Source: Candidatus Nomurabacteria bacterium (GTDB lineage: Bacteria; Patescibacteriota; Minisyncoccia; Phycocordibacterales; UBA918). Taken from it: a stretch of DNA of 64,000 bases. The notes below the pieces were generated by a model. That model was not told where the DNA came from. It ran no database searches and saw only the letters and a program-made list of their open reading frames with translations. Below, piece after piece: positions 1 to 64,000 of the stretch; positions within the stretch are counted from its first letter, which is position 1, and each line of letters opens with the position of its first letter. Where the stretch lies: the NCBI GenBank assembly GCA_020632075.1, contig JACKGH010000001.1, positions 387,216 to 451,215 on the forward strand. Direction: 5' to 3'. The translations under genes were made by a program, and so were the position numbers.

Positions 1-634
1 ATCTACCCAGGCTTGCCCTCTCTCAGGCACGATCTCCACCCGTATCGAATTTCCATCGACCACAAACCGGTACCAAGGCTGCCAATCAAGCTTTCCGTCC
101 TGGCACCACTGACCAAACTCCTTGCAGAGATCGGCTTCCGCGGCGACATCATCAGGAAACAGATCTTGGCTACCGAGTTCTTCGGCCAGATACCGTCTCA
201 CTTCGTTAGAAAACGTACCATCGATGAATATATCGACATGAGCACCATCAGCCGGATCAAAGGTCCCTTCAAGTGCATCAATGAGATAATCCTGAAGATC
301 TGCGACTGCGGATTGTTGCAACACACCATCGATCAGTTCACGAATATCCTCGTACGGATCAACAAGCTCACGAAATCGCTCTTCATTGATTCGCATTGGG
401 CCAGCCAGATCGGTCGTCCCCACCTGTTCGATCAGTCCCGACTTAAGTGCTTCCTCGATGTCACCGGCGTGCGAAATAAGACCACCGATCCCTCCCTCAC
501 TGAGGCGTTCTTGCCACGCGTCGAGTCGCATAGCGACAAAATCTTCGTGTGGCGCAACGTGCTGATTGAAGAATTCCTGACTCGGAAACCCTTTTATGTA
601 TTGCTCGTGAAGATCATCTTGTTGATCAGTCATT
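1..634 (-). CDS. hypothetical protein (5' part; gene runs off window start); weak paralog of next gene
   Basis: Minus-strand ATG at 634 preceded by AGAGGTG SD; open frame to position 1 (no stop in window, so absent from ORF track); acidic, protein-like composition; shares short conserved blocks (xYxxxFPSxxxx, RxxxxQxRLxE) with gene 763..1464; the overlapping + ORF 13..747 is R/L/I-rich antisense-like. Confidence 0.5.
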
Positions 635-666
635 TCACACCTCTTTGTGTAGAACTGTACGAGAGC

Positions 667-695
667 ACTATAGCTCTGCTGATTATTTTTGCAAG
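667..695 (-). promoter_or_regulatory. putative sigma70-type promoter (TTGCAA-N16-TATAGT) for gene 1..634
   Basis: Read on minus strand: cTTGCAAaaataatcagcagagcTATAGTgc, about 30 nt upstream of SD/ATG; same architecture upstream of paralog. Confidence 0.4.
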
Positions 696-700
696 GAACC

Positions 701-723
701 GGCCGGCCCCGAAGGGGCCGGCC
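701..723. terminator. GC-rich hairpin GGCCGGCCCC-GAA-GGGGCCGGCC (member of recurring hairpin family); terminator of gene 763..1464
   Basis: Perfect 10-bp stem, 3-nt loop, directly after stop of minus-strand gene; T-rich tract adjacent on minus strand. Confidence 0.6.
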
Positions 724-762
724 ACAACAAAAAACCAGGTCAAATGACCTGGTTGCATACCA

Positions 763-1464
763 TTACTCCTCTAGTGGAGTGAAGATGAGAGACTCTCGAA
801 ACGGATCATGACTCTTTTTTCTCGCGCGGATGAGCTGTTCTTCAGCCAGTTTATCTGGGTCAACCTCCATCCAGACCGAATCGTCGGCCACCACCCAGCG
901 CCACCACCAATCTGCGTAAAATGGCGTACTTACGCACCATGAAGCGAACTCTTGCCGCAAGCGTTGCCGCTGATCAGAAGGCATGTCGAGGTCCAAACCA
1001 TACATTTCAGCAGCGCGCAAACGCACCACTTCACCGAATTGTCCATCTTTGAAGATAAAGATCTTCTTGATATCAGAATCAGCATTCTCCGGCAGTAAGT
1101 TGGCCCGCATAATATGCATCAGGCCACTTCGTAACAACTGATCGAAGAGTCGTCTGATCCTTCTGAACGGATGACAATGAGCCTTGAATACCGATTCGTT
1201 GTACCGCAACGTTGGCACACCGTCTTCATCCACAGCTGCTTCAATCTCACCTATATCAATGGCGTGTGCGATCGCGACATCACTCATACCAAATACAGTG
1301 ACCAGCACACCCACTTGGTGTTCTGCTAGGATCCTTTGTCGATCTTGAAATTCCCGATCAATCAGATCCGCTTCAGGACCATACATCTCTGTCAGCAAAG
1401 CATCACTAGGAAACTGTGCTGCATATTTTTCGGACAATGATGGACGATCGCAAATATCGTGCAT
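763..1464 (-). CDS. hypothetical protein (233 aa), tandem paralog of 1..634
   Basis: ORF track 763..1512; probable ATG start at 1464 preceded by GGAGGT SD; acidic Trp-rich protein, no recognisable family. Confidence 0.55.
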   Translation of the reverse strand: MHDICDRPSLSEKYAAQFPSDALLTEMYGPEADLIDREFQDRQRILAEHQVGVLVTVFGMSDVAIAHAIDIGEIEAAVDEDGVPTLRYNESVFKAHCHPFRRIRRLFDQLLRSGLMHIMRANLLPENADSDIKKIFIFKDGQFGEVVRLRAAEMYGLDLDMPSDQRQRLRQEFASWCVSTPFYADWWWRWVVADDSVWMEVDPDKLAEEQLIRARKKSHDPFRESLIFTPLEE

Positions 1465-1497
1465 CTTAGTAACCTCCGCCTTTGTACACCTTTGTGT

Positions 1498-1527
1498 ACT
1501 ATAGCGAGACAAATTTGATTTGCAAGA
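1498..1527 (-). promoter_or_regulatory. putative promoter TTGCAA-N16-TATAGT for gene 763..1464
   Basis: Minus-strand cTTGCAAatcaaatttgtctcgcTATAGTac upstream of SD; homologous to promoter at 667..695. Confidence 0.4.
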
Positions 1528-1530
1528 AAA

Positions 1531-1554
1531 CGGCCGGCCCCGAAGGGGCCGGCA
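1531..1554. repeat. second exact copy of GGCCGGCCCCGAAGGGGCCGGC hairpin
   Basis: Identical 22/23-mer to 701..723, located about 68 nt upstream of gene start exactly as the first copy is upstream of gene 1..634. Confidence 0.6.
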
Positions 1555-1810
1555 GATCTTGGCAAAGACAATGTACTACTGATGTAAAAAGAATAGTATG
1601 TGAGCGTTTGACCAGTTCCAGGAATCTCCAAGAAACAACGAAACAGCATTCCTTTGCAGCTCGCTGCAGTCATATTCTCCCTAGGCAGGTCGAATCTGAC
1701 TAAGCGCCTGCATACTTTCGCCACCAGGGCACTTCCATTTTTATGGTCGCTATCACTCCCTAAAAATTTGGTCGCACATAGTCGCGCTTACGCACTCCTT
1801 TGTTCAAGCA

Positions 1811-2839
1811 TCACTTTTTAGACAACACCGCCCGCTTGTATACATCGAGATGTTCGAGCGCGATACCGGTTCCCTTTGCGACACAAAAGAGTGCCTGATC
1901 AGCCACTTGCGCCTTTACACCAGTACGACGACGGATGAGCTCAGGAAAATTACGCAACTGCGAAGTACCACCAGTCATAATGATGCCGCCGTCAATAATG
2001 TCGGCCGCCAGTTCAGGTGGAGTATTCTGAAACACATCCTTGATCGCCTTGACCATCTCTCGTAGCTCTTTACCGATCGCCTTCACTACCTCATTACTCC
2101 TCATTTCAGTTGTGCGTGGCAAGCCTGAGAGCATGTCACGTCCTTTAATCTCCATAGAAAGTTCTTCTTCAAGCGGCAACGCTGAACCGATCGTGATCTT
2201 GATCTCCTCTGCAGTCTTCTCACCGATCGAGAGATTGCGACTCTTTTTGACATAGTCTACGATCGCAGCATCGATACGGTTCCCCGCACACTTCACTGAG
2301 TTGGCCGCCACGATACCACCAAGCGAGATGACAGCCACATCGATCGTGCCGCCACCAATATCGACGATCATATGTCCTTGTGGCTCATAGATCTCTACTC
2401 CGGCGCCGATCGCAGCTAAGATCGGCTCTTTCACCACAAACGCATTCTTGGCGCCGGCTTTGATCGCCGCCTCCACCACCGCGCGCCGCTCAGTAGAAGT
2501 TACTCCGGCCGGCACCGACACCATCACATCAGGTCGAAACAGGTGATACTTACTCATCGACTTACGCATGAAGTACCGTAGCATTGCTTCGGTCACCCGG
2601 TAGTCAGCGATGACTCCGTCTTTCATTGGGCGATAGGCGCGAATACTCTCTGGCGTACGACCGATCATGAGCTTCGCTTCAGAACCGACTGCCAGCACTT
2701 TATTATCATCACTCACTGCCACCACCGATGGTTCATTGAGCACGATCCCTTGCCCGGGCACGAACACGAGAATATTGGTCGTACCAAGATCGATCCCCAC
2801 TTTTGGTGTAAAGTTGCCGAACATGTTTAGTATCGACAA
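1811..2839 (-). CDS. mreB: rod shape-determining protein MreB (actin-like ATPase)
   Basis: MFGNF...VGIDLGTTN phosphate-1 motif, DIGGGTID, GIVLNEPSVVA; full-length 342 aa; start could be the second ATG (2824). Confidence 0.9.
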   Translation of the reverse strand: MSILNMFGNFTPKVGIDLGTTNILVFVPGQGIVLNEPSVVAVSDDNKVLAVGSEAKLMIGRTPESIRAYRPMKDGVIADYRVTEAMLRYFMRKSMSKYHLFRPDVMVSVPAGVTSTERRAVVEAAIKAGAKNAFVVKEPILAAIGAGVEIYEPQGHMIVDIGGGTIDVAVISLGGIVAANSVKCAGNRIDAAIVDYVKKSRNLSIGEKTAEEIKITIGSALPLEEELSMEIKGRDMLSGLPRTTEMRSNEVVKAIGKELREMVKAIKDVFQNTPPELAADIIDGGIIMTGGTSQLRNFPELIRRRTGVKAQVADQALFCVAKGTGIALEHLDVYKRAVLSKK

Positions 2840-2890
2840 TAGTACCGGTTTTCAACAAATACACAACTCGCTTTGCTATTAAAAAATGAC

Positions 2891-2913
2891 GGGCGCTCAC
2901 CTTGTGAGCGCCC
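2891..2913 (-). terminator. rho-independent terminator (GGGCGCTCA/TGAGCGCCC hairpin + T-run on minus strand)
   Basis: 9-bp GC stem followed by TTTTTT on minus strand, downstream of gene 2946..3344. Confidence 0.55.
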
Positions 2914-2945
2914 AAATGACTTTCGCAGCAGACATCACCGCAGTC

Positions 2946-3344
2946 CTACCTGAACGGCATAAAACTTGACCACGGCATGGAATTGTTGATCTGCCGATTC
3001 ATCACTCCCATCTGCGCTGGCACCGCCTGTCCCATGTACCCCACTGAGTGTGACATATTATTAACGTTTACCTCCATACGCTGGACTGCGAGATTCATAT
3101 CTGCCACCGAGACTACTAGGCCAGGAAACGACTCAGACATCGGTTCCATGACCTTGCTGAAGCTGACAATGCTGTCAGTGATATCGTTCACATTGTCTGC
3201 GCCCCGCTGCCAGAGTCTCTCGTAGTACGGGATCTTTTCTCTCAACAACTCCCCATAGTAGATTCCATAGTGCGCAAGTATCCCGAGACACACGATCACC
3301 GAGATCAGTGCGCCAATGGTCAAAACTTGAATGGCTATTTTCAT
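2946..3344 (-). CDS. hypothetical small membrane/secreted protein (132 aa, N-terminal TM helix)
   Basis: ORF track; GGGGGT SD 6 nt upstream of ATG; hydrophobic N-terminus. Confidence 0.5.
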   Translation of the reverse strand: MKIAIQVLTIGALISVIVCLGILAHYGIYYGELLREKIPYYERLWQRGADNVNDITDSIVSFSKVMEPMSESFPGLVVSVADMNLAVQRMEVNVNNMSHSVGYMGQAVPAQMGVMNRQINNSMPWSSFMPFR

Positions 3345-3455
3345 AGTACCCCCGTCAAGTATCCAAACACGATCTGCGGACAGGATACACCTCCTGCGAG
3401 CAGAAGCAAGAAAAGCAAAAGTGTGTCATGTAGTGAAAAAGCTTTTACACAAAAA

Positions 3456-3475
3456 GCGCGCCGCAAGCGGCGCGC
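3456..3475 (-). terminator. rho-independent terminator (GCGCGCCG-CAAG-CGGCGCGC + T-run on minus strand)
   Basis: 8-bp GC stem, T-run CTTTTTGTG on minus strand just downstream of gene 3498..3875. Confidence 0.55.
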
Positions 3476-3497
3476 CCATAGAACAACCATAACGTGT

Positions 3498-3875
3498 TTA
3501 CTTCCTTGGCAAAGAAAGCGTAAAACCATACATCCCATCGATGGTCGATCGATAGGTGGTTTGCCATTCCTTCGCGTGAAAAATGTCGTGCGCCGACACC
3601 GCCACCTTATTCAACACTTCTTCCACTGCATCTGACTGGACCACGACCTTGCCGACGGATTCTCCTTCCTCCGCCGAAAGATCTGCATAGTACAGCACCT
3701 CGATCAAGACCTTTCCTTCTCCTTCAGCGAAACGCAAAAGAAACGTGTACTCGTCACGAATTCGCTCGCACATGAAAGCATGTGCCGCACGGCACACTTC
3801 TCGCGCCACCGATCCGATAACCCTTTGATGCCCGATCTTAACGGTTTCCACCGACAGATCCAATTCGTTTGCCAT
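3498..3875 (-). CDS. hypothetical protein (125 aa)
   Basis: ORF track; perfect AAGGAGG SD upstream of ATG; no family recognised. Confidence 0.55.
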   Translation of the reverse strand: MANELDLSVETVKIGHQRVIGSVAREVCRAAHAFMCERIRDEYTFLLRFAEGEGKVLIEVLYYADLSAEEGESVGKVVVQSDAVEEVLNKVAVSAHDIFHAKEWQTTYRSTIDGMYGFTLSLPRK

Positions 3876-3947
3876 GACTCCTCCTTATTAGGTAGTCTTG
3901 AAACACAAAATTCTATTCGGTACTATTTGTATCATAAATTTGTATTT

Positions 3948-3991
3948 TGTCAATGTGCGTATCGATGCATCTATCATAGCATATATGCTAT
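3948..3991 (+). promoter_or_regulatory. putative murA promoter (TTGTCA ... TATCAT) overlapped by 16-bp perfect palindrome ATAGCATATATGCTAT (3976..3991), candidate operator
   Basis: Palindrome read directly; lies between -10-like hexamer and ATG at 4003 of the HTH-MurA fusion gene. Confidence 0.4.
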
Positions 3992-4002
3992 ATTGATTAC
4001 CT

Positions 4003-5502
4003 ATGCAACACATTGGAACCCGCATCGCCGACGTCCGCGAGACCCTCGGCCTCACGCAGACAGACTTAGCCAAAAAGATCAAAACCACCCAGAGTGCGAT
4101 CGCTCGCATAGAAGCCGGCAGACAAAATGTCAGTGCTGATATGCTGAAGCGCATCAGCAAGGCTCTCGGGAAAAATCTCATCACCCTCTCCCCTGGTACC
4201 GTCAATGTACGGATCGGTGGTGGCAAAAAACTCACCGGCACCATTGAGACCAACACGTCAAAAAACGGTGCAGTCGGCCTCCTGTGTGCATCACTCCTCA
4301 ATAAAGGCACCACCACCCTTCACCGCATGCCACGCATCGAAGAGGTACACCGCATTATCGAGGTACTCGAGAGCATTGGTGTAAAAGTGGAATGGAAAGG
4401 CACTACCGTAACGATCACTCCGCCAAAAAAGTTTGAACTACAAAAGATCGACAAGGTTGCCGCCATGCGTACTCGCAGTATCGTGATGTTCATCGGCCCA
4501 CTCATGCATCACCTGAAGTCATTTTCGCTGCCACAGTCTGGCGGTTGTAAGCTTGGCAGCCGTACGGTGAAGCCGCATTTCTTTGCACTAGAACACTTCG
4601 GAGTGGATATTAAAGCGACTGAGGATTCGTTTGTTGTGAAGACTGTGCCACGGCCGGCCGGCGAGATCATTCTGTATGAATCTGGTGACACCGTGACCGA
4701 AAACGCACTCTTTGCAGCCGCCGGCCGGCCGGAGACCACCATCATCAAGTACGCCACTGCCAACTACATGGTGCAGGAAGTCTGCAACTTCCTGTGTCAG
4801 CTTGGAGTGAAGATCGAAGGCTATGGCACTACCACCTTGAAAGTAACTGGGGTTAAAGATATTGATCAGGATGTCGAATACACTCTATCTGAAGACCCGA
4901 CCGACAGTATGTTCTTCCTAGCTGCCGCGATCGTGACCAATTCCAGCATTACCATTACTCGTTGTCCGATCGAATTCCTTGAACTTGAGCTGCTCAAGCT
5001 TGAGAAGATGGGCTTTAAGTGTAAAAAGTCTAAGCCGTACCTGAGCCATAATGGCGCCACCAAGCTGGTCGATATCACCACCAAACCATCGAAGCTCGTG
5101 GCACTTCATGAAAAGATCCATCCGGCAGTGTACCCAGGACTCAACATGGACAATCTCCCCTTCTTTGCCGTGATTGCTACCCAAGCCGCTGGACAAACAC
5201 TCATTCATGACTGGGTGTACGAAAAGCGTGCAATCTACTTCACTGAGCTTGATAAACTTGGCGCCGATACCGTCCTCGCTGATCCACACCGCATCTTTAT
5301 CACCGGCCCGACCAAGCTACGCGCCACTGAGCTAGTGTGTCCACCTGCCCTTCGTCCAGCCACTATCTTACTCATTGCTATGCTTGGCGCTGAAGGAGAA
5401 TCGGTGCTGCGCAACATCTACAGCATCAACCGTGGCTATGAGAAATTGGTAGAACGACTCGCGAGCTTAGGTGCAGACATTTCGTATTTGGATGAGTTTT
5501 AA
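4003..5502 (+). CDS. murA: UDP-N-acetylglucosamine 1-carboxyvinyltransferase (MurA) with N-terminal XRE-family helix-turn-helix domain fused in frame (499 aa)
   Basis: Residues about 60-499 align with MurA throughout (KNGAVGLLCASLL, active-site loop LPQSGGCKLGSRTVKPH with Cys, C-terminal NRGYEKLVERLASLGADI); residues about 8-60 LGLTQTDLAKKIKTTQSAIARIEAGRQNVSADMLKRISKALG are a canonical Cro/C1-type HTH; single uninterrupted ORF. Confidence 0.85.
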   Translation: MQHIGTRIADVRETLGLTQTDLAKKIKTTQSAIARIEAGRQNVSADMLKRISKALGKNLITLSPGTVNVRIGGGKKLTGTIETNTSKNGAVGLLCASLLNKGTTTLHRMPRIEEVHRIIEVLESIGVKVEWKGTTVTITPPKKFELQKIDKVAAMRTRSIVMFIGPLMHHLKSFSLPQSGGCKLGSRTVKPHFFALEHFGVDIKATEDSFVVKTVPRPAGEIILYESGDTVTENALFAAAGRPETTIIKYATANYMVQEVCNFLCQLGVKIEGYGTTTLKVTGVKDIDQDVEYTLSEDPTDSMFFLAAAIVTNSSITITRCPIEFLELELLKLEKMGFKCKKSKPYLSHNGATKLVDITTKPSKLVALHEKIHPAVYPGLNMDNLPFFAVIATQAAGQTLIHDWVYEKRAIYFTELDKLGADTVLADPHRIFITGPTKLRATELVCPPALRPATILLIAMLGAEGESVLRNIYSINRGYEKLVERLASLGADISYLDEF

Positions 5503-5557
5503 ATGAGTCACAGAGCCGTAAGGCGACAATGACGAATTTATGCAGGCGCTTGGCCAC

Positions 5558-5585
5558 GATCCAGACCATTTCCTAGGTCTGGATC
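5558..5585. terminator. bidirectional terminator hairpin GATCCAGACC-N8-GGTCTGGATC between convergent murA and giant surface-protein gene
   Basis: Perfect 10-bp stem read directly; located in the 125-bp gap between convergent stops. Confidence 0.55.
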
Positions 5586-5627
5586 TGGTCGCAGCGAGCT
5601 GCAATAATATCTGAACCACCACGCACT

Positions 5628-8600
5628 TTATTCAAACTTAATATTCCCCCGCAGCAACAATTCCCCTTGCTGCTTGAACGACCCCTGTGCACGAGTCGCC
5701 GCTTCGGACATGATGATATACACTCGACCTTCATTTGAAGAATCGTCATATCCGTGTGCACCGATAACCAGATCATCAACCCCATCACCCGAAACGTCGC
5801 CAGCTGCGAGAGAAATACCAAAGTTACTATTTGTTGCTTCACCACTGATCTTCACACCGCTGTCGATTGCATCTGAGGTGTGTAAATTATCACCGTAAAA
5901 GAGGTAGACGTCTCCGGTAAAGGTGTCGCTGCGCCACGCACCCACTGCAAGATCGTCAACTCCGTCACGATCAAAGTCGCCAGTTGCAAGTGTTGTACCT
6001 AAGTTATCATCACTACTTGCCTCACCACTTAATATCACATCTGCAGACGATGCAGAGATCGATCCTGAGAGCGTCGCATTGTAGAAAACATACACTCGAC
6101 CACTAAATGAATCATATCGGTATGACCCAACCGCCAGATCGTCTTTGCCGTCGGCATTATAGTCACCCACTGTAAGAGCCCCACCAAAATACGCACTAGT
6201 ACCCACTCCCGTCATAATTACATCTGCCGTTGAAGCGTTTGCAGAACTCATCGAGCCGCCGTAGAAGACATAGGCGCGACCGGTATTGCTGTATACATAC
6301 GCCCCCACCACCAAGTCATCTATACCATCATTATCAAAATCACCTGTAGCCACCCTGTCTCCAAAGTAGTTACTCGTTCCTTCACCAGTGTATGTCACAT
6401 CTGCGCCGGTTGCGTTTTCATCGATCATTGAGCCGCCGTAGAAGACATAGGCGCGACCGGTATTACCACCGTTTGAATAACCATACGCACCAACTACGAG
6501 ATCATCGGTGCCGTCTGCATTGTAGTCACCTGTCGTAAGAGAATGTCCAAAGTAACCAAGTATCCCCTCACCGGTTAGCGTCACATCAGCATCACTCGCG
6601 TCACCGTCAGCTAAGCTGCCGCCATAGAAAATATAGGTGCGACCAGCACCACTTCCATACGAAGTAGCACTAACCACCAAGTCGTCAACTCCATCGTTGT
6701 TAAAGTCACCCTTAGTTAGGGCTGTTCCAAACGCCGTACCACTGTCGCCGGTCAGCGTTACATCTGCACTAGTCGTGGTTGTGGAATGTTTAACACCTCC
6801 ATAGAAGATGTAGGTGCGGCCTTGGTTTGAGTTGTATCCCGCAGCACTTACTGCCAAGTCATTTTTTCCATCATTATTAAAGTCTCCTACAACAACATCC
6901 TTACCGAGATCATCTTCAGACGCAGCACCGGTCACCTGCCAATCATTCGTCGTGTAGAAATACAACCGACCTTGGTTAGAATTATACAAATGTGCGCCTA
7001 TCACCAAATCGTCACCACCGTCGTTATTAATATCCCCTGCAGCCATGTAACGTCCGTAATACCCTGTCTCTCCGTCGAGAGTAACATCAGCACCAGAGGC
7101 GTTTTCAGTAATTATCGAACCACCGTAGAAGATGTAGGCACGGCCTTGGGAAGAGTTGTAGCCAACCGCACCGACTGCAAGATCCTCCATGCCGTCGTGA
7201 TTAAAATCACCCGAAATTAAATCAAGACTAAAACTGTTACTAGTCGCTTCACCGGTCAATGTCACATCAGCACCAGAGGCGTTTTCAGTAATTATCGAAC
7301 CACCGTAGAAGATGTAGGCACGGCCTTGGGAAGAGTTGTAGCCATGTGCACTAACTACCAAGTCATCACTCCCGTCTGAATTGAAATCACCCGAACTAAG
7401 TACAACACCTAGGTAACTATTTCCGGCTTCGCCGGTGATAATCGCATCCGCGCCCGATGCATTTTCAGAGATCATTGCACCACCGTAGAAGATGTAGGCA
7501 CGGCCCTCGTAACTGCCATATGTATTTGCCCCAACCGCGAGATCGTCTTCCCCGTCTGAATTGAAATCGCCAGTTGCTAGAGAGGTTCCAAAATTATTAG
7601 TGGTGGCTTGGCCAGTCAGTGTCACATCAGCACCAGAAGCGTTTTCAGTAATCATCGAACCACCATAGAAGATGTAGGCACGGCCAGTAGCAGAACTGTA
7701 GCTGTTAGCTGAAACGGCCAAGTCCTCTACACCGTCAGCATTAAAATCGCCAACGGCAAGTGCTGACCCAAAACTGTTACTCGCACCTTCACCAGTCAAT
7801 ACAACGTCAGCATCGGTTGCGTTTCCACTAGCTATACCACCTCCATAGAAGATATATGCCCGACCAACTGTACCACCATACAATGTCGCACCCACCACGA
7901 GATCATCTTTGCCATCATTGTTAAGGTCACCTATTTCCAAATTAACTCCAAAGTAGTTGGTAGCAGCTTCCCCCTCGATAATCACATCAGCTCGTCCGGC
8001 TTTGGTTTGATAACTCCCGTCGTTGTAGAAGATATACACTCTCCCAGCATTTGAATTGTAAGAGTAAGCCCCCACCACAAGATCATCCTTACCATCATTG
8101 TTAAGGTCACCGATCGCACTTGCTGCTGCAAAAAGATTTGAGGCACTTTCCCCCGTAATCTTCAGCTCATAGCCCATGATCGGATCAACCCGCAAGCCAT
8201 CAGATAGTGGCGAGCGCTGGATCTCCCAGGCGTAGTCCTCGCGGGTTTCGTAGAAATAGATGCGGCCGGTGTCGCCGCCATTGTTGTAGCCCGGAGCACC
8301 AATCACGAGGTCGTCTTTGCCGTCGGCGTTGAAGTCGCCAGTTATGAACGCGTGACCGAAGTCATCGTTGGTACTGTCTCCGGTGATGATGATGTCGGCG
8401 CTGGCGGCTGCAGTCGGGTACGAGCCGTCGTTGTAGAAGATGTAGGTGCGGCCTTGATAGGTATTGTATTGCCAGGCTCCTACCACGATATCTGTCTGAC
8501 CATCGTGATTGAGATCGCCGGCGGTCAACGCGGTACCAAAACTGCTTAAAGCTTCACCGGTCAAAGTCACATCTGCAGCGCTATCAGTAGTACTTGCCAG

Positions 8601-11600
8601 AATGTTCCCATAGAAAATGTACACTCGACCTTGATTTGAGCTGTAACCCGGGGCACCGATGACGAGGTCATCACGACCGTCGCTATTGAAGTCTCCGATA
8701 GTAAGAGCATTCGCAAAAGCAGATGCTGCGATAGTTCCAGTAAGTATGACATCTGCCAAGCTGTCAGATGAGCTCGCAAGCGAACCTCCGTAAAAAACGT
8801 AGGCACGACCAAGGTTGCTACTATAGCCTGTAGCGCCGACAATCAGATCGTCGATTCCGTCGGAATTAAGATCACCCGTCGCTAAAGAGTAGCCGAACGC
8901 TTCAGCTGTTCCGTCGTTTGTGTATAACACGTCACTGGTGCTTGCATATTCAGACACTAAGTCTCCATAAAACACATACGTCCGACCCTTGGAGCCACCA
9001 TATAAAAACGCACCAACTGCCAAATCATCTTTTCCATCAGCATCATAGTCTCCGACAGCGAGCGAAGAGCCAAAGAAACTCACAGTCGCCTCGCCAGTCA
9101 GAGTTACATCCGCACCTGAAGCGCCTTCTGACACCATAGCTCCACCATAAAATACATATACTTCTCCTGTAAGTGTTGTCTTGATCGACGCACCAACCAC
9201 CAAGTCATCAACTCCGTCACTGTTGAAGTCTCCGACAGCGAGCGCTCCGCCAAAATTACTCGAACTATCTCCTGTTAGAGTAACGTCACTCGTACTCGCC
9301 AAGGTAGTATAGTCTCCATCATTGTAAAAAATGTACACCTTACCTGCGTTGGAATTGTCTAAATATGCACCAACCGCAAGGTCATCTCTACCGTCGTTAT
9401 TAAAATCTCCTGTTGCAAAGGATTTACCAAAGTAGTCGCTCGTTCCCTCGCCGGTGATGTGCTGGTCGAGGTTCACCTGGCCAGATTGAGAGTAGAAGAT
9501 GTAGGTTCGGCCTTGGGAGGAGTTATAGGCATATGCTCCTGCCACCAAGTCTTCCTTGCCATCATGATTGAGATCAGCAACAGCAAGAGCGTTGTATCCA
9601 AAAAAATTCGACGTACTTTCACCGGTTATTATCAGATCTGCAGACGTTGCATTTCCGCTAATTATTGATCCACCGTAAAAAACATAGACTCGTCCTTCAT
9701 TAGTCGTCACATCATACCCAGGAGCACTTACAACGAGGTCATCACTACCATCAGCATTCAAGTCTCCCTGTGCAAGGGTAAAGCCAAACTGTCCATTGGT
9801 TGAAGATTCTCCTGTTAGGGTCACGTCTGCACCAGAAGCGCTTTCGCTCACCATCATACCGCCGTAAAAAATGTACACTGCTCCCTGACTACTACTAACA
9901 GCAATTGCTCCAATAGCAAGATCGTCGGTCCCGTCATTATTTAGGTCTCCTATCGTTACTGAGTTACCAAAAAACATGCTGGAAGCTCCTCCCGAAAGCA
10001 CAACATCCGCCGCGGAGGCACTCGAACTCGACATGCTACCACCATAAAAAACGTAGGCTCTTCCTTGAGTAACACTGTATGCACGAGCAGTCGCTACAAG
10101 ATCATCAATCCCATCGCTGTTCAAGTCTCCGCTTGTGATCGCATAACCAAAGAAATTGTTGCCAGCTTCTCCTGTGTACACTACATCGGCATTTGAAGTA
10201 ACATCAGACGAGACAGGTCCATAGAAAATATATGTGCGACCAGTCCGGCTCGTATATCCATACGCCCCGACCGCGACATCCTTCACCCCATCGCCATTGT
10301 AATCAGCAACTCCTATTGCTGTTCCTGTATTTTCACCTGCGATACTTCCTGTGAGGGTGACATCAGCAGTGTTAGCTGAGCCACTTTCGATCGGTCCTCC
10401 AAACCATATGTACACTCGACCCTCTGTATTTGACACGTCATAGTTATAGGCACCCACCAGGAGATCGTCGGTCCCGTCACCGTTTACATCACCACTCGTT
10501 AAAGAGTAACCAAACAGATCTCCTGCGACTTCGCCAGTAATGATAACCGGAGCATCGGCGGCATACCCCGTGCTTTCACCACCCCAAAAAATGTACACTC
10601 GTCCAATATCTGTAGAACCCCCATCATCGTAGTCATGTGCCCCTACAGCTAGATCTGTCTTCCCGTCGCTATTCCAGTCTCCGATTGCAACCGCCTTACC
10701 ATATTCACTATTAGTCGCTTCCCCCGTAATCACATCCCCTGAGTTACTCACCCCCGGCGCCGTAAACTGCAGCGTCGGATCAAGCGCAATTGGGTAGCCA
10801 AGGAGTGGTACATCAAAGGAGACGGAAAGAACATAGTCACCAGAGGTGTCATTTGGATCGATGGTAGAGGCTTTGGTCACCTGCCACTCATGGGTCTGTT
10901 GGTTGCCTTGAGCATCAATGGTGTATGGAGCCGGGATGATGAGGTCTGGGGCGCGGTTCTCAATATCAGCCAGCATATCAGCAGCAATCGTGCGCTGCGC
11001 TCTCGCCCAAAGGTCTTCTTCGACGCCCGGTTCGGGTGGCGTGTTGGTCGGAAGATAACGGACTTCGACCTCACCACGGTCGTTGGTGGTTAAGTGAGCG
11101 TTTGAGAAGGTGTATGACTGGGTTTCGTGACCAGTGCCGGTTTGGAAGATGGTCCAGTGTTTTAAGTTGCGGTACCCGGCAGCTTGGTCTTTCTGGTAGG
11201 CGTAGTAGGTGTGGAGGCGGTTGTCTTCGCTTGTGTACTTAAGGTATTGCGGCGACACAGCACCGGACACAACTTCGCTCAGGGAGCGCTCCGGGCCGCT
11301 AGGCCAAGTCATACTCCCTTCTCGAAGTGTGTCCGGTACCGTGTCTTCGTTTGTACCCGCTGTCAGTAGCGACGCACGATGTGGCTGGGTGGTGTTGTGT
11401 CGCACCGTGAACTGTCTGTTGCCAGGGAGCGTGATGGTGAGAGGTTCGTTGAGAGAATCTGGGAACTGGAGGGAGAGGGATTCACTAAGATCTGGTGAAG
11501 CAAAGGTAGTACTCGCTTGATTGCCATAGGTGATCTCTACCCCGTCTTTAAGGGTATCGGTGAGGGTACGTTCTTCGGAGAGTGAGACCAGTGGGTACTG

Positions 11601-11768
11601 AGAGAAGTCTTCTTCGACACGCTGTCCGACGAGATCGAATTGAGAGAGGTCGGTGGTGATGTCAGGTGCTTGATTTGGTTTAAAAAATCCAGAGAGATAC
11701 AACACGAAAAACACAACTGCTACTCCAGCCAACACAATTAACGTTCGGTACGTACCTGTACCTGGCAT
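5628..11768 (-). CDS. giant membrane-anchored surface protein with about 28 FG-GAP (integrin-alpha-like) repeats, about 2046 aa
   Basis: ORF track 5628..11810 (TTG); likely ATG start 11768 (MPGTGTYRTLIVLAGVAVVFFVLYL TM anchor); after a roughly 380-aa non-repeat region, repeated about 60-aa units FGxSLAxGDxNxDGxDDLxVGA...GRxYxFYG run to the C-terminus. Confidence 0.8.
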   Translation of the reverse strand: MPGTGTYRTLIVLAGVAVVFFVLYLSGFFKPNQAPDITTDLSQFDLVGQRVEEDFSQYPLVSLSEERTLTDTLKDGVEITYGNQASTTFASPDLSESLSLQFPDSLNEPLTITLPGNRQFTVRHNTTQPHRASLLTAGTNEDTVPDTLREGSMTWPSGPERSLSEVVSGAVSPQYLKYTSEDNRLHTYYAYQKDQAAGYRNLKHWTIFQTGTGHETQSYTFSNAHLTTNDRGEVEVRYLPTNTPPEPGVEEDLWARAQRTIAADMLADIENRAPDLIIPAPYTIDAQGNQQTHEWQVTKASTIDPNDTSGDYVLSVSFDVPLLGYPIALDPTLQFTAPGVSNSGDVITGEATNSEYGKAVAIGDWNSDGKTDLAVGAHDYDDGGSTDIGRVYIFWGGESTGYAADAPVIITGEVAGDLFGYSLTSGDVNGDGTDDLLVGAYNYDVSNTEGRVYIWFGGPIESGSANTADVTLTGSIAGENTGTAIGVADYNGDGVKDVAVGAYGYTSRTGRTYIFYGPVSSDVTSNADVVYTGEAGNNFFGYAITSGDLNSDGIDDLVATARAYSVTQGRAYVFYGGSMSSSSASAADVVLSGGASSMFFGNSVTIGDLNNDGTDDLAIGAIAVSSSQGAVYIFYGGMMVSESASGADVTLTGESSTNGQFGFTLAQGDLNADGSDDLVVSAPGYDVTTNEGRVYVFYGGSIISGNATSADLIITGESTSNFFGYNALAVADLNHDGKEDLVAGAYAYNSSQGRTYIFYSQSGQVNLDQHITGEGTSDYFGKSFATGDFNNDGRDDLAVGAYLDNSNAGKVYIFYNDGDYTTLASTSDVTLTGDSSSNFGGALAVGDFNSDGVDDLVVGASIKTTLTGEVYVFYGGAMVSEGASGADVTLTGEATVSFFGSSLAVGDYDADGKDDLAVGAFLYGGSKGRTYVFYGDLVSEYASTSDVLYTNDGTAEAFGYSLATGDLNSDGIDDLIVGATGYSSNLGRAYVFYGGSLASSSDSLADVILTGTIAASAFANALTIGDFNSDGRDDLVIGAPGYSSNQGRVYIFYGNILASTTDSAADVTLTGEALSSFGTALTAGDLNHDGQTDIVVGAWQYNTYQGRTYIFYNDGSYPTAAASADIIITGDSTNDDFGHAFITGDFNADGKDDLVIGAPGYNNGGDTGRIYFYETREDYAWEIQRSPLSDGLRVDPIMGYELKITGESASNLFAAASAIGDLNNDGKDDLVVGAYSYNSNAGRVYIFYNDGSYQTKAGRADVIIEGEAATNYFGVNLEIGDLNNDGKDDLVVGATLYGGTVGRAYIFYGGGIASGNATDADVVLTGEGASNSFGSALAVGDFNADGVEDLAVSANSYSSATGRAYIFYGGSMITENASGADVTLTGQATTNNFGTSLATGDFNSDGEDDLAVGANTYGSYEGRAYIFYGGAMISENASGADAIITGEAGNSYLGVVLSSGDFNSDGSDDLVVSAHGYNSSQGRAYIFYGGSIITENASGADVTLTGEATSNSFSLDLISGDFNHDGMEDLAVGAVGYNSSQGRAYIFYGGSIITENASGADVTLDGETGYYGRYMAAGDINNDGGDDLVIGAHLYNSNQGRLYFYTTNDWQVTGAASEDDLGKDVVVGDFNNDGKNDLAVSAAGYNSNQGRTYIFYGGVKHSTTTTSADVTLTGDSGTAFGTALTKGDFNNDGVDDLVVSATSYGSGAGRTYIFYGGSLADGDASDADVTLTGEGILGYFGHSLTTGDYNADGTDDLVVGAYGYSNGGNTGRAYVFYGGSMIDENATGADVTYTGEGTSNYFGDRVATGDFDNDGIDDLVVGAYVYSNTGRAYVFYGGSMSSANASTADVIMTGVGTSAYFGGALTVGDYNADGKDDLAVGSYRYDSFSGRVYVFYNATLSGSISASSADVILSGEASSDDNLGTTLATGDFDRDGVDDLAVGAWRSDTFTGDVYLFYGDNLHTSDAIDSGVKISGEATNSNFGISLAAGDVSGDGVDDLVIGAHGYDDSSNEGRVYIIMSEAATRAQGSFKQQGELLLRGNIKFE
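7081..7700. repeat. near-identical 84-nt DNA repeats with 180-bp period inside the FG-GAP gene
   Basis: 7081..7164 and 7261..7344 differ at 1 nt (gtaacatc vs gtcacatc); related copies start at about 7441 and about 7621; correspond to repeated protein segment GRAYIFYGGSIITENASGADVTLTGE. Confidence 0.8.
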
Positions 11769-11848
11769 GACACTAATAATAGCACTGCAACACCTGATCT
11801 TTTTCCACAAGTTAACAGTAAGATAGGGCTTTTGGAGCAGCCCGCTGC

Positions 11849-11888
11849 AGCTAGATTCAGGACTAGGACTAAAGTCCTGAATCTAGCT
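11849..11888. repeat. 40-nt perfect hairpin/palindrome AGCTAGATTCAGGACT-aggactaa-AGTCCTGAATCTAGCT in divergent promoter region
   Basis: 16-bp perfect inverted repeat read directly; between giant gene start and priA-like gene start. Confidence 0.6.
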
Positions 11889-11960
11889 AAGCGTCTGCAT
11901 AAGCAAAAATTAGTCGTCGCTTTGCTCCTCATGTTTTTGCTTATATAATGTCCTCTACCT

Positions 11961-13853
11961 ATGTTCGTGATCCAAGTAACCCCGCTTATTCGTGGCACCA
12001 AGCTTGAATCACTTTCCTATTTTTCAGGCACAGACTACGCCATCGGTAGCTTTATTGAAGTGCCGATTCGCGGAAAAAAGCAAGCGGCGATCGTCATTGA
12101 GACCAAGCCGGTCAGTAGTACGAAGACCGCTCTTAAGGCAGCCACTTTTTCATTACGAAAACTTCCCACTCAACCAGACCCAACCGTCCTCCCTGAAACG
12201 ATCCGTAAGACCGCTGACATGCTAACAAGGCACTACCCCGCCTCGGTCGGGGCGATCTTGTTTGGACTACTCCCGCCAGACATCCGCAATGGCAGTCGAC
12301 CATACCCACGCAGTGAGTTCATGCAACAGTGCGAAGAGACCACACCACAACTCCTGACAGCTCGAGTAGATGAACGATATGTAGCATATCAAAGCCTCAT
12401 CCGCACCACCTTCGCACATCGAGGATCGATCATGGTCGTAGTACCAACCGCCGTTGATGTGACCTATGCGCAAAAAGAACTAGGTGCGGGTATTAGTGAT
12501 CGCACGATCATATTTTCACCGAACCAGACGAAGCGACAACGAGACACGTCATACCAAAAACTCGCCGATACGACGACTGCAAAGCTGATCATTACCACCC
12601 CATCACACGCGTATCTAGAGCGTATCGATCTCATGACGATCGTCATTGAGCAAGCAGCCAGCAATCACTACGTGACTCGTCAACGCCCCTATCTGGATCA
12701 TCGCACTGCGCTCATTACCTTTGCTAAGCAAGCAGGACGCTCGATCGTACTCGGTGATACCGTACATCGCACTGAAGACGAAGTGCGGCGCCGTGAAGAG
12801 ATCTATCTTACTTATGGCGAAGAAGCGAAGCGAATTGCATTCACCGCGCCACTCTCGATCATCAAACAAAAGGATAAACCGCGACCTGACGTGCCGTTTC
12901 AGTTGTTTTCTGATGAGTTGGTGACCAGTGTGGAGCGGGCGCTTGAGGCGCGAGGCCACGTCTTTTTCTATGCCGCTCGTCGTGGCCTCGCGCCGGTTGT
13001 CGCCTGTATCGACTGCGGTCTTATTTTCCGCTGCCCTGACTCAAACACACCGTATTCACTAGTTCGCACAAACAAAAACGGCGAGGAAGAACGCTGGTTT
13101 GTCTCGAGTACGTCGGGTCGCCGCGTTCGCGCATCAGATGTCTGCGAGAAGTGCGGCTCATGGCGCCTGCGCGAACGCGGCATCGGCATTCAGCAAGTCT
13201 ACGATGAGTGGAAAAGCAAAATGCCGAGCTGCGACGTAACTATCATGGACAACACCACCGCCAGCACACCAAAGCAGGCTGAAAAAATGGCCAGGGAATT
13301 CTTTGAGAAGCGCTGCGGTGTACTGATAGGCACCCAGATAGCACTGCCGTTCTTAAGCCAAGGTGTTGAGGTGAGTGCGATCATTTCACTCGATGCAGCG
13401 AGAGCTATTCCAACCTGGCGCGCTGACGAATCACTCTTTCGTTTACTACTCCGCTTGCGCGAATGTACTTCAAAAGAAGTCTTGATACAGACACGTACCG
13501 AAACCGACAACCTCCTCATCCATGCGACACGCGGTGCGGTGGAACGTTTTTATGATGACGAGATCGCACTGCGAAAAATGGTGCAATATCCACCCTTCAA
13601 CATCTTCATTCTGCTTACCTGGGTTGGTACTGCTCAGTCTGCACTTGAACTCGAAAAGCCAGTACGAGAAACCCTTAAAGCCTTTCCGATCCAGTACTAC
13701 AACAACCCTAATTCTACCTACAGCAAAACCCAGCGACACGGGCTTATTCGTGTACCAGCCAGCGATAAAGCATTATTCCAAACTATCCTCACGACACTAC
13801 GCACTATTCCGCCGTATGTAAAGGTCGAGATCGATCCAGAGAGAATCGTGTAA
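11961..13853 (+). CDS. priA: primosomal protein N' (PriA)-like with degenerate helicase motifs
   Basis: N-terminal 3'-DNA-binding-like region (VIQVTPLIRG...YAIGSFIEVPIRGKKQAAIVIE), Cys-rich zinc region (CIDCG...CPDS...CEKCGS), YPPF motif near C-term; no GxGKT Walker A and DEEH replaced by IEQAA. Confidence 0.65.
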   Translation: MFVIQVTPLIRGTKLESLSYFSGTDYAIGSFIEVPIRGKKQAAIVIETKPVSSTKTALKAATFSLRKLPTQPDPTVLPETIRKTADMLTRHYPASVGAILFGLLPPDIRNGSRPYPRSEFMQQCEETTPQLLTARVDERYVAYQSLIRTTFAHRGSIMVVVPTAVDVTYAQKELGAGISDRTIIFSPNQTKRQRDTSYQKLADTTTAKLIITTPSHAYLERIDLMTIVIEQAASNHYVTRQRPYLDHRTALITFAKQAGRSIVLGDTVHRTEDEVRRREEIYLTYGEEAKRIAFTAPLSIIKQKDKPRPDVPFQLFSDELVTSVERALEARGHVFFYAARRGLAPVVACIDCGLIFRCPDSNTPYSLVRTNKNGEEERWFVSSTSGRRVRASDVCEKCGSWRLRERGIGIQQVYDEWKSKMPSCDVTIMDNTTASTPKQAEKMAREFFEKRCGVLIGTQIALPFLSQGVEVSAIISLDAARAIPTWRADESLFRLLLRLRECTSKEVLIQTRTETDNLLIHATRGAVERFYDDEIALRKMVQYPPFNIFILLTWVGTAQSALELEKPVRETLKAFPIQYYNNPNSTYSKTQRHGLIRVPASDKALFQTILTTLRTIPPYVKVEIDPERIV

Positions 13854-13925
13854 TTAACTTTACGCTCATTAAATCACGTGGTAATGTGCAGATGGTCATC
13901 TGTACGGTACTGATGGAGGAAAGTC

Positions 13926-14156
13926 ATGCTACTTGTGTACACAATTCTACATCTGCTTGTTTCAGCCATACTCTGGGAGTTGTGGCCTCAAATATTCGGA
14001 AAACGCACTGTTATCACGTATTTGGCGGTCTTATCAGGACCATCTTCTATCCTAATCGTAGGAATAGCTGCAACAGTACTGTTAACAATCGGATATATAA
14101 CATTCCTCTTCACTCCAATCTCTGCCCCACCTTGGGGAATCACTGGAGACGACTGA
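13926..14156 (+). CDS. hypothetical small membrane protein (76 aa, 2 TM)
   Basis: ATG preceded by GGAGGA SD at 5-nt spacing; two hydrophobic helices; in 360-bp gap otherwise unexplained. Confidence 0.35.
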   Translation: MLLVYTILHLLVSAILWELWPQIFGKRTVITYLAVLSGPSSILIVGIAATVLLTIGYITFLFTPISAPPWGITGDD

Positions 14157-14215
14157 GTGAATTAAAAATTTGAGAGTGGTCGACTAATCGCCGCTCTTTA
14201 TTTTTCCCTATCATT

Positions 14216-14764
14216 TTGTATAGTATTTTCATGAATAAATTAGTCCCGCAGAACCACCCTGCCCTACACACCATCGCCGAGGAAATCACCCCGGAGGAAT
14301 TTGCTAATGGCACCGTCGCGAAGATCCTCAAAGGCATGCGCAAAGCGATCAAGACCTACGACGTTGATGGCTATGCTGCGGTTGCGATTGCTGCACCGCA
14401 AGTTGGTGTTGCTAAGCGCCTGTTTCTGATTGAGGACCAAAACGCAGATCGTGAGGATCCACTCCCAACTATCGTTGCTATCAATCCTCGCATCACCAAA
14501 GTATCGAAAAAATCACATGAGGTTGGTGAAGGCTGTCTCTCAGTACCAAACAAGTATGGTGTCGTACTGCGCCATAAGAACGTGACTGTTGAGGCACTTG
14601 ATGAAAACGGCGAACCATTCACTCGTGGTGCTGGTGGCCTCTTGGCACAGATCATTCAGCATGAGTGCGATCACCTCGATGGCACCCTCTTTGTAGATCG
14701 CGCAGAAAAAGTGTGGGACAAAGACGACCGACCAAGTGGGTTAAGCGAGGCTGAAAATGAATAA
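14216..14764 (+). CDS. def: peptide deformylase
   Basis: IAAPQVGV (motif 1), EGCLSVP (motif 2), HECDHLDG (motif 3); start may be 14231 (MNKLVP). Confidence 0.85.
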   Translation: MYSIFMNKLVPQNHPALHTIAEEITPEEFANGTVAKILKGMRKAIKTYDVDGYAAVAIAAPQVGVAKRLFLIEDQNADREDPLPTIVAINPRITKVSKKSHEVGEGCLSVPNKYGVVLRHKNVTVEALDENGEPFTRGAGGLLAQIIQHECDHLDGTLFVDRAEKVWDKDDRPSGLSEAENE

Positions 14765-15638
14765 GGAAATAAAATTCGCATACTTTGGAGGCGAACCGCT
14801 TGGAGTGCCTGCGCTCGAAGAGTTGGCCGCGGCCGGCCTCATGCCGAGCTTGGTAGTTTGCAACCCCGATCGACCGGCCGGCCGCGGCCACAAACTCACG
14901 CCGCCGCCCGTCAAAATCTGGGCAGAAGCACACAATATTCCTGTCTTCCAACCAGATAGCTACAAGGCAGAAGTAACACGCCAACGACTTGAGAGCGAGT
15001 CTTGGGATGCATTTGTCGTAGTGGCCTACAATTTTATTCTACCCGAATGGTTACTTGAGATGCCGAAGCATGGCGTTTTGAATGCCCACCCTTCCCTACT
15101 ACCAAAACTCCGTGGAGCAAGCCCGATTCGCACTGCAATCCTGAAAGACTTGCGCGATGAAGTAGGAGTGACCGTGATGTTACTTGATAAGGAGATGGAC
15201 CACGGGCCAATTCTCGACCAGATGGCAATGGATATTTCTGACGAGAATTGGCCCGTATCAGGCCCGGATCTCGACCTCGCGCTCGCCCGTATGGGCGGTT
15301 CACTACTGGCCGACGTGCTACCAGCCTGGATCACCGGCGAACTCGCTCCACAAGAACAAGATCACGGCGCCGCTACCTACTGCGGTCGCTTCAAAAAGGG
15401 CGAAAATGAGCTCACGATCGATCCACTCGATCTTCCTACTGGCCAAGCAGCCTTGGCTGCTTGGCACACGATCAATGCCTGGGCTGGTATTGGCGATACA
15501 TACTTCATGCACAACGACAAGCGAGTGAAGGTAAAGATGGCCGAACTGACTAATAACGGCACGCTGCAGTTACTTCGTGTAACACCCGAGGGTAAACGTG
15601 AGATTGATTTTGATGACTACCTGAAGAGTGTTTCATAA
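14757..15638 (+). CDS. fmt: methionyl-tRNA formyltransferase
   Basis: N-terminal formyltransferase fold, NAHPSLLPKLRGASPI motif, C-terminal domain; ATG overlaps def stop (ATGAATAA). Confidence 0.9.
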   Translation: MNKEIKFAYFGGEPLGVPALEELAAAGLMPSLVVCNPDRPAGRGHKLTPPPVKIWAEAHNIPVFQPDSYKAEVTRQRLESESWDAFVVVAYNFILPEWLLEMPKHGVLNAHPSLLPKLRGASPIRTAILKDLRDEVGVTVMLLDKEMDHGPILDQMAMDISDENWPVSGPDLDLALARMGGSLLADVLPAWITGELAPQEQDHGAATYCGRFKKGENELTIDPLDLPTGQAALAAWHTINAWAGIGDTYFMHNDKRVKVKMAELTNNGTLQLLRVTPEGKREIDFDDYLKSVS

Positions 15639-15639
15639 A

Positions 15640-15672
15640 AAAACGGGCGGCCCCGAAGGGGCCGCCCGTTTC
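15640..15672. terminator. bidirectional rho-independent terminator AAAAAAACGGGCGGCCCC-GAA-GGGGCCGCCCGTTTCTT (variant of GC hairpin family)
   Basis: 12-bp stem flanked by A-run and T-run; between convergent fmt and hpf. Confidence 0.75.
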
Positions 15673-15683
15673 TTACTTCAGCT

Positions 15684-16052
15684 CTATACCTGAGCCTCCA
15701 TCATCATTTCCTTTGCTTCTCGTCCCGCTTGCTTATCTCTCGTTACCTGCTTTTCTTTAGCGGTGCGGAGCTCTTTATCGAGTTCGTCTCGGACTTCGTC
15801 GATCGCTTTCTCAAATGTTTCTTCCGTAGCTACTGCTCGATATAGCGTGCCATTGATCTGCAAATTTGCCTCAACCTGATGTACCTGACCATTCTGCTGT
15901 GGTGCCACCTTCTGAAATTCGATCTCACACGTTACCGCGTCATTGTCATGGAGATACTTGGAAAATGCTTCACATTTCTTTTCGATAAGTTCAGTCAATG
16001 CTTGCGCTTCTGCCAAATCATTGAATTTATAGTTGATTGATGGAAATGTCAT
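15684..16052 (-). CDS. hpf: ribosome hibernation promoting factor / RaiA (S30EA family)
   Basis: Length 122 aa; pattern NxKxxDLxEAxxLxELIEKKxxxFxKY...VxxEIEF...QVExNLxING typical of HPF. Confidence 0.75.
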   Translation of the reverse strand: MTFPSINYKFNDLAEAQALTELIEKKCEAFSKYLHDNDAVTCEIEFQKVAPQQNGQVHQVEANLQINGTLYRAVATEETFEKAIDEVRDELDKELRTAKEKQVTRDKQAGREAKEMMMEAQV

Positions 16053-16076
16053 AGAAATTTGTTGCTTCTTAGACTA

Positions 16077-16388
16077 TTAACCCTCACACGAAGTACACGT
16101 TGATCCACCCACATGCACCCGTGGCTTGGCCACGGCAGCTGTCGCGCCAGTATTTGCGTAGTTTTCGCGCAAATACTCGATAATGTCACTAGACTCAAAC
16201 ATCGCGACATCCTTTTCAGTATCGACGAGATACGGCACCTGTGACTTACCGGTTTTAACTTCCAGTTCAGCCAAGGCCGCTTCATCTTCGTCGATATCCT
16301 TCAGTTCTAGTGCCACGTTTAGATTTTCTGCCATTTGCATCACTCGCTGACAGAATGGACACGTTGAACGCATGTAAAGTGTTAGCAT
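16077..16388 (-). CDS. glutaredoxin-like protein (CPFC active site) with Cys-containing C-terminal tail
   Basis: MRSTCPFCQRV...GKSQVPYLVD...SSDIIEYL matches glutaredoxin/NrdH fold; extra CTSCEG at C-terminus. Confidence 0.65.
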   Translation of the reverse strand: MLTLYMRSTCPFCQRVMQMAENLNVALELKDIDEDEAALAELEVKTGKSQVPYLVDTEKDVAMFESSDIIEYLRENYANTGATAAVAKPRVHVGGSTCTSCEG

Positions 16389-16497
16389 GATTTCACTCTT
16401 CGTTATTTTGTAACCTTCCTACAGTATACTACGCAACCGCACCCACTGCCATTCAGCAACTCTGAACACGAAACACTCTCATTCTCTGTCAATGAAC

Positions 16498-16530
16498 TTT
16501 CTTGACATATGAAAAAATCAGCGCAGTATA
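16498..16530 (+). promoter_or_regulatory. putative promoter TTGACA-N17-AGTATA(TA) for lipoprotein gene
   Basis: Consensus -35 hexamer and TATA-rich -10 read directly about 40 nt upstream of SD/ATG at 16569. Confidence 0.4.
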
Positions 16531-16568
16531 TACCACAGGTACAGACAACTACCACTAGGAGGTGTGCC

Positions 16569-16847
16569 ATGTCCCGTTCTTTCGCACGTGCTCGTTTGCT
16601 GGTAGTCGTCCTACTGGCCACGCTATTGAGTAGTTGCGTGCTGTATGTTCCGGGCGTACATGTTCGCAGCCACGTACAACCGTACTACCGATACTACGAA
16701 CCACCTCGAGTCGAAACTCGCACCTACCACTGGGGTCTGCGGTACGATTACAACCGCCCCTCAAACCGCGAGTATCGAGACAACCACCGCAAGTGGCGTC
16801 GCAATCAAGAACGATACAACGACCGCTGGCGGTATCGGTATCGTTAA
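16569..16847 (+). CDS. small Arg/Tyr-rich putative lipoprotein (92 aa)
   Basis: TAGGAGGTG SD 7 nt upstream; signal peptide with lipobox-like LLSSC; mature part extremely R/Y-rich (RYRYR, YYRYYEPPR). Confidence 0.45.
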   Translation: MSRSFARARLLVVVLLATLLSSCVLYVPGVHVRSHVQPYYRYYEPPRVETRTYHWGLRYDYNRPSNREYRDNHRKWRRNQERYNDRWRYRYR

Positions 16848-16963
16848 AGAATCTGGACCGACTTATGTCGGTCTTTTTGTATGAAAAATCCCGCCGTGTG
16901 TGTTGCCAATTTGGCAACCACTTACGGCGGGTTTCATTCTGTGGTCATCCACGACCAACTTCA

Positions 16964-17302
16964 TCAGTGACGCACAACGTATTGTACGAACAACTGGCGA
17001 CACGATTGGCCAGCACTGCAAAGCACACGTGCTGCCAATGGTGCAGTGTGAGTAAGAAGCCACAGCAGGGCTTGAAGCAGCATGAGGAGCGGCGAGCTGA
17101 TCAACCCAAAGCGTTCTTCGCCATAGATCAGTGCAGCGGTCACCGGCAGGATATCGATCCCGGTCAGTGATGAAACTGCCACCAATGCCAACACGGCAAA
17201 GTATTCAGGCTGTTTATTCACAAACAGCTCAACCCAGCCCATCAGGGCTCCAAACAAAAAAAGAACACCGGCGGTGAACGAAATCATGGTGTCCATCGTC
17301 AA
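16964..17302 (-). CDS. hypothetical membrane protein (112 aa)
   Basis: ATAGGAGGTT SD upstream of ATG 17302; multiple hydrophobic helices. Confidence 0.45.
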   Translation of the reverse strand: MTMDTMISFTAGVLFLFGALMGWVELFVNKQPEYFAVLALVAVSSLTGIDILPVTAALIYGEERFGLISSPLLMLLQALLWLLTHTAPLAARVLCSAGQSCRQLFVQYVVRH

Positions 17303-17397
17303 AACCTCCTATCTTGGTGAAGTATCAATTTCCAAGATAAAAATATGATACCAGAGATATATATGACTGTCAATATTTATCCACAATAACAGTAAAA

Positions 17398-17421
17398 GCC
17401 ACGTCTCCATCGAGACGTGGC
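17398..17421 (-). terminator. rho-independent terminator GCCACGTCT-N5-AGACGTGGC followed by T-run on minus strand
   Basis: 9-bp stem; TTTTACTGT after hairpin on minus strand; downstream of gene 17450..17746. Confidence 0.55.
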
Positions 17422-17449
17422 CATATTCCTCAAACGTCTTTACACCGTA

Positions 17450-17746
17450 CTATGCAGCACACGGTCGCAGGCGCGCTCGGCTCCACAAGCAGCGGACTAC
17501 TTTGCCTGCACTGTGACGCGCAGAAACCAAGGGATCCGGGTGAAGGTTGATCCACACTCCAGCACCCAACACTGCGATCGCAGTCAGGAGTAGCCACACG
17601 ATCGGATCTCGCAACAACGAGACCAACAATGCGACACCACCAAACCAGAGTACGAGCCCAACGATCAGCATGATGCCGAGCAGAGCCAGTACTCGATGGA
17701 AAGAACGTTCACTCTTTTCGATACTTTTGAGCAAGCTATCATTCAT
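17450..17746 (-). CDS. hypothetical small membrane protein (98 aa, 2 TM)
   Basis: ORF track 17450..17824; probable ATG start 17746 (MNDSLLKS) with GGGAGA SD. Confidence 0.4.
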   Translation of the reverse strand: MNDSLLKSIEKSERSFHRVLALLGIMLIVGLVLWFGGVALLVSLLRDPIVWLLLTAIAVLGAGVWINLHPDPLVSARHSAGKVVRCLWSRARLRPCAA

Positions 17747-17838
17747 AAAAAATGATCTCCCAAAAATCCAGACAACCAGCGTCTGGCGCTTTCTATACCA
17801 TACAACATTTTTGTATTTTTGCAAGTTACATACGAAAA

Positions 17839-17863
17839 GGCCGGCAAGCTATGCTTGCCGGCC
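17839..17863. terminator. GC hairpin GGCCGGCAAGC-TAT-GCTTGCCGGCC (hairpin family variant); terminator of gene 17875..19017
   Basis: 11-bp perfect stem; TTTTCGTA follows on minus strand just after the stop of the minus-strand gene. Confidence 0.6.
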
Positions 17864-17874
17864 GGGACACCTCC

Positions 17875-19017
17875 TTACGCAGCGACCCGCTGCGAGATAC
17901 GTTTGATGCGATACCGCAGAGCAACACCCGGTGCGAGTTCGAGCCGATTCCAATCTACCCGACCACGCGGCAGACGATAACCGAGTTCCCACTCGGCGCC
18001 TTTCATCCACGGCGCGACGAAGAGGTCTTCGGCACCGTAGAGGAAGAAGGCAGCTTCGTCTGCTCGGATCACAAACTGCACCAAGGGACGCAGCGTGTAG
18101 GTGAAGAGCTTCTGCCGCTCATAGGCAGCCATCAGGCCTTCGACCGAATCCTCGACCGGTGCATACGCACCCGAGAACTCCGGCAGCTCAAGCACCATTT
18201 CCATGGTACCGACCTCGATCGATTTGCTCTCGCCCACCGACTCGGTCGAGACCGACGGAGCTTTCACGCCTTCCGGCAGTGTGAAGCCGAGCGCTTCGAG
18301 GCGCTTTACTTCACTACGGTAGAACGAGGCTTCGTCACGCAGGCGCTCCGAAAGCATCTTCAGTCGCAAGTACGGCGCACCGTAAATGCTCTGCCGACGG
18401 TTCGGGTGCACATAGTGCTCGAAGTAGACGGTATTGCCAGTAAAGAGACCATGCTCGGTCAGGAACTTGTTCTCCTTGGCAGTCGGATCGAAGACGATCT
18501 TCTTCCAGCCGTCATACCAGTAGCCGTCGACATCGACCAGCATGTAGTTGCGATGCGCACCGGTCGATTCCCGCTCAGTGATTGGATCGCGTACCACGAT
18601 GGTCTGGTCGAAGAGGCGCACCGAGAACGAGAAGACGTCCCGATTGGACGTGAGGCCGGTCAGGGAACCAAACTGATTCTGACCGATCTTGCGCTCGTTC
18701 TCTTTGCGCACGCTCTGGCGACGGTTGGTGTACTGAGGGATCTCGACCACCGCCCGGCGCTCGACCAGCGGCACCAAAAACGACAGCAAGTCGAGGTCGG
18801 TGACCTGGAAGTTGCCAGCAGCGTCGAGCGCCGGGCGCGGCGAACGGCCGGCCCAACTCATGATCGCGCCGTCAACCAACGAGCGAACGAAGTCGCTATC
18901 GATGGCCTGACTGCGGTCCATGATCTTGGCAGCGGCAGTATCGGTACGCGTTGCGACGTCTTTGACGGTTTTGGCAACGAAGTTGGAACCACGAACAATT
19001 TTCTTTTGAGTGCCCAC
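17875..19017 (-). CDS. hypothetical protein (380 aa), locally GC-rich
   Basis: Protein-like composition versus R/H-rich junk in the overlapping 510-aa + ORF; bracketed by terminator hairpin and 359-bp promoter region; hand GC count of two 60-nt lines about 58% vs about 42-52% in neighbours. Confidence 0.6.
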   Translation of the reverse strand: MGTQKKIVRGSNFVAKTVKDVATRTDTAAAKIMDRSQAIDSDFVRSLVDGAIMSWAGRSPRPALDAAGNFQVTDLDLLSFLVPLVERRAVVEIPQYTNRRQSVRKENERKIGQNQFGSLTGLTSNRDVFSFSVRLFDQTIVVRDPITERESTGAHRNYMLVDVDGYWYDGWKKIVFDPTAKENKFLTEHGLFTGNTVYFEHYVHPNRRQSIYGAPYLRLKMLSERLRDEASFYRSEVKRLEALGFTLPEGVKAPSVSTESVGESKSIEVGTMEMVLELPEFSGAYAPVEDSVEGLMAAYERQKLFTYTLRPLVQFVIRADEAAFFLYGAEDLFVAPWMKGAEWELGYRLPRGRVDWNRLELAPGVALRYRIKRISQRVAA

Positions 19018-19334
19018 TTAGCACCTCCATTCATGACAGTGATAGAATCCCCGCATCGGGTCTGTCCGAACCCTCAACACAACCTAATAACATCAAGTTG
19101 TTCCGGGTCGTCGCGACAAAAAATTTGGCTGCAACACTACGCTTCGTCTGCACTGAACTTGAGTTCACTACAGACTCCAGCTTGTGTCTCGCACAAATTT
19201 TTTGCCGCTTGGGACACCGGTGAGACTTCGTTCAAACCCTCAGGACGTTCGTGTTCAGCTGTGTCACTTCTTTGGTATCTGTGAAGAACTGAACTGTCAT
19301 GAGGATATTTCGAAATGCACTTTTTTGTTATTTG

Positions 19335-19373
19335 TTGACGAATTTCGACAAATTGCTATAGTACGTCGAAACC
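19335..19373 (+). promoter_or_regulatory. promoter TTGACG-N16-TATAGT for TrmB-family regulator with flanking inverted repeat TTTCGAC ... GTCGAAA
   Basis: Hexamers and 7-bp IR bracketing the -10 read directly; ATG only about 8 nt after predicted TSS. Confidence 0.4.
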
Positions 19374-19376
19374 ACT

Positions 19377-20132
19377 ATGGAAAAACTAACTACCATCCTT
19401 GGACTACTTGGACTCGCTACGCCTGAGCAGACCATCTACCTTTCCCTACTCCGCGAAGGTCAGTCCACTGCGCGCATGCTCGCTGCGCGCACAAGCATCA
19501 CTCGCCCATCGGTATACGACCAACTCAAATTGCTTCGCGGTAAAGGGCTAGTGGTCGAACTCGACATCGACGGCAAGACCTACTTCTCCCCCACCAACCC
19601 AGAGCAGCTCATCGTGCTTATGGACGAGCAGCTCGACGAACTCGAGTACGGCCGCGCAACTCTCAAGCAGAATCTTCCTGCTCTCCTCTCGTCACTCGAC
19701 CTCGTACAGCCAAAAGTGCGCTTCTTTGAGGGTCGAGATGGTGTCCAACAACTCATGAAAGACATGCTCTGGCACAACGACATAGAACTACAGATCTGCT
19801 GGCCGCACGACGCGATGCTCACCGTGCTCGGATCAGATTTCTTGCAGTGGTTCAATGAACGCCGCCAGAAACGACACATCACACTCAAGACCATTTGGCC
19901 ACAGAGTAACAAGAAGCAAGCGACGCAGACCTTTACTACCGACGCATCAGATGTAGAGCGACGGTATCTTTCGAGCATTCCCACTGACGGCATGGGATAC
20001 ATCATCTATGCAAACAAAGTAATGTTCATCAGTTCGAGCAAAGAAGCATTTGGCTTTGTGGTTGATAGTGCTGAATTTGCATCATTGCAACGACTCCAAT
20101 TCACCGCACTGTGGGAAAAGGCAAAATCGTAA
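19377..20132 (+). CDS. TrmB-family transcriptional regulator (N-terminal winged HTH + C-terminal TrmB-type domain)
   Basis: N-terminal LGLATPEQTIYLSLLREGQSTARMLAARTSITRPSVYDQLKLLRGKGLV matches TrmB/winged-helix pattern; 251 aa. Confidence 0.65.
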   Translation: MEKLTTILGLLGLATPEQTIYLSLLREGQSTARMLAARTSITRPSVYDQLKLLRGKGLVVELDIDGKTYFSPTNPEQLIVLMDEQLDELEYGRATLKQNLPALLSSLDLVQPKVRFFEGRDGVQQLMKDMLWHNDIELQICWPHDAMLTVLGSDFLQWFNERRQKRHITLKTIWPQSNKKQATQTFTTDASDVERRYLSSIPTDGMGYIIYANKVMFISSSKEAFGFVVDSAEFASLQRLQFTALWEKAKS

Positions 20133-20256
20133 AAGAGCCCTAAAACATTGACATTTTTAATATTTTAGTGTATAAATTTACACAAACGAGCATGGCTTCG
20201 CCTTGCTTTCCTGTTCCAAACCTGTTCATCAAAAGTTAAGAAAAGGAGAATCAAAG

Positions 20257-21750
20257 ATGGTACTCATTGCACCGCCAGTGTACCTGTTCCCCATTATGTG
20301 GCTCGTTTTTGGAGCCGGTGTGCTGGGGATGTTGTTTCGTTGGCACCTGAAGACATCGACCATCGTAGGCGTTGTGGCAGGTTTCCTGCTCTTCGCCTTG
20401 TTCGCTCACTACGATGACCCGTACCACGTGTACTGGGGTGTTACCGCTGCGTTCGTGCTCGGGCTGACCGGCATGGCTGTGAGTAAACACTTCAACATCT
20501 ACATGCTTGGGCTAGCTGCCGGAGTTTCATGGCTGCTGATCTTCATGACAACAGATGATCATACGCCGATCATGACTGCTCTGACTGACGTCAAGAACAG
20601 TATCACGGAACTCAACACGTTTTTAATTATGATCATGTTCGTGGTCGAGGCTGGTGTCCACATGGGCATCCTTAGCCCGATCTTGACGATCATTAACACA
20701 AACAGCAAGCGCACATTAATGATCATCATTGGACTGATGAGCTTTATCATGTCTGCAGTACTCGACAACCCGACTACTGCTGTTGTCATGGGTGCACTGT
20801 TGACTCAGTTGACCACCCGACCCGAAAACCGCTTGGTCTTCCTGGCGATCATCATTGCCGGCGCAAACGCTGGCGGCATACCGTCAGCTATCGGTAACAC
20901 AACCTCGCTCTTCCTATTCATGGGAGGACAGATCACGATTGATGCAATGTTCTTACATCTGATCGTACCATCGCTGGTATACATGCTGGTGATCTTCGCT
21001 TGGTTCTGGTTCAAACTCAGCGGCAACGTCGAACGACCAGTCCCTAATGAGCTGGATCCTCACGCGCTAGAGCAATCTCAACAGTTTCACCTGAAGACCT
21101 GGCAGCAGTTACTGCTCCTTGGGCTCGTACTGTCTGGCATTGCACTGATCGTGATTACGAAGCTGGTGTATCACTACGAGCCGTGGCTGGCAGGGATCCT
21201 GGTGTTCTCGATCTGGGGTATCTTGACCGGCAAGTTTCACGTTATTAAAGGTCACCATTTCGTCGAAAAGTTTAACGTGAAGAGTGCGCTGAGCGACGTC
21301 GATTTTGAAACGGTCGTAAAGTTCGCTTTCCTTATTGCTCTCGTGGGTGCCGCAAACTATGTTGGGGTCTTGAGAGATGTTGCGAACCTACTCGTCAACA
21401 CAATCACAGAACACGGTAGCGAAGATCTCGTCGCACCAGGCATTGCCCTCCTCGAAGGCATCGTCTCGGCGTTCATGTCGAACAGCGCACTCGTCGCTTC
21501 AAACCAGGCTATGTTTGGTCTCGATCAGTATCCAACCAACCACATTTTCTGGCTGATGCTGAACTACACCACCGGCGTAGGTGGGGCCTTCCTGCCGATC
21601 GGCACCGCGGCTGGGATGATCCTAATGTCTCGTTTCCACTCGGTTCTCACCATGGGTGCGTACATCAAGATGACGATCATTCCGTTTTTCCTCGCCTACG
21701 TGGCAGGCTTCGCCGTACTGTACGCTGACTATCTGATCAATATCTCCTGA
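20257..21750 (+). CDS. polytopic membrane transporter, ArsB/NhaD permease superfamily-like
   Basis: ORF track 20203..21750; likely ATG 20257 with AAGGAG SD; about 12 TM; SAVLDNPTTAVVMG motif resembling SAxLDNxT of ArsB/NhaD-type permeases. Confidence 0.55.
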   Translation: MVLIAPPVYLFPIMWLVFGAGVLGMLFRWHLKTSTIVGVVAGFLLFALFAHYDDPYHVYWGVTAAFVLGLTGMAVSKHFNIYMLGLAAGVSWLLIFMTTDDHTPIMTALTDVKNSITELNTFLIMIMFVVEAGVHMGILSPILTIINTNSKRTLMIIIGLMSFIMSAVLDNPTTAVVMGALLTQLTTRPENRLVFLAIIIAGANAGGIPSAIGNTTSLFLFMGGQITIDAMFLHLIVPSLVYMLVIFAWFWFKLSGNVERPVPNELDPHALEQSQQFHLKTWQQLLLLGLVLSGIALIVITKLVYHYEPWLAGILVFSIWGILTGKFHVIKGHHFVEKFNVKSALSDVDFETVVKFAFLIALVGAANYVGVLRDVANLLVNTITEHGSEDLVAPGIALLEGIVSAFMSNSALVASNQAMFGLDQYPTNHIFWLMLNYTTGVGGAFLPIGTAAGMILMSRFHSVLTMGAYIKMTIIPFFLAYVAGFAVLYADYLINIS

Positions 21751-21777
21751 TCTCCATCGCGCAACGCGATAGCAAAA

Positions 21778-21803
21778 GCCCCGACTCTCGTCGGGGCGTT
21801 TTT
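21778..21803. terminator. bidirectional terminator GCCCCGAC-TCTC-GTCGGGGC + TTTTTATTT
   Basis: 8-bp GC stem with T-run (plus) and A-run (minus read); between convergent transporter and response-regulator genes. Confidence 0.65.
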
Positions 21804-22215
21804 ATTTCTCTTTCTTGTCTCCTGTCTCTAGCTCTTTTTCGACTCGCTCCACGATCTCACTGAGTGCCATCTGTGCCTTGACCAAGAAATCATGCGCGCC
21901 GAGGTCTTTGGCTTTTTTAATATCAGTAGGCTCAGCCAAGTTCGATAGCACCAACACCGGAATATCACTCAAGTGCACACTTTGCTGCAGTGTCCGCAAG
22001 ATCTCAAAACCGTCAATATTTGGTAACACCAAGTCGGTCAAAATGATGTCTGGCTTATCCTCCTGCATGTGATCAAAGGCGGTCTGTGCATCTGGACAGC
22101 CAGTAACCACATATCCAAGTTCAGTGAAGTTTTCAGACAACGCTTCAAGCAGCATACTCTCATCTTCGATGATCAGGATCTTTTTGGGAGTTTGTTTCAT
22201 ATTCGTAACACTCAT
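21802..22215 (-). CDS. single-domain response regulator (CheY-like receiver)
   Basis: KILIIEDE, DIILTDLVLPNIDGFE (phospho-acceptor Asp region), PVLVLSN, K near end; no output domain. Confidence 0.75.
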   Translation of the reverse strand: MSVTNMKQTPKKILIIEDESMLLEALSENFTELGYVVTGCPDAQTAFDHMQEDKPDIILTDLVLPNIDGFEILRTLQQSVHLSDIPVLVLSNLAEPTDIKKAKDLGAHDFLVKAQMALSEIVERVEKELETGDKKEK

Positions 22216-22277
22216 TACTTATGACTGTCATTCTACCCTGTGCCGCAAGATAGTAAAACCAGTCCGCTCGAATAGGT

Positions 22278-23723
22278 CTAGTATCGTCGCCAGAAGTATG
22301 GCGTAAACAACATAAGAACCGTAAACAGTTCCAGTCGGCCCACGATCATCAGGCCCGAGAGATACCACTTCACTAAATCTGGCAACTGCGAGTAGTCGCC
22401 AACCGGGCCGACCTCACCGAGACCGGGACCAATATTCCCCAGCGTAGCAGCGACTGCACCAAAGGAAGTCGGTGTATCGATCCCAAACAAGAGCAGTACC
22501 ACCACCGACACTACCGCAATAAAGATGTACAACATAACGAATGCGATCACTCGATACAACACCGACTGCGGGACCAGCTTGCCGTTGAAACGAACCGGCA
22601 AGATCGCATCAGGGTGTAGCTGTTTGCGGAATTCTAAAAATGCGTCTTTAAAGAGAACCAGATGTCGCATGACCTTCACTCCTCCTGCGGTCGATCCTGT
22701 CATGCCGCCGACAAACATTAAAATAAACAAAATGTAGACCATCGGTGCCGCCCAGACGTAGTAATCAGCAGTCGCAAAACCAGTGGTGGTCACGATCGAC
22801 ACTACTTGGAACAATGCATCACGAAAGGCATGTTCGATCCCGGTACCGAGCGTCACTCCAAAGAGCCATAAGACCAAGGTTGCACCCACTACCACATACA
22901 CGTAGTAGCGAAACTCATCATTACGAAACAGCGCCGTGATCTTGGTGAACAGTGCAGTGTAGAGGAGCGCAAAGCTCGTCCCCGCTAAGAACATAAAGAA
23001 GATCACAATGTACTGCAGGTGCGGCGCAAAGGCAGCCATGCTCGCTTGTTTGGTTGAAAAGCCGCCAGTAGAAAGCGTGGTGAATGCGTGATTGATCGCA
23101 TCGAAAACAGACATGCCACCAAGCCACAAAAAGAAACCGAGTGCAAACGTAAGTACCACATACACCACCCACATGATCCCGGCAGTTTCTTTAATGCGTG
23201 GAGTGAGCTTGTCGACTGTTACTCCAGGCGATTCAGCATTGAAGAGCTGCATACCGCCAATCCCCAAGAGCGGCATGACTGCGATCATAAGCACTACAAT
23301 TCCCATTCCGCCGATCCACTGTGTCAAACTTCGCCACAACAAGATACTTTCTGGCTGCACCTCGATCGCGGTCAGCACTGACGCACCAGTCGTGGTAAAG
23401 CCAGAGACCGATTCAAAGAATGCATTAGCGAGCTGTGGGATAGCCCCTCCAAAAAGATACGGTAAAGCACCCATAAGGGAAAGGAGAACCCAACCACCGG
23501 TGACGATCAGATAGATGTCTCGTTTGTGGAGTTGGCGCTTACCACGGTTTGGCAACCACAGTGCAAGCCCGCACACAAACACCAACACGGCCGACACCAA
23601 GAACGCTGCGAATTGTCCATCGCCCCGGTACAAAGAATAGAACAGAGGCAGCAGCATGAACGAAGCCTGCAATAACAAGAGGATCCCTAGTATTTGCACA
23701 ATGGCTCGGACATTGAATGACAT
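22278..23723 (-). CDS. trkH: potassium uptake protein TrkH/KtrB family
   Basis: Multiple TM with repeated selectivity-like TTGF/TGGF/GG motifs (SGFTTTGASV, TTGFATAD, LSTGGFSTK). Confidence 0.85.
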   Translation of the reverse strand: MSFNVRAIVQILGILLLLQASFMLLPLFYSLYRGDGQFAAFLVSAVLVFVCGLALWLPNRGKRQLHKRDIYLIVTGGWVLLSLMGALPYLFGGAIPQLANAFFESVSGFTTTGASVLTAIEVQPESILLWRSLTQWIGGMGIVVLMIAVMPLLGIGGMQLFNAESPGVTVDKLTPRIKETAGIMWVVYVVLTFALGFFLWLGGMSVFDAINHAFTTLSTGGFSTKQASMAAFAPHLQYIVIFFMFLAGTSFALLYTALFTKITALFRNDEFRYYVYVVVGATLVLWLFGVTLGTGIEHAFRDALFQVVSIVTTTGFATADYYVWAAPMVYILFILMFVGGMTGSTAGGVKVMRHLVLFKDAFLEFRKQLHPDAILPVRFNGKLVPQSVLYRVIAFVMLYIFIAVVSVVVLLLFGIDTPTSFGAVAATLGNIGPGLGEVGPVGDYSQLPDLVKWYLSGLMIVGRLELFTVLMLFTPYFWRRY

Positions 23724-23725
23724 AC

Positions 23726-25072
23726 TTAGAGCATATTTTGAAACGCATCACGCACAGCATTGTGGCACGCAACAATGACCCGATCGTTTGGCTGGAAAAT
23801 ATATGAGGGATCAAGCTCAACCGGTTTGTTTTTGCGCAGCACCCCACCGATCACCACTTCGCTCTTTGCAATGAGTTCAATGCTCTTTTGGGGCATACCG
23901 GTGATCGGCGATCTGTCCTTCACTAAGAATTCGAAGATCTCCATATCGAGACCCGGGATACTCGCCACTGAAAGTACGTTACGCTTCTTTACATGACGAA
24001 AGATAAAGTCTGCCGCAATGTACTTTTTATTGATAAGCGTATCGACACCGAGCTCGTACGCGCCTTGCAAATAGTGTACGTCTTTCACAAACGCGATCGT
24101 ATGTCTGACACCGTGCTGTTTGGCGATCAGACATGAAATGATGTTGAGCTCTGGATTGCCGGTCGCAGCCACGATCGCGTCCATCTCATCGACGTCATGC
24201 TCTTCTAAGAACCCCGATTCTTGCATGTCGCCATGAATGACCAACGCCTCCGGCAAAAAATCTGCTAACTCCTCAGCAACTGATTTCTTCCCCTCTACCA
24301 TTGTCACCTGGTAGCCCTTTGCCTGCAGCCGTCTGGTCGTCTCAATCCCCGCGCGACTACCACCAAACACCATCGCTCGCTTGCGTCGACGTGTTTGTCC
24401 AGACTGTACTTTCGCCATCTTATGGAGACCGCCGGAAGAAGCTATGAAGTACAGATGATCAGTCTCTTTAAGCGGGAGGCGTTCGCTAGCATGATAGGTC
24501 ATACCATCACGCACGAGTGCGATCGGCTCTACCCCGGCCGCCCGATACTTGCGGGCAATTTGCTGCAATGTATGACCGATCAATGTACTGTACGCCGGGA
24601 CGATCAAACCAGCCAAAAAGTATTTCCCATGCTCAAATTTTACCAACTGTGAAAACGCCTGTGTATCGAGCAACATCGCGACCTCATCGGCAGCAAGCGA
24701 ATCCGGTGACACGATCTCATCGATACCGAGTCCAGCGAAATCAAACACATCATCGTGCAAGATCAATTTCGAATGACGCACACGAGCGATCACTCGCTTC
24801 GCACCAACCCGCTTGGCTAAGATCGCGGTCATGAGATTAAGCTCTTCACTCTCGGTCACGGACACAAACAGATCAGCTTTAGCCGCGCCTACTTCCATCA
24901 GATTGTCATATGAAAGTGCGTTACCCCGAAATGTCGCAACGTCATGCTTTTGTGCCAGACGCTCAAGTTTTTCTGCACTCTTGTCGATCACGCTCAGCTC
25001 GTGTCGCTCAGCAGAAAGCTGTGCAATGAGAAATGTGCCTAGGTCGCCGGCACCCGCTACTACGATGCGCAT
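23726..25072 (-). CDS. trkA: potassium uptake protein TrkA (two RCK/NAD-binding domains)
   Basis: MRIVVAGAGDLG Rossmann motif, second RAMVFGGSRAG Rossmann, 448 aa; 2-nt gap to trkH. Confidence 0.85.
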   Translation of the reverse strand: MRIVVAGAGDLGTFLIAQLSAERHELSVIDKSAEKLERLAQKHDVATFRGNALSYDNLMEVGAAKADLFVSVTESEELNLMTAILAKRVGAKRVIARVRHSKLILHDDVFDFAGLGIDEIVSPDSLAADEVAMLLDTQAFSQLVKFEHGKYFLAGLIVPAYSTLIGHTLQQIARKYRAAGVEPIALVRDGMTYHASERLPLKETDHLYFIASSGGLHKMAKVQSGQTRRRKRAMVFGGSRAGIETTRRLQAKGYQVTMVEGKKSVAEELADFLPEALVIHGDMQESGFLEEHDVDEMDAIVAATGNPELNIISCLIAKQHGVRHTIAFVKDVHYLQGAYELGVDTLINKKYIAADFIFRHVKKRNVLSVASIPGLDMEIFEFLVKDRSPITGMPQKSIELIAKSEVVIGGVLRKNKPVELDPSYIFQPNDRVIVACHNAVRDAFQNML

Positions 25073-25121
25073 AGAAGTTTGTACACTTCATTATAACGCC
25101 GCGCCGAAGGCTGCTTCAATG

Positions 25122-26468
25122 TTAGTTGGACACAGTGGAGCTAGTATTATCATTCAACGTGTACCAATCAAGATTGCGAGTGATAAACATGACCGTCGCC
25201 AGGACTCCAAAGAGTAGGACCGAACCAAACAGCAACGCATACTGATCCATTTGCAGCAGGATGTACAAGTAACCATACAATGCAGTGAGCAGGGTTGCGA
25301 TCGCTAGAGCACGCTTCTTAGCTTTAAGTACACTGAAACAATAGCCAGTAATGAGCAGCGTGGTCGCGATCATCGCCACCAAGTACGCCGGCAGAAATCC
25401 GATCACCTCAGCAAATGAAAGGAGGAGTAGATAAAAGAGCGCAATCGCCAGACCGACCAGGAGATACTGCACTGGATGGATCCGCAAACCGGCAAGCACC
25501 TCGTACATGAAGAAGGTCAAAAACGTGAGGCTGATGAAGAGTATTGCGTACTTTGTGGCGCGGTCGACCATAGTATAGAAGTCGACTTCCTGGAACAGGC
25601 TCACTCCAAACGCTTTTGCTTGCAGCGTTTCGTTGCCGTCAACCGCGCCACTGCCCAACCAGTACTGCGGGAGATTCTTCCCGTATGAAGTAACGTTCCA
25701 AGTCGCCTCAAAACCTTGCTCGGAGACCGTACGGTTCTCAGGCAAAAATTCTCCACTGAAGCTTGGTGCACTCCAGTCTGAACTAAGTGTCACGGCAGTA
25801 TTTTCTCCGAGTGGAATGAATGAGATCGACTGACTTCCCTTCAGCGGCAGCGCGAATGAAAATTGGCATGTCGCCTGACTTGGGTCGATCGTGACCGGAG
25901 TATGTACGCCGACAGTGTCGAGCGTTAAGAATTCAGAAGACGGTAACATCTTGTACTCTTTTTCTCCAAAGCTGAGTGGAAACGAAGACGTGATACCGCG
26001 CGTATCGGATACATTCAGCGAGAGGACTGCCTTGTCCCATAAGACCTTTGTATCTGCCGATGATCCCAGATCGATGACTGATATGTCGAAGCTACCGACC
26101 CCATTCACTGTCGTGGTGTAGACCGGTGTTTCATACACCCCTCTTGTGAGCAACTGGGTGCCGATCTCACTCTGATACGAAAGGTCCTGTGGCAGTAGCG
26201 TGAGGGTGGTCGTATTGACCACACGTTCACCCGTAGTGGTAACAGCTGTCTTTTCAACCGGAATTGTAATGACCGGACCAGCGATCGTCTGTGGCCGACT
26301 CCACTGTTCAGACACTTGATCTGACGCATCTCTTTGGGTGCTTTCTCGTTCTTGGACAATATTCCACACGAACATAGTGGCGACCCACGACACAAACACA
26401 AGTGCAGCCAGCACAATAAGCTTGGTTGTTAACTGACTCTGAAGCTTCGGTCGAGGAATTTCTCTCAT
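25122..26468 (-). CDS. creD: CreD-like inner membrane protein
   Basis: N-terminal TM, large extracytoplasmic domain, C-terminal cluster of TM helices (KYAILFISLTFLTFFMYEVL...HPVQYLLVGLAIALFYLLLLSFAEVIGF) matching CreD architecture. Confidence 0.6.
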   Translation of the reverse strand: MREIPRPKLQSQLTTKLIVLAALVFVSWVATMFVWNIVQERESTQRDASDQVSEQWSRPQTIAGPVITIPVEKTAVTTTGERVVNTTTLTLLPQDLSYQSEIGTQLLTRGVYETPVYTTTVNGVGSFDISVIDLGSSADTKVLWDKAVLSLNVSDTRGITSSFPLSFGEKEYKMLPSSEFLTLDTVGVHTPVTIDPSQATCQFSFALPLKGSQSISFIPLGENTAVTLSSDWSAPSFSGEFLPENRTVSEQGFEATWNVTSYGKNLPQYWLGSGAVDGNETLQAKAFGVSLFQEVDFYTMVDRATKYAILFISLTFLTFFMYEVLAGLRIHPVQYLLVGLAIALFYLLLLSFAEVIGFLPAYLVAMIATTLLITGYCFSVLKAKKRALAIATLLTALYGYLYILLQMDQYALLFGSVLLFGVLATVMFITRNLDWYTLNDNTSSTVSN

Positions 26469-26525
26469 AGTATTTGGTATTTACACATATTCATACTTCC
26501 CTTCTTGCCATTTAGTTACGAAAAC

Positions 26526-26549
26526 AGCCGCTCGATAAATCGAGCGGCT
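26526..26549 (-). terminator. rho-independent terminator AGCCGCTCGA-TAAA-TCGAGCGGCT
   Basis: 10-bp perfect stem directly downstream of minus-strand gene 26556..27269. Confidence 0.6.
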
Positions 26550-26555
26550 CTGTGA

Positions 26556-27269
26556 TTACTTGGAGGCGTGCACCGGAAAAAACTGGCTGATCCGATACTC
26601 CAACTGACGCGTGTCGTACTTATCAGCGACTTGAAGCTGCACTTCTCCGACAAAGAAATTCGGGAACGGGGCCATGATCGTATCGGGGTCACCCAATATT
26701 GAGTGAGTTTCGACCCCCAACTGCCTCAAGAGATCCGTCGCTTTGTCGACCGCCTCTTCTGCACTGATAGCCTCGATCTTGATCGGATCAGAGCCGACCG
26801 GACTCTTGAGTGCCGAGTACGAAATGACCGGACAACCATCAGCGTAGGTCACTGATAGTTTAAAAATACCAAAATGCATCATGTTGCTCCCTGAAGTTTC
26901 AGAAATCTCTCTCAAGTACCCTTGCGGTACATACTTAAGAGAAAGTACAGGTTTAGAATTCTCGTAGTCGATCTGGTAGCCCCAGACCCACTCTTCAATT
27001 CTTTGGTGGAAGATACGCTTGATATCTCGAACAACCCCAACGGCAGATTCGACCCACCCGACAACCAACACACGCTGCCCGAGCGAGAATTTCTGAGGCT
27101 GATCGGTACGGTCTGACCCATGTCGTTCACGAGCCTGCCGCGCGGCAGCTTCTGCTTCAGCACGAGGAATGCTCGTATAGAAACAGCAAGGTGCTATATG
27201 CATTGCGGGCGAATCAGCATCATGACAGCCGCAATCACACGGACCGTCAAAGCTGGTCTTATTACACAT
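26556..27269 (-). CDS. hypothetical protein with N-terminal Cys cluster (CDCGCH...CC)
   Basis: CAGGAGACT SD upstream; 237 aa; no family recognised. Confidence 0.5.
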   Translation of the reverse strand: MCNKTSFDGPCDCGCHDADSPAMHIAPCCFYTSIPRAEAEAAARQARERHGSDRTDQPQKFSLGQRVLVVGWVESAVGVVRDIKRIFHQRIEEWVWGYQIDYENSKPVLSLKYVPQGYLREISETSGSNMMHFGIFKLSVTYADGCPVISYSALKSPVGSDPIKIEAISAEEAVDKATDLLRQLGVETHSILGDPDTIMAPFPNFFVGEVQLQVADKYDTRQLEYRISQFFPVHASK

Positions 27270-27354
27270 GTTAAGTCTCCTGTAGGACCGAGTTTCTGAT
27301 AGGAAAAATACAATAATAAATTTAATACGTCAATGACATCTCACGTGCAGTTTC

Positions 27355-27948
27355 CTACTTTTTTCGTCGCACCACAAAAGCGAGCAGCACAACTACCAAA
27401 GTCAGTAGGAGGAACACGGTCGCATTTGATTCATCATCGTTACAGTTGTGACCGCTCGTAAAGGAATACACCACAGAATCAAAGGTCGTCCGGATCTCGG
27501 CGATATCGCTCTTGTCACCCGAAACCTGGATCATGATCGGCTGTCCATCAAGGACGATGTCTATAGACTCCGTTATTTGTACCGCTCCACCAGTCGTGTA
27601 GACCCTTTCTTCGATGTAATAGTATGCATCACACCCAACCACAGTCCGCTTCTCTGCCCCGAGGCCGTTCACGTAGTAGTCTTCCCAATCATCGTCATAC
27701 AGCGGGTCAGATAACTTCACTGCAACAAAGATACCGGTCCAACGGTTTCGAGCCAGGTCGCCACCCTTATTGAAGGTGTACAACCCGTAGTTTCCTCCAT
27801 TTTCAAGATAATCAGATGTATTGTACTGAACAAATGAGTCGTCGATCTGAAATGTGAAATCGTAGGTTTCATCAGTAATAACCGCAGCACCAACAACACT
27901 CGGCGCGAACAATATGAGTAAGCTGAGAATGACTATTTGACGTAGCAT
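27355..27948 (-). CDS. hypothetical secreted protein with C-terminal TM anchor + RRKK tail
   Basis: N-terminal signal peptide MLRQIVILSLLILFAPSVVGAAV; C-terminal LLLTLVVVLLAFVVRRKK. Confidence 0.5.
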   Translation of the reverse strand: MLRQIVILSLLILFAPSVVGAAVITDETYDFTFQIDDSFVQYNTSDYLENGGNYGLYTFNKGGDLARNRWTGIFVAVKLSDPLYDDDWEDYYVNGLGAEKRTVVGCDAYYYIEERVYTTGGAVQITESIDIVLDGQPIMIQVSGDKSDIAEIRTTFDSVVYSFTSGHNCNDDESNATVFLLLTLVVVLLAFVVRRKK

Positions 27949-28223
27949 ACCTATACACTATTCTGAACAACCCACCTCCGCAGTATTACCAGCCGCATCG
28001 GTCGCACTGATCGTAGTCGCCGAGCAGCAACCTCCACTCCAAGAGCTACCATCAGAGCAAACAACGCGATAAGTGGTCGAGCGAGTAAAGCTTTGGTTTT
28101 TGCTAACATACGTACTATGTAAAAAAGCACTAGTAATACGATCGGTGTCCTATTTGTTTAGTGTACCAAAAAAACTATGCCTCCCTTTATAGAACAGTGG
28201 ACATACCACTTCGATTTTTGATC

Positions 28224-30131
28224 CTACAGCTTTTTCACGATCTCGATCAGATCGGTCACCGACTCCGGATTCATGAGGGTGGAAACATCGCCGAGCGCAT
28301 CGTATTCTTTATTTGCGATCTTTCGTACAATTCGCCGCATGATCTTTCCTGATCGGGTCTTTGGTAATGCTGCGACAGCCACGATCTGATCCGGTCGTGC
28401 AAATGAACCAACCTGCTTTTTTACCAAGTCACCGAGCTCGACATATGTCTCCTCAGTGATCGTCGCAGAAGCCGTCGGACAGACAAAGACGCACATTGAG
28501 CACCCTTTAACTGGGTGAGGTATAGTGACTGCCGCCGCTTCGACAATATCCGGATGTAACACTAGAGCGCTCTCAACCTCTGCAGTACCGATCAGTCGAC
28601 CAGAGATATTCATAACATCATCGATCCTACCAGAGATCCACAGATGTCCATCAGCATCTCTACGCACACCATCTCCTGGTAAGTAATACCCTGGATACTG
28701 GCTGAAATACACCTCTAGATACCGCTCGTGATCGTTAAACAAATCTCTCATCTGCCCCGGCCACGAACCCTTAAGAAGCAGTATCCCTTCACACTCTCCT
28801 GTGAGCTCGTTTCCATCAGCATCCACGATCACAGGTTGAATACCAAAGAATGGTTGCATAGCTGCCCCCGGCTTTGGATCCACCGTTCCAGGAATAGGTG
28901 TCAGCGCGTGGCCACCCGTCTCGGTCTGCCACCAGGTATCGACAATGTAGCACTGTCCGCGACCAACCACATCGTGATACCAATGCCACGCTTCGGGGTT
29001 GATCGGCTCACCTACCGTACCCAAGATCTGAAGGCTCTGCCGCGACGTCTTGGTCACAAACTCATCTCCTTGCCCCATCAACATCCTGATCGCAGTCGGC
29101 GTACTGTAAAATGTCGTGACTGAATATTTGTCGATCACCTCCCAGTAACGAGATGCGTCGGGATAGGTCGGCACGCCCTCAAACAATACTGAGGTAGCAC
29201 CATTACAGAGGGGACCGTATACCATATAGGTATGCCCTGTGATCCAGCCGACATCGGCAGCACACCAGTACACATCGTCTGGCTGATAATCAAAGGTGTA
29301 GCGGTGTGTCATCGCTGCATACAGTAAGTACCCTCCCGTTGTATGCAAGACCCCCTTTGGCTTACCAGTTGAACCAGACGTATACAAGATAAACAACGGA
29401 TCTTCAGCCTCCATACTCTCTGGCTCGCACACCACATCTTGCTTCATAATTTCTGCACGATAATCGACACTTGTATCTCCAAGCACCAACGGTTCAGACC
29501 CGATCTGCACCACCACAGTGGTATGTACCGTGGGACAATCTGGCAAAATGGCATCGACATTGGCTTGTAGTGGATTTTGCTTTGGACCACGCTTCACATA
29601 ATCGGCAGTGATCACTGCTACACAAGCCGCATCATGAATCCGAGACTGTAGCGCTTCGGCTGAAAAACCACCAAACACCACCGTATGCACCGCTCCAATG
29701 CGTGCACACGCCAGCATGGCGTACACCGCCTCTGGTATCATCGGCATGTAAATACACACCCGATCACCCTTCGTAACACCACGAGATTTCAATAGATTAG
29801 CGAAACGAGACACCTCTTCTAATAGCTGTTGATACGTGATATCGATCCGCTGCCCTTCGTTACCTTCCCAGTAGTACGCTACTCGCGCACCCATACCAGC
29901 CTCGACATGTCGGTCTATACAGTTGTAGCTCACATTTAAAGTACCACCATCAAACCAACGCACCCTGCCCTGCTCGACATCATGCGTAAAGACAGTGTCC
30001 CACTTCGTATCCCACACCAACAACTCCTCAGCCTGCTCAGACCAAAACCCCTCTGGATCAGTGATCGATCGCTGATACATTTCTTGATACTTCTCTTGGT
30101 CTAGTCGTGTGGTTCGCTGTGCAAAATTCAT
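28224..30131 (-). CDS. acs: acetyl-CoA synthetase (AMP-forming)
   Basis: YTSGSTGKPKGV AMP-binding motif, N-terminal EQAEELLVWDTKW, 635 aa, overall ACS pattern. Confidence 0.9.
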   Translation of the reverse strand: MNFAQRTTRLDQEKYQEMYQRSITDPEGFWSEQAEELLVWDTKWDTVFTHDVEQGRVRWFDGGTLNVSYNCIDRHVEAGMGARVAYYWEGNEGQRIDITYQQLLEEVSRFANLLKSRGVTKGDRVCIYMPMIPEAVYAMLACARIGAVHTVVFGGFSAEALQSRIHDAACVAVITADYVKRGPKQNPLQANVDAILPDCPTVHTTVVVQIGSEPLVLGDTSVDYRAEIMKQDVVCEPESMEAEDPLFILYTSGSTGKPKGVLHTTGGYLLYAAMTHRYTFDYQPDDVYWCAADVGWITGHTYMVYGPLCNGATSVLFEGVPTYPDASRYWEVIDKYSVTTFYSTPTAIRMLMGQGDEFVTKTSRQSLQILGTVGEPINPEAWHWYHDVVGRGQCYIVDTWWQTETGGHALTPIPGTVDPKPGAAMQPFFGIQPVIVDADGNELTGECEGILLLKGSWPGQMRDLFNDHERYLEVYFSQYPGYYLPGDGVRRDADGHLWISGRIDDVMNISGRLIGTAEVESALVLHPDIVEAAAVTIPHPVKGCSMCVFVCPTASATITEETYVELGDLVKKQVGSFARPDQIVAVAALPKTRSGKIMRRIVRKIANKEYDALGDVSTLMNPESVTDLIEIVKKL

Positions 30132-30156
30132 ATTGTCTTAGGATAGCATATAGCAC

Positions 30157-32139
30157 TTAGTCTTCTTTTTGAGCAACGGCAAACGTGTCCATCATCCACG
30201 CATCAAACGTATCAGCGAGACGCGCCGCCATCTCCTTACTAATGTGATCATCATCCATGATCACCAACAAGTCTTCCTCCGAGACATACTTCCGACATAC
30301 CGACCCTGGACAAATATATTCATACGGGTCAAAAATAGACACATTGGCATACTCACGAGCTACCTCCGCATACAGATCTCGTATAAATGCAGCGCGTGCA
30401 AGATCGTCAGTTTTAGATAATTCGCAATGACGACCAAGTAGTGCGCACGACTGGGGTCCAGAAGCGAACACTGGCGTTGGCGCGATGAAGATCAGTTCGA
30501 CCGCTGGATCGAACCGCTCAATATACTCTCGTACACTTTTCTCAAGCACCTGAGCATATTGAGGCTGCTGATCAATATGTAGAGAAGTAACGTAGTACAC
30601 CGTTTCAAAGGATTCACTCACTCTGTTCACTTCGCTCGCACGAGCTTGTATCACGTCGCTACCCGCCACAAACTCAGACGTCAACGGCACTCTCGGAAAG
30701 CCGTCAAAATAAAACGCATCCACTACCCGAGACTCTTCAAACATCGGAATAAAGTGCGTCGCGTGGCTATCTCCGGTTAGATACAGCAAGGTGGAATCGC
30801 CTTGCTGACCAGCAACAAAACATTCTTCTCGTAAGCCATACCTATTAAGATCACTTGTAGTATCTCCATACCCACACACTGTCACGGATCTACCAAAAAA
30901 AGTCTGTGCTGGCTGAACTCGATCACCGAGCGAGAGTGTTCGTTCAATATAATTAATACTTTTGCTCGTATGAGAAAAATCATTGAGGGCTGTGTTGACC
31001 TGCAACCTGATCATATCGACCTGTGTCAGACTGAACACAACAATGGTGGCCGCGGTTACCATAATGAGCTTCCACCGACTAACTAGCGCAGATAAGAATT
31101 TCTCCAACCCACTTGAATAGCGGAGTGGCGTTTCTACCAGATGATACGAAAGCACCGCTGCTGCAACAGTTGCGACTGTCGCTACCAAAACAAAGGCTAC
31201 AGCATCCAGATACAGTCCTGCAAAATAGATCACCGGTAGGTGCCAGAGATACAATGAATACGATATTTTTCCGACGTACAAAACGACGCGATTACCTAGC
31301 ACCCTCTGATTCAGGAAAGCCGTCCCGCCAGCCAAGATGATAAAGACCACAGACAACACCGCGAAAAATATCTCCAGCTGCAAGCCAAATCTCGCCTCAG
31401 GGAAAAACTGCAGAATACCAATGATCGTCAATCCTGCAGCAGCAAAGTAGTTTGGTATAGCATACTGCTCCAGTTTCTCCCGCAAGAAAAACAAAGCACA
31501 ACCAACGCCCAACTCCCAAAAACGCGCAACTGGTGAATAGAACGCACCGATCAATTCATCGGCGTAATAGGTAGAGATCAGAAAAAACACACACGCCACC
31601 CCAGCAATAATAAAACCCGCAGTATGTATCGCCAGCTTCCGCTGGCGGACCCACCAGAGGATCCCAATGAGCAGAAGCGGGTACAGCACATAAAACTGCT
31701 CTTCCACACCTAGTGACCATGTATGCAGCAGCGGATTGATCAGATCCTGATGAAAGTATTCGTCACCACGGAATAAAAAGTATACATTCGAAAGCGCGAA
31801 GACTGAGCTGACTGCGCTTTTCACAAATAAATTTGTATCCCAAAGGAAGCCGAAAAACAGATACAGTACGGTAGTACCAAGCAGCATGCAAAGCAGCGCT
31901 GGATACAAACGCTTAAATCGCCGTACATAAAATTTCTTCAGATCGACCCTGCCGTTTTCTAGATACCCTTTGTAGAGCGACTGGGTAATAACATACCCCG
32001 ATATGACGAAGAAAATATCAACACCCAGGTACCCACCCTGAAAGTGGTCCGGATACATATGAAAAAGGATCACCGCGATCACCGCGATCGCTCGCAATCC
32101 ATCGATGTAAGGAATGTATTTCAAACTTGCTGCACGCAT
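30157..32139 (-). CDS. acyltransferase family 3 (OafA/YrhL-like O-acetyltransferase) with C-terminal SGNH-like domain
   Basis: MRAASLKYIPYIDGLRAIAVIAVILFH...GVDIFFVISGYV N-terminal AT3 signature, about 10 TM, then soluble about 300-aa domain (GDSHATHF). Confidence 0.8.
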   Translation of the reverse strand: MRAASLKYIPYIDGLRAIAVIAVILFHMYPDHFQGGYLGVDIFFVISGYVITQSLYKGYLENGRVDLKKFYVRRFKRLYPALLCMLLGTTVLYLFFGFLWDTNLFVKSAVSSVFALSNVYFLFRGDEYFHQDLINPLLHTWSLGVEEQFYVLYPLLLIGILWWVRQRKLAIHTAGFIIAGVACVFFLISTYYADELIGAFYSPVARFWELGVGCALFFLREKLEQYAIPNYFAAAGLTIIGILQFFPEARFGLQLEIFFAVLSVVFIILAGGTAFLNQRVLGNRVVLYVGKISYSLYLWHLPVIYFAGLYLDAVAFVLVATVATVAAAVLSYHLVETPLRYSSGLEKFLSALVSRWKLIMVTAATIVVFSLTQVDMIRLQVNTALNDFSHTSKSINYIERTLSLGDRVQPAQTFFGRSVTVCGYGDTTSDLNRYGLREECFVAGQQGDSTLLYLTGDSHATHFIPMFEESRVVDAFYFDGFPRVPLTSEFVAGSDVIQARASEVNRVSESFETVYYVTSLHIDQQPQYAQVLEKSVREYIERFDPAVELIFIAPTPVFASGPQSCALLGRHCELSKTDDLARAAFIRDLYAEVAREYANVSIFDPYEYICPGSVCRKYVSEEDLLVIMDDDHISKEMAARLADTFDAWMMDTFAVAQKED

Positions 32140-32337
32140 ACCCGATCCGTCATTCTGTCATTAATTAAAAGGTATTATACAGATGTCTCTGCCTCTCCAA
32201 TACCTAAAATTCGCCCTGGCAACAAAAAGGAGAAATGGCAAATTACAGATACTGCATCAGACTGTTGCACTTTAAGACTGACGCCACCAGGATTTCATAC
32301 ACAAATAACTTTATAGGCTCAAATCCATCAAACAGAA

Positions 32338-32362
32338 AGTCCAAGCATTTCATGCTTGGACT
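32338..32362. terminator. hairpin AGTCCAAGCAT-TTC-ATGCTTGGACT flanked by AAA/TTT (bidirectional terminator-like)
   Basis: 11-bp perfect stem read directly. Confidence 0.5.
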
Positions 32363-32417
32363 TTCTGTTATAAAGCTCTCCTTGTGGGATGATGTTCGAA
32401 CTTTTTGTACAAATGAG

Positions 32418-32446
32418 AAGACCCCGCGTACGTGACGCGGGGTCTT
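32418..32446. terminator. hairpin AAGACCCCGCG-N7-CGCGGGGTCTT immediately 3' of minus-strand gene 32463..32822
   Basis: 11-bp perfect stem read directly. Confidence 0.5.
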
Positions 32447-32462
32447 GGGTGTCCGATTAACA

Positions 32463-32822
32463 TCAATCGAGATCGAAGTCCCAGAAGTGGATATTGACCA
32501 ATGCACCGTTCTTGGCAACGAGACCGCCAAGTGCTTTGACCAACGCCTGAGCCTCAAGCGAGGTCTTGTTGTTGGGGTCAACATCTGACCAGCTGAGCAT
32601 GTAGTCGTACACACCCAACTCGGACAAAGACTGTCGCAAGGACTCTTCAGAATTTGCTTGCCCGACGAGATACCGCAGACTGGCTTCACGTTCAGTCTCG
32701 TCCATCTCGTACCAACCTTTCGTCTCCAGAAGATGTGGGACAACCGCATCAACGACCTGGTCAATCATTTCGTAGTGTTCGATTGCACCGTTAACAGCGG
32801 GACTATTGAGAACGTCTACCAT
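32463..32822 (-). CDS. hypothetical protein (119 aa)
   Basis: ORF track 32463..32882; likely ATG 32822 (MVDVLNSP) with GTGGAGGAAA SD. Confidence 0.45.
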   Translation of the reverse strand: MVDVLNSPAVNGAIEHYEMIDQVVDAVVPHLLETKGWYEMDETEREASLRYLVGQANSEESLRQSLSELGVYDYMLSWSDVDPNNKTSLEAQALVKALGGLVAKNGALVNIHFWDFDLD

Positions 32823-32912
32823 TGTTTGTTTCCTCCACAGAAAACTAGTCAGTTCATTTCGGAAATACCCTACACAAAACAATACGCTATAAATAGCGTA
32901 TTGTCAATAGTG

Positions 32913-33234
32913 CTCCGCCGGTAGGATTCGAACCTACGACCAATCGGTTACATCTTGTCCGAAAATTTCTTAACGGGATGGACTATATCATCATCCTGAT
33001 CTGATAACCGTGGGATGTGAGGGGCTTCGAGCAACTTCCTGCCCTACTTCCTTTCGGAATAGTCTCTGAACCTTCCTTGGATTACTCCTTGGCTTGGCTG
33101 CTGATTGCCCGCGCACGCGCTAGGGGTTCCAGCAATTCACCTCATGTTTCCGTACCTCATTACTGAGGAAGGCTGCTATTTAGAACATTTGTTCAATGTT
33201 ACAGCCGACTGCTCTACCACTGAGCTACGGCGGA
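32913..33234 (-). tRNA. tRNA gene (most consistent with tRNA-Asn, anticodon GUU) interrupted by a 250-nt group I intron; exon 1 33201..33234, exon 2 32913..32950
   Basis: Minus-strand 5' half UCCGCCG-UA-GCUC-AGUGGUA-GAGC-A-GUCGG-CUGU and 3' half UAA-CCGAU-UGGUC-GUAGG-UUCGAAU-CCUAC-CGGCGGA-G fold into a canonical cloverleaf (7-bp acceptor, TΨCGAAU loop, 5-nt variable loop); U1-A72 plus G73 and CUGUUAA loop match bacterial tRNA-Asn. Confidence 0.7.
32951..33200 (-). ncRNA. group I (self-splicing-type) intron in anticodon loop of tRNA, between anticodon positions 35 and 36
   Basis: 5' exon ends in U, intron ends in G; internal guide GCAGCC (intron nt about 24-29) pairs with exon end GGCUGU including the G·U wobble; conserved core elements present: P AAUUGCUGGAA, Q AAUCAGCAGCC, R GUUCAGAGACUA, S AUAUAGUCC. 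Confidence 0.75.
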
Positions 33235-33263
33235 ATATGTAATTGTTACTTGTACAAACAAGT

Positions 33264-33644
33264 ATGGCTATTTTACAGATTTTCAACCAATATACAACCT
33301 CCTCACCAACATGGTATACTACATGTTGTATGCCAAAGAAGGATACTCGAACATATGCAGATCGAGCAGAATATCTCAAGAGAGCCGTCGCTGAACGAAG
33401 ACGTCTTCTGCGTCAAAGAGCGGTTGAGTATGGAGGCGGAAAATGCCAGATCTGTGGATACAAGAAATGCATCAACGCCCTCTCCTTCCACCACAAGGAC
33501 CCTTCGCAGAAAGATTTTGGATTGTCAGCACGTGGTACGACAAGATCATGGGAAAAAATGAAAACTGAAATTGATAAATGCATTCTTGTATGTGCAAACT
33601 GTCACGCAGAAATACACGCCGGAATAACAAAACTACGAAATTAA
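33264..33644 (+). CDS. free-standing HNH endonuclease adjacent to intron-containing tRNA
   Basis: CQICGY...SFHHKDPSQKDFGL...N...CILVCANCHAEIH motif set; ORF track 33243 (TTG); ATG candidates 33264 or 33330. Confidence 0.7.
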   Translation: MAILQIFNQYTTSSPTWYTTCCMPKKDTRTYADRAEYLKRAVAERRRLLRQRAVEYGGGKCQICGYKKCINALSFHHKDPSQKDFGLSARGTTRSWEKMKTEIDKCILVCANCHAEIHAGITKLRN

Positions 33645-33747
33645 CTGACCAAAATCTCATTGCTCTAAAAGTTGCTTTTTAAAAAAATTATTGTACTATT
33701 TCACCCAGCTTGAACCTGTTACTTACACACCACAGAGGAGTGTGCAC

Positions 33748-34374
33748 ATGTCGACAAACGACATCGACCAAAAAGATCCGCTCTGTCCCGAGCGCCGGTA
33801 CGCAGCTGGCTATGCTGAAGAAGAGGGCCGGCAAGCCGCTGGCCTGAAGTGGATGATCATCAAGTATGGACTCATCGTGCTGGTGATCAGTGGCGCTGGC
33901 TGGACCGCATGGTCATATGTTGGCAACGCAACAGCCGGTGCTATGGAAAAAGTCACCCCTTGTTTCATGTCGGAGACCAAGCGCTGCGGCGCGTGGGCGC
34001 ATCCTTCCGAATGGAATATTCCCTTCTTCGGTGATGATGCAGAGGAGGAAACGCAAGTCGCTGCTCCTGAGCCGGAAAATGACGATCCGTCATGGTTCGC
34101 CAGAAAGAAAGCGGGAATCGCAGAATGGTGGAACAAGTCGGATGATAAGCCAGAAACGGCATCGATCGAAAGCACTACCGCTGAGACCATAGACGTCGCA
34201 CCGCCGGCAGATACCAGCCTGAAGACAGCAGACAAACCACCGGTCGTCGTCGCTGAAGCAGCGGCATCCGAGCCTCCGAAGGCAAGTCAGGCGACAGAAG
34301 CCACGACCACCGAGGTCGAAGTCGCCTCGACCAACGCCGACTGCAAGTGGTGGAAATTCTGTTTCGGTGAGTAG
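33748..34374 (+). CDS. hypothetical membrane-anchored protein with acidic Pro/Ala/Thr/Glu-rich low-complexity C-terminal region
   Basis: ORF track 33691..34374; likely ATG 33748 with AGAGGAG SD; single TM (LKWMIIKYGLIVLVISGAGWTAW); GC-rich coding. Confidence 0.5.
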   Translation: MSTNDIDQKDPLCPERRYAAGYAEEEGRQAAGLKWMIIKYGLIVLVISGAGWTAWSYVGNATAGAMEKVTPCFMSETKRCGAWAHPSEWNIPFFGDDAEEETQVAAPEPENDDPSWFARKKAGIAEWWNKSDDKPETASIESTTAETIDVAPPADTSLKTADKPPVVVAEAAASEPPKASQATEATTTEVEVASTNADCKWWKFCFGE

Positions 34375-34386
34375 CACCGTACACAA

Positions 34387-34418
34387 ACGTCGTTCGCAAA
34401 TGCGGACGGCGTTTTTTT
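34387..34418 (+). terminator. rho-independent terminator ACGTCGTTCGC-AAAT-GCGGACGGCGT + TTTTTTT
   Basis: 11-bp stem (2 G·U) and 7-T run read directly after stop of 33748..34374. Confidence 0.7.
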
Positions 34419-34435
34419 GAGGTATGATGCGACTC

Positions 34436-35299
34436 ATGCCAGAACTACCAGAAGTGGAAACCGTACGACTGCAATTACTGCGAAAAGTGGTCGGGAAAAC
34501 GATCGATTCGGTCGAGGTATTTCACAATAAGACGGTCAGTCATGATGTAGAGATCGAAGATCGATTGCGTGGAAAAACGATCGAACACATCGACCGGGTT
34601 GGCAAACTCATGATCTTCTCTTTTGTGAGCGAAGAAGATCTATTTCTTTTGGCGCACCTCAAGATGACTGGGCAGTTTTTTTATGTCGGGAAAGATGCGG
34701 CGGTGACGGGCGGCGGTCATTCCATGACCGCCGCCGATATGAACCTACCAATGAAGCACACTCGTGTTGCATTTCATTTCACCGATCACACCACTCTCTA
34801 CTTCAATGACATGCGTCTCTTTGGGTATACAAAAGTAGTCGACCGGGCGGAAATGGAACGAGCAAGAAACGGGTTTGGGCCGGAGCCGATCAGCGACGAT
34901 TTTGATTGTGCATGGTTCGCTGATCGGCTCCGGAGAAGAAAGACTTCAGTCAAAGCCGCGCTCCTTGATCAATCATTCATCGCAGGCCTCGGGAATATTT
35001 ATGTCGACGAAGCACTGTGGCGTGCGCAAGTACGACCGACCAGGCGAGCTGATAAGGTGACCAAGAAGGCTGCGGTCGCTCTCTGCCGCGCTGCCGGAGA
35101 CGTGATGAAAGAATCGATCGCCGTCGGCGGCACTACCTTCCAACACTTCAAAGACACTGGTGGCGAAAACGGCAATTTCACCGACTATCTCAAGGTTTTT
35201 GGTCAGCACGGCACCAAGTGCCCCCGCTGTGGAACCCTCATCAAAAAGATCCGCTGCGCCGGCCGCGGGACACACTATTGTCCAGGGTGTCAGAAGTAA
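34436..35299 (+). CDS. mutM: formamidopyrimidine-DNA glycosylase (Fpg/MutM, Fpg/Nei family)
   Basis: N-terminal MPELPEVE catalytic Pro2/Glu3, H2TH region, C-terminal zinc finger CPRCGTLIKKIRCAGRGTHYCPGCQ. Confidence 0.85.
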   Translation: MPELPEVETVRLQLLRKVVGKTIDSVEVFHNKTVSHDVEIEDRLRGKTIEHIDRVGKLMIFSFVSEEDLFLLAHLKMTGQFFYVGKDAAVTGGGHSMTAADMNLPMKHTRVAFHFTDHTTLYFNDMRLFGYTKVVDRAEMERARNGFGPEPISDDFDCAWFADRLRRRKTSVKAALLDQSFIAGLGNIYVDEALWRAQVRPTRRADKVTKKAAVALCRAAGDVMKESIAVGGTTFQHFKDTGGENGNFTDYLKVFGQHGTKCPRCGTLIKKIRCAGRGTHYCPGCQK

Positions 35300-35518
35300 T
35301 TAATCGACTTTCACACTGGCACGACCCCAGGCCACTCTTCCCCACGCTCGTTCGTGGCCGTAATAGAACAGGAGTTTCAGCACCACATCGAGCACAATAA
35401 ATGACGCGGCTAGCTCGTGACTACCAGTGAGGAAGTACGTGATTCCTGCCCCGGTACCGGTAGCGATAAACCGCCAGGTGATACCCTTAACAAAACTTCG
35501 TATTCGTGAATCTTTCAT
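35300..35518 (-). CDS. hypothetical small membrane protein (72 aa)
   Basis: ORF track 35300..35617; likely ATG 35518 (MKDSRIRSFVKGITWRFIATGTGAGITYFLTG...HERAW); 2 TM. Confidence 0.4.
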   Translation of the reverse strand: MKDSRIRSFVKGITWRFIATGTGAGITYFLTGSHELAASFIVLDVVLKLLFYYGHERAWGRVAWGRASVKVD

Positions 35519-35538
35519 GACTTTAGTATACTGCGGAG

Positions 35539-36201
35539 ATGGAAGTAAAAATCGAACCATCGTGGAAAGCTGCCCTGAAGGAGGAATTTGAAAAGCCTTA
35601 TTTTGCCGATCTCTCACAGAAGGTGAAAGAAGCGTATCTTTCGAAGGCCATCTATCCTGCTCCGAAAAATGTCTTCAATGCGTTTACACTCTGTCCGTTT
35701 GATCAGGTGAAGGTGGTGATCCTTGGACAAGACCCATACCACGGACCCGGCCAAGCTCACGGGCTTTCCTTCTCCGTGCAAGATGATGTAAAGATCCCAC
35801 CCTCACTCCAAAATATCTATAAAGAGATCAAAGCCGATATTGGTACTAGTGTACCAGAAAGTGGAAATCTTGAGCGCTGGGCCAAGCAAGGAGTCCTACT
35901 TCTCAACGCCACGCTAACGGTAGAACAAAGCAAGCCCGGCTCACACCAAGGACTCGGCTGGGAGCAGTTTACCGACTCGGTGATCAAAACTATCTCAGAC
36001 CAAAAAGAGCATGTGGTCTTTCTACTCTGGGGCAACTTCGCGCGCTCAAAGGCAGCCCTCATTGATACTACAAAACACCTTGTGCTCGAAGCCCCTCACC
36101 CCTCCCCTTTCTCGGCTCACTCTGGCTTCTTTGGCTGCAAACATTTCAGCAAGACCAATGAGTACCTAGAAAAACAAAAACTATCTCCAATCGACTGGTA
36201 A
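35539..36201 (+). CDS. ung: uracil-DNA glycosylase (family 1)
   Basis: VVILGQDPYHGPGQAHGLSFSV water-activating loop motif, HPSPFSA C-terminal motif; GCGGAG SD. Confidence 0.9.
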   Translation: MEVKIEPSWKAALKEEFEKPYFADLSQKVKEAYLSKAIYPAPKNVFNAFTLCPFDQVKVVILGQDPYHGPGQAHGLSFSVQDDVKIPPSLQNIYKEIKADIGTSVPESGNLERWAKQGVLLLNATLTVEQSKPGSHQGLGWEQFTDSVIKTISDQKEHVVFLLWGNFARSKAALIDTTKHLVLEAPHPSPFSAHSGFFGCKHFSKTNEYLEKQKLSPIDW

Positions 36202-36206
36202 TAGAA

Positions 36207-36233
36207 AAGGCGTCCGAAGACGCCTTTGTTGTG
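36207..36233 (+). terminator. rho-independent terminator AAGGCGTC-CGAA-GACGCCTT + TGTTGTG
   Basis: 8-bp stem after ung stop. Confidence 0.6.
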
Positions 36234-36255
36234 CTCCCGAAGGAGCGTGAGAAGA

Positions 36256-36549
36256 TCAGTAGTAGTCCAGCTTGCTGCCGAAACGTTCGATCTCGGAGAC
36301 GCGGAAGTTTTTGGTCTTTCCGCCATCCGCATCGACAACGACCACAAGGGTCGTTCCTTCGAACGCCGCACCAGCATCGAGTGCGATGGACTGACCATTG
36401 GTCAGAACCACGTACTTGCCGGGCATACCGTCATGAAGACCGAGCTCGCGCTTCAGTCGCCGCGCACGAAACAGTGCCTGACTCCAGCCAAGCAAGCGCT
36501 CGTGGAGCGGCTTCTGCAGCACAGCGTGGTTGCGAAGAACTTCGCCCAT
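36256..36549 (-). CDS. hypothetical protein (97 aa), last gene of GH26-GT2 operon
   Basis: Protein-like composition whereas overlapping + ORFs are Arg-rich antisense junk; no family confidently assigned. Confidence 0.4.
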   Translation of the reverse strand: MGEVLRNHAVLQKPLHERLLGWSQALFRARRLKRELGLHDGMPGKYVVLTNGQSIALDAGAAFEGTTLVVVVDADGGKTKNFRVSEIERFGSKLDYY

Positions 36550-36627
36550 AAGTCACCTCCTCAGCTACTGCTGAATTGCATTGAACATAGATCACCTACC
36601 TACAGTTTGCCAGTATTTTCCAGGCTG

Positions 36628-38049
36628 TCAAGCCGGGCACACAAACTCCTCGAACGGAATGAACCACACCTCGCCCTTTGACTCATCCGCACCCTTGCGC
36701 GATCCCCAGACACTAATGCGACCGGGTGTGAACAACGCTTGAAAGCGAATGAATTGCCACCAAGTGACCAGGACCACGAACATCGGCAACACCATGAGAC
36801 GACGCGGATGTCGTACCAGGTGCCACAGTTGCCGTGAACCAAAGGTCAGCATGGTCCCAAGGAACGAAAAGACGATCAGGAAGAACAGTGGCATAAGCGG
36901 CTCTCGCTCACTGAAGAACAAAAGCCAAAACCACCGTCCGACCAAGAACACCGTGATCAGTGTCAGCAAGAGATCCGTGTAGTACTGATACATCACGAAC
37001 CACTGCTTCCGGAACCACGAATACTTGGTCGAGATGAAGGTCAGCCACTGACTCGAGGTTGCCCAACGGCGGAAGATGCGATTGATCTGCCGAAGCCGCT
37101 TTGGCATTGAGGTCACCACAGTCGCCCGAGGGTTCATGACTGTGTGATAGCCCAACTGTTCCACTCGAAGCGTCATCTCGCGGTCATCGCCAGCATGTAG
37201 CTGCACACGACGCATACCAACAAACGGGAATGTACTTTTCAGAAACGGTACATTCCAATAGTGCTCGACGAGTTGATCCATCCAACCAACGATGATCTCG
37301 GACCGGATCATATACAACCGACCAGGCAGACAGCCAACCTGTCCAAACAACGTGCCAGCCGCCATCGACGAGCCGATACGCGAATCCTCCAGCCAGTCGA
37401 GCACCTGCAGCAATGGCGTATCCGGATTACGAATACGCTGGGCCGTGGTCACTCCACCGATCTTCGGATCTGCAAACGGCCTGAGCAGTTCACCGACAAT
37501 ATCATCGTTTGGTGTCGTGGGGACCGTGTCAGAATCGTGGAAAGCTGAAAATTCATACAGCAACCCTCGATCCTTCGCCCACTCCACCGCTGCTTCGAGC
37601 ACCTTACCCTTTGCTTCTGGGTCCTTAGCCCACCGAACGCCGTTTCGCAGATTTTTCCGCTTACTCCGCGCATTGGTCATAAAGACGTGCGCATCATACT
37701 GCTTTGCGATCTTCGCGAGCTCGATCCCCTCCTCAGGATAAATATCTGCCGCATCAATGATGCAGACGATCGCATATTTGTCGGTCCACTTCTCGTACGA
37801 AGCGCACATCAGCCTAAGCGACTCATGCATCACTGCATGATCCTCGAGATAGACCGGCATGAAGTGAGTCACACCACCAGCCGACTTTTGCATGGGGTAC
37901 TGCATGAACAGTTCCCCACGCGCCAACTTTCGATGTGCCCACCAGCCGAGTATCTGCCGCGGTATCACGATCAGTGATACGAGCAAAAACATTGAGACAA
38001 AGAGTGTGAACTCCATATAGAAGAACACATCCCTACTGAATGTGAACAT
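36628..38049 (-). CDS. membrane glycosyltransferase family 2 (processive, cellulose/chitin/hyaluronan-synthase-like)
   Basis: N-terminal TMs, catalytic region with DAAD..., GDDREMT, QRIRNPDT, FRRWATSSQW (QxxRW-like), C-terminal TMs; GGGAGGGG SD. Confidence 0.8.
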   Translation of the reverse strand: MFTFSRDVFFYMEFTLFVSMFLLVSLIVIPRQILGWWAHRKLARGELFMQYPMQKSAGGVTHFMPVYLEDHAVMHESLRLMCASYEKWTDKYAIVCIIDAADIYPEEGIELAKIAKQYDAHVFMTNARSKRKNLRNGVRWAKDPEAKGKVLEAAVEWAKDRGLLYEFSAFHDSDTVPTTPNDDIVGELLRPFADPKIGGVTTAQRIRNPDTPLLQVLDWLEDSRIGSSMAAGTLFGQVGCLPGRLYMIRSEIIVGWMDQLVEHYWNVPFLKSTFPFVGMRRVQLHAGDDREMTLRVEQLGYHTVMNPRATVVTSMPKRLRQINRIFRRWATSSQWLTFISTKYSWFRKQWFVMYQYYTDLLLTLITVFLVGRWFWLLFFSEREPLMPLFFLIVFSFLGTMLTFGSRQLWHLVRHPRRLMVLPMFVVLVTWWQFIRFQALFTPGRISVWGSRKGADESKGEVWFIPFEEFVCPA

Positions 38050-38063
38050 ATACTGTCCCCTCC

Positions 38064-39569
38064 CTAGCGAGCCAGATCGACTTCGCCACTCACTGTGAAT
38101 TGAAGACCGACGTAGTTATCTTGTCGGTCACTGTATCGATCCGGCGTTGCACCAGTAGTGAACCAGGTCTGACGACCAACGAGTTCCAATGACCAGTTAC
38201 CCCAAACCAAGCTATCGTGTGGCAGCTTACCGTACGTTCCAAGTGAAGCCTCAGCATACGTTTGGTTATTCCACCACTGCTCATTATTGTCTGGAGCTTC
38301 CACAAACCCAAACTTCAAGCCCGGGCCAGCTTCGACATCTTCAGCAATACCCCAGAGAGCACGCTGTCTCACATGACCACGGATCAGTGGACCGGCCTTG
38401 CCAAACGGCTGACCAGAGGCTGGATTGATTGCTGGATTATCAGCTTCATCAAATGGAAGCGTCATTTTAACGTAGAAGTTAAAGGGTGCACGAAAATCTT
38501 TCCGTACCGATCTTTCTTGCTCAGGCACATCAATCGTACCTGCCCACTTCTGCCGATATTCGCTCAACAGATCGCGAAATGCTCTGCGTTCAGCGTCATC
38601 AGAAAGCCCCCAGTCAATAACAACCGTATTGGAAGCCTTTCCGACTGGCACTTGACCAAAGTAGAACGTGATCATCTCGACCCGCGGAAAATCAGTATGA
38701 ATTGATTCCAACATCTTCCGGAACCACGCCACCTTCTTTCCGCCAGTACACTGACCAGAGGTCGACACCTCCGCAATATTGATCGGACCGGCGACACCTC
38801 GACGAATGAGCTCGTTGTAGATTGGACGAAACTCGTACTGAAACGAACGTTCGTACCTATACTTCGGCGCAGTACCACATCGATTGTACGTCGAAATGGC
38901 TGTGGCGGGCATAAAGCGGTTTATTTGAGCGACATACCGATCACCATCTTTTAAAACCCCTTCACCTCCTGCGTCAGTGCGATTGTAGTTCACCTCGTAG
39001 TAGCGCACGTTCACCTTTTCTCGTTCGAAAATGGAGACTATGTGACTCTCTGCTGCTACCGCCAGTTCTGGAGTGTTCCCCGTTGCGTACATGCCCCAGG
39101 GATACCAGTTGCCATTGAGCTCATGCATAACACGAAGCGCCGCCAGCTGCCGACCGTCTTTCTTGATTTTGGCCGACAGCTCATACAGCGCTTCGTCGTA
39201 CACACCAGTAAGCACTTGCCAGTGTATCCCAGCAACTTCATTACCAAGGCTCGTCGCCTCGCTTGAACCGACAGTAGACGTAACACCATCATCAACGATG
39301 ACAGTGAGGACCACTTCGTAACCATGATCAAGATACTCGCGCCGCACCCATTCGTAGGGATTAGCTCGGTTCTCATCCGACATAAGCTTGTAGTACAGGG
39401 TGGCACAGGTGATCCCCACCTCTGTCATTCGCTGCTTGTGCTCTGTCGCACTCCACATATCATCCTTGCCAAGACAAAACTCCCGTTTTGCCTGAGAAGG
39501 TGCCGCAGTGGAAACGCCCGACAAGACTAGCGAACACAGCAGTAACCACCACACATGTTTTCTGATCAT
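38064..39569 (-). CDS. secreted glycoside hydrolase, GH26-like (beta-mannanase fold) candidate
   Basis: Signal peptide MIRKHVWWLLLCSLVLSGVSTAAP; RVMHELNGNWYPWG resembles the GH26 HE(M/F)NGxW(F/Y)WWG catalytic-acid motif; AAGGAG SD. Confidence 0.55.
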   Translation of the reverse strand: MIRKHVWWLLLCSLVLSGVSTAAPSQAKREFCLGKDDMWSATEHKQRMTEVGITCATLYYKLMSDENRANPYEWVRREYLDHGYEVVLTVIVDDGVTSTVGSSEATSLGNEVAGIHWQVLTGVYDEALYELSAKIKKDGRQLAALRVMHELNGNWYPWGMYATGNTPELAVAAESHIVSIFEREKVNVRYYEVNYNRTDAGGEGVLKDGDRYVAQINRFMPATAISTYNRCGTAPKYRYERSFQYEFRPIYNELIRRGVAGPINIAEVSTSGQCTGGKKVAWFRKMLESIHTDFPRVEMITFYFGQVPVGKASNTVVIDWGLSDDAERRAFRDLLSEYRQKWAGTIDVPEQERSVRKDFRAPFNFYVKMTLPFDEADNPAINPASGQPFGKAGPLIRGHVRQRALWGIAEDVEAGPGLKFGFVEAPDNNEQWWNNQTYAEASLGTYGKLPHDSLVWGNWSLELVGRQTWFTTGATPDRYSDRQDNYVGLQFTVSGEVDLAR

Positions 39570-39607
39570 TTGTCTGATCTCCTTTTCAAAGGACTATGAA
39601 AAACACA

Positions 39608-39626
39608 GCCGGCCCAAGGGGCCGGC
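39608..39626. terminator. GC hairpin GCCGGCCC-AAG-GGGCCGGC (hairpin family variant) + T-run on minus strand; terminator of tailspike-like gene
   Basis: Read directly; TGTGTTTTTC follows on minus strand. Confidence 0.6.
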
Positions 39627-39669
39627 CACTCCTGTGCCTAAAGTACAATAGAATTATTACTATGTAAAG

Positions 39670-42600
39670 CTATTCGTTTGGAGGAGATTCGACTACTTCT
39701 TCTGGGTTTTCGTTTGCTGTTTCTTCCGCACTGACCTCGTCAGCTGGAAGAGGTTCGTTTGGTACTTCCTCCTCAATAACCTCCTCCTGCTCATCAGACA
39801 CAGCTTCGTCTTCAGAGTCTCCTGAAACCTCTTCGTCGTCTTCAATCACTTCATCTGTAGTGGTCGAAGTGTCTTCCAAAACCTCTTCCGTACCAGCAGC
39901 AGATGTCGTCGCAGTCTCTTCGTCTGTTGGAAGCACGCCAACTGGCTCAACCACCTTGTCTTCGTCATCTTCTTCAACTGGTTGTTGTTCAACTCCCAAC
40001 TCAGCTTCTACTTCAGCCAATCTCTCTTCAAGCTCGGCAATACGCTGCTGGTTGCCAGTCACAGTCTGCCAGATCTCTTGAATAGCAGTTACCACTGCCG
40101 CCAAGATCGGCCTCGTTGAAAGAGTTTTGTAGCCATCAGGATTTTCTCCCACTGCTTCTGGCAGGAAGTCTTCTATGTTTTGTGCCGAGAATCCAGCATA
40201 GATGGTGGTTTGATCATAGCCACTTTTTTCGTTCCAACTGTAACGAATTGGCCTGATACTGAGTATTTCGTCGAGCCCAGCTTCGTATGCCCCTAGAATA
40301 TTCTTAAGTCGTTCGTCGGAACTGACTGTCACATTACCGACTGCGTCAGTTTCAAGCGTACCGCCAACAATACCCGCAAAACGCACACCACTGGCTACAG
40401 TAAGCATAGCTGTTGGACTAGTGGTACCAATCCCAACATACCCGTTGGTATCGATAGTGAGACGCGAGGTGTTGTTGGTCTGGAAGCGTAACTGATGATT
40501 TGAGAAGGTGCCAAAGAAGCCTTGGAAGTCTTCCGCACGCATATCGAAGATCACGTCGTTGGTCGTATCACGGAAGCGAGCTCCGGCGCCGGCCGGCGCT
40601 ACGATATTCAAAAGTCGACTATCAGTACTGCTACCGATGTTGATCTGCCCATCGTAGATCAAGCCGCCGATCGTACTCGAAGCCACCCACTTGTTGTGAT
40701 AGAGCGGCGGCGGGGTTTCGGTCACACCATCCTCACCAACCTTCACGATCGATCCTTCTTCGATTATAAAATTATCATTACCACCATCGTCGCTGTACGC
40801 TTCGTTCATACCCCAAAGCTGCCCTTCGACTTTTACATATGACGCATTTGAGACACGCACGCCAGTCAATGGTGCAACTGGCGGATTGCTACTGTCGTCT
40901 TCACCAATAATCTGCGAAAGGCCGTTGATAAAGACAGGCGCAACTTGTGCGGTCGATGAACCAATGATCGCTACGCCGGCATATGGTGTCTCGGTACCAC
41001 CACTAGAGTTTGGTCCGTCACGGCGCGTAAGGAGGCCGTTGAAGGTTACGGTAGTTGTACCCGTCAGTGAGATACGTACGCCATGACGGTCGTTGCGGTC
41101 GGTTGAGAAGTCAGTGAACATCATACCGCCGTTGCTTGACGATCCGTCGATGTAGAGACCAGTGAGTCCATTGAATACAGCACGTGAGTTGTTGATCTTG
41201 GTTTCACCCATCGAAGAGAGGTAGATTCCTCGAAGCGCATTACCAACTGCCAAGAGATCCTCAATGTATGAGTCGTTGAGTGCAGTGGCTCGAAAGCCGT
41301 GACCATCGGCACTATAAATAGAAAGACCACGGATAGTGAACCCGCGAGGGTTACCACTACCCGTACCAACTGCCGCTTCAAAACCATTACCGGTCACCTG
41401 CGAAATATCGACGTCAGTCAGTTTCCAATCGCGCACCAAACCTTCAAAATAGACACCGTCCACATCAACGCTGGCCGAACCACCATCGAGACTGAGGTAC
41501 TCGAGTCGACCACCGTTGTTGTGGTTAGTTTCGCCTGAGATAGTGCGGTCGCGCACATGGATCAATGCTGCACCCGAGAAGGTCCCAAAGTCAGCCCGGA
41601 TCGAGCTGCGTGGTGTCGAGCTATACGACCAACGCGGTGAGTACGCACCACGAAGCGTGACTGGCGTATCGAGTACGATCGGACTTGAAATACGATACTC
41701 GCCCATTGGGAAATAGACAGTACCACCTTCGCCACACGCGGCGATCGCTGACGCGATCGCCGCGTCATTGATCGTACTATTGTCACCCACCGCACCATAC
41801 GCCTCCACGTTACACACCTGCCCACCCGTATCGACGAGTCGTGCAGTGGTCGTACCAGCCGAAAGCGTACCTGCGACAGTGAGTGTTTCACTCGGGGTAC
41901 TGGTGCCAATACCAACATTGCCTGTAAGCCGAAAGACGTCACCACTGACAGCAGACCAGTTGGCGGTTGATGAACCAGCCAAGACAACTCCACCCCAGTA
42001 CAGATCACCACCAAAATTGTAGAGGCGATTCACAACATTACTCGGTGACACTTCAGCCAAGTACAGCGCACCTGCCAAAGACAGTGAATCAGCCGGGCTG
42101 CTGGTACCAATACCAAGACGACCAGTCACGTATGAGGTACCCGAGAGGATCGCATCAGCCAGCGTCGGTGTAGTGAGTTCTGCCTGTACAAAAATATCCT
42201 GTTGCACAGCATCGACTCGCTCATAGATACGATCGACTGATTTGAGGACATAATCTCTTGTCGAAAGTGAGCTCGTCGCTTGCACTCCGTCAGCAGTCGC
42301 AATCGCTGCACTGTGTGGTAAAGAATTAATGTATTGCAACACCTCTGTGATGCGTTGATTCAGCAATGATTCTGAAACGCCCGACTGCTGGATCGTTACG
42401 TACTCGTTGGTGATCGTCTCATAAGTGACTGGGTACGTACTTGTCGCAAGCTCTGGATCTTTTTGTGTCACTGATTCACCAAGCACTACTGGATCTGGGT
42501 TTGGTTCATCGAGATGCTGGATCGGCGTAGCTACCGCTACTGATTGTGCACATCCTCCAAAGGGGCGCACCATCCATCCAAACCAGTCACAGAAAAATCC

Positions 42601-42690
42601 TTGTTCACCGGTATTCGCACTCGCAAAAAACGGTGTGGTCAGAGTACTAACCAAAAACACCACCGCTACCATCCGAAGTGCGATTCGCAT
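39670..42690 (-). CDS. secreted right-handed beta-helix (pectate-lyase-superfamily) protein with C-terminal intramolecular-chaperone (peptidase S74-type) domain and acidic low-complexity tail; tailspike/depolymerase-like (1006 aa)
   Basis: Signal peptide; VEAYGAVGDNSTINDAAIASAIAACGEGGTVYFPMGEYRI pectate_lyase_3-type N-terminal signature; long Gly/Asn/Thr-rich beta-helix region; SDERLKNILGAYEAGLDEILSIRPIRYSW...RIAELEERLAEVEAEL chaperone-domain signature; then about 120 aa of E/D/T-rich low complexity. Confidence 0.75.
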   Translation of the reverse strand: MRIALRMVAVVFLVSTLTTPFFASANTGEQGFFCDWFGWMVRPFGGCAQSVAVATPIQHLDEPNPDPVVLGESVTQKDPELATSTYPVTYETITNEYVTIQQSGVSESLLNQRITEVLQYINSLPHSAAIATADGVQATSSLSTRDYVLKSVDRIYERVDAVQQDIFVQAELTTPTLADAILSGTSYVTGRLGIGTSSPADSLSLAGALYLAEVSPSNVVNRLYNFGGDLYWGGVVLAGSSTANWSAVSGDVFRLTGNVGIGTSTPSETLTVAGTLSAGTTTARLVDTGGQVCNVEAYGAVGDNSTINDAAIASAIAACGEGGTVYFPMGEYRISSPIVLDTPVTLRGAYSPRWSYSSTPRSSIRADFGTFSGAALIHVRDRTISGETNHNNGGRLEYLSLDGGSASVDVDGVYFEGLVRDWKLTDVDISQVTGNGFEAAVGTGSGNPRGFTIRGLSIYSADGHGFRATALNDSYIEDLLAVGNALRGIYLSSMGETKINNSRAVFNGLTGLYIDGSSSNGGMMFTDFSTDRNDRHGVRISLTGTTTVTFNGLLTRRDGPNSSGGTETPYAGVAIIGSSTAQVAPVFINGLSQIIGEDDSSNPPVAPLTGVRVSNASYVKVEGQLWGMNEAYSDDGGNDNFIIEEGSIVKVGEDGVTETPPPLYHNKWVASSTIGGLIYDGQINIGSSTDSRLLNIVAPAGAGARFRDTTNDVIFDMRAEDFQGFFGTFSNHQLRFQTNNTSRLTIDTNGYVGIGTTSPTAMLTVASGVRFAGIVGGTLETDAVGNVTVSSDERLKNILGAYEAGLDEILSIRPIRYSWNEKSGYDQTTIYAGFSAQNIEDFLPEAVGENPDGYKTLSTRPILAAVVTAIQEIWQTVTGNQQRIAELEERLAEVEAELGVEQQPVEEDDEDKVVEPVGVLPTDEETATTSAAGTEEVLEDTSTTTDEVIEDDEEVSGDSEDEAVSDEQEEVIEEEVPNEPLPADEVSAEETANENPEEVVESPPNE

Positions 42691-42744
42691 AGCTCTATTG
42701 TATCAATATTATCGCTGTGGTTTTGGCGACCTGGGTACAGCAAC

Positions 42745-44277
42745 TTACGCCAACCCAGGGAAGAAATCTCGAACGATCTGACTTTTTGGAACACCTGCGC
42801 TCTGGAGTAGTTTTGTGTACGCATTGACCATTGGTGGCGGCCCAGAGAGATACCAGGTACGCTCAAGATAATCAGGTGCTCGACGCTTGAGCATTTCGAT
42901 CGTGACATACCCTTCCTCAGCTGGCGCATTCACCGCTTCCTTTGCGATCACTGGGATCACTTCAAGTGGCATGTTATCAAGGGCTGACATAAACTCATCG
43001 ACGTAGGCCAACTCATCTGCAACATTACAGCAGTAAAACAGCTTTGTGTCGTGCTTCTTGCCACTATCAACCATATACTGAATATGACTACGGAACGGCG
43101 TCACTCCAATCCCTCCCGCAATCAGACCAAGCTTCACCTCTTCATCCTTTGGTAGCACAAAGTCGCCAGCCAATTGACTCGCAACGATCTTCTCCCCAGC
43201 ATCGAGCTTCATGAGTTCACACTTGTATGAACTTCCCTTTTCTACCAGCTTAAACGCCAATCGGATCTTGTCTTCGGTCGGCGATGAAGCGATCGTAAAG
43301 TAGCGACGGGTTCCACGACTATCTGCTGCTTCGTGATGTAACATCCACTCGAGGTACTGACCTGCTTTGAAGGTGAAGCCTTTCGGTTTCGCAAACACAA
43401 ACTCCCAAGTATCCTGAGCGATCTGTCGCTTTCCTTCAAAGGTCAAAAACAACTTCTGACGGACTCGCCACGGCAGCATGATGACATTGGCGATCACTAG
43501 TGCCAATTCTGGCGAAACATACAAGAAGGAAGAAAAGATAGACGAGTGTGACAGAAAGCCGACCAATCCACCATACAACGCCTGCGGTCCTTTCATAGCT
43601 GGCATGGTGAATGGCTCAGTGAGCATGTAAAAAGCCAAGAAGAGTACTGGCCATGAAAGGAAGAAGGTGCGAACAGCTTCACTGACTGGCACCTCATGGC
43701 TGATCGACTCAGCAATGTAAATAACCAAACTGACACCTATAAATGTGAGTACCGGCACCCACTTGCGGACTTTCATTACAACCAGTGAACCAAGTATCAC
43801 AAGAGGAATGAACAATGTCGGATTCCCTACCCACCAACTAAAAGTGTAGACTCCGGTAACGCTAAGCGCGGCTGCACCAAAGGCAGCTGGATTAAGAAAA
43901 TGCTGCTTCTTGGTCACAATGACAAACTTCGAAATGACAGCGATCATCACTGCTAAGACAAGTGGCCAGTTGTCGAAGATGTTTTCTTCCGGAATAGCAA
44001 GGAAAAACAAGATCACCGCCGTAATAGCGGCGGATTCATGGTTGGCTGGTATCTTTGTTATAAGCGCGATGATCCAGTTGAGAGACAGCGCCACCAGTAG
44101 CGCAAGTGCCAGAGCAAAAATTTGTGACAGACCACTATAGGCAATCAAGCCAGTGAATCCAGCAATGATCGAACAGGCTGCGAGAGTAAAGAGGGACCCG
44201 AGAACGAGTCGATACATTCCGATCCGGTCAACGAACTGTTGCACGAAATGAAATGGTTTTGAAATTAATGTCATCAT
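42745..44277 (-). CDS. membrane oxidoreductase: N-terminal polytopic RnfD/NqrB-like domain fused to C-terminal FNR-like FAD/NAD(P)H-binding domain
   Basis: N-terminal about 270 aa with about 8 TM and FYMLTEPFTMP (resembles FFMATDPVT of NqrB/RnfD family); C-terminal RRYFTIASSP (RxYS/T FAD motif), GGIGVTPFRS (NAD(P) motif), CCNV region typical of ferredoxin-NADP reductase fold. Confidence 0.65.
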   Translation of the reverse strand: MMTLISKPFHFVQQFVDRIGMYRLVLGSLFTLAACSIIAGFTGLIAYSGLSQIFALALALLVALSLNWIIALITKIPANHESAAITAVILFFLAIPEENIFDNWPLVLAVMIAVISKFVIVTKKQHFLNPAAFGAAALSVTGVYTFSWWVGNPTLFIPLVILGSLVVMKVRKWVPVLTFIGVSLVIYIAESISHEVPVSEAVRTFFLSWPVLFLAFYMLTEPFTMPAMKGPQALYGGLVGFLSHSSIFSSFLYVSPELALVIANVIMLPWRVRQKLFLTFEGKRQIAQDTWEFVFAKPKGFTFKAGQYLEWMLHHEAADSRGTRRYFTIASSPTEDKIRLAFKLVEKGSSYKCELMKLDAGEKIVASQLAGDFVLPKDEEVKLGLIAGGIGVTPFRSHIQYMVDSGKKHDTKLFYCCNVADELAYVDEFMSALDNMPLEVIPVIAKEAVNAPAEEGYVTIEMLKRRAPDYLERTWYLSGPPPMVNAYTKLLQSAGVPKSQIVRDFFPGLA

Positions 44278-44375
44278 GTAACGTATTTAGTGTATCACTG
44301 CATTTAATTAACGAAAGCCAAATGTTCAATACCATATCAGTACGCCTGTTACAATAAATAATTTCATCTTCTTAC

Positions 44376-45032
44376 ATGCCTTATATCATTGCTGTTCTTG
44401 CTCTCGTAGTTGTCGGTGTTGGATACACGCTCTACCAACCCGAACAATCAACTGAAGAACTCGTTTCAAACACACCAACACTATCTGAACTTAAAGAAAC
44501 CATCGCTACCGAACTTGCTGAGGTGACTGACGCAACCTCTACCGACATAGTGACCCTTGCACTCGAAGAAGTAGAAGAGATCATTGCGGAAGAACCAGAG
44601 CCTGACGTTCCCGCACCAACCCCAACACCCACGATCGTAACACCGATACCTGAACCCGCGCCAGAGCCGGCAGCGCCCGTAGTAACACCTGCACCAGAGC
44701 CGGTTGTGACCACCCCGCCACCGACGGCACCTACAAACGACTTTGCTGATGGGACCTATTCTTCATCAGTAGACTATCGCGTACCAAGTCACAGTTACTC
44801 AATGGATGTCTCAGTGACCGTCAAGAACGACATCATCACTGCAGTGAATGTAGCGTATGATTCGAGCACTGCGCGCGATTCATACACCCGCCGTTTTGAT
44901 AAGTCGTATGCGAGTTACGTGATCGGAAAAGACCTCCAAGGCATCAACGTCTCACGCATTGGCGGTGCGTCGCTTACTACCAAAGCTTTCAATAAGGCAC
45001 TCGATAGCATTGAAGCACAAGCTGCTGCATAG
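44376..45032 (+). CDS. membrane-anchored FMN-binding domain protein (NqrC/RnfG-like FMN_bind), Pro/Thr-rich linker
   Basis: N-terminal TM, PEPAPEP/PTPTP linker, C-terminal about 90-aa domain ending SRIGGASLTTKAFNKALDSI matching the D-x-x-[ST]GA[TS]-x-T flavinylation-site region of FMN_bind domains. Confidence 0.6.
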   Translation: MPYIIAVLALVVVGVGYTLYQPEQSTEELVSNTPTLSELKETIATELAEVTDATSTDIVTLALEEVEEIIAEEPEPDVPAPTPTPTIVTPIPEPAPEPAAPVVTPAPEPVVTTPPPTAPTNDFADGTYSSSVDYRVPSHSYSMDVSVTVKNDIITAVNVAYDSSTARDSYTRRFDKSYASYVIGKDLQGINVSRIGGASLTTKAFNKALDSIEAQAAA

Positions 45033-45105
45033 CAACTATACTTGCAATAGTTCGCGAGTATATTATTATTGCTATATTAGTTTAAATTTTAAAGTAATAT
45101 AGATC

Positions 45106-45567
45106 ATGGCGTATATCATTGGAATCATCGTTGTAGTGCTGATCGCAGTTGGTTTTGCAATGACAAAATCAAGCGACACACCAACTACCATCACTACCGA
45201 ACCTGAAACAAGCTTACCAGTAGCTGAGACACCAGCAGTCACCGACACAGAATCAGCTGACACGATGACCACAGTGATAGCTGATGGTGTTCATACTACT
45301 GCAGTTACCTATCTCACGCCCGCCAACAATGAGTACCTACTCGACGTATCGCTCACTACTGAGAATGGCGTGATCACCGATGCAAATATCGTGTACAGTC
45401 AGGGTGCTGAAAAAGATCCAAACGCGCAGCGCTTTGAAGGAGCATACAAGGAAGAGATCATTGGCAAGAAGATCGACGAACTCGACCTGTCTCGTGTCGG
45501 TGGTGCATCACTTACTACAGGTGCATTCAATGGGGCAGTTGACAACATCCTCGCAGAAAATGCATAG
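45106..45567 (+). CDS. membrane-anchored FMN-binding domain protein, tandem paralog
   Basis: Same architecture; C-terminal SRVGGASLTTGAFNGAVDNI. Confidence 0.6.
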   Translation: MAYIIGIIVVVLIAVGFAMTKSSDTPTTITTEPETSLPVAETPAVTDTESADTMTTVIADGVHTTAVTYLTPANNEYLLDVSLTTENGVITDANIVYSQGAEKDPNAQRFEGAYKEEIIGKKIDELDLSRVGGASLTTGAFNGAVDNILAENA

Positions 45568-45574
45568 TACCTAA

Positions 45575-46447
45575 ATGCAAAAAGAATTCGAAGCCCTCGG
45601 CACAAAATGGTGGATCACTATTTTTGATGAGACTTCAACAGAAACCCTCGAGGCGGCCTTCGGCCGCCTCGAGGGTTTTACGCGCGCGTATGAAGCAAAA
45701 TACTCTCGCTTTAAGCCAGATTCGCTCATTTCCACCCTCAACCGTGAGCGGGTATTGGAGCAGCCAGATCAGGACTGCCGCGCGCTTCTGACGTACGGCA
45801 AGTCACTCTATCTGCGCACCAACACGCACTTCAACCTCCTCACCGGCCACATCCTCGAAGCGCGCGGCTACAACGCCACCTACACATTTGAATCGCACGA
45901 ACCGGAAAAAGAAACACCAGGCAACCCAATCACCGACCTACTTATTTCAGAAGAAAAAATCGAACTGCTCCACGGCAACGTCGACATCGGTGGTTTTGGT
46001 AAAGGCTACCTGATCGACGAGCTCGCAAAGATCCTGCGTGAAGAATTTTCACTGCAGTACTTTTTGATCAATGGTGGTGGTGATATGTACGCTTCAAGCG
46101 AACAAGAAAAGCCGATCGAGATCTATCTTGAACACCCAACCAAGGCACGTCATTTCATCCATCGCACTACTCTCCTCAATCAAGGCTTCGCGGCCTCAAG
46201 TCCTTTTAAGCGTGTCTGGCAAAGCCATGACCAGACCTACACGCACATCGTGACCAATGAAGCCGCACCGCGGGTTGCGTCGTTCATCAAAGCAGGGACA
46301 GCGCGCGACGCTGATGCGTTTGCAACCACCGCGCTCATGCTGTCTGAAACTGAGCTTGCCACACTCTCCCAAACAGAAAACTTCAGCGTCGCGCGCTTTA
46401 CCCCCGCCACCAACCAACTCTGGCAAACCAACTCCTTCAATACTTGA
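45575..46447 (+). CDS. apbE: FAD:protein FMN transferase (ApbE family)
   Basis: DIGGFGKGYLIDE (ApbE DxGGxxKGY motif), overall about 290 aa ApbE pattern; directly downstream of its putative substrates. Confidence 0.8.
   Translation: MQKEFEALGTKWWITIFDETSTETLEAAFGRLEGFTRAYEAKYSRFKPDSLISTLNRERVLEQPDQDCRALLTYGKSLYLRTNTHFNLLTGHILEARGYNATYTFESHEPEKETPGNPITDLLISEEKIELLHGNVDIGGFGKGYLIDELAKILREEFSLQYFLINGGGDMYASSEQEKPIEIYLEHPTKARHFIHRTTLLNQGFAASSPFKRVWQSHDQTYTHIVTNEAAPRVASFIKAGTARDADAFATTALMLSETELATLSQTENFSVARFTPATNQLWQTNSFNT
45642..45678. repeat. 37-nt perfect hairpin AAACCCTCGAGGCGGCC-TTC-GGCCGCCTCGAGGGTTT embedded in apbE coding sequence (codons about 23-35)
   Basis: 17-bp perfect inverted repeat read directly; encodes ETLEAAFGRLEGF; resembles the intergenic GC hairpin family. 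Confidence 0.7.
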
Positions 46448-46500
46448 CTTTAGACCTCATAAATGTCATTGATATACCTGAACACAAACGGAGGTTCACC

Positions 46501-46755
46501 ATGAAAAAACTGCTTGCGGTTATTCTGTTCTTCAGCACATCGTTCGCCTACGCAGGCGAGCTCGTCTACAACAATCAACGCGTAACGTTTCCAGGTACGG
46601 TCACCATGGCAGGTGGCGGACCAAACATTTTGGTCATCAACGACTGCGAGATCACCTTCGCCCCCGACCAGCCAATGATGCTCACGACGCCGAAAACCTG
46701 CGAAGGCTTCAACATCTCTCCACCGCTCGCTCGCTCCGTGATCAGTGATCGCTAA
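46501..46755 (+). CDS. hypothetical small secreted protein (85 aa)
   Basis: ORF track 46444..46755; likely ATG 46501 (MKKLLAVILFFSTSFAYAG signal peptide) with GGAGG SD. Confidence 0.4.
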   Translation: MKKLLAVILFFSTSFAYAGELVYNNQRVTFPGTVTMAGGGPNILVINDCEITFAPDQPMMLTTPKTCEGFNISPPLARSVISDR

Positions 46756-46780
46756 TGCGGTGGAACACACAACAACGCAA

Positions 46781-46809
46781 AAGTCCGGCGAACCTGCCGG
46801 ACTTTTTTA
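46781..46809. terminator. bidirectional terminator AAGTCCGGC-N6-GCCGGACTT + TTTTT
   Basis: 9-bp stem + T-run; between convergent small gene and atpD. Confidence 0.7.
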
Positions 46810-46828
46810 GTTTCAATATGAGAGAATT

Positions 46829-47464
46829 CTACGCAACTTCCTCCTTCGCCATAATCATTGCCTTCACACGCATGGTCGATACCACTGCGTCTCGGTTGCG
46901 CTCATCGAGCTGCATGGTGATGAACTTGATCGTGTCTTTGAGGTTTGGAATACGAACGTTCTCAAGCGCAGATACACGACGACGAGTCTTCTCGATCTCC
47001 TCTGCGAGGTTTTCAGCCGTCTTCTCAAGCTCCGCGAGCTTCAGGATATCTACGAACACCGCGTCGAATTTCACCATGGCGTTGTCAAGGTCCCCCGTCG
47101 TTTCAAGCATACCGTATGAAAAGGCTGAACCAGTCTTTTCAATCGTGAACTCAGGAATCTTCACTGACATTACGCTGTTGATCTTCACCCCAAGATCGAT
47201 CTTCGCGTTTGGCACCATGAAGGCGGTGTTGAGTGCTGCAGCAGACGCCATACCACTCGCCCGAGCATATGAGTCAAACGCAGAACCGAGCCGCTCCTCA
47301 ACGCTCTCGCGTAGTGCCTTGGTCTCGTGGATGATCGCCATGAACTTCTTCACGAGTCCATCTCGCTTATCTTTGAGTAGCTTATGTCCCTTCTGCGCAG
47401 TCTTGAGCTCCTTCTTGAGCCGAAGGAGCGAGACGCGAGTTGGGTTAACTTTTAAAATCGCCAT
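46829..47464 (-). CDS. atpD: V/A-type ATP synthase subunit D
   Basis: MAILKVNPTRVSLLRLKKELKTAQKGHKLLKDKRDGL canonical subunit D N-terminus. Confidence 0.85.
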   Translation of the reverse strand: MAILKVNPTRVSLLRLKKELKTAQKGHKLLKDKRDGLVKKFMAIIHETKALRESVEERLGSAFDSYARASGMASAAALNTAFMVPNAKIDLGVKINSVMSVKIPEFTIEKTGSAFSYGMLETTGDLDNAMVKFDAVFVDILKLAELEKTAENLAEEIEKTRRRVSALENVRIPNLKDTIKFITMQLDERNRDAVVSTMRVKAMIMAKEEVA

Positions 47465-47472
47465 ACGACAAC

Positions 47473-48867
47473 TTATCCAGTTACCTCTTCTGCAGTCTTC
47501 GGCATGTACTGCTCAATCTGTTCTGGCTTCACACGCTTGAGTGAGGTCTTTGGTAGCATTGTGAGCAACTTCCAACCAATATCAAGTGATTCTTCTACTG
47601 AACGGTTTTCAAATTCTCCCTGGCCCACGAACTCTCGTTCGAAGGCATCAGCAAACTTCAGGTGTGCGCGGTCAGTGTCATCAAGTGACGCTTCACCAAG
47701 CACCACCGCGAGCTCGCGTACTTCACGACCAGTTGCGTATGACGCAAAGAGCTGGTCCTTCAGTGCTGAGTGATCAGCGCGAGTCTTCCCCTCACCGACT
47801 CCGGCAGACCAGAGTCGTGAAAGTGAACCTTGTACGTCAACTGGTGGAAATACACCCTTACGGTAGAGTTCGCGAGACACCACGAACTGCCCCTCGGTAA
47901 TGTAGCCAGTGAGGTCTGGTACCGGGTGAGTCTTGTCGTCGTCTGGCATGGTAAGGATTGGGATCTGCGTGATGGTTCCCTGCTTGCCCTTTACGCGTCC
48001 TGCTCGCTCGTAAATAGTTGAAAGGTCGGTGTAGAGGTAACCTGGGTACCCGCGGCGTCCTGGCACTTCCTTACGAGCTGAAGACACTTCACGAAGTGCC
48101 TCACAGTAGTTGGTAAGGTCAGTGAGGATCACGAGCACGTGCTTACCTTTTTCAAAGGCGAGGTACTCAGCTGTGGTGAGTGCCATACGTGGAGTTGATA
48201 CACGTTCTACCACTGGGTCAGCTGCCGTGTTGATGAAGAGCACTGAACGCTCGAGCGCTCCTGCCTCTTCGAATTCACGACGGAAGTATTCTGCTTCCTC
48301 AAATGACACACCAAGCGTCGCGAAGACAATCGCAAAGTCTGAACCATCCTTCACCGATGCCTGACGCGCGATCTGTGCCGCGAGGCGTGAGTGTGGAAGA
48401 CCAGCACCTGAGAAAATCGGAAGCTTCTGTCCACGCACGAGCGTGTTCATCACATCGATTGATGACACGCCAGTCTGAATGAAGTCGTTCGGGAATTCGC
48501 GTGAGTATGGATTGATCGGCTCACCCGCGATATCTCGACGCTGTTCTGGCACGATCTCTGGGCCACCGTCTGCTACTTCACCAGCACCATTGAACACGCG
48601 ACCAAGCATGTCTTCTGACACGCCGAGCTTGAGTGTTTCACCACGGAAGCGAGCGCGTGTACCTTCAGCTGTCATACCACTGGTTGACGCAAACATCTGT
48701 ACCACTGCCTTATCTTTTGCAATGTCGAGCACTTTACCGAAGCGTGGCGTGCTTTCTCCGGCCACATTAACCTCTACGAGTTCTTCGTACTTCACTCCTT
48801 CTACCCCCTCTACCACCATTAGCGGTCCAGCGATTGAAGAAATGTCTGTGTATTCTTTGTTACTCAT
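47473..48867 (-). CDS. atpB: V/A-type ATP synthase subunit B (regulatory)
   Basis: 464 aa, nucleotide-binding-fold motifs ([15 protein letters not shown] region) typical of B subunit without full P-loop. Confidence 0.9.
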
Positions 48868-48881
48868 GATACTGCTATTAC

Positions 48882-50675
48882 TTAGGCGGTTAGAGCGGCA
48901 ATTTCAGCACGCACGGTTTCCTGGAATTTCTGATAATCCTCCTTCTTCCACTCAAGCTTCTCCTTAAGTCGTGCTACTTCACTGTAGCTTGGGATAGAAG
49001 TGAACGTTGCAAATTCAAACTCTGGCTGCGCCACTACAGACTGACCAGCTTCGAAGATGGTCACGATTGACTTGAGGATACCGTACTGTCGCTCAAGCGG
49101 TGTGTACGCGTCGTCCTTATCGAATGCGTTCTGGAAGAGGAAGTCTTCACGGATCATACGAGCCGTTTCGAGAATGAGTCGGTCACCGTTTGAGAGTGAC
49201 TCCATACCCACGAGACGAACGATCTCGAGAAGCTTTGATTCCTTTTCAAGGAGTGTCATAGCGGTGGCACGCACTGCAGCAAAATCATCTGCGATCTGTT
49301 CTTTCCAGAATCCCTCAAAGTTCTGAGCGTAGAGTGAGTATGAGTTCAACCAGTTGATTGATGGGAAGTGCTTCTTGTATGCTAAGTCAGCGTCGAGTGA
49401 CCAGAAGGTCTTGGTTACACGAAGTGTCGCCTGTGACACAGGCTCTGAAAGGTCTCCACCTGGAGGCGACACCGCACCGATCACGGTCAGTGATCCAACG
49501 CGTCCTTCGCTACCAAGTGTCTTTACAATACCTGCTCGTTCGTAGAATTCAGCAGTCCGTGATGAGAGGTACGCTGGGTATCCTTCTTCACCTGGCATTT
49601 CTTCGAGGCGTCCTGAGATCTCACGCATCGCTTCTGCCCAACGTGAGGTTGAGTCAGCCATGAGCGCTACGTTGTAACCCATGTCGCGGTAGTATTCTGC
49701 AATCGTGATACCAGTATAGACCGACGCTTCACGCGCCGCCACTGGCATGTTTGACGTGTTGGCGATAAGGATCGTTCGCTTCATGAGCGGCTCGCCAGAG
49801 TTTGGGTCAATGAGGTGCGGGAATTCATCGAGCACTTCAGTCATCTCATTTCCACGCTCACCACAACCAATGTACACAATGATCTCCGCGTCACAGAACT
49901 TCGCGATAGACTGCTGGGTCACGGTCTTACCGGCACCGAACGGACCAGGAATACAGCCGGCACCACCCTTGGCGATTGGGAAGAAGGTGTCGATCGAACG
50001 ACCACCAGTACGAAGCGGCTCCGCTGGGAAGATCTTGCTCGTCTTTGGACGCGCGGCACGAATTGGCCAGTATTGAAGCATCGCGATCGATGCTACAGAC
50101 TCATCGGCACGAGTGAGTGTCGCAATCTCTTCGGTTACATTGAAATCACCACTTTGGATAGACGCAACCACGCCGCCTTCTCCTGGTGGCACCATGACCT
50201 TGTGCATGATGAGCGAAGTTTCCTGTACTTCACCAAGCACATCACCTTCTACTACGGTGTCGCCCACTTTTACGACTGGCTTGAAGGTCCACTTCTTTTC
50301 GAGGTCGATTGGCTGTGCTTCGATACCGCGCTTGATGTAACAATCGCCTGACGCAGCCTGAATATCCTTCAGTGGTCGCTGCACACCGTCGTAGATAGAC
50401 TCAAGGAGCCCTGGCGCAAGCGCTGCTGACATCGTGCGGCCAGTGCGATACACCACATCACCTGGGCCGATACCCGCGGTTTCTTCGTACACCTGGATCG
50501 CAGCGACATCGCCGTGAAGCTCGATGATCTCACCGAGTAGTTTTTCTTCTGATACTTTTACCACCTCGTAGAGCTTCGCTTCGCTCATACCATTGGCACG
50601 AACGAGCGGACCGGTTACGCGTAGGATCTCTCCTGCTTTGATATCACCAGTGGTGGTTGTTTCTGTGTTGGTCAT
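48882..50675 (-). CDS. atpA: V/A-type ATP synthase subunit A (catalytic)
   Basis: [10 protein letters not shown]-loop, 597 aa with non-homologous insert region typical of A subunits. Confidence 0.9.
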
Positions 50676-50729
50676 GGTTTCTATTAAATGTTTCTAAATT
50701 TCTAGTAATGAATAAATGATTGTGTTTCT

Positions 50730-50752
50730 GGCCGGCGCCGAAGGCGCCGGCC
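50730..50752. repeat. GC hairpin GGCCGGCGCC-GAA-GGCGCCGGCC inside the ATPase operon between atpF and atpA (hairpin family member)
   Basis: 10-bp perfect stem read directly; no T-run on minus strand. Confidence 0.6.
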
Positions 50753-50757
50753 TTCGT

Positions 50758-51108
50758 CTAAATAATGGCTGCGCCGACTGCCTTCTCTGCGAGACTGCGG
50801 AGTCGTTCGACAGCAAACCCGCTACTTCCCTCTGGCCCTGGTAGTGGTACTACCGCTGGAAGCGGACCGTCTACTACCTTGGCATACTCATGTTGATCGA
50901 CCAGAGCGATCAGATCTTCGATCACACACACGATCGCATACTTGGTGTCAGACTCTGGATCGAGAGTTTGCTTCTTGATCGCGCGAAGCTGCTCAAGTGC
51001 TTCGTCTGCCGTCCGAGCCGGAAAGGCAGTAGCGCCGAGTGCCCGAAAGCCTGAGACTGTGTCTTCAGGGCCAACAATGGCGATCTTGTATTCGTTAGTC
51101 GTTGACAT
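50758..51108 (-). CDS. atpF: V/A-type ATP synthase subunit F
   Basis: KIAIVGPEDTVSGFRALG canonical F-subunit N-terminus; ATG 51108 overlaps end of atpC by about 14 nt (track start 51114 is TTG). Confidence 0.8.
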   Translation of the reverse strand: MSTTNEYKIAIVGPEDTVSGFRALGATAFPARTADEALEQLRAIKKQTLDPESDTKYAIVCVIEDLIALVDQHEYAKVVDGPLPAVVPLPGPEGSSGFAVERLRSLAEKAVGAAII

Positions 51109-52078
51109 ACGCAAGTCGTAAATTAGATCGAATATCCTCCACGGTGAGACCGTTATTCTTCCCTACCACGATCGCACGCACATTGGCTGCAGCTTGGCGA
51201 CACTTGAGGTAATACAGCACCAATGACGCTGACGAGAACATGTCGTAGCTCGCCTCTTTCGCTACCGCAAGTAGACAGTCAGCGCTTCGAGCGTCGATCT
51301 GTGTGAAGTTGCCCGTTGCCGTAAAGTACTCAAGCGCATTCTTCCAGTACTCCACTCCACCGTGACGCGCAAACATCGCCAGTGTCGCTTCTTCTGTCTC
51401 GATCGCGTCAGCCGCAAACGTACCACCAGTCACAAATGACGGTGAGAAACTCACGTCGTTCTTGAGGTGTCGTAGTCGACTCTTGAGATTGTAGAGATCA
51501 ACGAGTGTGGCGAAGTAGGTCTTCATGAAGGCATCACCAAGCGTGTCGACGATGCGCTTGCTGGTCGTGAAGTAGAGTTCATCGAAAACTCCGTCTACCT
51601 CATCGAGTTTGCCAGCAGTTGAAAGCTCTACCGCTGCGTCGTACGCCTTCTGCCATTCGATCTGGAGCGATGCAAGTGCTCGCGCTTCGATCTGTGCGTA
51701 GAGATACTCTGGCTGGTAGATACCGCGCTCAGAGAGATATGGCTTGCAGTCCTCGTACGAGAGACCCTTCGCTGCCGCTTTCGCAAACACACGAAGATTA
51801 TGCACATCATACTGCACCCACATGATCCGGAACATGTCACCCTTTGGTGCGAGTTTGTGGATCAAGCGCTTGGCATCGATCAATGTCTGCTCTACCGCAA
51901 GCGGTACGCTTTCGTTTGGTACACGAAGCACATATGGAGCCAAGTAGGTTTCCTTCAGCGCAGACTGCAAATCCTCACCTGGATCAGCCACCAAGAGACG
52001 CTCCACGTCAGTCTTGCTCAGCAAGAACTGCGTTAACGCGTTCACTCGACTTACACTGTAGATATACGAGGTTTGCAT
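51095..52078 (-). CDS. atpC: V/A-type ATP synthase subunit C (V0 d-like)
   Basis: 327 aa all-helical; position between E and F in conserved operon order. Confidence 0.75.
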   Translation of the reverse strand: MQTSYIYSVSRVNALTQFLLSKTDVERLLVADPGEDLQSALKETYLAPYVLRVPNESVPLAVEQTLIDAKRLIHKLAPKGDMFRIMWVQYDVHNLRVFAKAAAKGLSYEDCKPYLSERGIYQPEYLYAQIEARALASLQIEWQKAYDAAVELSTAGKLDEVDGVFDELYFTTSKRIVDTLGDAFMKTYFATLVDLYNLKSRLRHLKNDVSFSPSFVTGGTFAADAIETEEATLAMFARHGGVEYWKNALEYFTATGNFTQIDARSADCLLAVAKEASYDMFSSASLVLYYLKCRQAAANVRAIVVGKNNGLTVEDIRSNLRLAYVND

Positions 52079-52087
52079 GATTGATTA

Positions 52088-52657
52088 TTAGCCAATTACC
52101 TTCTCTACGATCTCCATCTCAAGCTCAGCTCGCTTGTCATTGATCAGACGCGCAAGTGTGATGTCATATACACCATCAAGAGCTGTGATCATAAGACCAG
52201 CCTTGATACGTGCATCAGCCACCACTTCACCAGAGAGCCCTAGCTCCTTGAGGATATCTGTAGTTTCAGCAGTGCGGGCTGCAGGGGCAGCTACACGCTT
52301 CACTGCAGCATCCTTTGGCACAATTGCCGCTGCGTACTTTGCGAAAAACGCTACATACTCGGCAGCAGATGCACCTGCAATATCTTCAGTCACCGCGACA
52401 AACGCGTTGTCGATCTCCTCGCGCTTTGCACTCTGGAGGGCGATCTTCGCTGCCTGCTTTGCCTTTGATACTGCGACAAGCTCAGCTTGTGCAAGCTCTT
52501 TCTTCAGCGCTGCGCTATGCGCTTCTTTTCGAGCAGTCACGGCCGCATCGGTCTCACGCCGCACAGCCTCCACCTTAGCATCGCCTTCGGCTTTGATCTC
52601 CGCGACTTCTAGAGCTGCGTCTTGTTTGATTTTTTCGATCAGCGTGATATCCGACAT
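52088..52657 (-). CDS. atpE: V/A-type ATP synthase subunit E
   Basis: 189 aa, N-terminal Ala/Glu/Lys-rich coiled coil (IEKIKQDAALEVAEIKAEGDAKVEAVRRE) then globular C-term. Confidence 0.8.
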   Translation of the reverse strand: MSDITLIEKIKQDAALEVAEIKAEGDAKVEAVRRETDAAVTARKEAHSAALKKELAQAELVAVSKAKQAAKIALQSAKREEIDNAFVAVTEDIAGASAAEYVAFFAKYAAAIVPKDAAVKRVAAPAARTAETTDILKELGLSGEVVADARIKAGLMITALDGVYDITLARLINDKRAELEMEIVEKVIG

Positions 52658-52668
52658 GTTCGTGATAC

Positions 52669-53151
52669 TTAGTTAGTAATTGAGATAAGCAAGATGAAGC
52701 TGATGAGCACACCGAAGATAGCCCATGTTTCCACCATCGCTGCGAGGGTTACTGCGCGACCAGTGTTCGCTTCGTCTTTTGCGATCAGTGAAATACCTGA
52801 CGCAGCTACGATACCCTGGTAGATACCTGAAAGCAGACCAGCGATCGCGATCGGAAGACCTGCCACGAGGTACATAAGACCGGTTGCAGTTGAGATCACG
52901 AGCGTACCGTCGTTGCCGAGTACACCTGAGAAGTTGAGGATAAGGAAGGCACCTACGAGGCCGTAAATTCCCTGTGAACCAGGAAGCGCCTGCATAAGCA
53001 GCATCTTACCGAAGAGTGTTGGCTTCTCGCCTACTACTCCAGCCGCTGCCTGACCAGCGTATCCCATACCTACTACTGACCCGAGAAATCCGAGGATAGC
53101 AGTGATCGCTGCTCCAACGAATACGAGTACAATTCCTGTTAATGATTCCAT
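52669..53151 (-). CDS. atpK: V/A-type ATP synthase subunit K (proteolipid c)
   Basis: 160 aa, four TM helices, Gly/Ala-rich GxGxGxG packing motifs. Confidence 0.8.
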   Translation of the reverse strand: MESLTGIVLVFVGAAITAILGFLGSVVGMGYAGQAAAGVVGEKPTLFGKMLLMQALPGSQGIYGLVGAFLILNFSGVLGNDGTLVISTATGLMYLVAGLPIAIAGLLSGIYQGIVAASGISLIAKDEANTGRAVTLAAMVETWAIFGVLISFILLISITN

Positions 53152-53206
53152 ACTAATTTTGTTAACGTTTGATAATTTTAATCATTTATTCATTACGACC
53201 AGACGG

Positions 53207-55213
53207 TCAATCGTCTTTGATCGTAATGTAATCTTCTGAGCGTTTGAGAGGAGAGAATTCTTTACCAGTTCCGGCGATGAATTTACCGAAGAACTCGACG
53301 AATTGGAGACGAGCGCTGTGCACGAAAGCACCGAGCGTGTTGATCGCAAGTGTAAACGCGTGTCCAATGAAGAGAATAGTTGCTGTAAAGATGAAGCCAA
53401 CGTACGGCACACCAGAAACCATGCCAGCAATAAGATTGACCGCGAAGGCAAGCGCAGAAGTTGCAAGACCAAGCGCCAAGAGACGTGAGTATGAAAGAAT
53501 GTCTGAGAAGTGACCAACTCCAGCATAGAGACCAGCGAGCGCTGAGATGATCTTACCGACAATACCGGTACCGTTGCGGCCGCTACCAAGTAGGATGAGA
53601 GCCACAGCCACCAATGCAAGATTAGACAATTGCGATGCACTTAGGAAAGCGAGCACGCCAATGATCATTGAGAAAAATTCACTTGTGACCGCACCAGATT
53701 CAGCCAAGGTCGTGCAGAGATACAAGATACCGACTACAAACATAAAGAGCCATGGGCCCTGATCAAGAACACCATCCATCAAGCGACCATTGCGGTACTC
53801 GCTGTAGATCTTGAGCATCATACCAACCATTACCTGGAAGACACCGAGGCCAAGCGCAAGATAGAACACTGGCAGTGGATTGCCGATCGGGTCAAAGAGT
53901 GCAATTGCCTGCAGTGGCGCAGGAAGCTGATCGATCGCGATACCAAAGTACCCACCAAAGAGTGCGCCCACAAAGACGGTCGCAATACCAACATAGAAAA
54001 GAAGCTTTGCAAACGAACGAGTCGCCTTTGAAAGCTTCGCAAATAGCAAAAGAAAACCAGTGACGAGCACAAGCGCAAGACCATATCCAACGTCAGTCAG
54101 TGACATACCAAAGAAGAGGAAGAAAAATGCAGCGAGATACGCAGTCGGGTCGAGATCAGAGTAACCCGGCATACCGTAGAGACGAGTCACCGCTTCAAAC
54201 GGTTGCGCGATACCAGTGTTGCGAATTTCTACCGGTGGCTCTTCACCGTCTTCGAGCGGTACTTCGGCAAAAGCGGCCGCAATGCCCTTTTCTGCAAATG
54301 CTGCTTCGATCGCCGTGCGATGATCAGCCATGAGCCAGCCATCAAATACCACAGTGTAGCGAGTCGCTGCTGCATCATCGACTACCGCAAAGCGGTCCCG
54401 CTGCCACGCGAGCACCTCTGACGCAACCCGAAGGGTCTTGTAGTGCGTGATCGCAAAATGTTCTGCTTGGTCATGCAGGAGCGCAAGGTCACCCTTGGCT
54501 TTTGCAAGCTGTTCTTCAACTGCGGTGAGTTCTACTTCGACTGTTTCAATTCCTTCTGGCAGTGTAATCACTTCTGCATCAGCAGCCTCGAGAATCCCCT
54601 TCGCTTTCGTGACAAGGTCAGGATCATTCGCGATCGTCAGTGCGATCTGCTGGACTGATATTTCGGTGATGACGTGTGCAGTGCCTTCACTCTCACACAA
54701 ATTAGCCACCATCTCCTTGAGCGGATGTTTGTCGGTTGCCTGATGACCCTTCAAGAGGAAGGTCACGGTACGCATAGTTGCGAGATCAGATAGCTTAATT
54801 GGAAGTTTCTTCCATTCTGCAAACAGATCACGCTTTTCCTCAAGCACACGCACTCGCTCTTCAGTCTCTGCAAATTCAACCTGAAGCCTTTCGAGATCGT
54901 CGGCAACCGATGCGACCACATCAGTGTCTGCCAATTGCTTCGCGACTGCTTCTTCAGTGAGTTCAGCTCGAGTTCCTTCGCGCAGCTTTTGCCACGCTCC
55001 TACTTCTGGCGCGTACGGCGCAAGCCACTGTACGGCGTGCTGTACGCGTGGCAAAAGCTGCGCATGCGGGAAGTAGAGCTCTGGCTCAGTAGTATCTGCT
55101 AGCTTGGTCGCACGAAACTCCACCGCGCCCGAGCGCTGAATGAGATCGAGTGCCGCGTCTACCTGAGTACCATGTACTACTAAACGCACCTTCTGCATGG
55201 GAACTACTGCCAT
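53207..55213 (-). CDS. atpI: V/A-type ATP synthase subunit I (a-subunit)
   Basis: 668 aa: N-terminal about 330-aa cytoplasmic coiled-coil domain then about 8 TM C-terminal domain with conserved Arg region. Confidence 0.85.
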   Translation of the reverse strand: MAVVPMQKVRLVVHGTQVDAALDLIQRSGAVEFRATKLADTTEPELYFPHAQLLPRVQHAVQWLAPYAPEVGAWQKLREGTRAELTEEAVAKQLADTDVVASVADDLERLQVEFAETEERVRVLEEKRDLFAEWKKLPIKLSDLATMRTVTFLLKGHQATDKHPLKEMVANLCESEGTAHVITEISVQQIALTIANDPDLVTKAKGILEAADAEVITLPEGIETVEVELTAVEEQLAKAKGDLALLHDQAEHFAITHYKTLRVASEVLAWQRDRFAVVDDAAATRYTVVFDGWLMADHRTAIEAAFAEKGIAAAFAEVPLEDGEEPPVEIRNTGIAQPFEAVTRLYGMPGYSDLDPTAYLAAFFFLFFGMSLTDVGYGLALVLVTGFLLLFAKLSKATRSFAKLLFYVGIATVFVGALFGGYFGIAIDQLPAPLQAIALFDPIGNPLPVFYLALGLGVFQVMVGMMLKIYSEYRNGRLMDGVLDQGPWLFMFVVGILYLCTTLAESGAVTSEFFSMIIGVLAFLSASQLSNLALVAVALILLGSGRNGTGIVGKIISALAGLYAGVGHFSDILSYSRLLALGLATSALAFAVNLIAGMVSGVPYVGFIFTATILFIGHAFTLAINTLGAFVHSARLQFVEFFGKFIAGTGKEFSPLKRSEDYITIKDD

Positions 55214-55223
55214 ATATCTCTAT

Positions 55224-55526
55224 TTATTGAAAACGCTGTTTCAAAAGCGTGGTTACCTCTCCTTTCTTAGCAGCAAATTTCTGCCGCACGTCAGCCACTT
55301 CTGCTTCCGCAGCCGCAGTGATCTTAGTAACGGTCGCTGCTACTTGTTTGTCATTGATTGCACGCTCGGCTTCTTCAACCTGTTTTAATTCACCCTCGAG
55401 TGTTTCGAGTGTTGATCGGCGATCTGACTCTGCGGTAGCAAGCGCTGCGGTAGCTGCTTCCTTGGCAGCTTCGATAGCTTGCGCTGCTTCTGCCTCAGCG
55501 GTCATGACATCATTGAATGCGGTCAT
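55224..55526 (-). CDS. V/A-type ATP synthase subunit G/H (stator stalk, Ala/Glu-rich coiled coil)
   Basis: ORF track 55224..55592; ATG at 55526 (MTAFNDVMTAEAEAAQAIEAAKEA...); 100 aa A/E-rich; first gene of operon. Confidence 0.6.
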   Translation of the reverse strand: MTAFNDVMTAEAEAAQAIEAAKEAATAALATAESDRRSTLETLEGELKQVEEAERAINDKQVAATVTKITAAAEAEVADVRQKFAAKKGEVTTLLKQRFQ

Positions 55527-55756
55527 AAAATAAAAAAGCGTTGAAAATCGTAAATGAATACCGTCACAAGGCGCGTGGCGGTTGGCGCGCAAAACCGCAA
55601 ATGGAGTATCCTGTCGGCATAACCCGACCGGTCTTGCGACTGCATACTACTACTTTGCAACCCACAGTCAAGCGGCTGGCCTTGATAACACGATGAAAAA
55701 TCTGACCGTCAAACAAAAAAGCTCAACGATTGTCGAGCTTTTGTTCCTTTAACCGG

Positions 55757-56140
55757 TTACAGACCTGCTTTGATGAATTTTTGGCGTCCCATCAAAACAT
55801 ATCCGATCAACATCATGTACACGCCAACGCCAGAAAACAGCATCATGATGTTGTCGGGATCGCTTGGATCAACCCCAAACTCGTAACCCGCCTTGAACAT
55901 CACCCCGCCAAACGTCCAATACAGGACTTTCCGAAGTGCAGTACTCCTCAGCAGCTCTGCTGGCAGCAGCCCGAGCCCGATAAGAAACAGGCAGGCCATA
56001 GAGGCAAACCCGACGAAGCCGATCCATTCTGCCCATTCCGTTGATACATACGGCTCCATGAAATAACCGAGTAAAATAGCGAGAGTCAGGTACACACCAT
56101 ACAGAAAGACGTTTCTGTAGAATTTACGACGTGGAGTCAT
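55757..56140 (-). CDS. hypothetical small membrane protein (127 aa, 4 TM)
   Basis: ACGGAGGTAAT SD; followed on minus strand by hairpin AGCTC...GAGCT + TTTTTTG terminator at about 55718..55747. Confidence 0.45.
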   Translation of the reverse strand: MTPRRKFYRNVFLYGVYLTLAILLGYFMEPYVSTEWAEWIGFVGFASMACLFLIGLGLLPAELLRSTALRKVLYWTFGGVMFKAGYEFGVDPSDPDNIMMLFSGVGVYMMLIGYVLMGRQKFIKAGL

Positions 56141-56267
56141 GTATTACCTCCGTAACAGTAGGAACTCCAAATTGAAATATAGAGCACGCTCACAGTTAGT
56201 CAAGTAAAGTCTCAAAATACATACCACAAACACACCCAACAAGTCTTAGACCGAATAAAACAAAAAA

Positions 56268-56289
56268 GCAGCAAGTTCTCACTTGCTGC
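56268..56289 (-). terminator. rho-independent terminator GCAGCAAGT-TCTC-ACTTGCTGC with T-run on minus strand
   Basis: 9-bp stem flanked by A6 (plus) = T6 (minus) downstream of gene 56297..57115. Confidence 0.65.
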
Positions 56290-56296
56290 TTTGTTT

Positions 56297-57115
56297 TCAA
56301 CCGTTCGTTATTTGTGCATACCCACCGGCATACCCACGCTCTGGCACACCATATATATCGACAAGACCTCGCTTTGGCGCCCACGTGTCCATAAATACCC
56401 TTGCCGTACTCGGACGCACATTGCCACCACACAGATGGAAACGTTCTCGTTCACCGGCCGCATTACGACTGCGCAGAATGATCGGCATCCCCAGTTCTGT
56501 TGCCACCTGAATTGCCTTCAGGTAGCTATGAGAGTATCCGTCACCCAAGTCCTCATCGAAGATCCAGACCTCTTGCCCAGCAATGCGATCTGTTACTGAT
56601 AGCATGATCCGCTCGACAAACTGCGCATCCTCTGCCGCGCGAACCTCTTCCAGACTGGCTCGCTTAAGACGGATCACTTCTTTGGGATCGATCTCGGGAC
56701 AGCAACCATGCACTGCAGCACTGAAACAGTGATCCATCGCTGCGATGTACAGATCTTCTGTCGACGCACACAGGTCAAGCAACGAAAACAGCTGGCCTAG
56801 CGAGGAAGCCTTCCAGAATTCTTTCGCGCCGAGTTCGTACCCCGGATCACCTTCTCGATGGTGATCGATGATCTTGTATGGCGTGACACCTGGAATGCCA
56901 CACTCGACGCACACCAACTTACGTAAACCAGGTCTGGGTTTCCAATAAGCGCTATCGACCGTATCTGCTCGATACGCATTACCGGGGTTGGCTCGAACCC
57001 CATTTACCGTCGCATACGCATAGGAACACCCAAGCAAGTGCAACACCGCTTCAATGCGGCGCATCTCGGGGTCATCTGCCCCGAGCAAGAAAGTCAGACC
57101 ACCAAAGTGTGACAT
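56297..57115 (-). CDS. hypothetical protein, possible DHH-motif phosphoesterase-like (272 aa)
   Basis: ORF track 56297..57133; ATG 57115 with GTGGAGGAC SD; LLGADDPEM and IIDHH strings resemble DHH family motifs I and III, but length is short; low confidence on family. Confidence 0.45.
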   Translation of the reverse strand: MSHFGGLTFLLGADDPEMRRIEAVLHLLGCSYAYATVNGVRANPGNAYRADTVDSAYWKPRPGLRKLVCVECGIPGVTPYKIIDHHREGDPGYELGAKEFWKASSLGQLFSLLDLCASTEDLYIAAMDHCFSAAVHGCCPEIDPKEVIRLKRASLEEVRAAEDAQFVERIMLSVTDRIAGQEVWIFDEDLGDGYSHSYLKAIQVATELGMPIILRSRNAAGERERFHLCGGNVRPSTARVFMDTWAPKRGLVDIYGVPERGYAGGYAQITNG

Positions 57116-57242
57116 ATTGTCCTCCACGTACAAGGTTTTTGATCAAAAATGATCTCCCGGCAAAAGAATGTACTAGCTACTCACAACTGTCAACAACTTC
57201 CGCCTTGGTGCTATACTTTCCATACATATGAAAGTTTTGATC

Positions 57243-57665
57243 CTAGTACTCGGAGCATTTATTTTGCTTGCCATCCTGAACAAGTTTTTGGGTGGAAATC
57301 CGTTTGGGTAAACCGGGAAGCCAGATCCGGTAACGATTGCGTGCGACCCAGTGATAAAAACGGTTGCCCATCTTTTGCACAAAAGAAAATCTAGCCAGTG
57401 GCGTAAGCCACCCTAAAAGCGGTGAGTGTCTTGCGGCTTCTACTCCAGCTGCAAACGCGATAAACATCTCACCCTTTTCATTGACTACCACCCAAGAGTC
57501 TTCCGCTTGCATGAGCGCAAACACAGCTGCATCTGAACAACCTGGTGCGATCTGTTCGGTACGGATCATGCACCACTTCACCAACAATTCGACACCACGA
57601 GCACAAAACCCACAACCTCCGTCGTAGTAGATCGACACTTTTGGTTTTGGTTGTTTTCTGAACAT
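57243..57665 (-). CDS. DCC-family thiol-disulfide oxidoreductase (DUF393)
   Basis: VSIYYDGGCGFCARGVELL matches YDGxCxxC signature of DCC1-like proteins. Confidence 0.65.
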   Translation of the reverse strand: MFRKQPKPKVSIYYDGGCGFCARGVELLVKWCMIRTEQIAPGCSDAAVFALMQAEDSWVVVNEKGEMFIAFAAGVEAARHSPLLGWLTPLARFSFVQKMGNRFYHWVARNRYRIWLPGLPKRISTQKLVQDGKQNKCSEY

Positions 57666-57762
57666 ATTACTGACTCAGTATACTACGCAAAAGAAAAACA
57701 CGGTCATAGTAGACCGTGTCTGTTTGTACACCAGATGATTACGACACCTGCTGCTCTACCAC

Positions 57763-58059
57763 CTAGGCAGACTCAGCGGAAGATCTTTCATCTTCGAGCT
57801 CTTCCTCCACTGCGGCATCTGCGTCGATCTCGGCTTGCGCGCGAGCAAACGGAAGCAACTCGAGGAGCACTTCGCGAGACAATTCAGCCCCATCAAACAC
57901 TGCCAATTCTCCTTCAGGTTCATCGCTTCGACAGACTTCAATCGCCTCATCGAGTGATGTTCCAGCCTGCAGCCAGAGAGCTTGATCGACATAGACCGTT
58001 CCATCTGCAGAGGTCTCTTCTGCGACCGCTGCTGCAGCAATCATAAACAACTTACTCAT
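57763..58059 (-). CDS. hypothetical small acidic protein (98 aa)
   Basis: GAGGTGAGG SD upstream of ATG. Confidence 0.4.
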   Translation of the reverse strand: MSKLFMIAAAAVAEETSADGTVYVDQALWLQAGTSLDEAIEVCRSDEPEGELAVFDGAELSREVLLELLPFARAQAEIDADAAVEEELEDERSSAESA

Positions 58060-58100
58060 GTACGCCTCACCTCAAAATGACTTGAACGAAATTATTGGAA

Positions 58101-58433
58101 TCAGGTTCCGCGCACACTCGGCGGCGGCTCGGTGGTCAGACGTCCACCGTTGGCATACAACTGCGGCGGCTTGTAATCGGGATTGAACGACTGCACTTTG
58201 TAGACCCGATAAGTACGGCCATACTGCAGGTTGCTTCCGAGAGCGTCTTTGGCCGCCTGCTCAGTGTCGAAGTTGCCGATGTACTGCTTTGGCGCATCTT
58301 TGTTGCCTTCTGGTTGGAACGAACCAGACCAATACTGAACAACCTCCGCGGCATATTTGTTCCCCTCACCATCAACGATGGTGATTCTTTGCGGCACCAG
58401 TCCTTCCGGCAGTGTCACGATCAACTGTTGCAT
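58101..58433 (-). CDS. hypothetical protein (110 aa)
   Basis: GAGGAAG SD 6 nt upstream of ATG; overlaps only the junk N-terminal extension of + ORF 58095..59474. Confidence 0.4.
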   Translation of the reverse strand: MQQLIVTLPEGLVPQRITIVDGEGNKYAAEVVQYWSGSFQPEGNKDAPKQYIGNFDTEQAAKDALGSNLQYGRTYRVYKVQSFNPDYKPPQLYANGGRLTTEPPPSVRGT

Positions 58434-58574
58434 TTGTCTTCCTCGCTTGTTTGTGAATGTTCTAGTGCGACTGTAGCAATGCTACGCCCAATGCTTAATA
58501 CCACTGATTGTTTATTGTGTCAATCATTACCTTTTTATATCGACCTACTTTCAAAAGCATGGCAAGATGGCCGT

Positions 58575-59474
58575 ATGCAAAAGTACATCGTACTAGAAAA
58601 GAAAGTTGGAGAAACACCGCTCTCTTGTGCTGAGAAGTGGCGGGCGACTGCGTCGCCCGCCTTCAAAGATGTCCCTTTGACATACGCCGGACGTCTTGAC
58701 CCGATGGCATCAGGAAAGCTTCTAGTGCTCATTGGTGAGGAGTGTAAAAACCAAGAGCAGTACCATGGGCTCGATAAAGAGTATGAGTTTTCGGTACTAC
58801 TTGGTATCACGTCTGATACGCATGATGTGTTAGGTAGATTATCTGTGACTCCTCAAAAAACAGATGTACCAGTGCCTACTGAGGTTGTCAGACTTGGCTT
58901 AGCGGCCCGGAGCGCAACCGAAGGAGGCACTGGTACATCTGTTTTCACCAAAGAAAATCTAACGATGCTTACAAGAAACCTCGTCGGACAAATTTCACTC
59001 CCCTACCCACTTTTTTCTTCAAAAACAGTTAAAGGAAAACCGCTCCACACCTGGACTCTTGAAGGTCGACTTGACGAGATTGAAATTCCAACCAATGAAT
59101 CTACGATCTACGAACTTGAACTCATTAAGATCGAGGCGAAACATCGTACGGACGTCGCGCGCGAAGCGCGCGACAAAATAGATACTATTCCCCCAGTAAC
59201 CGACCTTCGTAAAGCACTTGGAAATGATTTCCGTCGAGTGGATGTGCGTAAGGACTGGGCCGAAATTGCCTCCGGCAATTTCGGCCCGGCCCCCCTCCCT
59301 GACACCTACACCATCGCACACTTTCGTTGCGTCGCTTCTTCTGGTACCTACATGCGCTCCCTCGCCCACCTCATCGGCCAAAAACTCGGTGCCTGTGGAC
59401 TGGCCTGGCACATTCACCGCACCGTCATCGGCACCTACAACCAAACCAACAAGGATTGGAGTCACACTTTTTAA
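58575..59474 (+). CDS. truB: tRNA pseudouridine(55) synthase TruB
   Basis: YAGRLDPMASGKLLVLIGEE catalytic-Asp motif, LDKEYEF; true start ATG 58575 (track ORF starts far upstream at 58095 with non-protein-like residues). Confidence 0.85.
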   Translation: MQKYIVLEKKVGETPLSCAEKWRATASPAFKDVPLTYAGRLDPMASGKLLVLIGEECKNQEQYHGLDKEYEFSVLLGITSDTHDVLGRLSVTPQKTDVPVPTEVVRLGLAARSATEGGTGTSVFTKENLTMLTRNLVGQISLPYPLFSSKTVKGKPLHTWTLEGRLDEIEIPTNESTIYELELIKIEAKHRTDVAREARDKIDTIPPVTDLRKALGNDFRRVDVRKDWAEIASGNFGPAPLPDTYTIAHFRCVASSGTYMRSLAHLIGQKLGACGLAWHIHRTVIGTYNQTNKDWSHTF

Positions 59475-59477
59475 ATA

Positions 59478-61454
59478 TTACTTCTGTTCGTTGATCGCTT
59501 CGACGCGATCCAGGTATGCTCGCACCGCGAGCACAAACTCTGCATGACTCCATACTAGAGGCGAGGTAGACAGCTGTTGTCTCGTATCAGGATGCATCTG
59601 CTCAGCTAAGAGACCGCCATGGTTTGCATGAGAAGCCGTCCACTGCAACAACTCAAGTGGATACTTCAAGTCCTTTAGTTTCTCAGCCTTTTCAATGTAG
59701 TATCGTGCCACCCACAGTGTAGTGATCACCCACGGATTAGGGCTACCAGCATCTTGTTGTTGATAGTACGCATCACCTTCGTACCGCACAAAGCCTTCGC
59801 TATTGCCTTTCACCTGCAGATTAGCCAAGACCGCTTTGCACATCCGTTCCATCTTTTCATCTTCGCTATCAAATACACGGAAGAGTTGGAGTCCGTACAA
59901 ACTACTCGTATCGAGTGTACGATCAAACTCCAAGTCACCATCAGAGGTGTGCAGCACATGCTTCATAAACACACCCTTCTGCTCATCAAACAGCACATCT
60001 CCGATCGCTCGCTGCATGCGCTGTGCAACTGCCTGATAGGTACGAGATGCTTCGTCCTTTCCAAGCGTATTTGCAAACTTTGCTGCTGCCATGAGGCCGC
60101 CATATACTGAAGCGGCGGTGTACGTAGAAGTACCGTACTTCTCTTCCCACAGATCAAATGAAGCTTGCGGCAATCCCGTCAGCGACTCAATATACTCACA
60201 CATAAACTCAGCAGCCGGCTCGATGAACTTGTTGTACATCGATTCAATAAATTCAACATCATGATAGCGCTCATAGTGCTCCCACAGCATAAAGACGACT
60301 GTTGCGGTCTCATCTTCTTGGATAGGTAATCTTGGTTCACCATTGATGATCCAAGGATGCCACGAACTACCAAGGGCGCCATCACTCCGATACTTGTGCA
60401 TTAAGTATCCACTTGGATCGAGACGTTCAGCAATGAATTCAAAGAACCGTCGAGAGACATCTCGATACCCTGCCACGTCAAAGGCGTGTGCGATCACTGC
60501 TGCATCCCGTGGCCAGACATAGCTGTATGTGTCACGACCATGATGCAACATATCGGTATCGCTTGATGCGATAATCCCACCTCGATTGTCGGTATGTACC
60601 CGCATAACAAGCAACGACCGTCGGTACAGTGTCTGAAGTTCGGCTGACAAGAGTGATAGATCGGTCTGTTCCTTTTCAAGCCACGCATGCCAGTAGGCTT
60701 CAGTCGAAGCGATCAGACGCTCTGGTTCTTCGGTCAGTACATGCTCATCAAGCATATGTACCTCTGCAATCGATTTACCAAATACGACCCAGTAGTACGC
60801 ATCATTTGAGGACTGTCCTGCTATCTGAAAACTAAGCCCCAGTACTGAATCAACCGAACCGTGCTCGATCGGATTACACTCCAAAACACCATCTACCGCA
60901 TCAAGATACGTCCCCTCCCTTCCTTCGATACCAAACAATCCAATGTTGTACTCTTGGAACTGTTGTTTACCACTCATCGCGTTTACCAAGATCGTCGTAT
61001 CACCCTTGTAGTGAATGATCGCATTTACACGTGGATCGTAGAAACCAGTGTCACCTCGTTGCGATTCAAATATACGAAATTGCTGCGAAAGAAAAAGCTT
61101 TACCATTCGAGTTTCACTGCGGTGGTTGTGAACGGTAAAATGTCGCAAAAAGATGTTCTGTTCATTATGTACCGCATCTCGACTAGAGATCGAAATGCCT
61201 AATTCAAGATTCTCCGCAAACAGAGAACCAATACAAGTACCCTCTTCTGATCCAACACTAACCTTCCAACCTGGATCATCCAACCAAGAAATATGACCAT
61301 CAACAAACACACCAATGCGATGCACGTAATTCCCACTAGCACCACTCACGTGATTTGCTTCCCCAACAAATGGGTAGTACAGATCACGAACTTGCCCGCG
61401 ACCATCAAGGCCGACCAAGAGGTTGCCGTTTCCAATTGTGACCGCTCGTGCCAT
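59478..61454 (-). CDS. glycoside hydrolase family 15 (glucoamylase/glucodextranase-like) with N-terminal beta-sandwich domain
   Basis: N-terminal IGNGNLLVGLDGRGQVRDLYYPFVGEANHV typical of COG3387 GH15 proteins; (alpha/alpha)6 region with conserved W/E residues. Confidence 0.75.
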   Translation of the reverse strand: MARAVTIGNGNLLVGLDGRGQVRDLYYPFVGEANHVSGASGNYVHRIGVFVDGHISWLDDPGWKVSVGSEEGTCIGSLFAENLELGISISSRDAVHNEQNIFLRHFTVHNHRSETRMVKLFLSQQFRIFESQRGDTGFYDPRVNAIIHYKGDTTILVNAMSGKQQFQEYNIGLFGIEGREGTYLDAVDGVLECNPIEHGSVDSVLGLSFQIAGQSSNDAYYWVVFGKSIAEVHMLDEHVLTEEPERLIASTEAYWHAWLEKEQTDLSLLSAELQTLYRRSLLVMRVHTDNRGGIIASSDTDMLHHGRDTYSYVWPRDAAVIAHAFDVAGYRDVSRRFFEFIAERLDPSGYLMHKYRSDGALGSSWHPWIINGEPRLPIQEDETATVVFMLWEHYERYHDVEFIESMYNKFIEPAAEFMCEYIESLTGLPQASFDLWEEKYGTSTYTAASVYGGLMAAAKFANTLGKDEASRTYQAVAQRMQRAIGDVLFDEQKGVFMKHVLHTSDGDLEFDRTLDTSSLYGLQLFRVFDSEDEKMERMCKAVLANLQVKGNSEGFVRYEGDAYYQQQDAGSPNPWVITTLWVARYYIEKAEKLKDLKYPLELLQWTASHANHGGLLAEQMHPDTRQQLSTSPLVWSHAEFVLAVRAYLDRVEAINEQK

Positions 61455-61458
61455 GAAC

Positions 61459-61845
61459 TTACACTGCGTAGTACTTAAGATGCTTCACCACGACAGTCTT
61501 TGCAGACTTTGGCGTCTTTGCTTTTGCTAGATCAGCAGCACACACATTGTCACACAGCACTTGCTCAACCCAGTTTGCAAAATCATTGCTGTCTCCACCG
61601 GTGTGATACACGTAAACTTCCTTCTCCATCTCTTCGAGTGCATCCTTGAGTGCTACAAGACTATTGAGGACCTGACCATTCTTTACCCAAAATGATTTGG
61701 TGTTACTCGCATACACGAGTGGCTTCTTAGTACCAGTCTTTACTGCAGCTTTTTTTGCAGGTGCCTTCTTCACCGCTTTCTTGACCACCTTCTTAGCAGC
61801 TGCTTTTTTTGCAGGTGCTGTTTTAGTCGTTTTTTTTGTTGGCAT
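61459..61845 (-). CDS. histone H1-like Lys/Ala-rich DNA-binding protein (putative)
   Basis: N-terminal about 45 aa of KKAAAKK/AKKA repeats followed by a globular about 80-aa domain. Confidence 0.45.
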   Translation of the reverse strand: MPTKKTTKTAPAKKAAAKKVVKKAVKKAPAKKAAVKTGTKKPLVYASNTKSFWVKNGQVLNSLVALKDALEEMEKEVYVYHTGGDSNDFANWVEQVLCDNVCAADLAKAKTPKSAKTVVVKHLKYYAV

Positions 61846-61852
61846 ACTTCGT

Positions 61853-63259
61853 TTAAGAACTTACTTGTCCCCGCTTGGGGCTTCTAAAGAACGGTAATGA
61901 GTCCAGGATCTTTTGCCACCACCGCTTCAGTGCTGACAATGGTTCTGGCTCAACAACAGGAGCTTCAACAACCTTATCTACATCGGTTGGTGTAGCATCA
62001 TCCTCCTTTGTAATTGCTTCGTCGACCGCTTGTTTGGCAGCCTCCTTAGCATCACGTTCAGCCACCGCATGGCTTACCCTTAATTGTAAATCACTCAGCG
62101 CATTCATAAAGGCGATATACGCATCATATGGGGATTGGTACGGAGAGAAGTACGCATGTACATCTCCATCCTGTGACCACTTGGTACACATGTAATAGAA
62201 GTGATCTGACGTCTGTAACTTACGCCAGGTCTCGATCAGGCTGCGCTTGCGCGTCTTCATGACATCAGACTCCATACCATACGTCGCAGCGATCGCGTCA
62301 CGCTGAATATCATTACCAACCCACGCAGTCAGGTCGCGGTCGGTATCTGCCCACGTGAGCACATCTGGCACATCATACTCGCCCGCTGGATCATAGCTTT
62401 CGACTGTTTCAGTCGCGGTCTTGAAAGTAGTATCTGGGTGACGCAGCACCATCTCTGGCATTGCGCGCAAGAAATCGAAGATACCAGTATCTTCCCACTG
62501 ATGTTCACCAAAGCTCTCGTAGTCCATGAAAAGATTCACCGTCTGCCCATCACCATGGTGCGCATGAATCCAGTTAGCATACGTGTCCGCAGACAACGGC
62601 CAACTTGCCCACTGCTTATTCCCGAATCGAAATGCAATGTCATCAGAGAGTTTGTAGTTTTTAAGAAGGACCTTGATCTTAGAACAGCCAGCTGGTCGGT
62701 ACAGATAGTTCGGGCTACGCCACCCAAGATACTTATCCCAACCTTCAGCCATGATGCCAAGATAGTCATTGTCTTCACACCACTTAGCGAGATCGTTACG
62801 GTATGAAAGTTCAGTATTACGAAACACTCGTGGTCGCACTCCAAAGAGTTGCTTCACACGTCGTTCATGCTGCTTCACTTGTCGCTCAAACTCCGGCACA
62901 GAGTAGAAGAACGCGAGTGAGTGATGATAGGTGTCAGCCAAGATCTCGACTCGACCAGTTGCGACCAACTCCTGGAAAGACTCGAGCACATCCGGCGCGT
63001 ATTCTTCAAATTGATCAAGGACCGTACCCGAAAACGAAAGATTGAAACGGAACTCTGGATGTCGATCCAAGAGTTCTTTGAGTACACGGTTGGTTGGACG
63101 ATACGACTTCTCGGCTACCTTTTCAACAATGAAACGGTTATCGAGATCAGTGCCACTGGTGTCATTGAAATATTCAGTGTCATTTCCGATATCAAACACT
63201 CGATACCGCTTTACACGGTATGGCTGATGAACATGAAAGTAAGGACAAACTGAAAGCAT
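61853..63259 (-). CDS. glycoside hydrolase family 57 (alpha-glucan-active enzyme)
   Basis: N-terminal FHVHQPYR signature (GH57 region I), ...GRVEILADTYHHS..., overall about 470 aa; ATG 63259 (track 63331 start lies inside upstream GT4 gene). Confidence 0.75.
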   Translation of the reverse strand: MLSVCPYFHVHQPYRVKRYRVFDIGNDTEYFNDTSGTDLDNRFIVEKVAEKSYRPTNRVLKELLDRHPEFRFNLSFSGTVLDQFEEYAPDVLESFQELVATGRVEILADTYHHSLAFFYSVPEFERQVKQHERRVKQLFGVRPRVFRNTELSYRNDLAKWCEDNDYLGIMAEGWDKYLGWRSPNYLYRPAGCSKIKVLLKNYKLSDDIAFRFGNKQWASWPLSADTYANWIHAHHGDGQTVNLFMDYESFGEHQWEDTGIFDFLRAMPEMVLRHPDTTFKTATETVESYDPAGEYDVPDVLTWADTDRDLTAWVGNDIQRDAIAATYGMESDVMKTRKRSLIETWRKLQTSDHFYYMCTKWSQDGDVHAYFSPYQSPYDAYIAFMNALSDLQLRVSHAVAERDAKEAAKQAVDEAITKEDDATPTDVDKVVEAPVVEPEPLSALKRWWQKILDSLPFFRSPKRGQVSS

Positions 63260-63264
63260 ATGCA

Positions 63265-64000
63265 CTATGGTGTAACGTATTGTACCAGACTTCGATAGAT
63301 CTGTTTGATCTTTTCCGCCGCATGCTTCCATGAAATGTTAAGCATCTGCCACTTTCCTTCTTTGACGATCTGCTGACTCATCACCGGATAGCGCAATGCA
63401 GCTAAGATCTGATTAGCCATTTCGTCTACATCCCAAAAATCTACCTTGAGTGCATGCGAGAGTACTTCTGCTACACCAGACTGTTTCGTGATGACTGAAG
63501 GTGTACCGTGCTGAAGCGCCTCAAGTGGCACAAGACCGAACGGTTCTGAAACTGATGGCATCACGATGAGATCGGCACTTTGGTACATGCGGTCACGATC
63601 TTCGTACCAAAGTGCTCCAGCGAACAGTACGTTCTGGGACAATCCCAGTGAACCAACCATCTCAATGATCTGCCTGGTCATGTCTCCAGAACCGGAGATG
63701 ACAAAGACTACATTTGGATCGACATCTACCACACGTCTAGCGGCTCGAATGAAGTGGTCAACACCCTTCTGGATCGTGATACGTCCGTGATACAACACGA
63801 TCTTCTTGCCTTGCCGCTTGAGTTCGGTCAAAGTCGGTTCATGTCGCAATGGCTCGTGAGTATCACAACCATTATGCACTACCTCAACTCGATCTGCTGA
63901 TGCACCATGCTTGGTGACAATGATGTTCTTCGTAAAGTTGCTGACGGTCACGATCTTATCAGCCATAGCAAATGCCTCACGCTCGATCTTGTAGATCGAT
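63265..64000 (-). CDS. glycosyltransferase family 4 (GT-B, glycogen/alpha-glucan synthase-like), 3' part; gene continues beyond window end
   Basis: Frame stays open upstream of the track ATG at 63966 to the window edge (...SIYKIEREAFAMADKIV); C-terminal GT4 motifs EPFGLVPLEALQHGTP (E-x7-E). Confidence 0.75.
   Translation of the reverse strand, partial: SIYKIEREAFAMADKIVTVSNFTKNIIVTKHGASADRVEVVHNGCDTHEPLRHEPTLTELKRQGKKIVLYHGRITIQKGVDHFIRAARRVVDVDPNVVFVISGSGDMTRQIIEMVGSLGLSQNVLFAGALWYEDRDRMYQSADLIVMPSVSEPFGLVPLEALQHGTPSVITKQSGVAEVLSHALKVDFWDVDEMANQILAALRYPVMSQQIVKEGKWQMLNISWKHAAEKIKQIYRSLVQYVTP

Follow-up and report, generated by a model that had tools for sequence, protein, structure and literature searches.

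A group I intron lacking an ORF interrupts a tRNA-Asn(GUU) gene in the 64-kb stretch of DNA analysed in this study (hereafter the window), and a small HNH gene lies divergently beside it. We favor, with a probability of roughly 55%, the reading that the intron is self-splicing and possesses its own homing endonuclease acting in trans, the HNH gene having been displaced to a position beside a working tRNA-Asn gene. The nuclease activity, target site, and mobility assigned to the HNH protein in this reading are putative. The intron belongs to a known class; the displaced arrangement of its HNH gene is a modest new twist on that system.

The interrupted tRNA-Asn gene

In this Patescibacteria (Kaiserbacteria-like) genome, the locus seems to serve as the working tRNA-Asn(GUU) gene. 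With introns allowed, ARAGORN called a tRNA-Asn(GUU) with a 250-nt intron at 32912..33234 on the minus strand, in agreement with the preliminary description, which had recognized two tRNA halves 250 nt apart on this strand. Exon 1 (33201..33234, minus strand), identified by this call and by blastn of the joined tRNA, covers positions 1-35, namely the 5' strand of the acceptor stem, the D arm, the 5' strand of the anticodon stem, and the loop nucleotides C32, U33, G34, and U35. Exon 2 (32913..32950, minus strand), identified by ARAGORN, blastn, and direct reading of the sequence, contains U36, A37, A38, the 3' strand of the anticodon stem, the variable loop, the T arm, the 3' strand of the acceptor stem, and the discriminator G73, and does not encode CCA. 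The joined exons fold into a clean 73-nt cloverleaf in which the U1-A72 pair and G73, taken earlier as fitting tRNA-Asn, are both seen. Pair 6-67 of the acceptor stem covaries across the split gene, being C-G in the window, G-C in locus L002, and A-T in locus L004. Another ARAGORN call, a tRNA-Gly with a 388-nt intron at 16216..16696, was rejected as a false positive with a poor cloverleaf and no Rfam match.

Putative expression signals were found on both sides of the gene. A likely intrinsic terminator of the tRNA transcript (32875..32903, minus strand) is composed of an 11-bp hairpin, CAAUACGCUAU/AUAGCGUAUUG, followed by UUUUG, with a folding energy of -19.4 kcal/mol for the segment in RNAfold; it was missed by the consensus scanner because its loop is too short for the rule of the scanner. 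A candidate promoter (33270..33297, minus strand) displays TTGTAT, a 16-nt spacer, and TG-n-TAAAAT; with it the leader would be about 29 nt long. We infer this promoter, as its motif scores below the threshold of the promoter scanner. The sequence CTGTAAAAT or close variants of it are present at the same place in eight related loci (L002, L004, L006, and L162-L166).

The group I intron

The intron (32951..33200, minus strand) is 250 nt long without an ORF, and its layout was derived from Rfam RF00028, RNAalifold, and pair counts. It comprises P1, whose loop holds a small GAAC-N4-GUUC hairpin, helices P2 to P9 with additional P7.1 and P7.2, and a terminal G at 32951 immediately before the UAA of exon 2. 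The Rfam model Intron_gpI (RF00028) matched 32959..33210 on the minus strand over its full length (1-253) with 65.3 bits, compared to a gathering score of 50 bits, and an E value of 2.6e-14. This is the sole Rfam match within the 64-kb window and bears out the earlier identification of a group I intron in the anticodon loop; the P, Q, R, and S core strings quoted at that time were all found in the intron.

The internal guide GCAGCC (33171..33176, minus strand) pairs with the exon sequence GGCUGU (33206..33201) to form P1. This complementarity had been pointed out before, and both strands were located by sequence reading and in the Rfam alignment. The last exon nucleotide (U35, 33201) stands opposite G33176, which makes a U·G wobble at the 5' splice site. 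The insertion follows CUGU and precedes UAA, with G as the final intron nucleotide, and thus lies between anticodon-loop positions 35 and 36. The splice sites after U and after G that had been proposed, leading to the loop CUGUUAA with anticodon GUU, were recovered by sequence reading and ARAGORN. An alternative boundary shifted by 2 nt, which gives a tRNA-Thr UGU with an intron at 33/34, is a known mis-call and was rejected; it has U-A instead of U·G and an intron ending in A.

The GCAGCY guide is kept in all 92 related introns examined. RNAalifold on 20 related cores supports by covariation the fold from P2 to P9, including P7.1/P7.2. In these cores 92.7% of the cells are paired, versus 32-45% when the partner columns are slid, and compensatory changes occur in 39 of 55 pairs, a level reached by none of 500 shuffles. 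Pairing in P3, P4, P6, and P8 amounts to 84-100%, with double changes, and P7 does not vary. Compensatory changes are present in helix 8, which reads UUCC-GAAA-GGAA in the window, as well as in helix 9. The E value of the covariance model together with the covariation excludes a chance match. The Rfam alignment displays a 33-nt insertion between P7 and the 3' strand of P3, and the extra helices P7.1/P7.2 point to an IA-type intron.

The intron belongs to the Patescibacteria tRNA-Asn(GUU) 35/36 class, into which its host, its anticodon GUU, and its insertion point all fit. The intron itself is not new, because the class was listed as 'Asn.4Ug' by Williams 2020 (bioRxiv 10.1101/2020.01.27.920355), and tRNA-Asn 35/36 introns in Patescibacteria with self-splicing in vitro were reported by Nakagawa et al. 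(mSystems 2026, PMC13011429). The novelty of tRNA-Asn as an intron host, implied at first, is therefore out of date. The window intron shares with the published ones the phylum, the tRNA, the CUGU/UAA insertion point, the U at -1, the terminal G, the IA-type core with P7.1/P7.2, the size of about 250 nt, and the failure of default tRNA finders to detect it. Self-splicing in vitro was demonstrated for two introns at 35/36 from other Patescibacteria genomes, located in a tRNA-Asn and a tRNA-Asp gene (PMC13011429), and by homology with these tested introns the one in the window would be expected to splice. A genome carrying this copy alone would be scored as lacking tRNA-Asn, since the gene is invisible to default tRNA finders; such a missed tRNA-Asn distorts completeness estimates of Patescibacteria, a point already made in the literature.

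A decaying tRNA pseudogene or an inactive intron, with a working tRNA-Asn elsewhere in the genome, would also account for the silence of default tRNA finders at the locus (default ARAGORN reported zero tRNAs across the whole window), and it is 64 kb of the genome that was inspected. However, the cloverleaf is perfect and carries the Asn identity elements GUU and G73, relatives show the compensatory acceptor-stem changes across the split gene, the Rfam match is full-length with all core helices kept, a candidate promoter and a likely terminator are present, and the interrupted gene is typically the sole copy in complete Patescibacteria genomes (PMC13011429). We regard a pseudogene as scarcely credible. 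Neither a second tRNA-Asn nor a second HNH copy was found within the window.

The HNH gene and its control region

The HNH gene (33330..33644, plus strand) encodes 104 aa and is free-standing and divergent from the tRNA gene, as described previously. Its ATG, on the strand opposite to the tRNA gene, is separated from the 5' end of the tRNA by 95 nt and from the insertion site by 129 nt. The protein matches Pfam PF01844 marginally (22.2 bits, cut-off 21.4) and phrog_2255 'HNH endonuclease' with an E value of 4.5e-30, while NCBIfam gave zero matches. In support of the host assignment, its sequence agrees to 100% with NCBI KC877_02140, a protein of a Candidatus Kaiserbacteria MAG, and its named relatives are all Patescibacteria. 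By motif and profile the protein is a member of the HNH endonuclease family with predicted nuclease activity. It keeps 34 of 34 invariant family columns, including all catalytic and zinc-binding ones; the invariant residues are C39, C42, H54, H55, C88, N90, C91, H92, and H96. In the AF2 model (pLDDT 88), residues 51-55 and 84-88 form strands and residues 89-97 form a helix. With this model Foldseek returned weak matches to generic HNH domains alone (best E value 0.09), and neither Foldseek nor a PDB sequence search provided an informative closest solved structure. In the PDB the profile found its best sequence match, with an E value of 0.015, in a group II intron maturase/reverse transcriptase, whose endonuclease domain it matched. 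A length of 104 aa is very small for a sequence-specific enzyme, and this, the marginal Pfam score, and the weak fold matches count against the favored reading.

A control region (33291..33335, plus strand) precedes the gene, with a promoter scan hit bearing a TG extension and an inverted repeat. The promoter-like sequence TATACA-18-TG-n-TATACT spans 33291..33320, and the inverted repeat TGGTATA (33312..33318)/TATGCCA (33329..33335) encloses the HNH ATG. The block TGGTATACT-N~10-ATG ahead of the gene also precedes the ORF in the intron-borne copies of the family described below.

Distribution of the HNH family

At least 592 species-level genomes encode relatives of the HNH protein. A metagenome scan with the single HNH protein mostly returned more distant relatives with 51-75% identity. 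The homology search revealed relatives that are ORFs inside tRNA-Asn introns. Of the 80 loci fetched, 63 carry the ORF within the intron and in the same orientation, and three truncated loci bring the number to 66; its location there is the P1 loop. The window HNH is 60-88% identical over the full length to these P1-loop ORFs. In the intron-borne loci the last ORF codons, ACG CAG CTT, overlap the guide sequence, and the C-termini are homologous, reading GITKL in the free-standing window protein and GITQL in the intron-borne ones. The P1 loop in the window retains the GAAC-N4-GTTC hairpin that precedes the cassette in the intron-borne forms. The window HNH is thus the ortholog of the HNH usually encoded in the P1 loop of the tRNA-Asn intron, a family very common within tRNA-Asn introns of uncultured Patescibacteria. 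The comparison strongly supports the earlier view, in which a homing endonuclease encoded outside the intron is associated with an ORF-less intron, as the family is intron-borne in most relatives. Remnants of tRNA or intron flank the HNH cassette in loci L020, L025, and L074; downstream of the window HNH none were found as a trace of a move.

The relatives on phage contigs possess an extra N-terminal region and sit in tRNA arrays. On the downstream side, the first tRNA is an intron-less tRNA-Asn in 36 of 80 phage loci, and on the upstream side it is tRNA-Asn in 21 of 80, even though Asn accounts for no more than 13% of the tRNAs in those loci. This adjacency denotes that the family is tied to tRNA-Asn genes as such. 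Some bacterial relatives also adjoin intron-less tRNA-Asn genes, with anticodon stem-loops that look like ordinary targets; either the recognition site is not simply the insertion site, or another kind of self-protection exists, which counts against the favored reading. Altogether the family occurs beside tRNA-Asn genes in at least four different arrangements in hundreds of genomes and in phages. A neighbor-joining tree of the family mixes these arrangements, though a tree of a 104-aa protein is too weak to give the direction of change between intron-borne and free-standing forms.

It has to be considered whether the HNH protein stays beside the tRNA gene because it aids folding or splicing of the intron RNA in a maturase-like manner. 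The tight linkage of HNH and intron in most genomes would fit such a role, as would the weak PDB profile match to a maturase domain, but the family also adjoins intron-less tRNA-Asn genes in phages and some bacteria and the nuclease motif residues are invariant. To our knowledge, there is no HNH maturase for group I introns. Furthermore, introns of the same class splice protein-free in vitro (PMC13011429), and a maturase-like role is very unlikely.

The divergent arrangement is found at nine loci of the clade, the window and the eight loci with the shared promoter-like sequence. The neighbors Fpg, DUF2061, and UDG are conserved in L002, L004, and L162, and UDG also in L006. The contigs of L162 and L163 end precisely at the splice site. 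The dN of HNH is 0.12-0.25, next to 0.18 for Fpg and 0.19-0.29 for UDG, in a comparison limited to dN because dS is saturated. The free-standing HNH gene is shown to be under purifying selection with conserved synteny in this clade. Here an 'ORF-less' intron has its putative endonuclease encoded immediately beyond the interrupted gene, where it is stably maintained under selection. The cellular neighbors in the window include Fpg, UDG, an acyltransferase, and an acetyl-CoA synthetase. A phage origin of the window was rejected on account of these neighbors and of megablast, which matched phages by a 40-bp stretch of the intron core to Vibrio phage ICP1 alone.

These data bear on a further explanation, in which the intron is a working but immobile ribozyme inherited vertically and the HNH gene is a relic retained or domesticated for another DNA role, with no homing at present. 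[quoted passage not shown] However, linkage to tRNA-Asn genes in so many arrangements, genomes, and phages would be expected of a selfish nuclease linked to its target, but not of a general role in repair; the arrangements are intermingled in the family tree, and the HNH cassette retains its own control region. We consider retention without homing rather doubtful, though a serious alternative. Housekeeping-like conservation and stable synteny are equally compatible with an active selfish gene and with one that was domesticated or simply retained.

Proposed mechanism

Under the favored reading of a self-splicing intron with its endonuclease in trans, the precursor would be transcribed from the promoter about 35 nt upstream and end at the hairpin terminator. 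The guide GCAGCC would pair with exon GGCUGU as P1, placing the U·G pair at the cleavage site. Free guanosine would then attack after U35, and the terminal G (32951) would subsequently replace the guanosine. Exon ligation would produce the loop CUGUUAA, and CCA would be added later. The HNH gene with its promoter and hairpin would represent the intron family's own homing-endonuclease cassette, which in the clade of the window has been passed on in its present position, in opposite orientation and some 95 nt upstream of the tRNA gene. Acting in trans as a homing endonuclease, the HNH protein would cut or nick intron-less tRNA-Asn genes, while the resident gene would be protected because the intron splits the target site. 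Repair with this locus as template would transfer the intron along with the nuclease gene, which lies about 130-450 bp away, and would amount to 'collaborative' homing. The layout of that process, an ORF-less intron with a nearby free-standing endonuclease gene, is what was found here; the collaboration itself, cutting of intron-less alleles with co-conversion, is what we infer.

A broader reading is put forward tentatively, and we hold it to be somewhat short of an even chance. One HNH lineage dedicated to tRNA-Asn may occur in each of the three states that the 'endonuclease invades intron' model describes, the window being collaborative homing in a cellular chromosome. The first state would be a free-standing HNH beside an intron-less tRNA-Asn, as in phage tRNA arrays and some bacteria; the second would be a free-standing HNH beside an ORF-less intron, as in the clade of the window and in other arrangements; the third would be an HNH within the P1 loop of the intron, as in most Patescibacteria. 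A recent survey holds that most tRNA introns are without homing endonucleases and hence move little (PMC13011429). If the three-state reading is true, the mobility of 'ORF-less' tRNA introns in Patescibacteria would exceed what is now assumed, since their nuclease can be encoded in the immediate vicinity. The naturally occurring arrangements of this series lend themselves to studying how composite mobile elements arise from free-standing nucleases and introns, a question so far addressed mainly in phages.

Relation to known systems

The published 35/36 introns contain the HNH gene inside or have no endonuclease reported, whereas the intron in the window is ORF-less and its HNH gene lies outside, upstream, and on the other strand. 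PMC13011429 describes HNH (PF01844) genes inside four 35/36 introns and makes no mention of free-standing copies. In the literature searched, nothing relevant to a tRNA-Asn-linked HNH family came up, and no description was found of an HNH gene outside and adjoining a tRNA-Asn gene with an ORF-less intron.

The window shares with collaborative homing in phages an ORF-less self-splicing intron and an endonuclease gene shortly outside the interrupted gene, a layout that would permit joint copying of intron and nuclease gene after a cut. The known cases concern protein-coding genes of phages, whereas here a tRNA gene in a cellular chromosome is involved; in addition, the nuclease family in the window is also intron-borne in sister lineages, and the cleavage site here is putative. 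In the tRNA-fMet system, too, a group I intron of a bacterial tRNA gene goes together with a homing endonuclease, whose target lies in the anticodon region of the gene. Unlike the window HNH, it belongs to the PD-(D/E)XK family (PMC13011429) and is encoded inside an intron at position 33/34 of a different tRNA. T4 SegB (PMC2330249) is similar in that its gene lies among or next to tRNA genes and promotes inheritance of the tRNA region, but it is a GIY-YIG nuclease without an intron, in contrast to the HNH beside an intron-containing tRNA gene on a bacterial chromosome. The phage relatives of the window HNH, like T4 SegB, reside in tRNA arrays, where they lie beside tRNA-Asn.

The split tRNA-Asn gene

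ARAGORN in its default mode found no tRNA in the whole 64-kb window. With introns allowed, it called a tRNA-Asn(GUU) with a 250-nt intron on the minus strand, in agreement with what can be read from the sequence: exon 1 (TCCGCCGTAGCTCAGTGGTAGAGCAGTCGGCTGT, 33234..33201), the group I intron (33200..32951) and exon 2 (TAACCGATTGGTCGTAGGTTCGAATCCTACCGGCGGAG, 32950..32913). Once joined, the exons give a clean cloverleaf that has the pair U1-A72 and G73 as discriminator. The sole Rfam hit in the 64 kb was Intron_gpI, matched along the whole model at 32959..33210 with 65.3 bits (E 2.6e-14; gathering score 50). The guide sequence GCAGCC (33176..33171) is the complement of the exon end GGCUGU (33206..33201), whose last U faces a G, and the last intron nucleotide is the G at 32951. 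The two tRNA halves, the Asn(GUU) identity with its U1-A72 and G73, and an intron following U and ending in G had all been proposed in a preliminary description from the sequence alone, and all hold. The consistent splice site is predicted at position 35/36, because moving the boundary by 2 nt, which gives the known mis-call 'tRNA-Thr UGU', replaces the U·G wobble by a U-A pair and leaves an intron ending in A; this alternative was rejected.

In the acceptor stem, pair 6-67 reads C-G in the window but has become G-C and A-T in L002 and L004, respectively, two loci of relatives, and these differences argue that the halves of the intact tRNA are jointly constrained. A pseudogene at this locus is hardly credible, being contradicted by every structural test within the 64-kb window. 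A candidate promoter, TTGTAT-16-TGnTAAAAT (33297..33270, minus strand), and a putative hairpin terminator (32903..32875, minus strand, -19.4 kcal/mol) are suggested by sequence and conservation in relatives. The pre-tRNA leader carries a conserved hairpin TACTTG-N4-6-CAAGTA (33243-33263, minus strand), also found in the related loci L162-L165, with compensatory changes between loci. A second call made with introns allowed, a 'tRNA-Gly(GCC) with 388-nt intron' at 16216-16696 (minus strand), has a poor cloverleaf and zero Rfam model matches and was regarded as a false positive.

Intron structure and relation to known introns

Nineteen related cores of other genomes were aligned with the window core, taken from guide sequence to terminal G. 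In these 20 cores RNAalifold found P2, P3, P4, P5, P6, P8 and P9, and P7 and P7.1 were added by hand before pair counting. Standard pairs occupy 92.7% of cells, against 32-45% with the 3' partners slid by 1-3 columns; both-sided changes occur in 39 of 55 pairs, and none of 500 shuffles reached the observed pairing values. P7 (GACUA/UAGUC) is invariant across the cores and uninformative for or against pairing. Compensatory changes also mark both P7.1 (UUCC-GAAA-GGAA in the window core) and P7.2, which are inserted between P7 and the second half of P3; these extra helices are the hallmark by which the intron is assigned, from sequence comparison, to the IA type. In 82 Vibrio phage genomes of the ICP1 type, a site matches a 40-bp stretch of the P7 region (GGTTCAGAGACTA…, 33035-33075) with 95-97% identity, which presumably marks a group I intron core in these phages.

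That tRNA-Asn is absent from the four classical intron hosts, as had been pointed out, is correct, but it is not new as a host. Intron-bearing bacterial tRNAs were extended from four to 21 types (Williams, bioRxiv 2020, 10.1101/2020.01.27.920355), among them, according to Nakagawa et al. (mSystems 2026, PMC13011429), 'Asn.4Ug'. The latter surveyed 95 complete Patescibacteria genomes, found a group I intron at 35/36 in 15 tRNA-Asn(GUU) genes, and reported precise in vitro self-splicing for one tRNA-Asn and one tRNA-Asp example. IA introns made up 25 of the 28 at position 35/36, and split tRNA genes were missed or mis-called by standard tools. Since such introns are already published and their self-splicing demonstrated, the window intron is a further member of a described, experimentally validated class; the intron-bearing tRNA-Asn is real, looks functional and is of this recently validated kind. 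HNH (PF01844) endonucleases are encoded inside four of the published tRNA-Asn introns, whereas the window intron is ORF-less and its HNH gene lies outside the tRNA gene. Nakagawa et al. concluded that endonuclease genes are missing from most tRNA introns and that transfer is therefore probably infrequent; their paper (PMC13011429) makes no mention of endonuclease genes outside the intron.

The HNH protein and its family

The HNH gene encodes 104 aa at 33330..33644 on the plus strand, starting 95 nt from the tRNA 5' end, and thus has the position and orientation first noticed. The protein is 100% identical to NCBI KC877_02140 of Candidatus Kaiserbacteria bacterium. Its Pfam HNH match is marginal (22.2 vs 21.4 bits), and its match to phrog_2255, an 'HNH endonuclease' family of phages, is clear (E 4.5e-30). 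A phage origin of the window was rejected: the neighbours are cellular genes, including formamidopyrimidine-DNA glycosylase (Fpg), uracil-DNA glycosylase (UDG), AT3-SGNH acyltransferase, acetyl-CoA synthetase and TrkA/TrkH. Also encoded are A/V-type ATPase A and B subunits with ATP-synt_VA_C domains (47473-50675, minus strand) and a 2060-aa protein of about 25 FG-GAP repeats (5628-11810, minus strand).

Members of the family are about 104 aa long and strikingly conserved: 34 diverse ones share 67-86% identity and keep 34 columns invariant, the two Cys pairs and the His/Asn/His residues included. Relatives occur in at least 592 genomes in a scan with one genome per GTDB species, and all named relatives among the genome scan and protein matches are Patescibacteria; judged by these homologs, uncultured Patescibacteria very commonly carry a member of the family. 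In L004, a Kaiserbacteria relative, ATA stands at the conserved ATG start (about 3990-4000), either a non-canonical start or the onset of decay.

Intron-borne and free-standing cassettes

Eighty loci were fetched from the genome scan. ARAGORN with introns put the HNH ORF inside a split tRNA gene, on the same strand, in 63 of the 80, a proportion that is not a prevalence among introns, as loci were picked by HNH similarity. Three of the four loci without a tRNA call are truncated versions of this arrangement. After manual correction of the known 2-nt mis-calls, CUGU|…G|UAA places the intron at tRNA-Asn 35/36 in 92 loci across all sets.

The intron-borne cassette occupies the P1 loop. A short GAAC-N4-GTTC hairpin follows the splice site ahead of it, a conserved TGGTATACT block lies about 10 nt before the ATG, and the last codons (…ATT ACG CAG CTT CCT…) cross the guide sequence GCAGCY into P2. 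The free-standing window gene retains the upstream block as ATGGTATACTACATGTTGT-ATG, scored promoter-like with a TG extension in a promoter scan, and its product ends in GITKL, the homolog of the GITQL that intron-borne copies encode across the guide sequence. The ORF-less P1 loop retains the hairpin as GAAC-AAAU-GUUC. Because block, C-terminus and hairpin are common to both forms, the two differ by exactly one cassette, control block plus ORF, and the window HNH is in all likelihood orthologous to the intron-borne copies by common ancestry.

Layouts and selection

The divergent layout, with HNH about 95-145 nt upstream of the tRNA gene on the opposite strand and an ORF-less intron of 232-344 nt, recurs in the species-representative genomes L002, L004 and L006 and in the closest protein relatives L162-L166 (77-88% identity). 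HNH lies downstream on the same strand in L167 and L082, downstream in L023 and L025, and directly upstream on the same strand in L036, L040, L050, L051 and L065. It adjoins an intron-less tRNA-Asn in L016, L020, L074 and many metagenome contigs; in these three loci, in L091, L095 and L114 and in many of L099-L157, the intron-less gene is tRNA-Asn(GUU) with an anticodon stem-loop that looks like a normal target. Free-standing forms are scattered over several positions among intron-borne ones in a rough neighbor-joining tree, which is too weak for the direction of change.

Some free-standing cassettes are flanked by short tRNA-Asn duplicate fragments (L074, 2240-2300 and 2700-2792; L020, 2270-2290; L025, 4360-4380), which resemble the 5' exon where they precede the cassette and the acceptor 3' end (ACCCGCGGAGC) where they follow it. 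These look like scars of cassette movement or intron removal. The Logan contigs L162 and L163 end, within their first 140 nt, exactly at or 2 nt after the tRNA-Asn 5' splice site (…GGCTGT|); such breaks may stem from populations that are polymorphic for the presence of the intron or for intron variants.

Synteny is conserved, Fpg, DUF2061 and UDG being common to the window, L002, L004 and L162. At non-synonymous sites HNH has diverged by 0.12-0.25, much as Fpg (0.18) and UDG (0.19-0.29) have, and synonymous sites are saturated; this purifying selection indicates that HNH has been kept intact for a long period in the divergent position. Such stable synteny and slow evolution would also suit a relic that was kept or domesticated while the locus itself is immobile, a less likely reading that does not account for the hold of the family on tRNA-Asn in phages and across so many layouts.

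Phage relatives

At least 576 viral contigs encode HNH relatives (48-69% identity, mostly over residues 19-102). These lie in tRNA arrays, with 514 tRNAs across 80 viral loci (L168-L247). Although tRNA-Asn(GUU) makes up 13% of these tRNAs, an intron-less copy is the first tRNA downstream of HNH in 36 of the 80 loci, typically 0-56 nt off, and tRNA-Asn(GUU) is the first upstream in 21. Klebsiella phage Muenster (L248, 303224-303917) has an annotated HNH endonuclease 65 nt after tRNA-Asn; in other cultured phages the gene is present and tRNA-Asn does not adjoin it. The preference for this neighbor in phages and bacterial loci indicates that the whole family is linked to tRNA-Asn genes, intron or no intron. 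We found no literature description of the intron's HNH cassette outside the gene in a whole clade, of the commonness of the family in uncultured Patescibacteria, or of its tie to tRNA-Asn in phages; with these three features the window locus represents a new architecture within the known tRNA-Asn intron system.

Proposed mechanism

By homology with the tested members, the window intron very probably self-splices. Guanosine would attack after U35 and the exons would be ligated after G32951, two transesterifications giving the loop CUGUUAA; CCA would be added afterwards, as it is not encoded. A maturase-like role of HNH is highly improbable, given that introns of this class splice protein-free and that members of the HNH family adjoin intron-less genes as well. 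The architecture points instead to a homing endonuclease of the intron acting in trans. HNH would cleave or nick a tRNA-Asn gene that lacks the intron; the resident gene would be protected because the intron splits the target site, and repair off the window locus would carry over both the intron and the nuclease gene, which lies 129-445 bp away. We put present-day trans homing here at roughly 45%. Note that the anticodon stem-loops look ordinary in intron-less tRNA-Asn genes beside HNH, a difficulty for the homing reading because such genomes would have to avoid self-cleavage; HNH may therefore recognize another part of the tRNA-Asn gene or its flank.

At 33312-33335 (plus strand), the inverted repeat TGGTATA…TATGCCA, whose second half reads TATACCA in some loci, encloses a -10-like TATACT and the HNH start codon. 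It is found in L003, L005, L008, L023, L025, L028 and others, in intron-borne and free-standing copies alike. The repeat could hide the start codon in read-through RNA and leave translatable a transcript that begins within it, as is reported for phage T4 intron ORFs, or it may be a protein-binding palindrome.

What the first reader, a model, noticed from the sequence alone, without database searches (positions are those of the whole stretch)
39670..42690. Tailspike-like secreted beta-helix protein with SD(E)RLKNI intramolecular-chaperone domain in a chromosomal (non-prophage) context
- The 1006-aa protein combines a signal peptide, a pectate-lyase-superfamily N-terminal signature, a long parallel beta-helix-like G/N/T-rich region and the C-terminal SDERLKNI...RIAELEERL module.
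- In phage endosialidases and tail fibres that module is an autoproteolytic trimerisation chaperone.
- No other phage structural genes are nearby.
- It sits immediately next to a GT2 synthase/GH26-like hydrolase exopolysaccharide locus.
- It may therefore be a self-trimerising surface polysaccharide depolymerase or adhesin of cellular origin, or a domesticated phage gene. It ends in an unusual roughly 120-aa poly-acidic tail.
Basis: partly seen in the sequence, partly recalled or inferred. Interest (0 to 1): 0.65.

Follow-up and report, generated by a model that had tools for sequence, protein, structure and literature searches.

The report
Cellular tailspike-like enzyme in Patescibacteria
An ultra-small uncultivated bacterium (Patescibacteria/CPR) carries, in ordinary chromosomal DNA, a secreted protein built like a phage tailspike with a self-cleaving assembly domain, always next to a polysaccharide synthase and a glycan-cutting enzyme, so it is probably a cell-surface sugar-processing spike and not a virus part.

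Summary
ORF 39670..42690(-) encodes a 1006-aa protein. In order it has a Sec-type signal peptide, a Cys loop, a stalk with fibre motifs, a right-handed beta-helix (PF12708, 49.8 bits; AF2 pLDDT 85-95), a fibre-like stalk, a Peptidase_S74 chaperone (39.3 bits; Ser791/Lys796 invariant in 37 homologs) and a 109-aa acidic tail (39% D/E, net -42).

No phage genes or tRNAs occur in the 64 kb. The window is Patescibacteria chromosome (V/A-ATPase, MreB, Fpg, UDG).

New findings:
- The order beta-helix/S74 -> GH26-like hydrolase -> GT2 synthase is kept in 14 of 14 distinct Patescibacteria loci, although the flanks differ.
- The GT2 is hyaluronan-synthase-like (Foldseek TM ~0.65).
- The beta-helix core is the most conserved part of the cluster (median 74% identity, against 39% and 34% for its partners). 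Receptor-binding domains of phages do the opposite.
- Its nearest outside relatives are actinophage and prophage tailspikes (28-43% identity) that lack S74.

The best reading is a surface-tethered, self-trimerising glycan-processing enzyme that works with the neighbouring synthase system. The main rival is a host-directed adhesin like the Bdellovibrio MAT fibres. Trimerisation, cleavage and substrate are untested. I rate it a new variant of a known kind.

The parts
42616..42690 (-). Signal peptide, residues 1-25 (MRIALRMVAVVFLVSTLTTPFFASA | NTG)
   Evidence: The protein's only hydrophobic 19-mer segments lie here, with Arg2 and Arg6 upstream and an A-S-A site. Similar N-termini occur in most homologs. 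This is heuristic; no SignalP was run.
42541..42615 (-). Conserved Cys loop, residues 26-50 (C34-x12-C47, FFCDWFGWMVRPFGGC). Function unknown; it may be an N-terminal tethering element.
   Evidence: The consensus C..xGW.V.P.G.C follows the signal peptide in many homologs. In all fetched DNA the motif occurs only at the N-termini of orthologs. P0030 and P0031 carry a PG_binding_1 domain at the N-terminal end.
41839..42540 (-). N-terminal stalk, residues 51-284: linker, two helices (107-123, 145-167), and a G/N/T/S-rich fibre region with two [VL]GIGTSxPxxxL motifs at residues 193 and 260
   Evidence: Conservation is low (median 40% identity).
40726..41838 (-). Right-handed parallel beta-helix core, residues 285-655; putative glycan-processing (depolymerase or modifying) domain
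   Evidence: PF12708 scores 49.8 bits, and Beta_helix and NosD match weakly. phrog_11699 matches at E 1e-33. AF2 pLDDT is 85-95. Foldseek hits include AlgE4, RbmB, DFA-IIIase, phi29 gp12 and tailspikes. Column identity is 0.7-0.9 and median identity across 14 loci is 74%.
40321..40725 (-). Distal stalk or tip, residues 656-790, fibre-like with a third VGIGTTSPTAML motif at residue 753; the segment the S74 chaperone would help fold
   Evidence: phmmer and profile searches match the Bdellovibrio MAT fibre structures 8ojn, 8ond and 8oml. PHROG tail-fibre families match residues 724-790.
40000..40320 (-). Peptidase_S74 intramolecular chaperone/autoprotease domain, residues 791-897, with the Ser791/Lys796 dyad (SDERLK) and a C-terminal helix (859-897)
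   Evidence: PF13884 scores 39.3 bits. S791 and K796 are invariant in 37 sequences. The profile matches solved S74 proteins 8jov (E 2.6e-13), MyRF 7dc3 (3e-12) and 6f45 (8e-10). Codons were checked. AF2 pLDDT is 74-85.
39670..39999 (-). Acidic, low-complexity, disordered tail, residues 898-1006, plus the stop codon
   Evidence: It is 109 aa, 39% D/E, net -42. A tail of 43-160 aa with net negative charge (-5 to -56) is present in all 37 homologs, but its sequence is not conserved. pLDDT is below 35.
39605..39629 (-). GC-rich hairpin followed by a T-run (terminator-like) between the beta-helix/S74 gene and the GH26-like gene
   Evidence: The stem has 11 pairs, 8 of them GC. The sequence is shown. 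Comparable hairpins occur in the same intergenic position in L001, L004, L006 and L008.
38064..39569 (-). Secreted GH26-like glycoside hydrolase (501 aa) with a conserved C-terminal extension
   Evidence: PDB CtLic26A matches at E 1e-12. It has an HELNG motif and an N-terminal hydrophobic segment. Orthologs hit Pfam Glyco_hydro_26. It is present next to the beta-helix gene in every complete locus.
36628..38049 (-). Membrane-integrated processive GT2 synthase, hyaluronan-synthase-like (473 aa)
   Evidence: Pfam Glyco_tranf_2_3 and Glyco_trans_2_3 match. It has one N-terminal and three C-terminal hydrophobic segments, plus DSD and FRRW motifs. D172, D174, the D288-D289-R290 triad and R328-W329 are invariant. 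The AF2 model has pLDDT 89 and pTM 0.88. Foldseek's best hits are Chlorella virus and Xenopus HAS, at TM 0.62-0.66.

Best explanation
The gene encodes a cell-encoded, tailspike-type surface enzyme of a Patescibacteria (CPR) bacterium.

Proposed mechanism:
1. The precursor is exported by Sec through its N-terminal signal peptide and stays tethered by its N-terminal end.
2. Three chains are brought into register by the C-terminal S74 intramolecular chaperone, which nucleates folding of the fibre-like stalk (656-790) and, with it, the three beta-helix domains.
3. The Ser791/Lys796 dyad then cuts the chain at Ser791. This releases the chaperone together with the ~109-aa acidic tail (~215 residues in all). 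It leaves a stable mature trimer of ~765 residues per chain.
4. The mature beta-helix domain binds and cleaves or modifies a polysaccharide. The most likely substrate is the polymer made and extruded by the adjacent hyaluronan-synthase-like GT2, in cooperation with the adjacent secreted GH26-like hydrolase. The comparison is with the glycanases, lyases and epimerases that accompany other synthase-dependent exopolysaccharide systems (BcsZ, AlgG/AlgL, RbmB).

Shown here: the domain architecture, the catalytic-dyad conservation, the cellular context, the conserved gene linkage, the HAS-like nature of the GT2, and homology of the core to phage tailspikes.

Inferred: export, tethering, trimerisation, cleavage, catalysis and the identity of the substrate.
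For: Architecture:
- PF12708 and PF13884 score above their cutoffs.
- The AF2 beta-helix has pLDDT 85-95 and the S74 domain 74-85.
- A profile of the C-terminal region hits solved S74 proteins through the SDxRLK motif.
- S791 and K796 are invariant in 37 homologs.

Experimental precedent: a signal-peptide-bearing cellular S74 fibre cleaves itself, and the cleavage is abolished by Ser->Ala (Bd3182, PMC10769870).

Cellular context:
- There are no phage genes or tRNAs in the 64 kb.
- Composition is uniform across the window.
- Flanks are syntenic in L001, L004 and L022.

Linkage: beta-helix/S74 -> GH26-like -> GT2 lies on one strand in 14 of 14 distinct Patescibacteria loci at 40-66% identity, with unrelated outer flanks.

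GT2 is a HAS-like processive synthase: the AF2 model has pTM 0.88, Foldseek matches HAS at TM 0.62-0.66, and the motifs are conserved.

Core conservation: median 74% identity, against 39% for GH26L, 34% for GT2 and 40% for the N-terminal stalk. This points to one invariant ligand, not to diverse host receptors.

Fold neighbours: the top Foldseek hits include enzymes that act on self-made exopolysaccharides, namely AlgE4/AlgE6 epimerases and the RbmB biofilm lyase.

Tethering: two homologs have an N-terminal PG_binding_1 domain, which fits N-terminal wall tethering.
Against: - No catalytic residues could be assigned. Almost the whole core is invariant, so conservation does not pick out a site. 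Foldseek E-values for epimerases, lyases, hydrolases and tailspikes are all similar, 1e-8 to 1e-5.
- The GH26-like/GT2 pair occurs without any beta-helix/S74 gene in more distant genomes (L023 and L024). The spike is therefore an add-on, not an obligatory part of the system.
- A strong hairpin with a T-run and a conserved promoter-like box separate the spike gene from the GH26-like gene. Co-transcription is not assured.
- Only a monomer could be modelled. The stalk regions have pLDDT below 50.
- The signal peptide was judged heuristically.
- The polymer is unknown. GH26 enzymes usually act on neutral beta-mannans or beta-glucans, whereas pectate-lyase-fold enzymes often act on polyuronides. 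The two hydrolase types therefore do not point to one obvious substrate.
Confidence: 0.55

Rival explanations
1. Host-directed adhesin or depolymerase. The trimer is a MAT-like surface fibre that the epibiotic Patescibacteria cell uses to recognise, hold or locally digest envelope glycans of its host cell. The neighbouring GH26-like enzyme helps, and the GT2 linkage is incidental or serves another step of attachment.
For: - Bdellovibrio MAT fibres are cellular, carry a signal peptide, end in S74 and act in prey recognition (PMC10769870).
- The stalk of this protein matches MAT structures 8ojn and 8ond and has three VGIGTxxPxxxL-type motifs.
- The core's nearest outside relatives are tailspikes of phages that attack Actinobacteria cell envelopes.
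- All cultivated Patescibacteria are described as epibionts (abstracts listed).
- The GH26-like/GT2 pair can exist without the spike.
Against: - The putative binding or catalytic core is the most conserved part, at a median 74% identity across genomes whose other cluster proteins are 34-40% identical. Receptor-binding modules usually vary the most, and the paper stresses the diversity of MAT tips.
- Only one copy per locus was seen, not a diverse repertoire.
- The gene order with a HAS-like synthase is strict in 14 of 14 loci.
Confidence: 0.25
2. Non-catalytic structural fibre. The beta-helix trimer is a scaffold or lectin that anchors or organises the polysaccharide layer, or forms surface spikes, without cleaving it.
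For: - No catalytic residues were identified.
- Very high conservation of the whole core could reflect packing and trimer interfaces.
- S74 fibres can be purely adhesive.
Against: - PF12708-type domains and all the top fold neighbours are enzymes or enzymatic tailspikes.
- Many invariant Asp, Glu, His and Arg residues lie in the core.
Confidence: 0.12
3. Prophage remnant, tailocin or eCIS fibre. The gene is a leftover or cargo of a mobile element and has no cellular role.
For: - PHROG tail families match.
- NCBI names the ortholog 'tail fiber domain-containing protein'.
- A real prophage tailspike homolog exists in Streptomyces (L021).
Against: - No capsid, portal, terminase, tape-measure, sheath, baseplate, integrase or tRNA gene occurs in the 64 kb.
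- The same cellular flanks (V/A-ATPase, ApbE, UDG, Fpg) recur in other genomes.
- Strong purifying conservation holds across about 50 homologs.
- A signal peptide replaces any virion-attachment domain.
Confidence: 0.03

Closest known systems
Phage tailspike/depolymerases with a C-terminal intramolecular chaperone (endosialidase endoNF of phage K1F; GA-1 neck appendage; T5 L-shaped tail fibre; Pfam Peptidase_S74 / CIMCD)
   Same: - The order of parts matches: catalytic domain, then fibre-like stalk, then an S74 chaperone with the S-x4-K dyad.
- Phage proteins that combine a pectate-lyase-type beta-helix with this chaperone are in the viral structure library.
   Different: - The gene lies in a cellular chromosome with no virion genes.
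- A Sec signal peptide and a Cys loop take the place of a virion-attachment N-terminus.
- A 109-aa acidic tail follows the chaperone.
- The enzymatic core is the most conserved region, not the most variable.
Bdellovibrio bacteriovorus MAT (mosaic adhesive trimer) fibres, S74 subgroup, e.g. Bd3182 (PMC10769870)
   Same: - Both are cellular, about 1000 aa, and carry a signal peptide and an S74 end with an SDxxxK motif.
- The stalk shows sequence similarity to MAT crystal structures 8ojn, 8ond and 8oml.
- Capping-loop-like VGIGTxxPxxxL motifs are present.
   Different: - This protein contains a large right-handed single-chain beta-helix enzyme-type domain (PF12708) that the paper does not describe for MATs.
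- It appears as a single conserved gene tied to a GT2/GH26 cluster, not as a diverse multigene repertoire.
- The conserved ~130-aa beta-rich N-terminal domain of MATs was not recognised here (weak evidence).
- The phylum and cell-envelope type differ.
Actinophage and Streptomyces-prophage tailspike / minor tail proteins (phrog_11699; 'GH28-related' proteins)
   Same: They are the closest sequence relatives of the beta-helix core outside Patescibacteria, at 28-43% identity over residues ~290-640.
   Different: - They lack S74; some end in K1-lyase_C instead.
- They sit in tail modules next to tape measure, Dit and endolysin genes.
- A sharp score gap separates them from the Patescibacteria clade: 494 bits or more inside, 329 or less outside.
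Accessory glycanases/epimerases of synthase-dependent exopolysaccharide systems (BcsZ with BcsA; AlgG/AlgL with Alg8; AlgE epimerases; RbmB with Vibrio polysaccharide)
   Same: - A processive membrane GT2 synthase is encoded next to secreted glycan-processing enzymes.
- The top fold neighbours of the core are AlgE4/AlgE6 and RbmB.
   Different: - None of these accessory enzymes is known to me to carry an S74 chaperone or a fibre stalk (own knowledge, not tested).
- The synthase here is HAS-like, not Bcs- or Alg8-like.
- No c-di-GMP receptor or outer-membrane export parts are evident.

Membership tests
Peptidase_S74 / C-terminal intramolecular chaperone domain (CIMCD) | Sequence match to the family model above the curated threshold | tested here: met
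   PF13884 scores 39.3 bits against a cutoff of 22, over residues 791-847 and profile positions 1-57 of 58. A family profile hits solved S74 proteins 8jov, 7dc3 and 6f45.
Peptidase_S74 / C-terminal intramolecular chaperone domain (CIMCD) | Catalytic Ser-Lys dyad in an S-D-x-x-x-K motif | tested here: met
   The motif is S791-D-E-R-L-K796. Both residues are invariant in 37 homologs. The motif is as described in PMC10769870.
Peptidase_S74 / C-terminal intramolecular chaperone domain (CIMCD) | Lies directly C-terminal to a trimeric fibre or triple beta-helix segment whose folding it assists | tested here: inconclusive
   Residues 727-787 match MAT trimeric beta-helix structures and tail-fibre PHROGs. 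The monomer model of this segment has low confidence, and no trimer could be modelled.
Peptidase_S74 / C-terminal intramolecular chaperone domain (CIMCD) | Autoproteolytic release of the chaperone after trimer assembly | not testable with these tools
   This needs expression of wild type against S791A or K796A and SDS-PAGE or mass spectrometry.
Pectate-lyase-like right-handed beta-helix glycan enzymes (PF12708; GH28/GH55/PL-type, tailspike depolymerases) | Family HMM match and right-handed parallel beta-helix fold | tested here: met
   PF12708 scores 49.8 bits. The AF2 core has pLDDT 85-95. Foldseek gives probability 1.00 for AlgE4, RbmB, GH28, Lam55A and tailspikes.
Pectate-lyase-like right-handed beta-helix glycan enzymes (PF12708; GH28/GH55/PL-type, tailspike depolymerases) | Identifiable catalytic residues of a specific GH, PL or epimerase family | tested here: inconclusive
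   NCBIfam gives only far-sub-threshold hits to the N-terminal cap (24 bits against a cutoff of 500). Many invariant acidic, His and Arg residues exist but none can be assigned.
Bdellovibrio MAT fibre superfamily | Signal peptide, trimeric beta-helical fibre with V-G-G/N-x-x-x-P-x-x-x-L capping loops, and a variable or S74 tip | tested here: met
   The signal peptide is heuristic. Three [VL]GIGT(S/T)xPxxxL motifs lie at residues 193, 260 and 753. Sequence hits reach 8ojn, 8ond and 8oml. The S74 end is present. The motif differs from the published consensus by one position.
Bdellovibrio MAT fibre superfamily | Conserved ~130-aa beta-rich domain immediately after the signal peptide (all 21 MATs) | tested here: inconclusive
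   Here the region after the signal peptide is a Cys loop, then a predicted helix and low-confidence linker. No full-length MAT sequence was available for a direct comparison.
Phage virion tailspike / tail fibre (structural component of a phage, tailocin or eCIS) | Encoded within a tail or virion gene module | tested here: not met
   No phage structural, lysis, integration or CIS genes occur in the 64 kb. No tRNA is present. By contrast, the true prophage module in L021 has them.
Synthase-dependent exopolysaccharide gene cluster | Membrane-integrated processive GT2 synthase with D, DxD, (G)DDR and (Q/R)xxRW motifs and a transmembrane channel | tested here: met
   Motifs and hydrophobic segments come, and invariant D172/D174/D288-D289-R290/R328-W329. 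The AF2 model has pTM 0.88. HAS is the best fold match at TM 0.62-0.66.
Synthase-dependent exopolysaccharide gene cluster | Conserved genetic linkage of the synthase with secreted glycan-processing enzymes | tested here: met
   The three-gene order holds in 14 of 14 distinct loci. The GH26-like/GT2 pair also occurs in L023 and L024.
Synthase-dependent exopolysaccharide gene cluster | The beta-helix enzyme acts on the synthase's product | not testable with these tools
   This needs biochemical reconstitution.

The most novel reading that the evidence does not exclude
Patescibacteria have domesticated a phage tailspike. An actinophage-type depolymerase core was fused to a fibre stalk, an S74 self-assembly module and a secretion signal. 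It now serves as a standing cell-surface organelle that the epibiont uses at the interface with its host cell. One possibility is that it cuts through or grips the host's surface glycan while the adjacent HAS-like synthase and GH26 enzyme build and remodel an attachment matrix. This would be a bacterial 'attach-and-feed' module built from viral parts, and the first molecular handle on host contact in Parcubacteria/Paceibacteria-type CPR.
Probability: 0.25. Interest if true: 0.78.

Novelty: new variant of a known kind. Interest (0 to 1): 0.55.

Why it matters
Patescibacteria/CPR make up a large share of bacterial diversity. They have tiny genomes, and outside the type IV pili of Saccharibacteria almost nothing is known about their surface biology. 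A 3-kb gene kept at 74% core identity, always beside a hyaluronan-synthase-like enzyme, in genomes under strong reduction, is likely to matter for their envelope or for contact with hosts.

The finding offers three concrete things:
- An experimentally tractable candidate for a CPR surface structure. The soluble trimer can probably be made in E. coli, because the S74 chaperone is built in.
- An example of a phage tailspike core recruited into a cellular polysaccharide system.
- A second bacterial lineage, after the Bdellovibrio MAT fibres, that uses S74 self-processing fibres outside viruses.

If the enzyme is a depolymerase of a defined beta-glycan or glycosaminoglycan-like polymer, it could also be useful as a reagent.

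Tried and rejected
- NCBIfam gave no equivalog for any cluster protein. All hits were far below cutoff: NodC and PgaC for the GT2, and rhamnogalacturonidase cap-only for the spike.
- I tested the small ORF downstream of the GT2 (36256..36549 -) as a fourth conserved cluster member. Similarity to the small ORFs at the same position in other loci was only 16-26%, and tblastn found nothing. It is not claimed.
- The 36226..36681(+) ORF overlaps that region and has no family hit. It was ignored.
- Four literature searches for S74, tailspike or tail fibre in Patescibacteria/CPR returned no paper describing such proteins. The patescibacterial metatranscriptome paper PMC10936435 does not mention them.
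- The Cys-loop motif was searched in all fetched DNA as a possible shared sorting signal. It occurs only in orthologs of this protein.
- The prophage, tailocin and eCIS readings were rejected on gene content.
- phmmer of the single sequence against the PDB did not reach solved S74 chaperones. A family profile was needed.
- One Pfam call failed on a size limit and one script failed on a file name. Both were repeated successfully.
- Assigning the enzyme class from fold neighbours was attempted and abandoned. Epimerases, lyases, hydrolases and tailspikes score too similarly.

Full report

Yes. An ATG-initiated ORF runs from 42690 to 39670 on the minus strand and encodes 1006 aa.

Pfam gives two domains above their curated cutoffs:
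- Pect-lyase_RHGA_epim (PF12708), residues 293-352, 49.8 bits against a cutoff of 27.
- Peptidase_S74, 'chaperone of endosialidase' (PF13884), residues 791-847, 39.3 bits against a cutoff of 22.
- Beta_helix (residues 422-551) scores 23.9 bits, just under its cutoff of 25.9.

PHROGs matches only tail families:
- phrog_11699 'minor tail protein', E 1e-33, over residues 309-652.
- A dozen tail-fibre families over residues ~724-897.

The codons at 40303-40320(-) read SDERLK.

The only hydrophobic segments are in residues 1-25. They are preceded by Arg2 and Arg6 and end in A-S-A before Asn26. This is a classical Sec signal by rule of thumb, not by a dedicated predictor.

Residues 898-1006 are 39% Asp+Glu and 1% Lys+Arg, with net charge -42.

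**2. Anatomy**

I built an alignment of 37 full-length homologs (A1) and an AlphaFold2 monomer model from it. Together they give this layout:

| Residues | Part |
|---|---|
| 1-25 | Signal peptide |
| 26-50 | Conserved Cys loop, C34-x12-C47 (FFCDWFGWMVRPFGGC) |
| 51-284 | Poorly conserved stalk with two helices and two [VL]GIGTSxPxxxL motifs |
| 285-655 | Right-handed beta-helix, pLDDT 85-95 |
| 656-790 | Second fibre-like segment with a third VGIGTTSPTAML motif |
| 791-897 | S74 domain ending in a long helix, pLDDT 74-85 |
| 898-1006 | Disordered acidic tail |

Ser791 and Lys796 are invariant in all 37 sequences. They form the S-D-x-x-x-K motif that defines S74 autoproteases, as described in PMC10769870.

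A profile of the C-terminal 200 residues reaches solved S74-bearing proteins through the cleavage motif and the chaperone:
- 8jov tail fibre, E 2.6e-13.
- Myelin regulatory factor 7dc3, E 3e-12.
- 6f45 tail fibre, E 8e-10.

The pre-S74 stalk matches the trimeric beta-helix crystal structures of Bdellovibrio MAT fibres 8ond, 8ojn and 8oml.

Every homolog has a tail of 43-160 aa after the chaperone. The tail is always net negative (-5 to -56), but its sequence is not conserved.

**3. Fold of the core**

Foldseek against the PDB places the core among right-handed beta-helix carbohydrate-active proteins. The hits are:
- mannuronan C5-epimerases AlgE4 and AlgE6;
- the Vibrio biofilm-polysaccharide lyase RbmB;
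- an alginate epimerase/lyase;
- DFA-IIIase;
- phi29 gp12;
- GH28 and GH55 enzymes;
- many phage tailspike depolymerases.

E-values span only 1e-8 to 1e-5, so the enzyme class cannot be read from the fold.

Against predicted viral structures, hits include proteins annotated as both pectate-lyase superfamily and 'intramolecular chaperone auto-processing domain'. The domain combination is therefore already known in phages.

**4. Context: cellular, not prophage**

The ORFs of 150 aa or more that I scanned across the 64 kb are as follows (the two at 61853-63966 were not scanned):
- MreB
- an HTH-MurA-like fusion
- Def/Fmt
- TrkAH
- CreD
- acetyl-CoA synthetase
- an AT3-SGNH acyltransferase
- Fpg
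- UDG
- an RnfD/FNR-like fusion with ApbE
- a V/A-type ATPase operon
- TruB
- a GH15 enzyme
- a 2060-aa FG-GAP repeat protein

There is no capsid, portal, terminase, tape-measure, baseplate, integrase or lysis gene, and no tRNA. GC content is even across the window.

Homologs come from MAGs labelled Nomurabacteria, Parcubacteria, Paceibacteria and 'Saccharibacteria', on contigs up to 745 kb. The window is therefore Patescibacteria/CPR chromosome.

**5. A conserved gene cluster**

Immediately downstream on the same strand lie two genes.
- A secreted GH26-like protein, 38064..39569. It matches CtLic26A at E 1e-12 and has an HELNG motif.
- A GT2, 36628..38049.

I fetched related loci in two ways: by exact-protein look-ups and by a scan of one genome per species. 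I then located the three genes with tblastn.
- All 14 distinct Patescibacteria loci with enough sequence have beta-helix/S74 -> GH26-like -> GT2 in the same orientation.
- The two loci that lack a partner end at a contig edge.
- The outer flanks differ: RecG and type IV pilus genes in L003; GH130, PMM and a mannose-6-P isomerase-type cupin in L005; nucleotide metabolism, PGM/PMM and an NTP-transferase in L008.
- Some loci carry one extra ORF between the spike and the GH26-like gene (L005, L006).

The reciprocal test started from GT2 homologs. The GH26-like/GT2 pair also occurs without any spike gene in more distant genomes (L023; L024 has a tandem double GH26-like protein). The pair is therefore the older module, and the spike was added in one Patescibacteria subclade.

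**6. The partner synthase**

- The GT2 has one N-terminal and three C-terminal hydrophobic segments, plus DSD and FRRW motifs.
- D172, D174, the D288-D289-R290 triad (the GDDR motif) and R328-W329 are invariant in 35 homologs.
- Its AF2 model is confident (pLDDT 89, pTM 0.88).
- The model superposes best and nearly full-length on hyaluronan synthases (Chlorella virus HAS at TM 0.62-0.66; Xenopus HAS1), ahead of BcsA and the chitin synthases.
- Distant homologs are annotated as hyaluronan, cellobiuronic-acid or cellulose/PNAG synthase-like.

It is therefore a single-protein, membrane-integrated, processive polysaccharide synthase. The polymer is unknown.

**7. Evolutionary pattern**

Median identity to the window protein across the 14 loci:

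| Region | Median identity |
|---|---|
| Beta-helix core | 74% |
| Distal stalk | 58% |
| S74 domain | 41% |
| N-terminal stalk | 40% |
| GH26-like protein | 39% |
| GT2 | 34% |

In phage receptor-binding proteins the distal or enzymatic part is usually the variable one. Here it is the most constrained part of the whole cluster. That argues for a single invariant ligand.

An exhaustive HMMER search with the core alone found 1932 relatives at E <= 1e-3. There is a sharp break. A tight clade of 14 representatives is 62-87% identical (494 bits or more), and everything else is 45% or less (329 bits or less). The tight clade includes versions up to 2645 aa.

The nearest out-clade proteins have these features:
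- They lack S74, and some end in K1-lyase_C.
- Where named, they are Streptomyces 'GH28-related' proteins.
- One of them lies in an unmistakable prophage tail module: tape measure, Dit, tailspike, endolysin (L021).

In the phage database only the core matches, at 28-36% identity, to tailspike or minor tail proteins of Curtobacterium and Streptomyces phages.

The protein is thus a mosaic of three parts:
- a tailspike-type core shared with actinophages;
- stalk and S74 modules of the kind seen in tail fibres and in MAT fibres;
- a cellular export signal.

**8. How it most likely works**

Shown: the architecture, the dyad, the context, the linkage, the nature of the synthase, and the phage kinship of the core.

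Inferred:
1. Sec exports the precursor.
2. The N-terminus tethers the protein. Homologs P0030 and P0031 carry an N-terminal PG_binding_1 domain.
3. The S74 chaperone drives trimerisation.
4. Self-cleavage at Ser791 discards the chaperone and the acidic tail.
5. The mature trimer binds and cleaves or modifies a glycan.

I favour the product of the adjacent synthase as the substrate (confidence about 0.55). The reasons are the strict synteny, the constrained core, and fold neighbours that process self-made exopolysaccharides.

The main rival (about 0.25) is a host-directed, MAT-like adhesin or depolymerase. In its favour: Bdellovibrio MAT fibres are experimentally shown to be surface-displayed, self-cleaving S74 fibres used on prey (PMC10769870), and cultivated Patescibacteria are epibionts.

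A non-catalytic scaffold (about 0.12) and a prophage remnant (about 0.03) are less likely.

Arguing against tight functional coupling:
- The spike is dispensable for the GH26-like/GT2 pair elsewhere.
- A strong terminator-like hairpin lies at 39629-39605.
- A conserved TTGACA/TTTACA box sits immediately after the spike's stop codon in the window and in seven other loci. It suggests the GH26-like/GT2 genes have their own promoter.

**9. Comparison with what is known, and novelty**

- By sequence it is a member of Peptidase_S74 and of the PF12708 beta-helix superfamily.
- It works like a phage tailspike with an intramolecular chaperone, and it resembles Bdellovibrio MAT fibres in being cellular and secreted.
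- It is not a virion component, because that context test failed.
- NCBI already labels an ortholog 'tail fiber domain-containing protein'.
- Four literature searches in the held library found no description of such proteins in Patescibacteria.

New here are the lineage, the fusion of this particular core to S74, the strict linkage to a HAS-like synthase and a GH26-like enzyme, the inverted conservation pattern, and the universal acidic tail after the chaperone. I rate it a new variant of a known kind, with interest 0.55.

**10. Limits**

- No multimer prediction was run.
- No dedicated signal-peptide predictor was used.
- No catalytic residues were assigned.
- No expression data were found.
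- Taxon labels of MAGs are taken as given by their depositors.

Noticed in passing
window 5628..11810 (-): A giant 2060-aa protein with 27 FG-GAP repeats (Pfam 724.7 bits). ORFs of 2001 and 2038 aa with no Pfam hit on record lie beyond the Fpg gene, at the edges of related loci L004 and L022; their homology to it was not tested. It is probably another large surface protein of this organism.
   Followed up: no
window 39570..39669 (-); L001 10998-11098, L003 10680-10796, L004 10818-10930, L005 11181-11240, L006 5113-5216, L007 2862-2920, L008 10494-10590: A TTGACA or TTTACA box lies within a few bases after the spike gene's stop codon in the window and in all seven other loci examined. In most of them a GC-rich hairpin with a T-run follows, ahead of the next gene's ribosome-binding site. 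The order promoter-like box, hairpin, RBS could be a separate promoter plus a terminator, or a regulatory leader for the GH26-like/GT2 genes.
   Followed up: partly
window 38064..39569 (-), C-terminal ~150 aa; L024 5874-8822: The GH26-like protein has a conserved C-terminal extension with an NNxQWWNNQ motif and no family match. The same module ends a 982-aa protein with two tandem GH26-like domains next to the GT2 in L024.
   Followed up: partly
window 42745..44277 (-) and 45575..46447 (+): An RnfD/NqrB-like membrane domain is fused to an FNR-like NAD-binding domain, near an ApbE flavin transferase and the V/A-ATPase operon. This neighbourhood is conserved in L001, L004 and L022.
   Followed up: no
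window 4003..5502 (+): An HTH_3 DNA-binding domain is fused to an EPSP-synthase/MurA-type enolpyruvyl transferase domain.
   Followed up: no
L021 57..10517 (Streptomyces sp. MAG, NZ_DATDBG010000173.1): A prophage tail module: a 1566-aa tape measure, Dit, a structural protein, a 910-aa tailspike whose beta-helix is 43% identical to the window protein's core, then an endolysin. It is the only non-Patescibacteria hit in the species-level genome scan.
   Followed up: yes
L005 2566..7517; L008 5313..7608: Sugar-metabolism genes lie directly upstream of the cassette in some genomes. L005 has PMM, a mannose-6-P isomerase-type cupin and two GH130 phosphorylases. L008 has PGM/PMM and an NTP-transferase. 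These hint at a mannose- or glucose-based polymer.
   Followed up: no
proteins P0053-P0115; P0203-P0206: Many large (600-1700 aa) proteins from uncultivated bacteria share only the stalk and S74 end, joined to other domains. This suggests S74-terminated cellular fibres are widespread. Within the tight clade some members reach 1791-2645 aa with the same core; P0203 (1799 aa) was confirmed to carry PF12708 plus S74.
   Followed up: partly
window 30157..32139 (-): An AT3 acyltransferase fused to an SGNH domain, a type that O-acylates surface glycans, lies about 4.5 kb downstream of the cluster's GT2 gene (about 7.5 kb from the spike gene). No link to the cluster was tested.
   Followed up: no
window 36628..38049 (-): A protein 100% identical to the GT2 (P0116) is present on short ENA metagenome contigs. 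The same or a nearly identical genome has therefore been sampled elsewhere.
   Followed up: no

Follow-up and report, generated by a model that had tools for sequence, protein, structure and literature searches.

A probable Parcubacteria copy of the two-subunit Nqr/Rnf-like electron-transfer system, with two predicted FMN_bind proteins and a leaderless ApbE

Nqr/Rnf-like systems are, in the definition given by Méheust 2021 (eLife, PMC8238504), clusters in which a protein combining PF03116 at its N-terminus with PF00175 at its C-terminus is encoded together with ApbE/FMN_bind, within five genes of either. In the two-subunit model presented by Huang 2024 (mSystems, PMC11334425), the membrane subunit lacks the flavinylated threonine of NqrB/RnfD. 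An AlphaFold-multimer model in the same report docks the flavinylated subunit on the outer face, where its site reaches the flavin pocket of the membrane subunit. According to the passages that both reports devote to these systems, they are found mainly in Actinobacteria and CPR, and a simple one-way electron flow from NAD(P)H to the outside is proposed for them. No biochemically characterised member was found in the literature searched.

ORF calling in the 64-kb stretch of DNA analysed here (the window) recovered, at unchanged coordinates, all four adjacent genes claimed by an initial annotation. The first, on the minus strand, encodes a 510-aa fusion protein (42745..44277) with an exact NCBI match, MCB9816174.1, labelled 'hypothetical protein'. 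A 98-bp AT-rich intergenic region (44278..44375), in which no consensus sigma-70 site was called, presumably contains the promoters and separates this gene from three divergent genes on the plus strand. These encode a 218-aa protein (44376..45032) and a 153-aa protein (45106..45567), both with a predicted FMN_bind fold, and a 290-aa ApbE-family FAD:protein FMN transferase (45575..46447). ApbE is thus three genes from the fusion gene, inside the five-gene range of Méheust 2021, with both FMN_bind-fold genes in between. The divergent arrangement is kept in loci L001-L007, L011, L013 and L016; the order FMN_bind then ApbE is kept in 46 of 48 gene pairs, and the trio of fusion, FMN_bind and ApbE genes is found in most loci long enough to reveal all three.

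With regard to the 510-aa protein, the proposed fusion of an NqrB/RnfD-like domain to an FNR-type reductase was confirmed. Pfam places NQR2_RnfD_RnfE (PF03116) in the N-terminal part (33.8 bits, cut-off 27.7) and NAD_binding_1 (PF00175) in the C-terminal part (48.8 bits, cut-off 22), which is the domain combination of Méheust 2021; FAD_binding_6 fell under threshold (16.9 bits). The profile of the fusion family aligns with E. coli RsxD over residues 2-267 (hhalign probability 93.6%, E 2e-7). In the AlphaFold2 model (pLDDT 84), the C-terminal half resembles the FNR-fold reductases GcoB, Hmp and the FAD domain of NqrF (Foldseek E 1e-13 to 1e-15). Partial NCBIfam matches of the same domain (residues 275-510, 42748..43455, minus strand) are to flavohemoprotein, Fre and NqrF reductase modules, and it exhibits the flavin motif RYFTIAS, the nucleotide motif GGIGVTP, SGPPPM and a C-terminal FFPGLA. 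NOX/DUOX/ferric-reductase proteins also appeared among the Foldseek matches, via the FNR domain. These proteins, such as Streptococcus pneumoniae NOX, analogously join a membrane electron conductor to a C-terminal cytoplasmic FNR-type dehydrogenase; their membrane domain, however, is unrelated to RnfD, being a six-helix di-haem ferric-reductase fold, whereas no haem ligands are implied in the 510-aa protein.

The membrane domain (residues 1-270, 43468..44277, minus strand) comprises ten helices in the AlphaFold2 model and has an NPA at residue 129. The family average of K+R residues is 12.6 for the inside loops and 0.4 for the outside loops, a bias by which the FNR domain would be cytoplasmic and a vestigial FMN loop would lie outside. 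Both termini of the membrane domain are accordingly predicted to be inside, the helices being taken from AlphaFold2 and the sides from the K+R bias. The vestigial loop is short (SVTGVYTFSWWVGNPT, residues 139-154, 43816..43863, minus strand) and replaces the long RnfD/NqrB loop bearing the covalently flavinylated threonine. The hhalign alignment exhibits a gap at about RsxD residues 150-220, including GISQATPLD, so that a loop of about 70 residues is deleted. No [ST]GA[ST] motif occurs anywhere in the 510-aa protein, and the flavin of the membrane domain is probably held non-covalently. The missing threonine described by Huang 2024 is therefore also missing here.

Na+-NQR (NqrA-F) has counterparts of each protein: NqrB is a homologue of the membrane domain, the small proteins have the NqrC fold, the FAD/NADH module of NqrF is similar to the reductase domain, and ApbE is a maturation factor in both cases. 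In contrast to Na+-NQR, there is no NqrA, NqrD or NqrE, the reductase has no 2Fe-2S domain, the NqrB-like domain has no covalent FMN site, a single polypeptide carries both the NqrB-like and the NqrF-like part, and no quinone-reduction arm is evident. In contrast to Rnf (RnfABCDGE; E. coli RsxD/RsxG taken for comparison), RnfA, RnfB, RnfC and RnfE were not detected, the membrane domain has about 270 residues against 352 aa for RsxD and has lost the RnfD loop with its flavinylated threonine, and the predicted donor is NAD(P)H via the fused FNR domain instead of ferredoxin or RnfC. The claim that the window contains no other Nqr/Rnf subunits held: among its six-frame ORFs, no match to E. coli RsxA, RsxB, RsxC or RsxE was better than E 0.4 in single-sequence phmmer searches, which have limited sensitivity.

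With two of six subunit types left and the flavinylation loop of RnfD deleted, the cluster could be read as what is left, without function, of an Rnf or Nqr operon in decay. We consider this hardly credible, as every ORF is intact, the fusion-protein alignment (27 sequences, down to 54% identity) has more than 100 invariant columns, and hundreds of relatives share the architecture and the linkage; this level of conservation effectively refutes it. More than 100 homologues of the 510-aa protein, at 52-79% identity, carry both Pfam domains. A search with the membrane domain alone gave, at E<=1e-10, 579 clusters (50% identity); of the top 150, most are 470-530 aa long.

In Nqr/Rnf, ion translocation is linked to the NqrB/RnfD subunit, and the membrane domain here retains acidic residues in or beside its helices: the 'TDP' motif of RnfD is kept as an invariant TEP at residue 220, E81 is invariant and E190 is near-invariant (at least 90%). 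The complex might therefore, in addition or instead, be a minimal redox-driven Na+ or H+ pump that works alongside the neighbouring V/A-type ATPase, whose operon adjoins in L001, L002, L005-L007 and L016. We regard this as improbable. The adjacency is missing in L003, L004, L012 and all distant loci, and NqrD/E and RnfA/E, which are also required in pumps, were not detected in the window. In addition, the ATPase operon (minus strand) is convergent with the FMN_bind/ApbE unit (plus strand) and separated from it by a strong terminator-like, bidirectional hairpin (46779..46806; 12-bp stem, six G-C pairs, T-runs on both strands), so it is not co-transcribed. Simple one-way transfer is also favoured in the discussion of these systems by Huang 2024 (PMC11334425).

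Both small proteins consist of an N-terminal anchor helix, a linker and a C-terminal domain. The linker comprises 101 residues rich in Pro, Thr and Glu in the 218-aa protein and 36 Thr-rich residues in the 153-aa protein. The two paralogues are 43% identical across the domain, and the 218-aa protein is 77% identical to its L001 orthologue. The initial annotation had called both FMN_bind, a call that fold and iterative searches support and that Pfam alone does not: the 218-aa protein scores 15.8 bits against FMN_bind (PF04205), under the 22-bit cut-off, and the 153-aa protein has no match. Within the small-protein family, only 10 of 30 members reach E<=1 with PF04205 (best E 0.0033), none of 89 homologues has a precomputed Pfam domain, and the family profile found no solved FMN_bind chain by sequence. 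The predicted fold, a three-stranded sheet with helices in which the acceptor residue begins the C-terminal helix, nevertheless matches FMN_bind, RnfG and NqrC. Moreover, jackhmmer searches from both proteins recruit the syntenic proteins of distant loci; of ten such proteins, six are above 22 bits with PF04205 (24-47), two stay below this value (18.8 and 20.6) and the other two give no match. On the predicted fold, and with no significant sequence match, we assign both small proteins to FMN_bind.

Both proteins exhibit GGASLTT 18-19 residues from the C-terminus, with Ser199 (codon 44970-44972) of the 218-aa protein and Ser135 (codon 45508-45510) of the 153-aa protein as predicted acceptors. 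The presence of GGAS with a Ser acceptor had been correctly noted; such a Ser is, however, not unusual, since the accepted ApbE motif [S/T]GA[S/T] admits it. The less usual feature is the replacement of the Asp. In SR[VI]GGAS, Ser-Arg is found instead, with Ser at the Asp position -6, and Gly is at position -3, where D-x-x-[S/T]-G-A-[S/T] has Ser/Thr. This Asp has been described as strictly conserved, and according to a review its change to Ala has only a minor effect on flavinylation. The acceptor Ser is invariant in all 30 relatives of the small proteins and Gly-Ala is present in at least 90%, while the syntenic proteins of distant loci have the canonical D[IV]VSGAT, also 18-19 residues from the C-terminus. 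In the 64-kb window, the searches of limited sensitivity with single sequences (phmmer) found no second ApbE, and there is no flavinylation motif beyond those of these two proteins.

Taken with the fusion protein, these features probably make the locus a Parcubacteria (CPR) copy of the published two-subunit Nqr/Rnf-like system. As far as the system is described by Méheust 2021 and Huang 2024, both share the NqrB/RnfD-like and PF00175 fusion, an anchored NqrC/RnfG-like flavinylated subunit, an ApbE in the cluster, a membrane subunit without the flavinylation Thr, and the lack of further Nqr/Rnf subunits. As the architecture matches, the locus is of an already-known type and not new. In contrast to these descriptions, the FMN_bind domains here are under the PF04205 threshold, their motif reads SR[VI]GGAS, with Ser as acceptor and without Asp, in place of D-x-x-SGAT, a pair of diverged FMN_bind paralogues takes the place of a single protein, the fusion gene is divergent instead of co-directional with FMN_bind and ApbE, and the anchor helices have no positive n-region. 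The Asp-less motif with its invariant Ser and the retention of two diverged paralogues are the local peculiarities.

The N-terminal hydrophobic helices of both FMN_bind-fold proteins (KD about 3) have no positive n-region; in the Parcubacteria clade the anchor helix is preceded by 'MPY' only, without K/R, and K/R often follow it. Charge bias alone consequently does not place the FMN_bind domain outside. The domains could instead be cytoplasmic and flavinylated by a cytosolic ApbE, in a membrane-associated NAD(P)H oxidoreductase that faces inward, sends no electrons outside and might serve, for example, a membrane or cytoplasmic acceptor. Cytosolic pairs of ApbE and substrate are known, as in the Klebsiella fumarate reductase, and the ApbE of this locus is leaderless (see below). 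We nevertheless judge this arrangement unlikely. Long Pro/Thr linkers are a typical feature of exported proteins, homologues of the RnfG and NqrC type lie in the periplasm, and the vestigial flavin loop of the membrane domain is on the outer face. In the wider family, 38 of 53 orthologues begin with an MKK signal anchor and 3 of 53 with a lipobox, features that the syntenic proteins of more distant loci also have. The AlphaFold-multimer model already published (PMC11334425) likewise has the subunit at the outer face. An extracytoplasmic FMN carrier is thus supported.

The ApbE assignment itself was borne out: the 290-aa protein matches PF02424 from residue 8 (96.8 bits, profile positions 1-256 of 266) and retains GKGY at 142, GGGD at 167, the His of 'THIV' at 224 and 'DADA' at 245, of which GKGY, the His and 'DADA' align to the E. 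coli/Salmonella ApbE structures. Its N-terminus (MQKEFEALGTKWW) starts about 5 residues ahead of ALGT, a motif conserved in the domain, and its residue 6 corresponds to residue 20 of 3PND, the signal-less crystal construct of Salmonella ApbE. The lipoprotein signal peptide typical of ApbE is lacking: no signal peptide or lipobox was found on this protein, upstream extension of its ORF is impossible, and a possible hydrophobic leader is absent in all 51 related ApbE genes (51/51). Since some known ApbEs are cytosolic and act on cytosolic substrates, the leaderless start does not disqualify the assignment. It does make extracytoplasmic flavinylation doubtful, since the substrates carry signal anchors or lipoboxes; of the extracytoplasmic flavinylation claimed initially, the carrier outside stands and the attachment outside is questionable. 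A leaderless ApbE with an exported FMN_bind substrate is the one puzzling combination in the system, and no discussion of it was found in the passages of Méheust 2021 and Huang 2024 that were consulted. One tentative explanation, which we hold to be possible rather than probable, is that throughout the Nqr/Rnf-like family the leaderless ApbE flavinylates its substrate in the cytoplasm before export, at the motif 18-19 residues from the C-terminus, or that it gets to the outer face along a route so far unrecognised. ApbE flavinylation ahead of export would, if true, be a mode without prior description and would spare FAD export, an attractive saving for minimal CPR cells; surveys demanding signal peptides and PF04205 matches would have under-counted such CPR systems.

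The electron path that we propose would begin with the transfer of electrons from NAD(P)H to the FAD of the cytoplasmic FNR domain. They would then cross the membrane via the ten-helix RnfD/NqrB-like domain to FMN bound by a phosphoester at Ser135 or Ser199 of the tethered FMN_bind proteins on the outer face, and from there pass to an extracytoplasmic acceptor. ApbE, encoded directly downstream, would place this FMN on the Ser of SR[VI]GGAS. We infer the redox steps, the direction of flow, the preference for NADH or NADPH, the flavin of the membrane domain, the acceptor and the place of flavinylation. Taken as a whole, with the Nqr/Rnf-like identity included, we find this scheme reasonably likely. 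The minimal conduit from NAD(P)H through FAD and the membrane to an outer FMN, as first suggested for this locus, is supported in its core by homology, topology and synteny; the novelty it implied is not, the model having already been published.

Electrons could also flow inward, from extracellular reductants via the tethered FMN to an FNR domain that makes NAD(P)H. FNR modules are reversible. The direction is also reversible in principle according to the relevant passage of Méheust 2021 (PMC8238504). Reduction of NAD(P)+ from FMN would, however, be uphill without energy input, the coupling subunits are absent, and outward flow is what the two reports propose (PMC8238504, PMC11334425), so we regard inward flow as very unlikely.

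The outward path resembles that of the Listeria Ndh2/EetAB/PplA/FmnB system, in which electrons pass from cytoplasmic NADH across the membrane to an ApbE-flavinylated surface FMN_bind protein and on to an external acceptor. The membrane components are unrelated, and a quinone is the intermediate in Listeria. In contrast to the leaderless ApbE here, FmnB is exported as a lipoprotein; it is served by an FAD-exporting ECF transporter (PMC9973259).

No gene for an acceptor enzyme was found near the locus. This counts against the conduit scheme, as do the leaderless ApbE, the MPY anchors, the Asp-less motif, the fold-based FMN_bind call and the absence of a biochemically characterised member from the literature searched.

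Between ApbE and the terminator-like hairpin, the plus strand also encodes a small secreted protein of 84 aa (46501..46755), whose translation exhibits MKK followed by a signal peptide and two Cys. It is possibly the last gene of the FMN_bind/ApbE transcription unit, its membership being uncertain. The protein has no Pfam match and no homologue in loci other than L001, where a weak homologue (E 7e-6) occupies the same position.

The four genes that the initial annotation had combined into an electron-transfer module are present as ORFs exactly at the described places. The fusion gene, encoding a 510-aa protein, lies on the minus strand (42745-44277). Divergent from it, on the plus strand, are two FMN_bind-fold genes encoding 218 aa (44376-45032) and 153 aa (45106-45567), and the ApbE gene encoding 290 aa (45575-46447). 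These proteins are also found in public databases, on a 1.0-Mb contig (Candidatus Nomurabacteria) and in a MAG (Candidatus Kaiserbacteria), and based on these labels the source organism belongs to the Parcubacteria group of the candidate phyla radiation (CPR). Only ApbE is named in the database annotation, the other three proteins being listed as 'hypothetical protein'. NCBI taxon names are inconsistent for the lineage bearing the 42745-44277 and 44376-45032 proteins, which are found in identical form under two candidate-phylum labels (Nomurabacteria, MCB9816174.1; Kaiserbacteria, MCA9354310.1). No homologue of Rnf/Nqr A/B/C/E was found in the window with single-sequence phmmer, in agreement with the earlier statement that it holds no other Nqr/Rnf subunits, and neither a second ApbE nor a further ORF with a flavinylation motif was found there.

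With regard to the fusion protein, the expected Pfam domains were largely recovered: NQR2_RnfD_RnfE (33.8 bits, threshold 27.7) and NAD_binding_1 (48.8 bits) are above threshold, whereas FAD_binding_6 is under it. A profile of 27 homologues aligns nearly the whole membrane domain with E. coli RsxD (hhalign, 93.6%, E 2e-7). The alignment exhibits a single large gap, in which about 70 RsxD residues, including the 'GISQATPLD' loop, are absent from the fusion protein. This loop region is the covalent FMN site in RnfD/NqrB. A motif scan for [ST]GA[ST] revealed no ApbE target site anywhere in the 510-aa protein, which was therefore rejected as an ApbE target. In the AlphaFold2 model (pLDDT 84), ten membrane helices are followed by an FNR-type two-domain reductase, for which Foldseek retrieved GcoB, flavohaemoglobin reductase modules and NqrF FAD domains (E 1e-13 to 1e-15). 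The reductase motifs R-x-[YF]-[ST]-x-x-S and G-x-G-x-x-P are kept as RYFTIAS and GGIGVTP. The loops show a very clean charge bias, with a family average of 12.6 K+R in those assigned inside versus 0.4 in those assigned outside. As a consequence, the membrane domain is predicted to be N-in/C-in with a cytoplasmic FNR part, and the shortened loop at residues 139-154 would be an outward-facing, vestigial flavin loop.

Each of the two small proteins consists of a hydrophobic helix at the N-terminus, a linker rich in Pro/Thr/Glu (101 residues in the 218-aa protein, 36 in the 153-aa protein) and a domain of some 95 residues, which ends in SR[VI]GGASLTT. Their assignment to FMN_bind was not demonstrable by sequence. 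The 218-aa protein scores 15.8 bits against PF04205, below the cut-off of 22, and the 153-aa protein shows no Pfam match, nor does any of its 89 homologues carry a precomputed Pfam domain. The family profile matched no solved structure among PDB sequences, and the hhalign pairing of GGASLTT with TGATITP of E. coli RsxG is insignificant. Nevertheless, a good case can be made from the predicted fold together with transitive homology. The domain is modelled at pLDDT >90, and jackhmmer ties the small proteins to proteins at the same gene position in more distant loci. Six of the ten such counterparts scanned pass PF04205 (24-47 bits), and in most counterparts D[IV]VSGAT, the canonical form of the motif, has the same spacing from the C-terminus. 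The serine previously singled out as the presumed flavin acceptor is present and invariant in the Parcubacteria family (30/30), and it falls within the accepted [S/T]GA[S/T] motif. The motif of the small proteins, S-R-[VI]-G-G-A-S, has no Asp; this residue is termed strictly conserved in a review of ApbE, although its replacement by alanine had only minor effects experimentally.

The two small-protein genes are an old, retained duplication, since the paralogues are only 43% identical and each is matched by a separate orthologue in L001, the closest relative of the window locus. Most relatives have one FMN_bind copy, and the single copies that the two paralogues resemble belong to different lineages; a recent tandem duplication was therefore rejected. 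At the FMN_bind N-termini of the Parcubacteria clade (44376-44441 and 45106-45171 in the window; FMN_bind-protein alignment A1), the hydrophobic helix comes immediately after a starting 'MPY' or 'MAY'. The signal anchor is unusual in its design, with no K/R ahead of the helix and often K/R just behind it, whereas the FMN_bind proteins of other clades exhibit 'MKK' anchors or lipoboxes. A weak hairpin (9 pairs, 3 of them G-C), followed by a T-rich stretch and overlapping a promoter-like site, is located between the two genes (45037-45069). Separate expression of the two paralogues is possible.

The 290-aa protein is a full-length ApbE (Pfam, 96.8 bits), in which the GKGY, GGGD, His and Asp positions are conserved and align with E. 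coli ApbE structures. It starts with MQKEFEALGT, no upstream extension of the ORF is possible, and its residue 6 pairs with residue 20 of the signal-less Salmonella ApbE crystal construct 3PND. Neither a signal peptide nor a lipobox was found on any of the 51 N-terminally complete ApbEs encoded beside RnfD-FNR fusion genes. A hidden upstream start providing a leader was rejected, as 45 of the 51 ORFs allow at most 15 extra residues and none of the other six possible extensions includes a hydrophobic stretch (maximum KD15 at most 1.0). Export as a readthrough or fusion product of the FMN_bind gene was also rejected: the 44 adjacent pairs are distributed over the three frames as 10/15/19, with no in-frame excess, and the window ORFs are in different frames. 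The conduit initially proposed is essentially the one already published (see below), except that its extracytoplasmic flavinylation is doubtful.

The absence of a leader on ApbE could be explained by FMN_bind domains lying in the cytoplasm. However, the FMN_bind substrates look exported, with positively charged signal anchors in 38 of 53 and lipoboxes in three, and the vestigial flavin loop of the membrane domain is predicted at the outer face. With exported FMN_bind domains, two possibilities can be considered. Flavinylation could take place in the cytoplasm ahead of export, which is at least chemically conceivable because ApbE accepts as substrate a seven-residue tag placed at the end of a protein, as described in the ApbE review. 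Alternatively, ApbE could be exported by an unrecognised route.

Based on these observations, the locus is a somewhat divergent further member of a known system. By the definition of Méheust et al. 2021 (PMC8238504), an 'NQR/RNF-like system' is a flavinylation gene cluster with a PF03116-PF00175 fusion; they reported 127 of these, mainly in Actinobacteria and CPR, and suggested that electrons pass one way, from NAD(P)H to the outside. Huang et al. 2024 (PMC11334425) modelled the Ktedonobacter complex by AlphaFold-Multimer with two subunits only; the NqrB/RnfD flavinylation site is missing from the membrane subunit, and the flavinylation site of the partner docks near the non-covalent flavin pocket of this subunit. 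All the elements of the initial interpretation are already found in these two papers, and no experimental study of the system was found in the literature searched. In contrast to the published system, the window locus has FMN_bind domains too divergent for PF04205, a motif without Asp and two FMN_bind paralogues. ApbE localisation in this system is absent from both main texts, and the ApbE without a leader throughout the family is the sole lead beyond what we found described.

The fusion protein is widespread: more than 100 homologues are listed at 52-79% identity, many in Parcubacteria MAGs. A single-protein query of genome contigs returned two loci only, which was made up for by a metagenome scan yielding at least 492 relatives. 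With the membrane domain alone as query, 579 clusters (50% identity) were retrieved at E<=1e-10; among the top 150, most are 470-530 aa long. Of 48 pairs, 46 show the order FMN_bind then ApbE. In Parcubacteria, the fusion gene is transcribed away from these two genes; in a more distant group, all three are co-directional.

Respiratory chains are thought to be absent from CPR bacteria. A conserved conduit from NAD(P)H to the outside would let their cells shed reducing equivalents, or reduce iron, oxygen or host-derived compounds; this idea is already in the literature, to which the window locus adds an example, not a concept. Flavinylation systems in CPR were called "strikingly underrepresented" in published counts. 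These counts may be too low, because PF04205 does not detect the Parcubacteria FMN_bind proteins and ApbE is leaderless: surveys keyed on PF04205 and signal peptides would overlook such clusters, and this may add to the reported under-representation. The constant pairing, throughout the family, of a cytosolic-looking ApbE with exported substrates makes the site and mode of flavinylation a concrete, testable question.

Directly after ApbE, an ORF on the plus strand (46501-46755) encodes an 84-aa secreted protein with an MKK signal peptide and two Cys. No Pfam model matches it, and L001 has a weak homologue in the corresponding position (E 7e-6). It may serve as an accessory or acceptor protein, or have nothing to do with the system. 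A strong, G+C-rich hairpin with a 12-bp stem and T-runs on both strands (46779-46806) is likely a bidirectional terminator between two convergent units. Facing the unit of FMN_bind and ApbE is a complete V/A-type ATPase operon on the minus strand (46829-55213; subunits D, B, A, F, C ... I). This adjacency is found in the related loci L001, L002, L005-L007 and L016 and is absent in L003, L004, L012 and distant loci. Operon coupling has no support, since the units are convergent, with the terminator between them, and adjacent in some Parcubacteria loci only; we treat the adjacency as lineage synteny, which does not argue for coupling.

Elsewhere in the window, a 2060-aa ORF is located on the minus strand (5628-11810). 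On the other side of the fusion gene, three minus-strand genes (36628-42690) separate it from the UDG gene (35539-36201). They encode a 1006-aa surface protein resembling phage tailspikes, in which a pectate-lyase-like beta-helix is combined with a Peptidase_S74 chaperone domain, a 501-aa protein lacking Pfam matches, and a GT2 glycosyltransferase. As the UDG gene adjoins or nearly adjoins the fusion gene in L003-L007, this block looks like an insertion, common to the window and L001 only.
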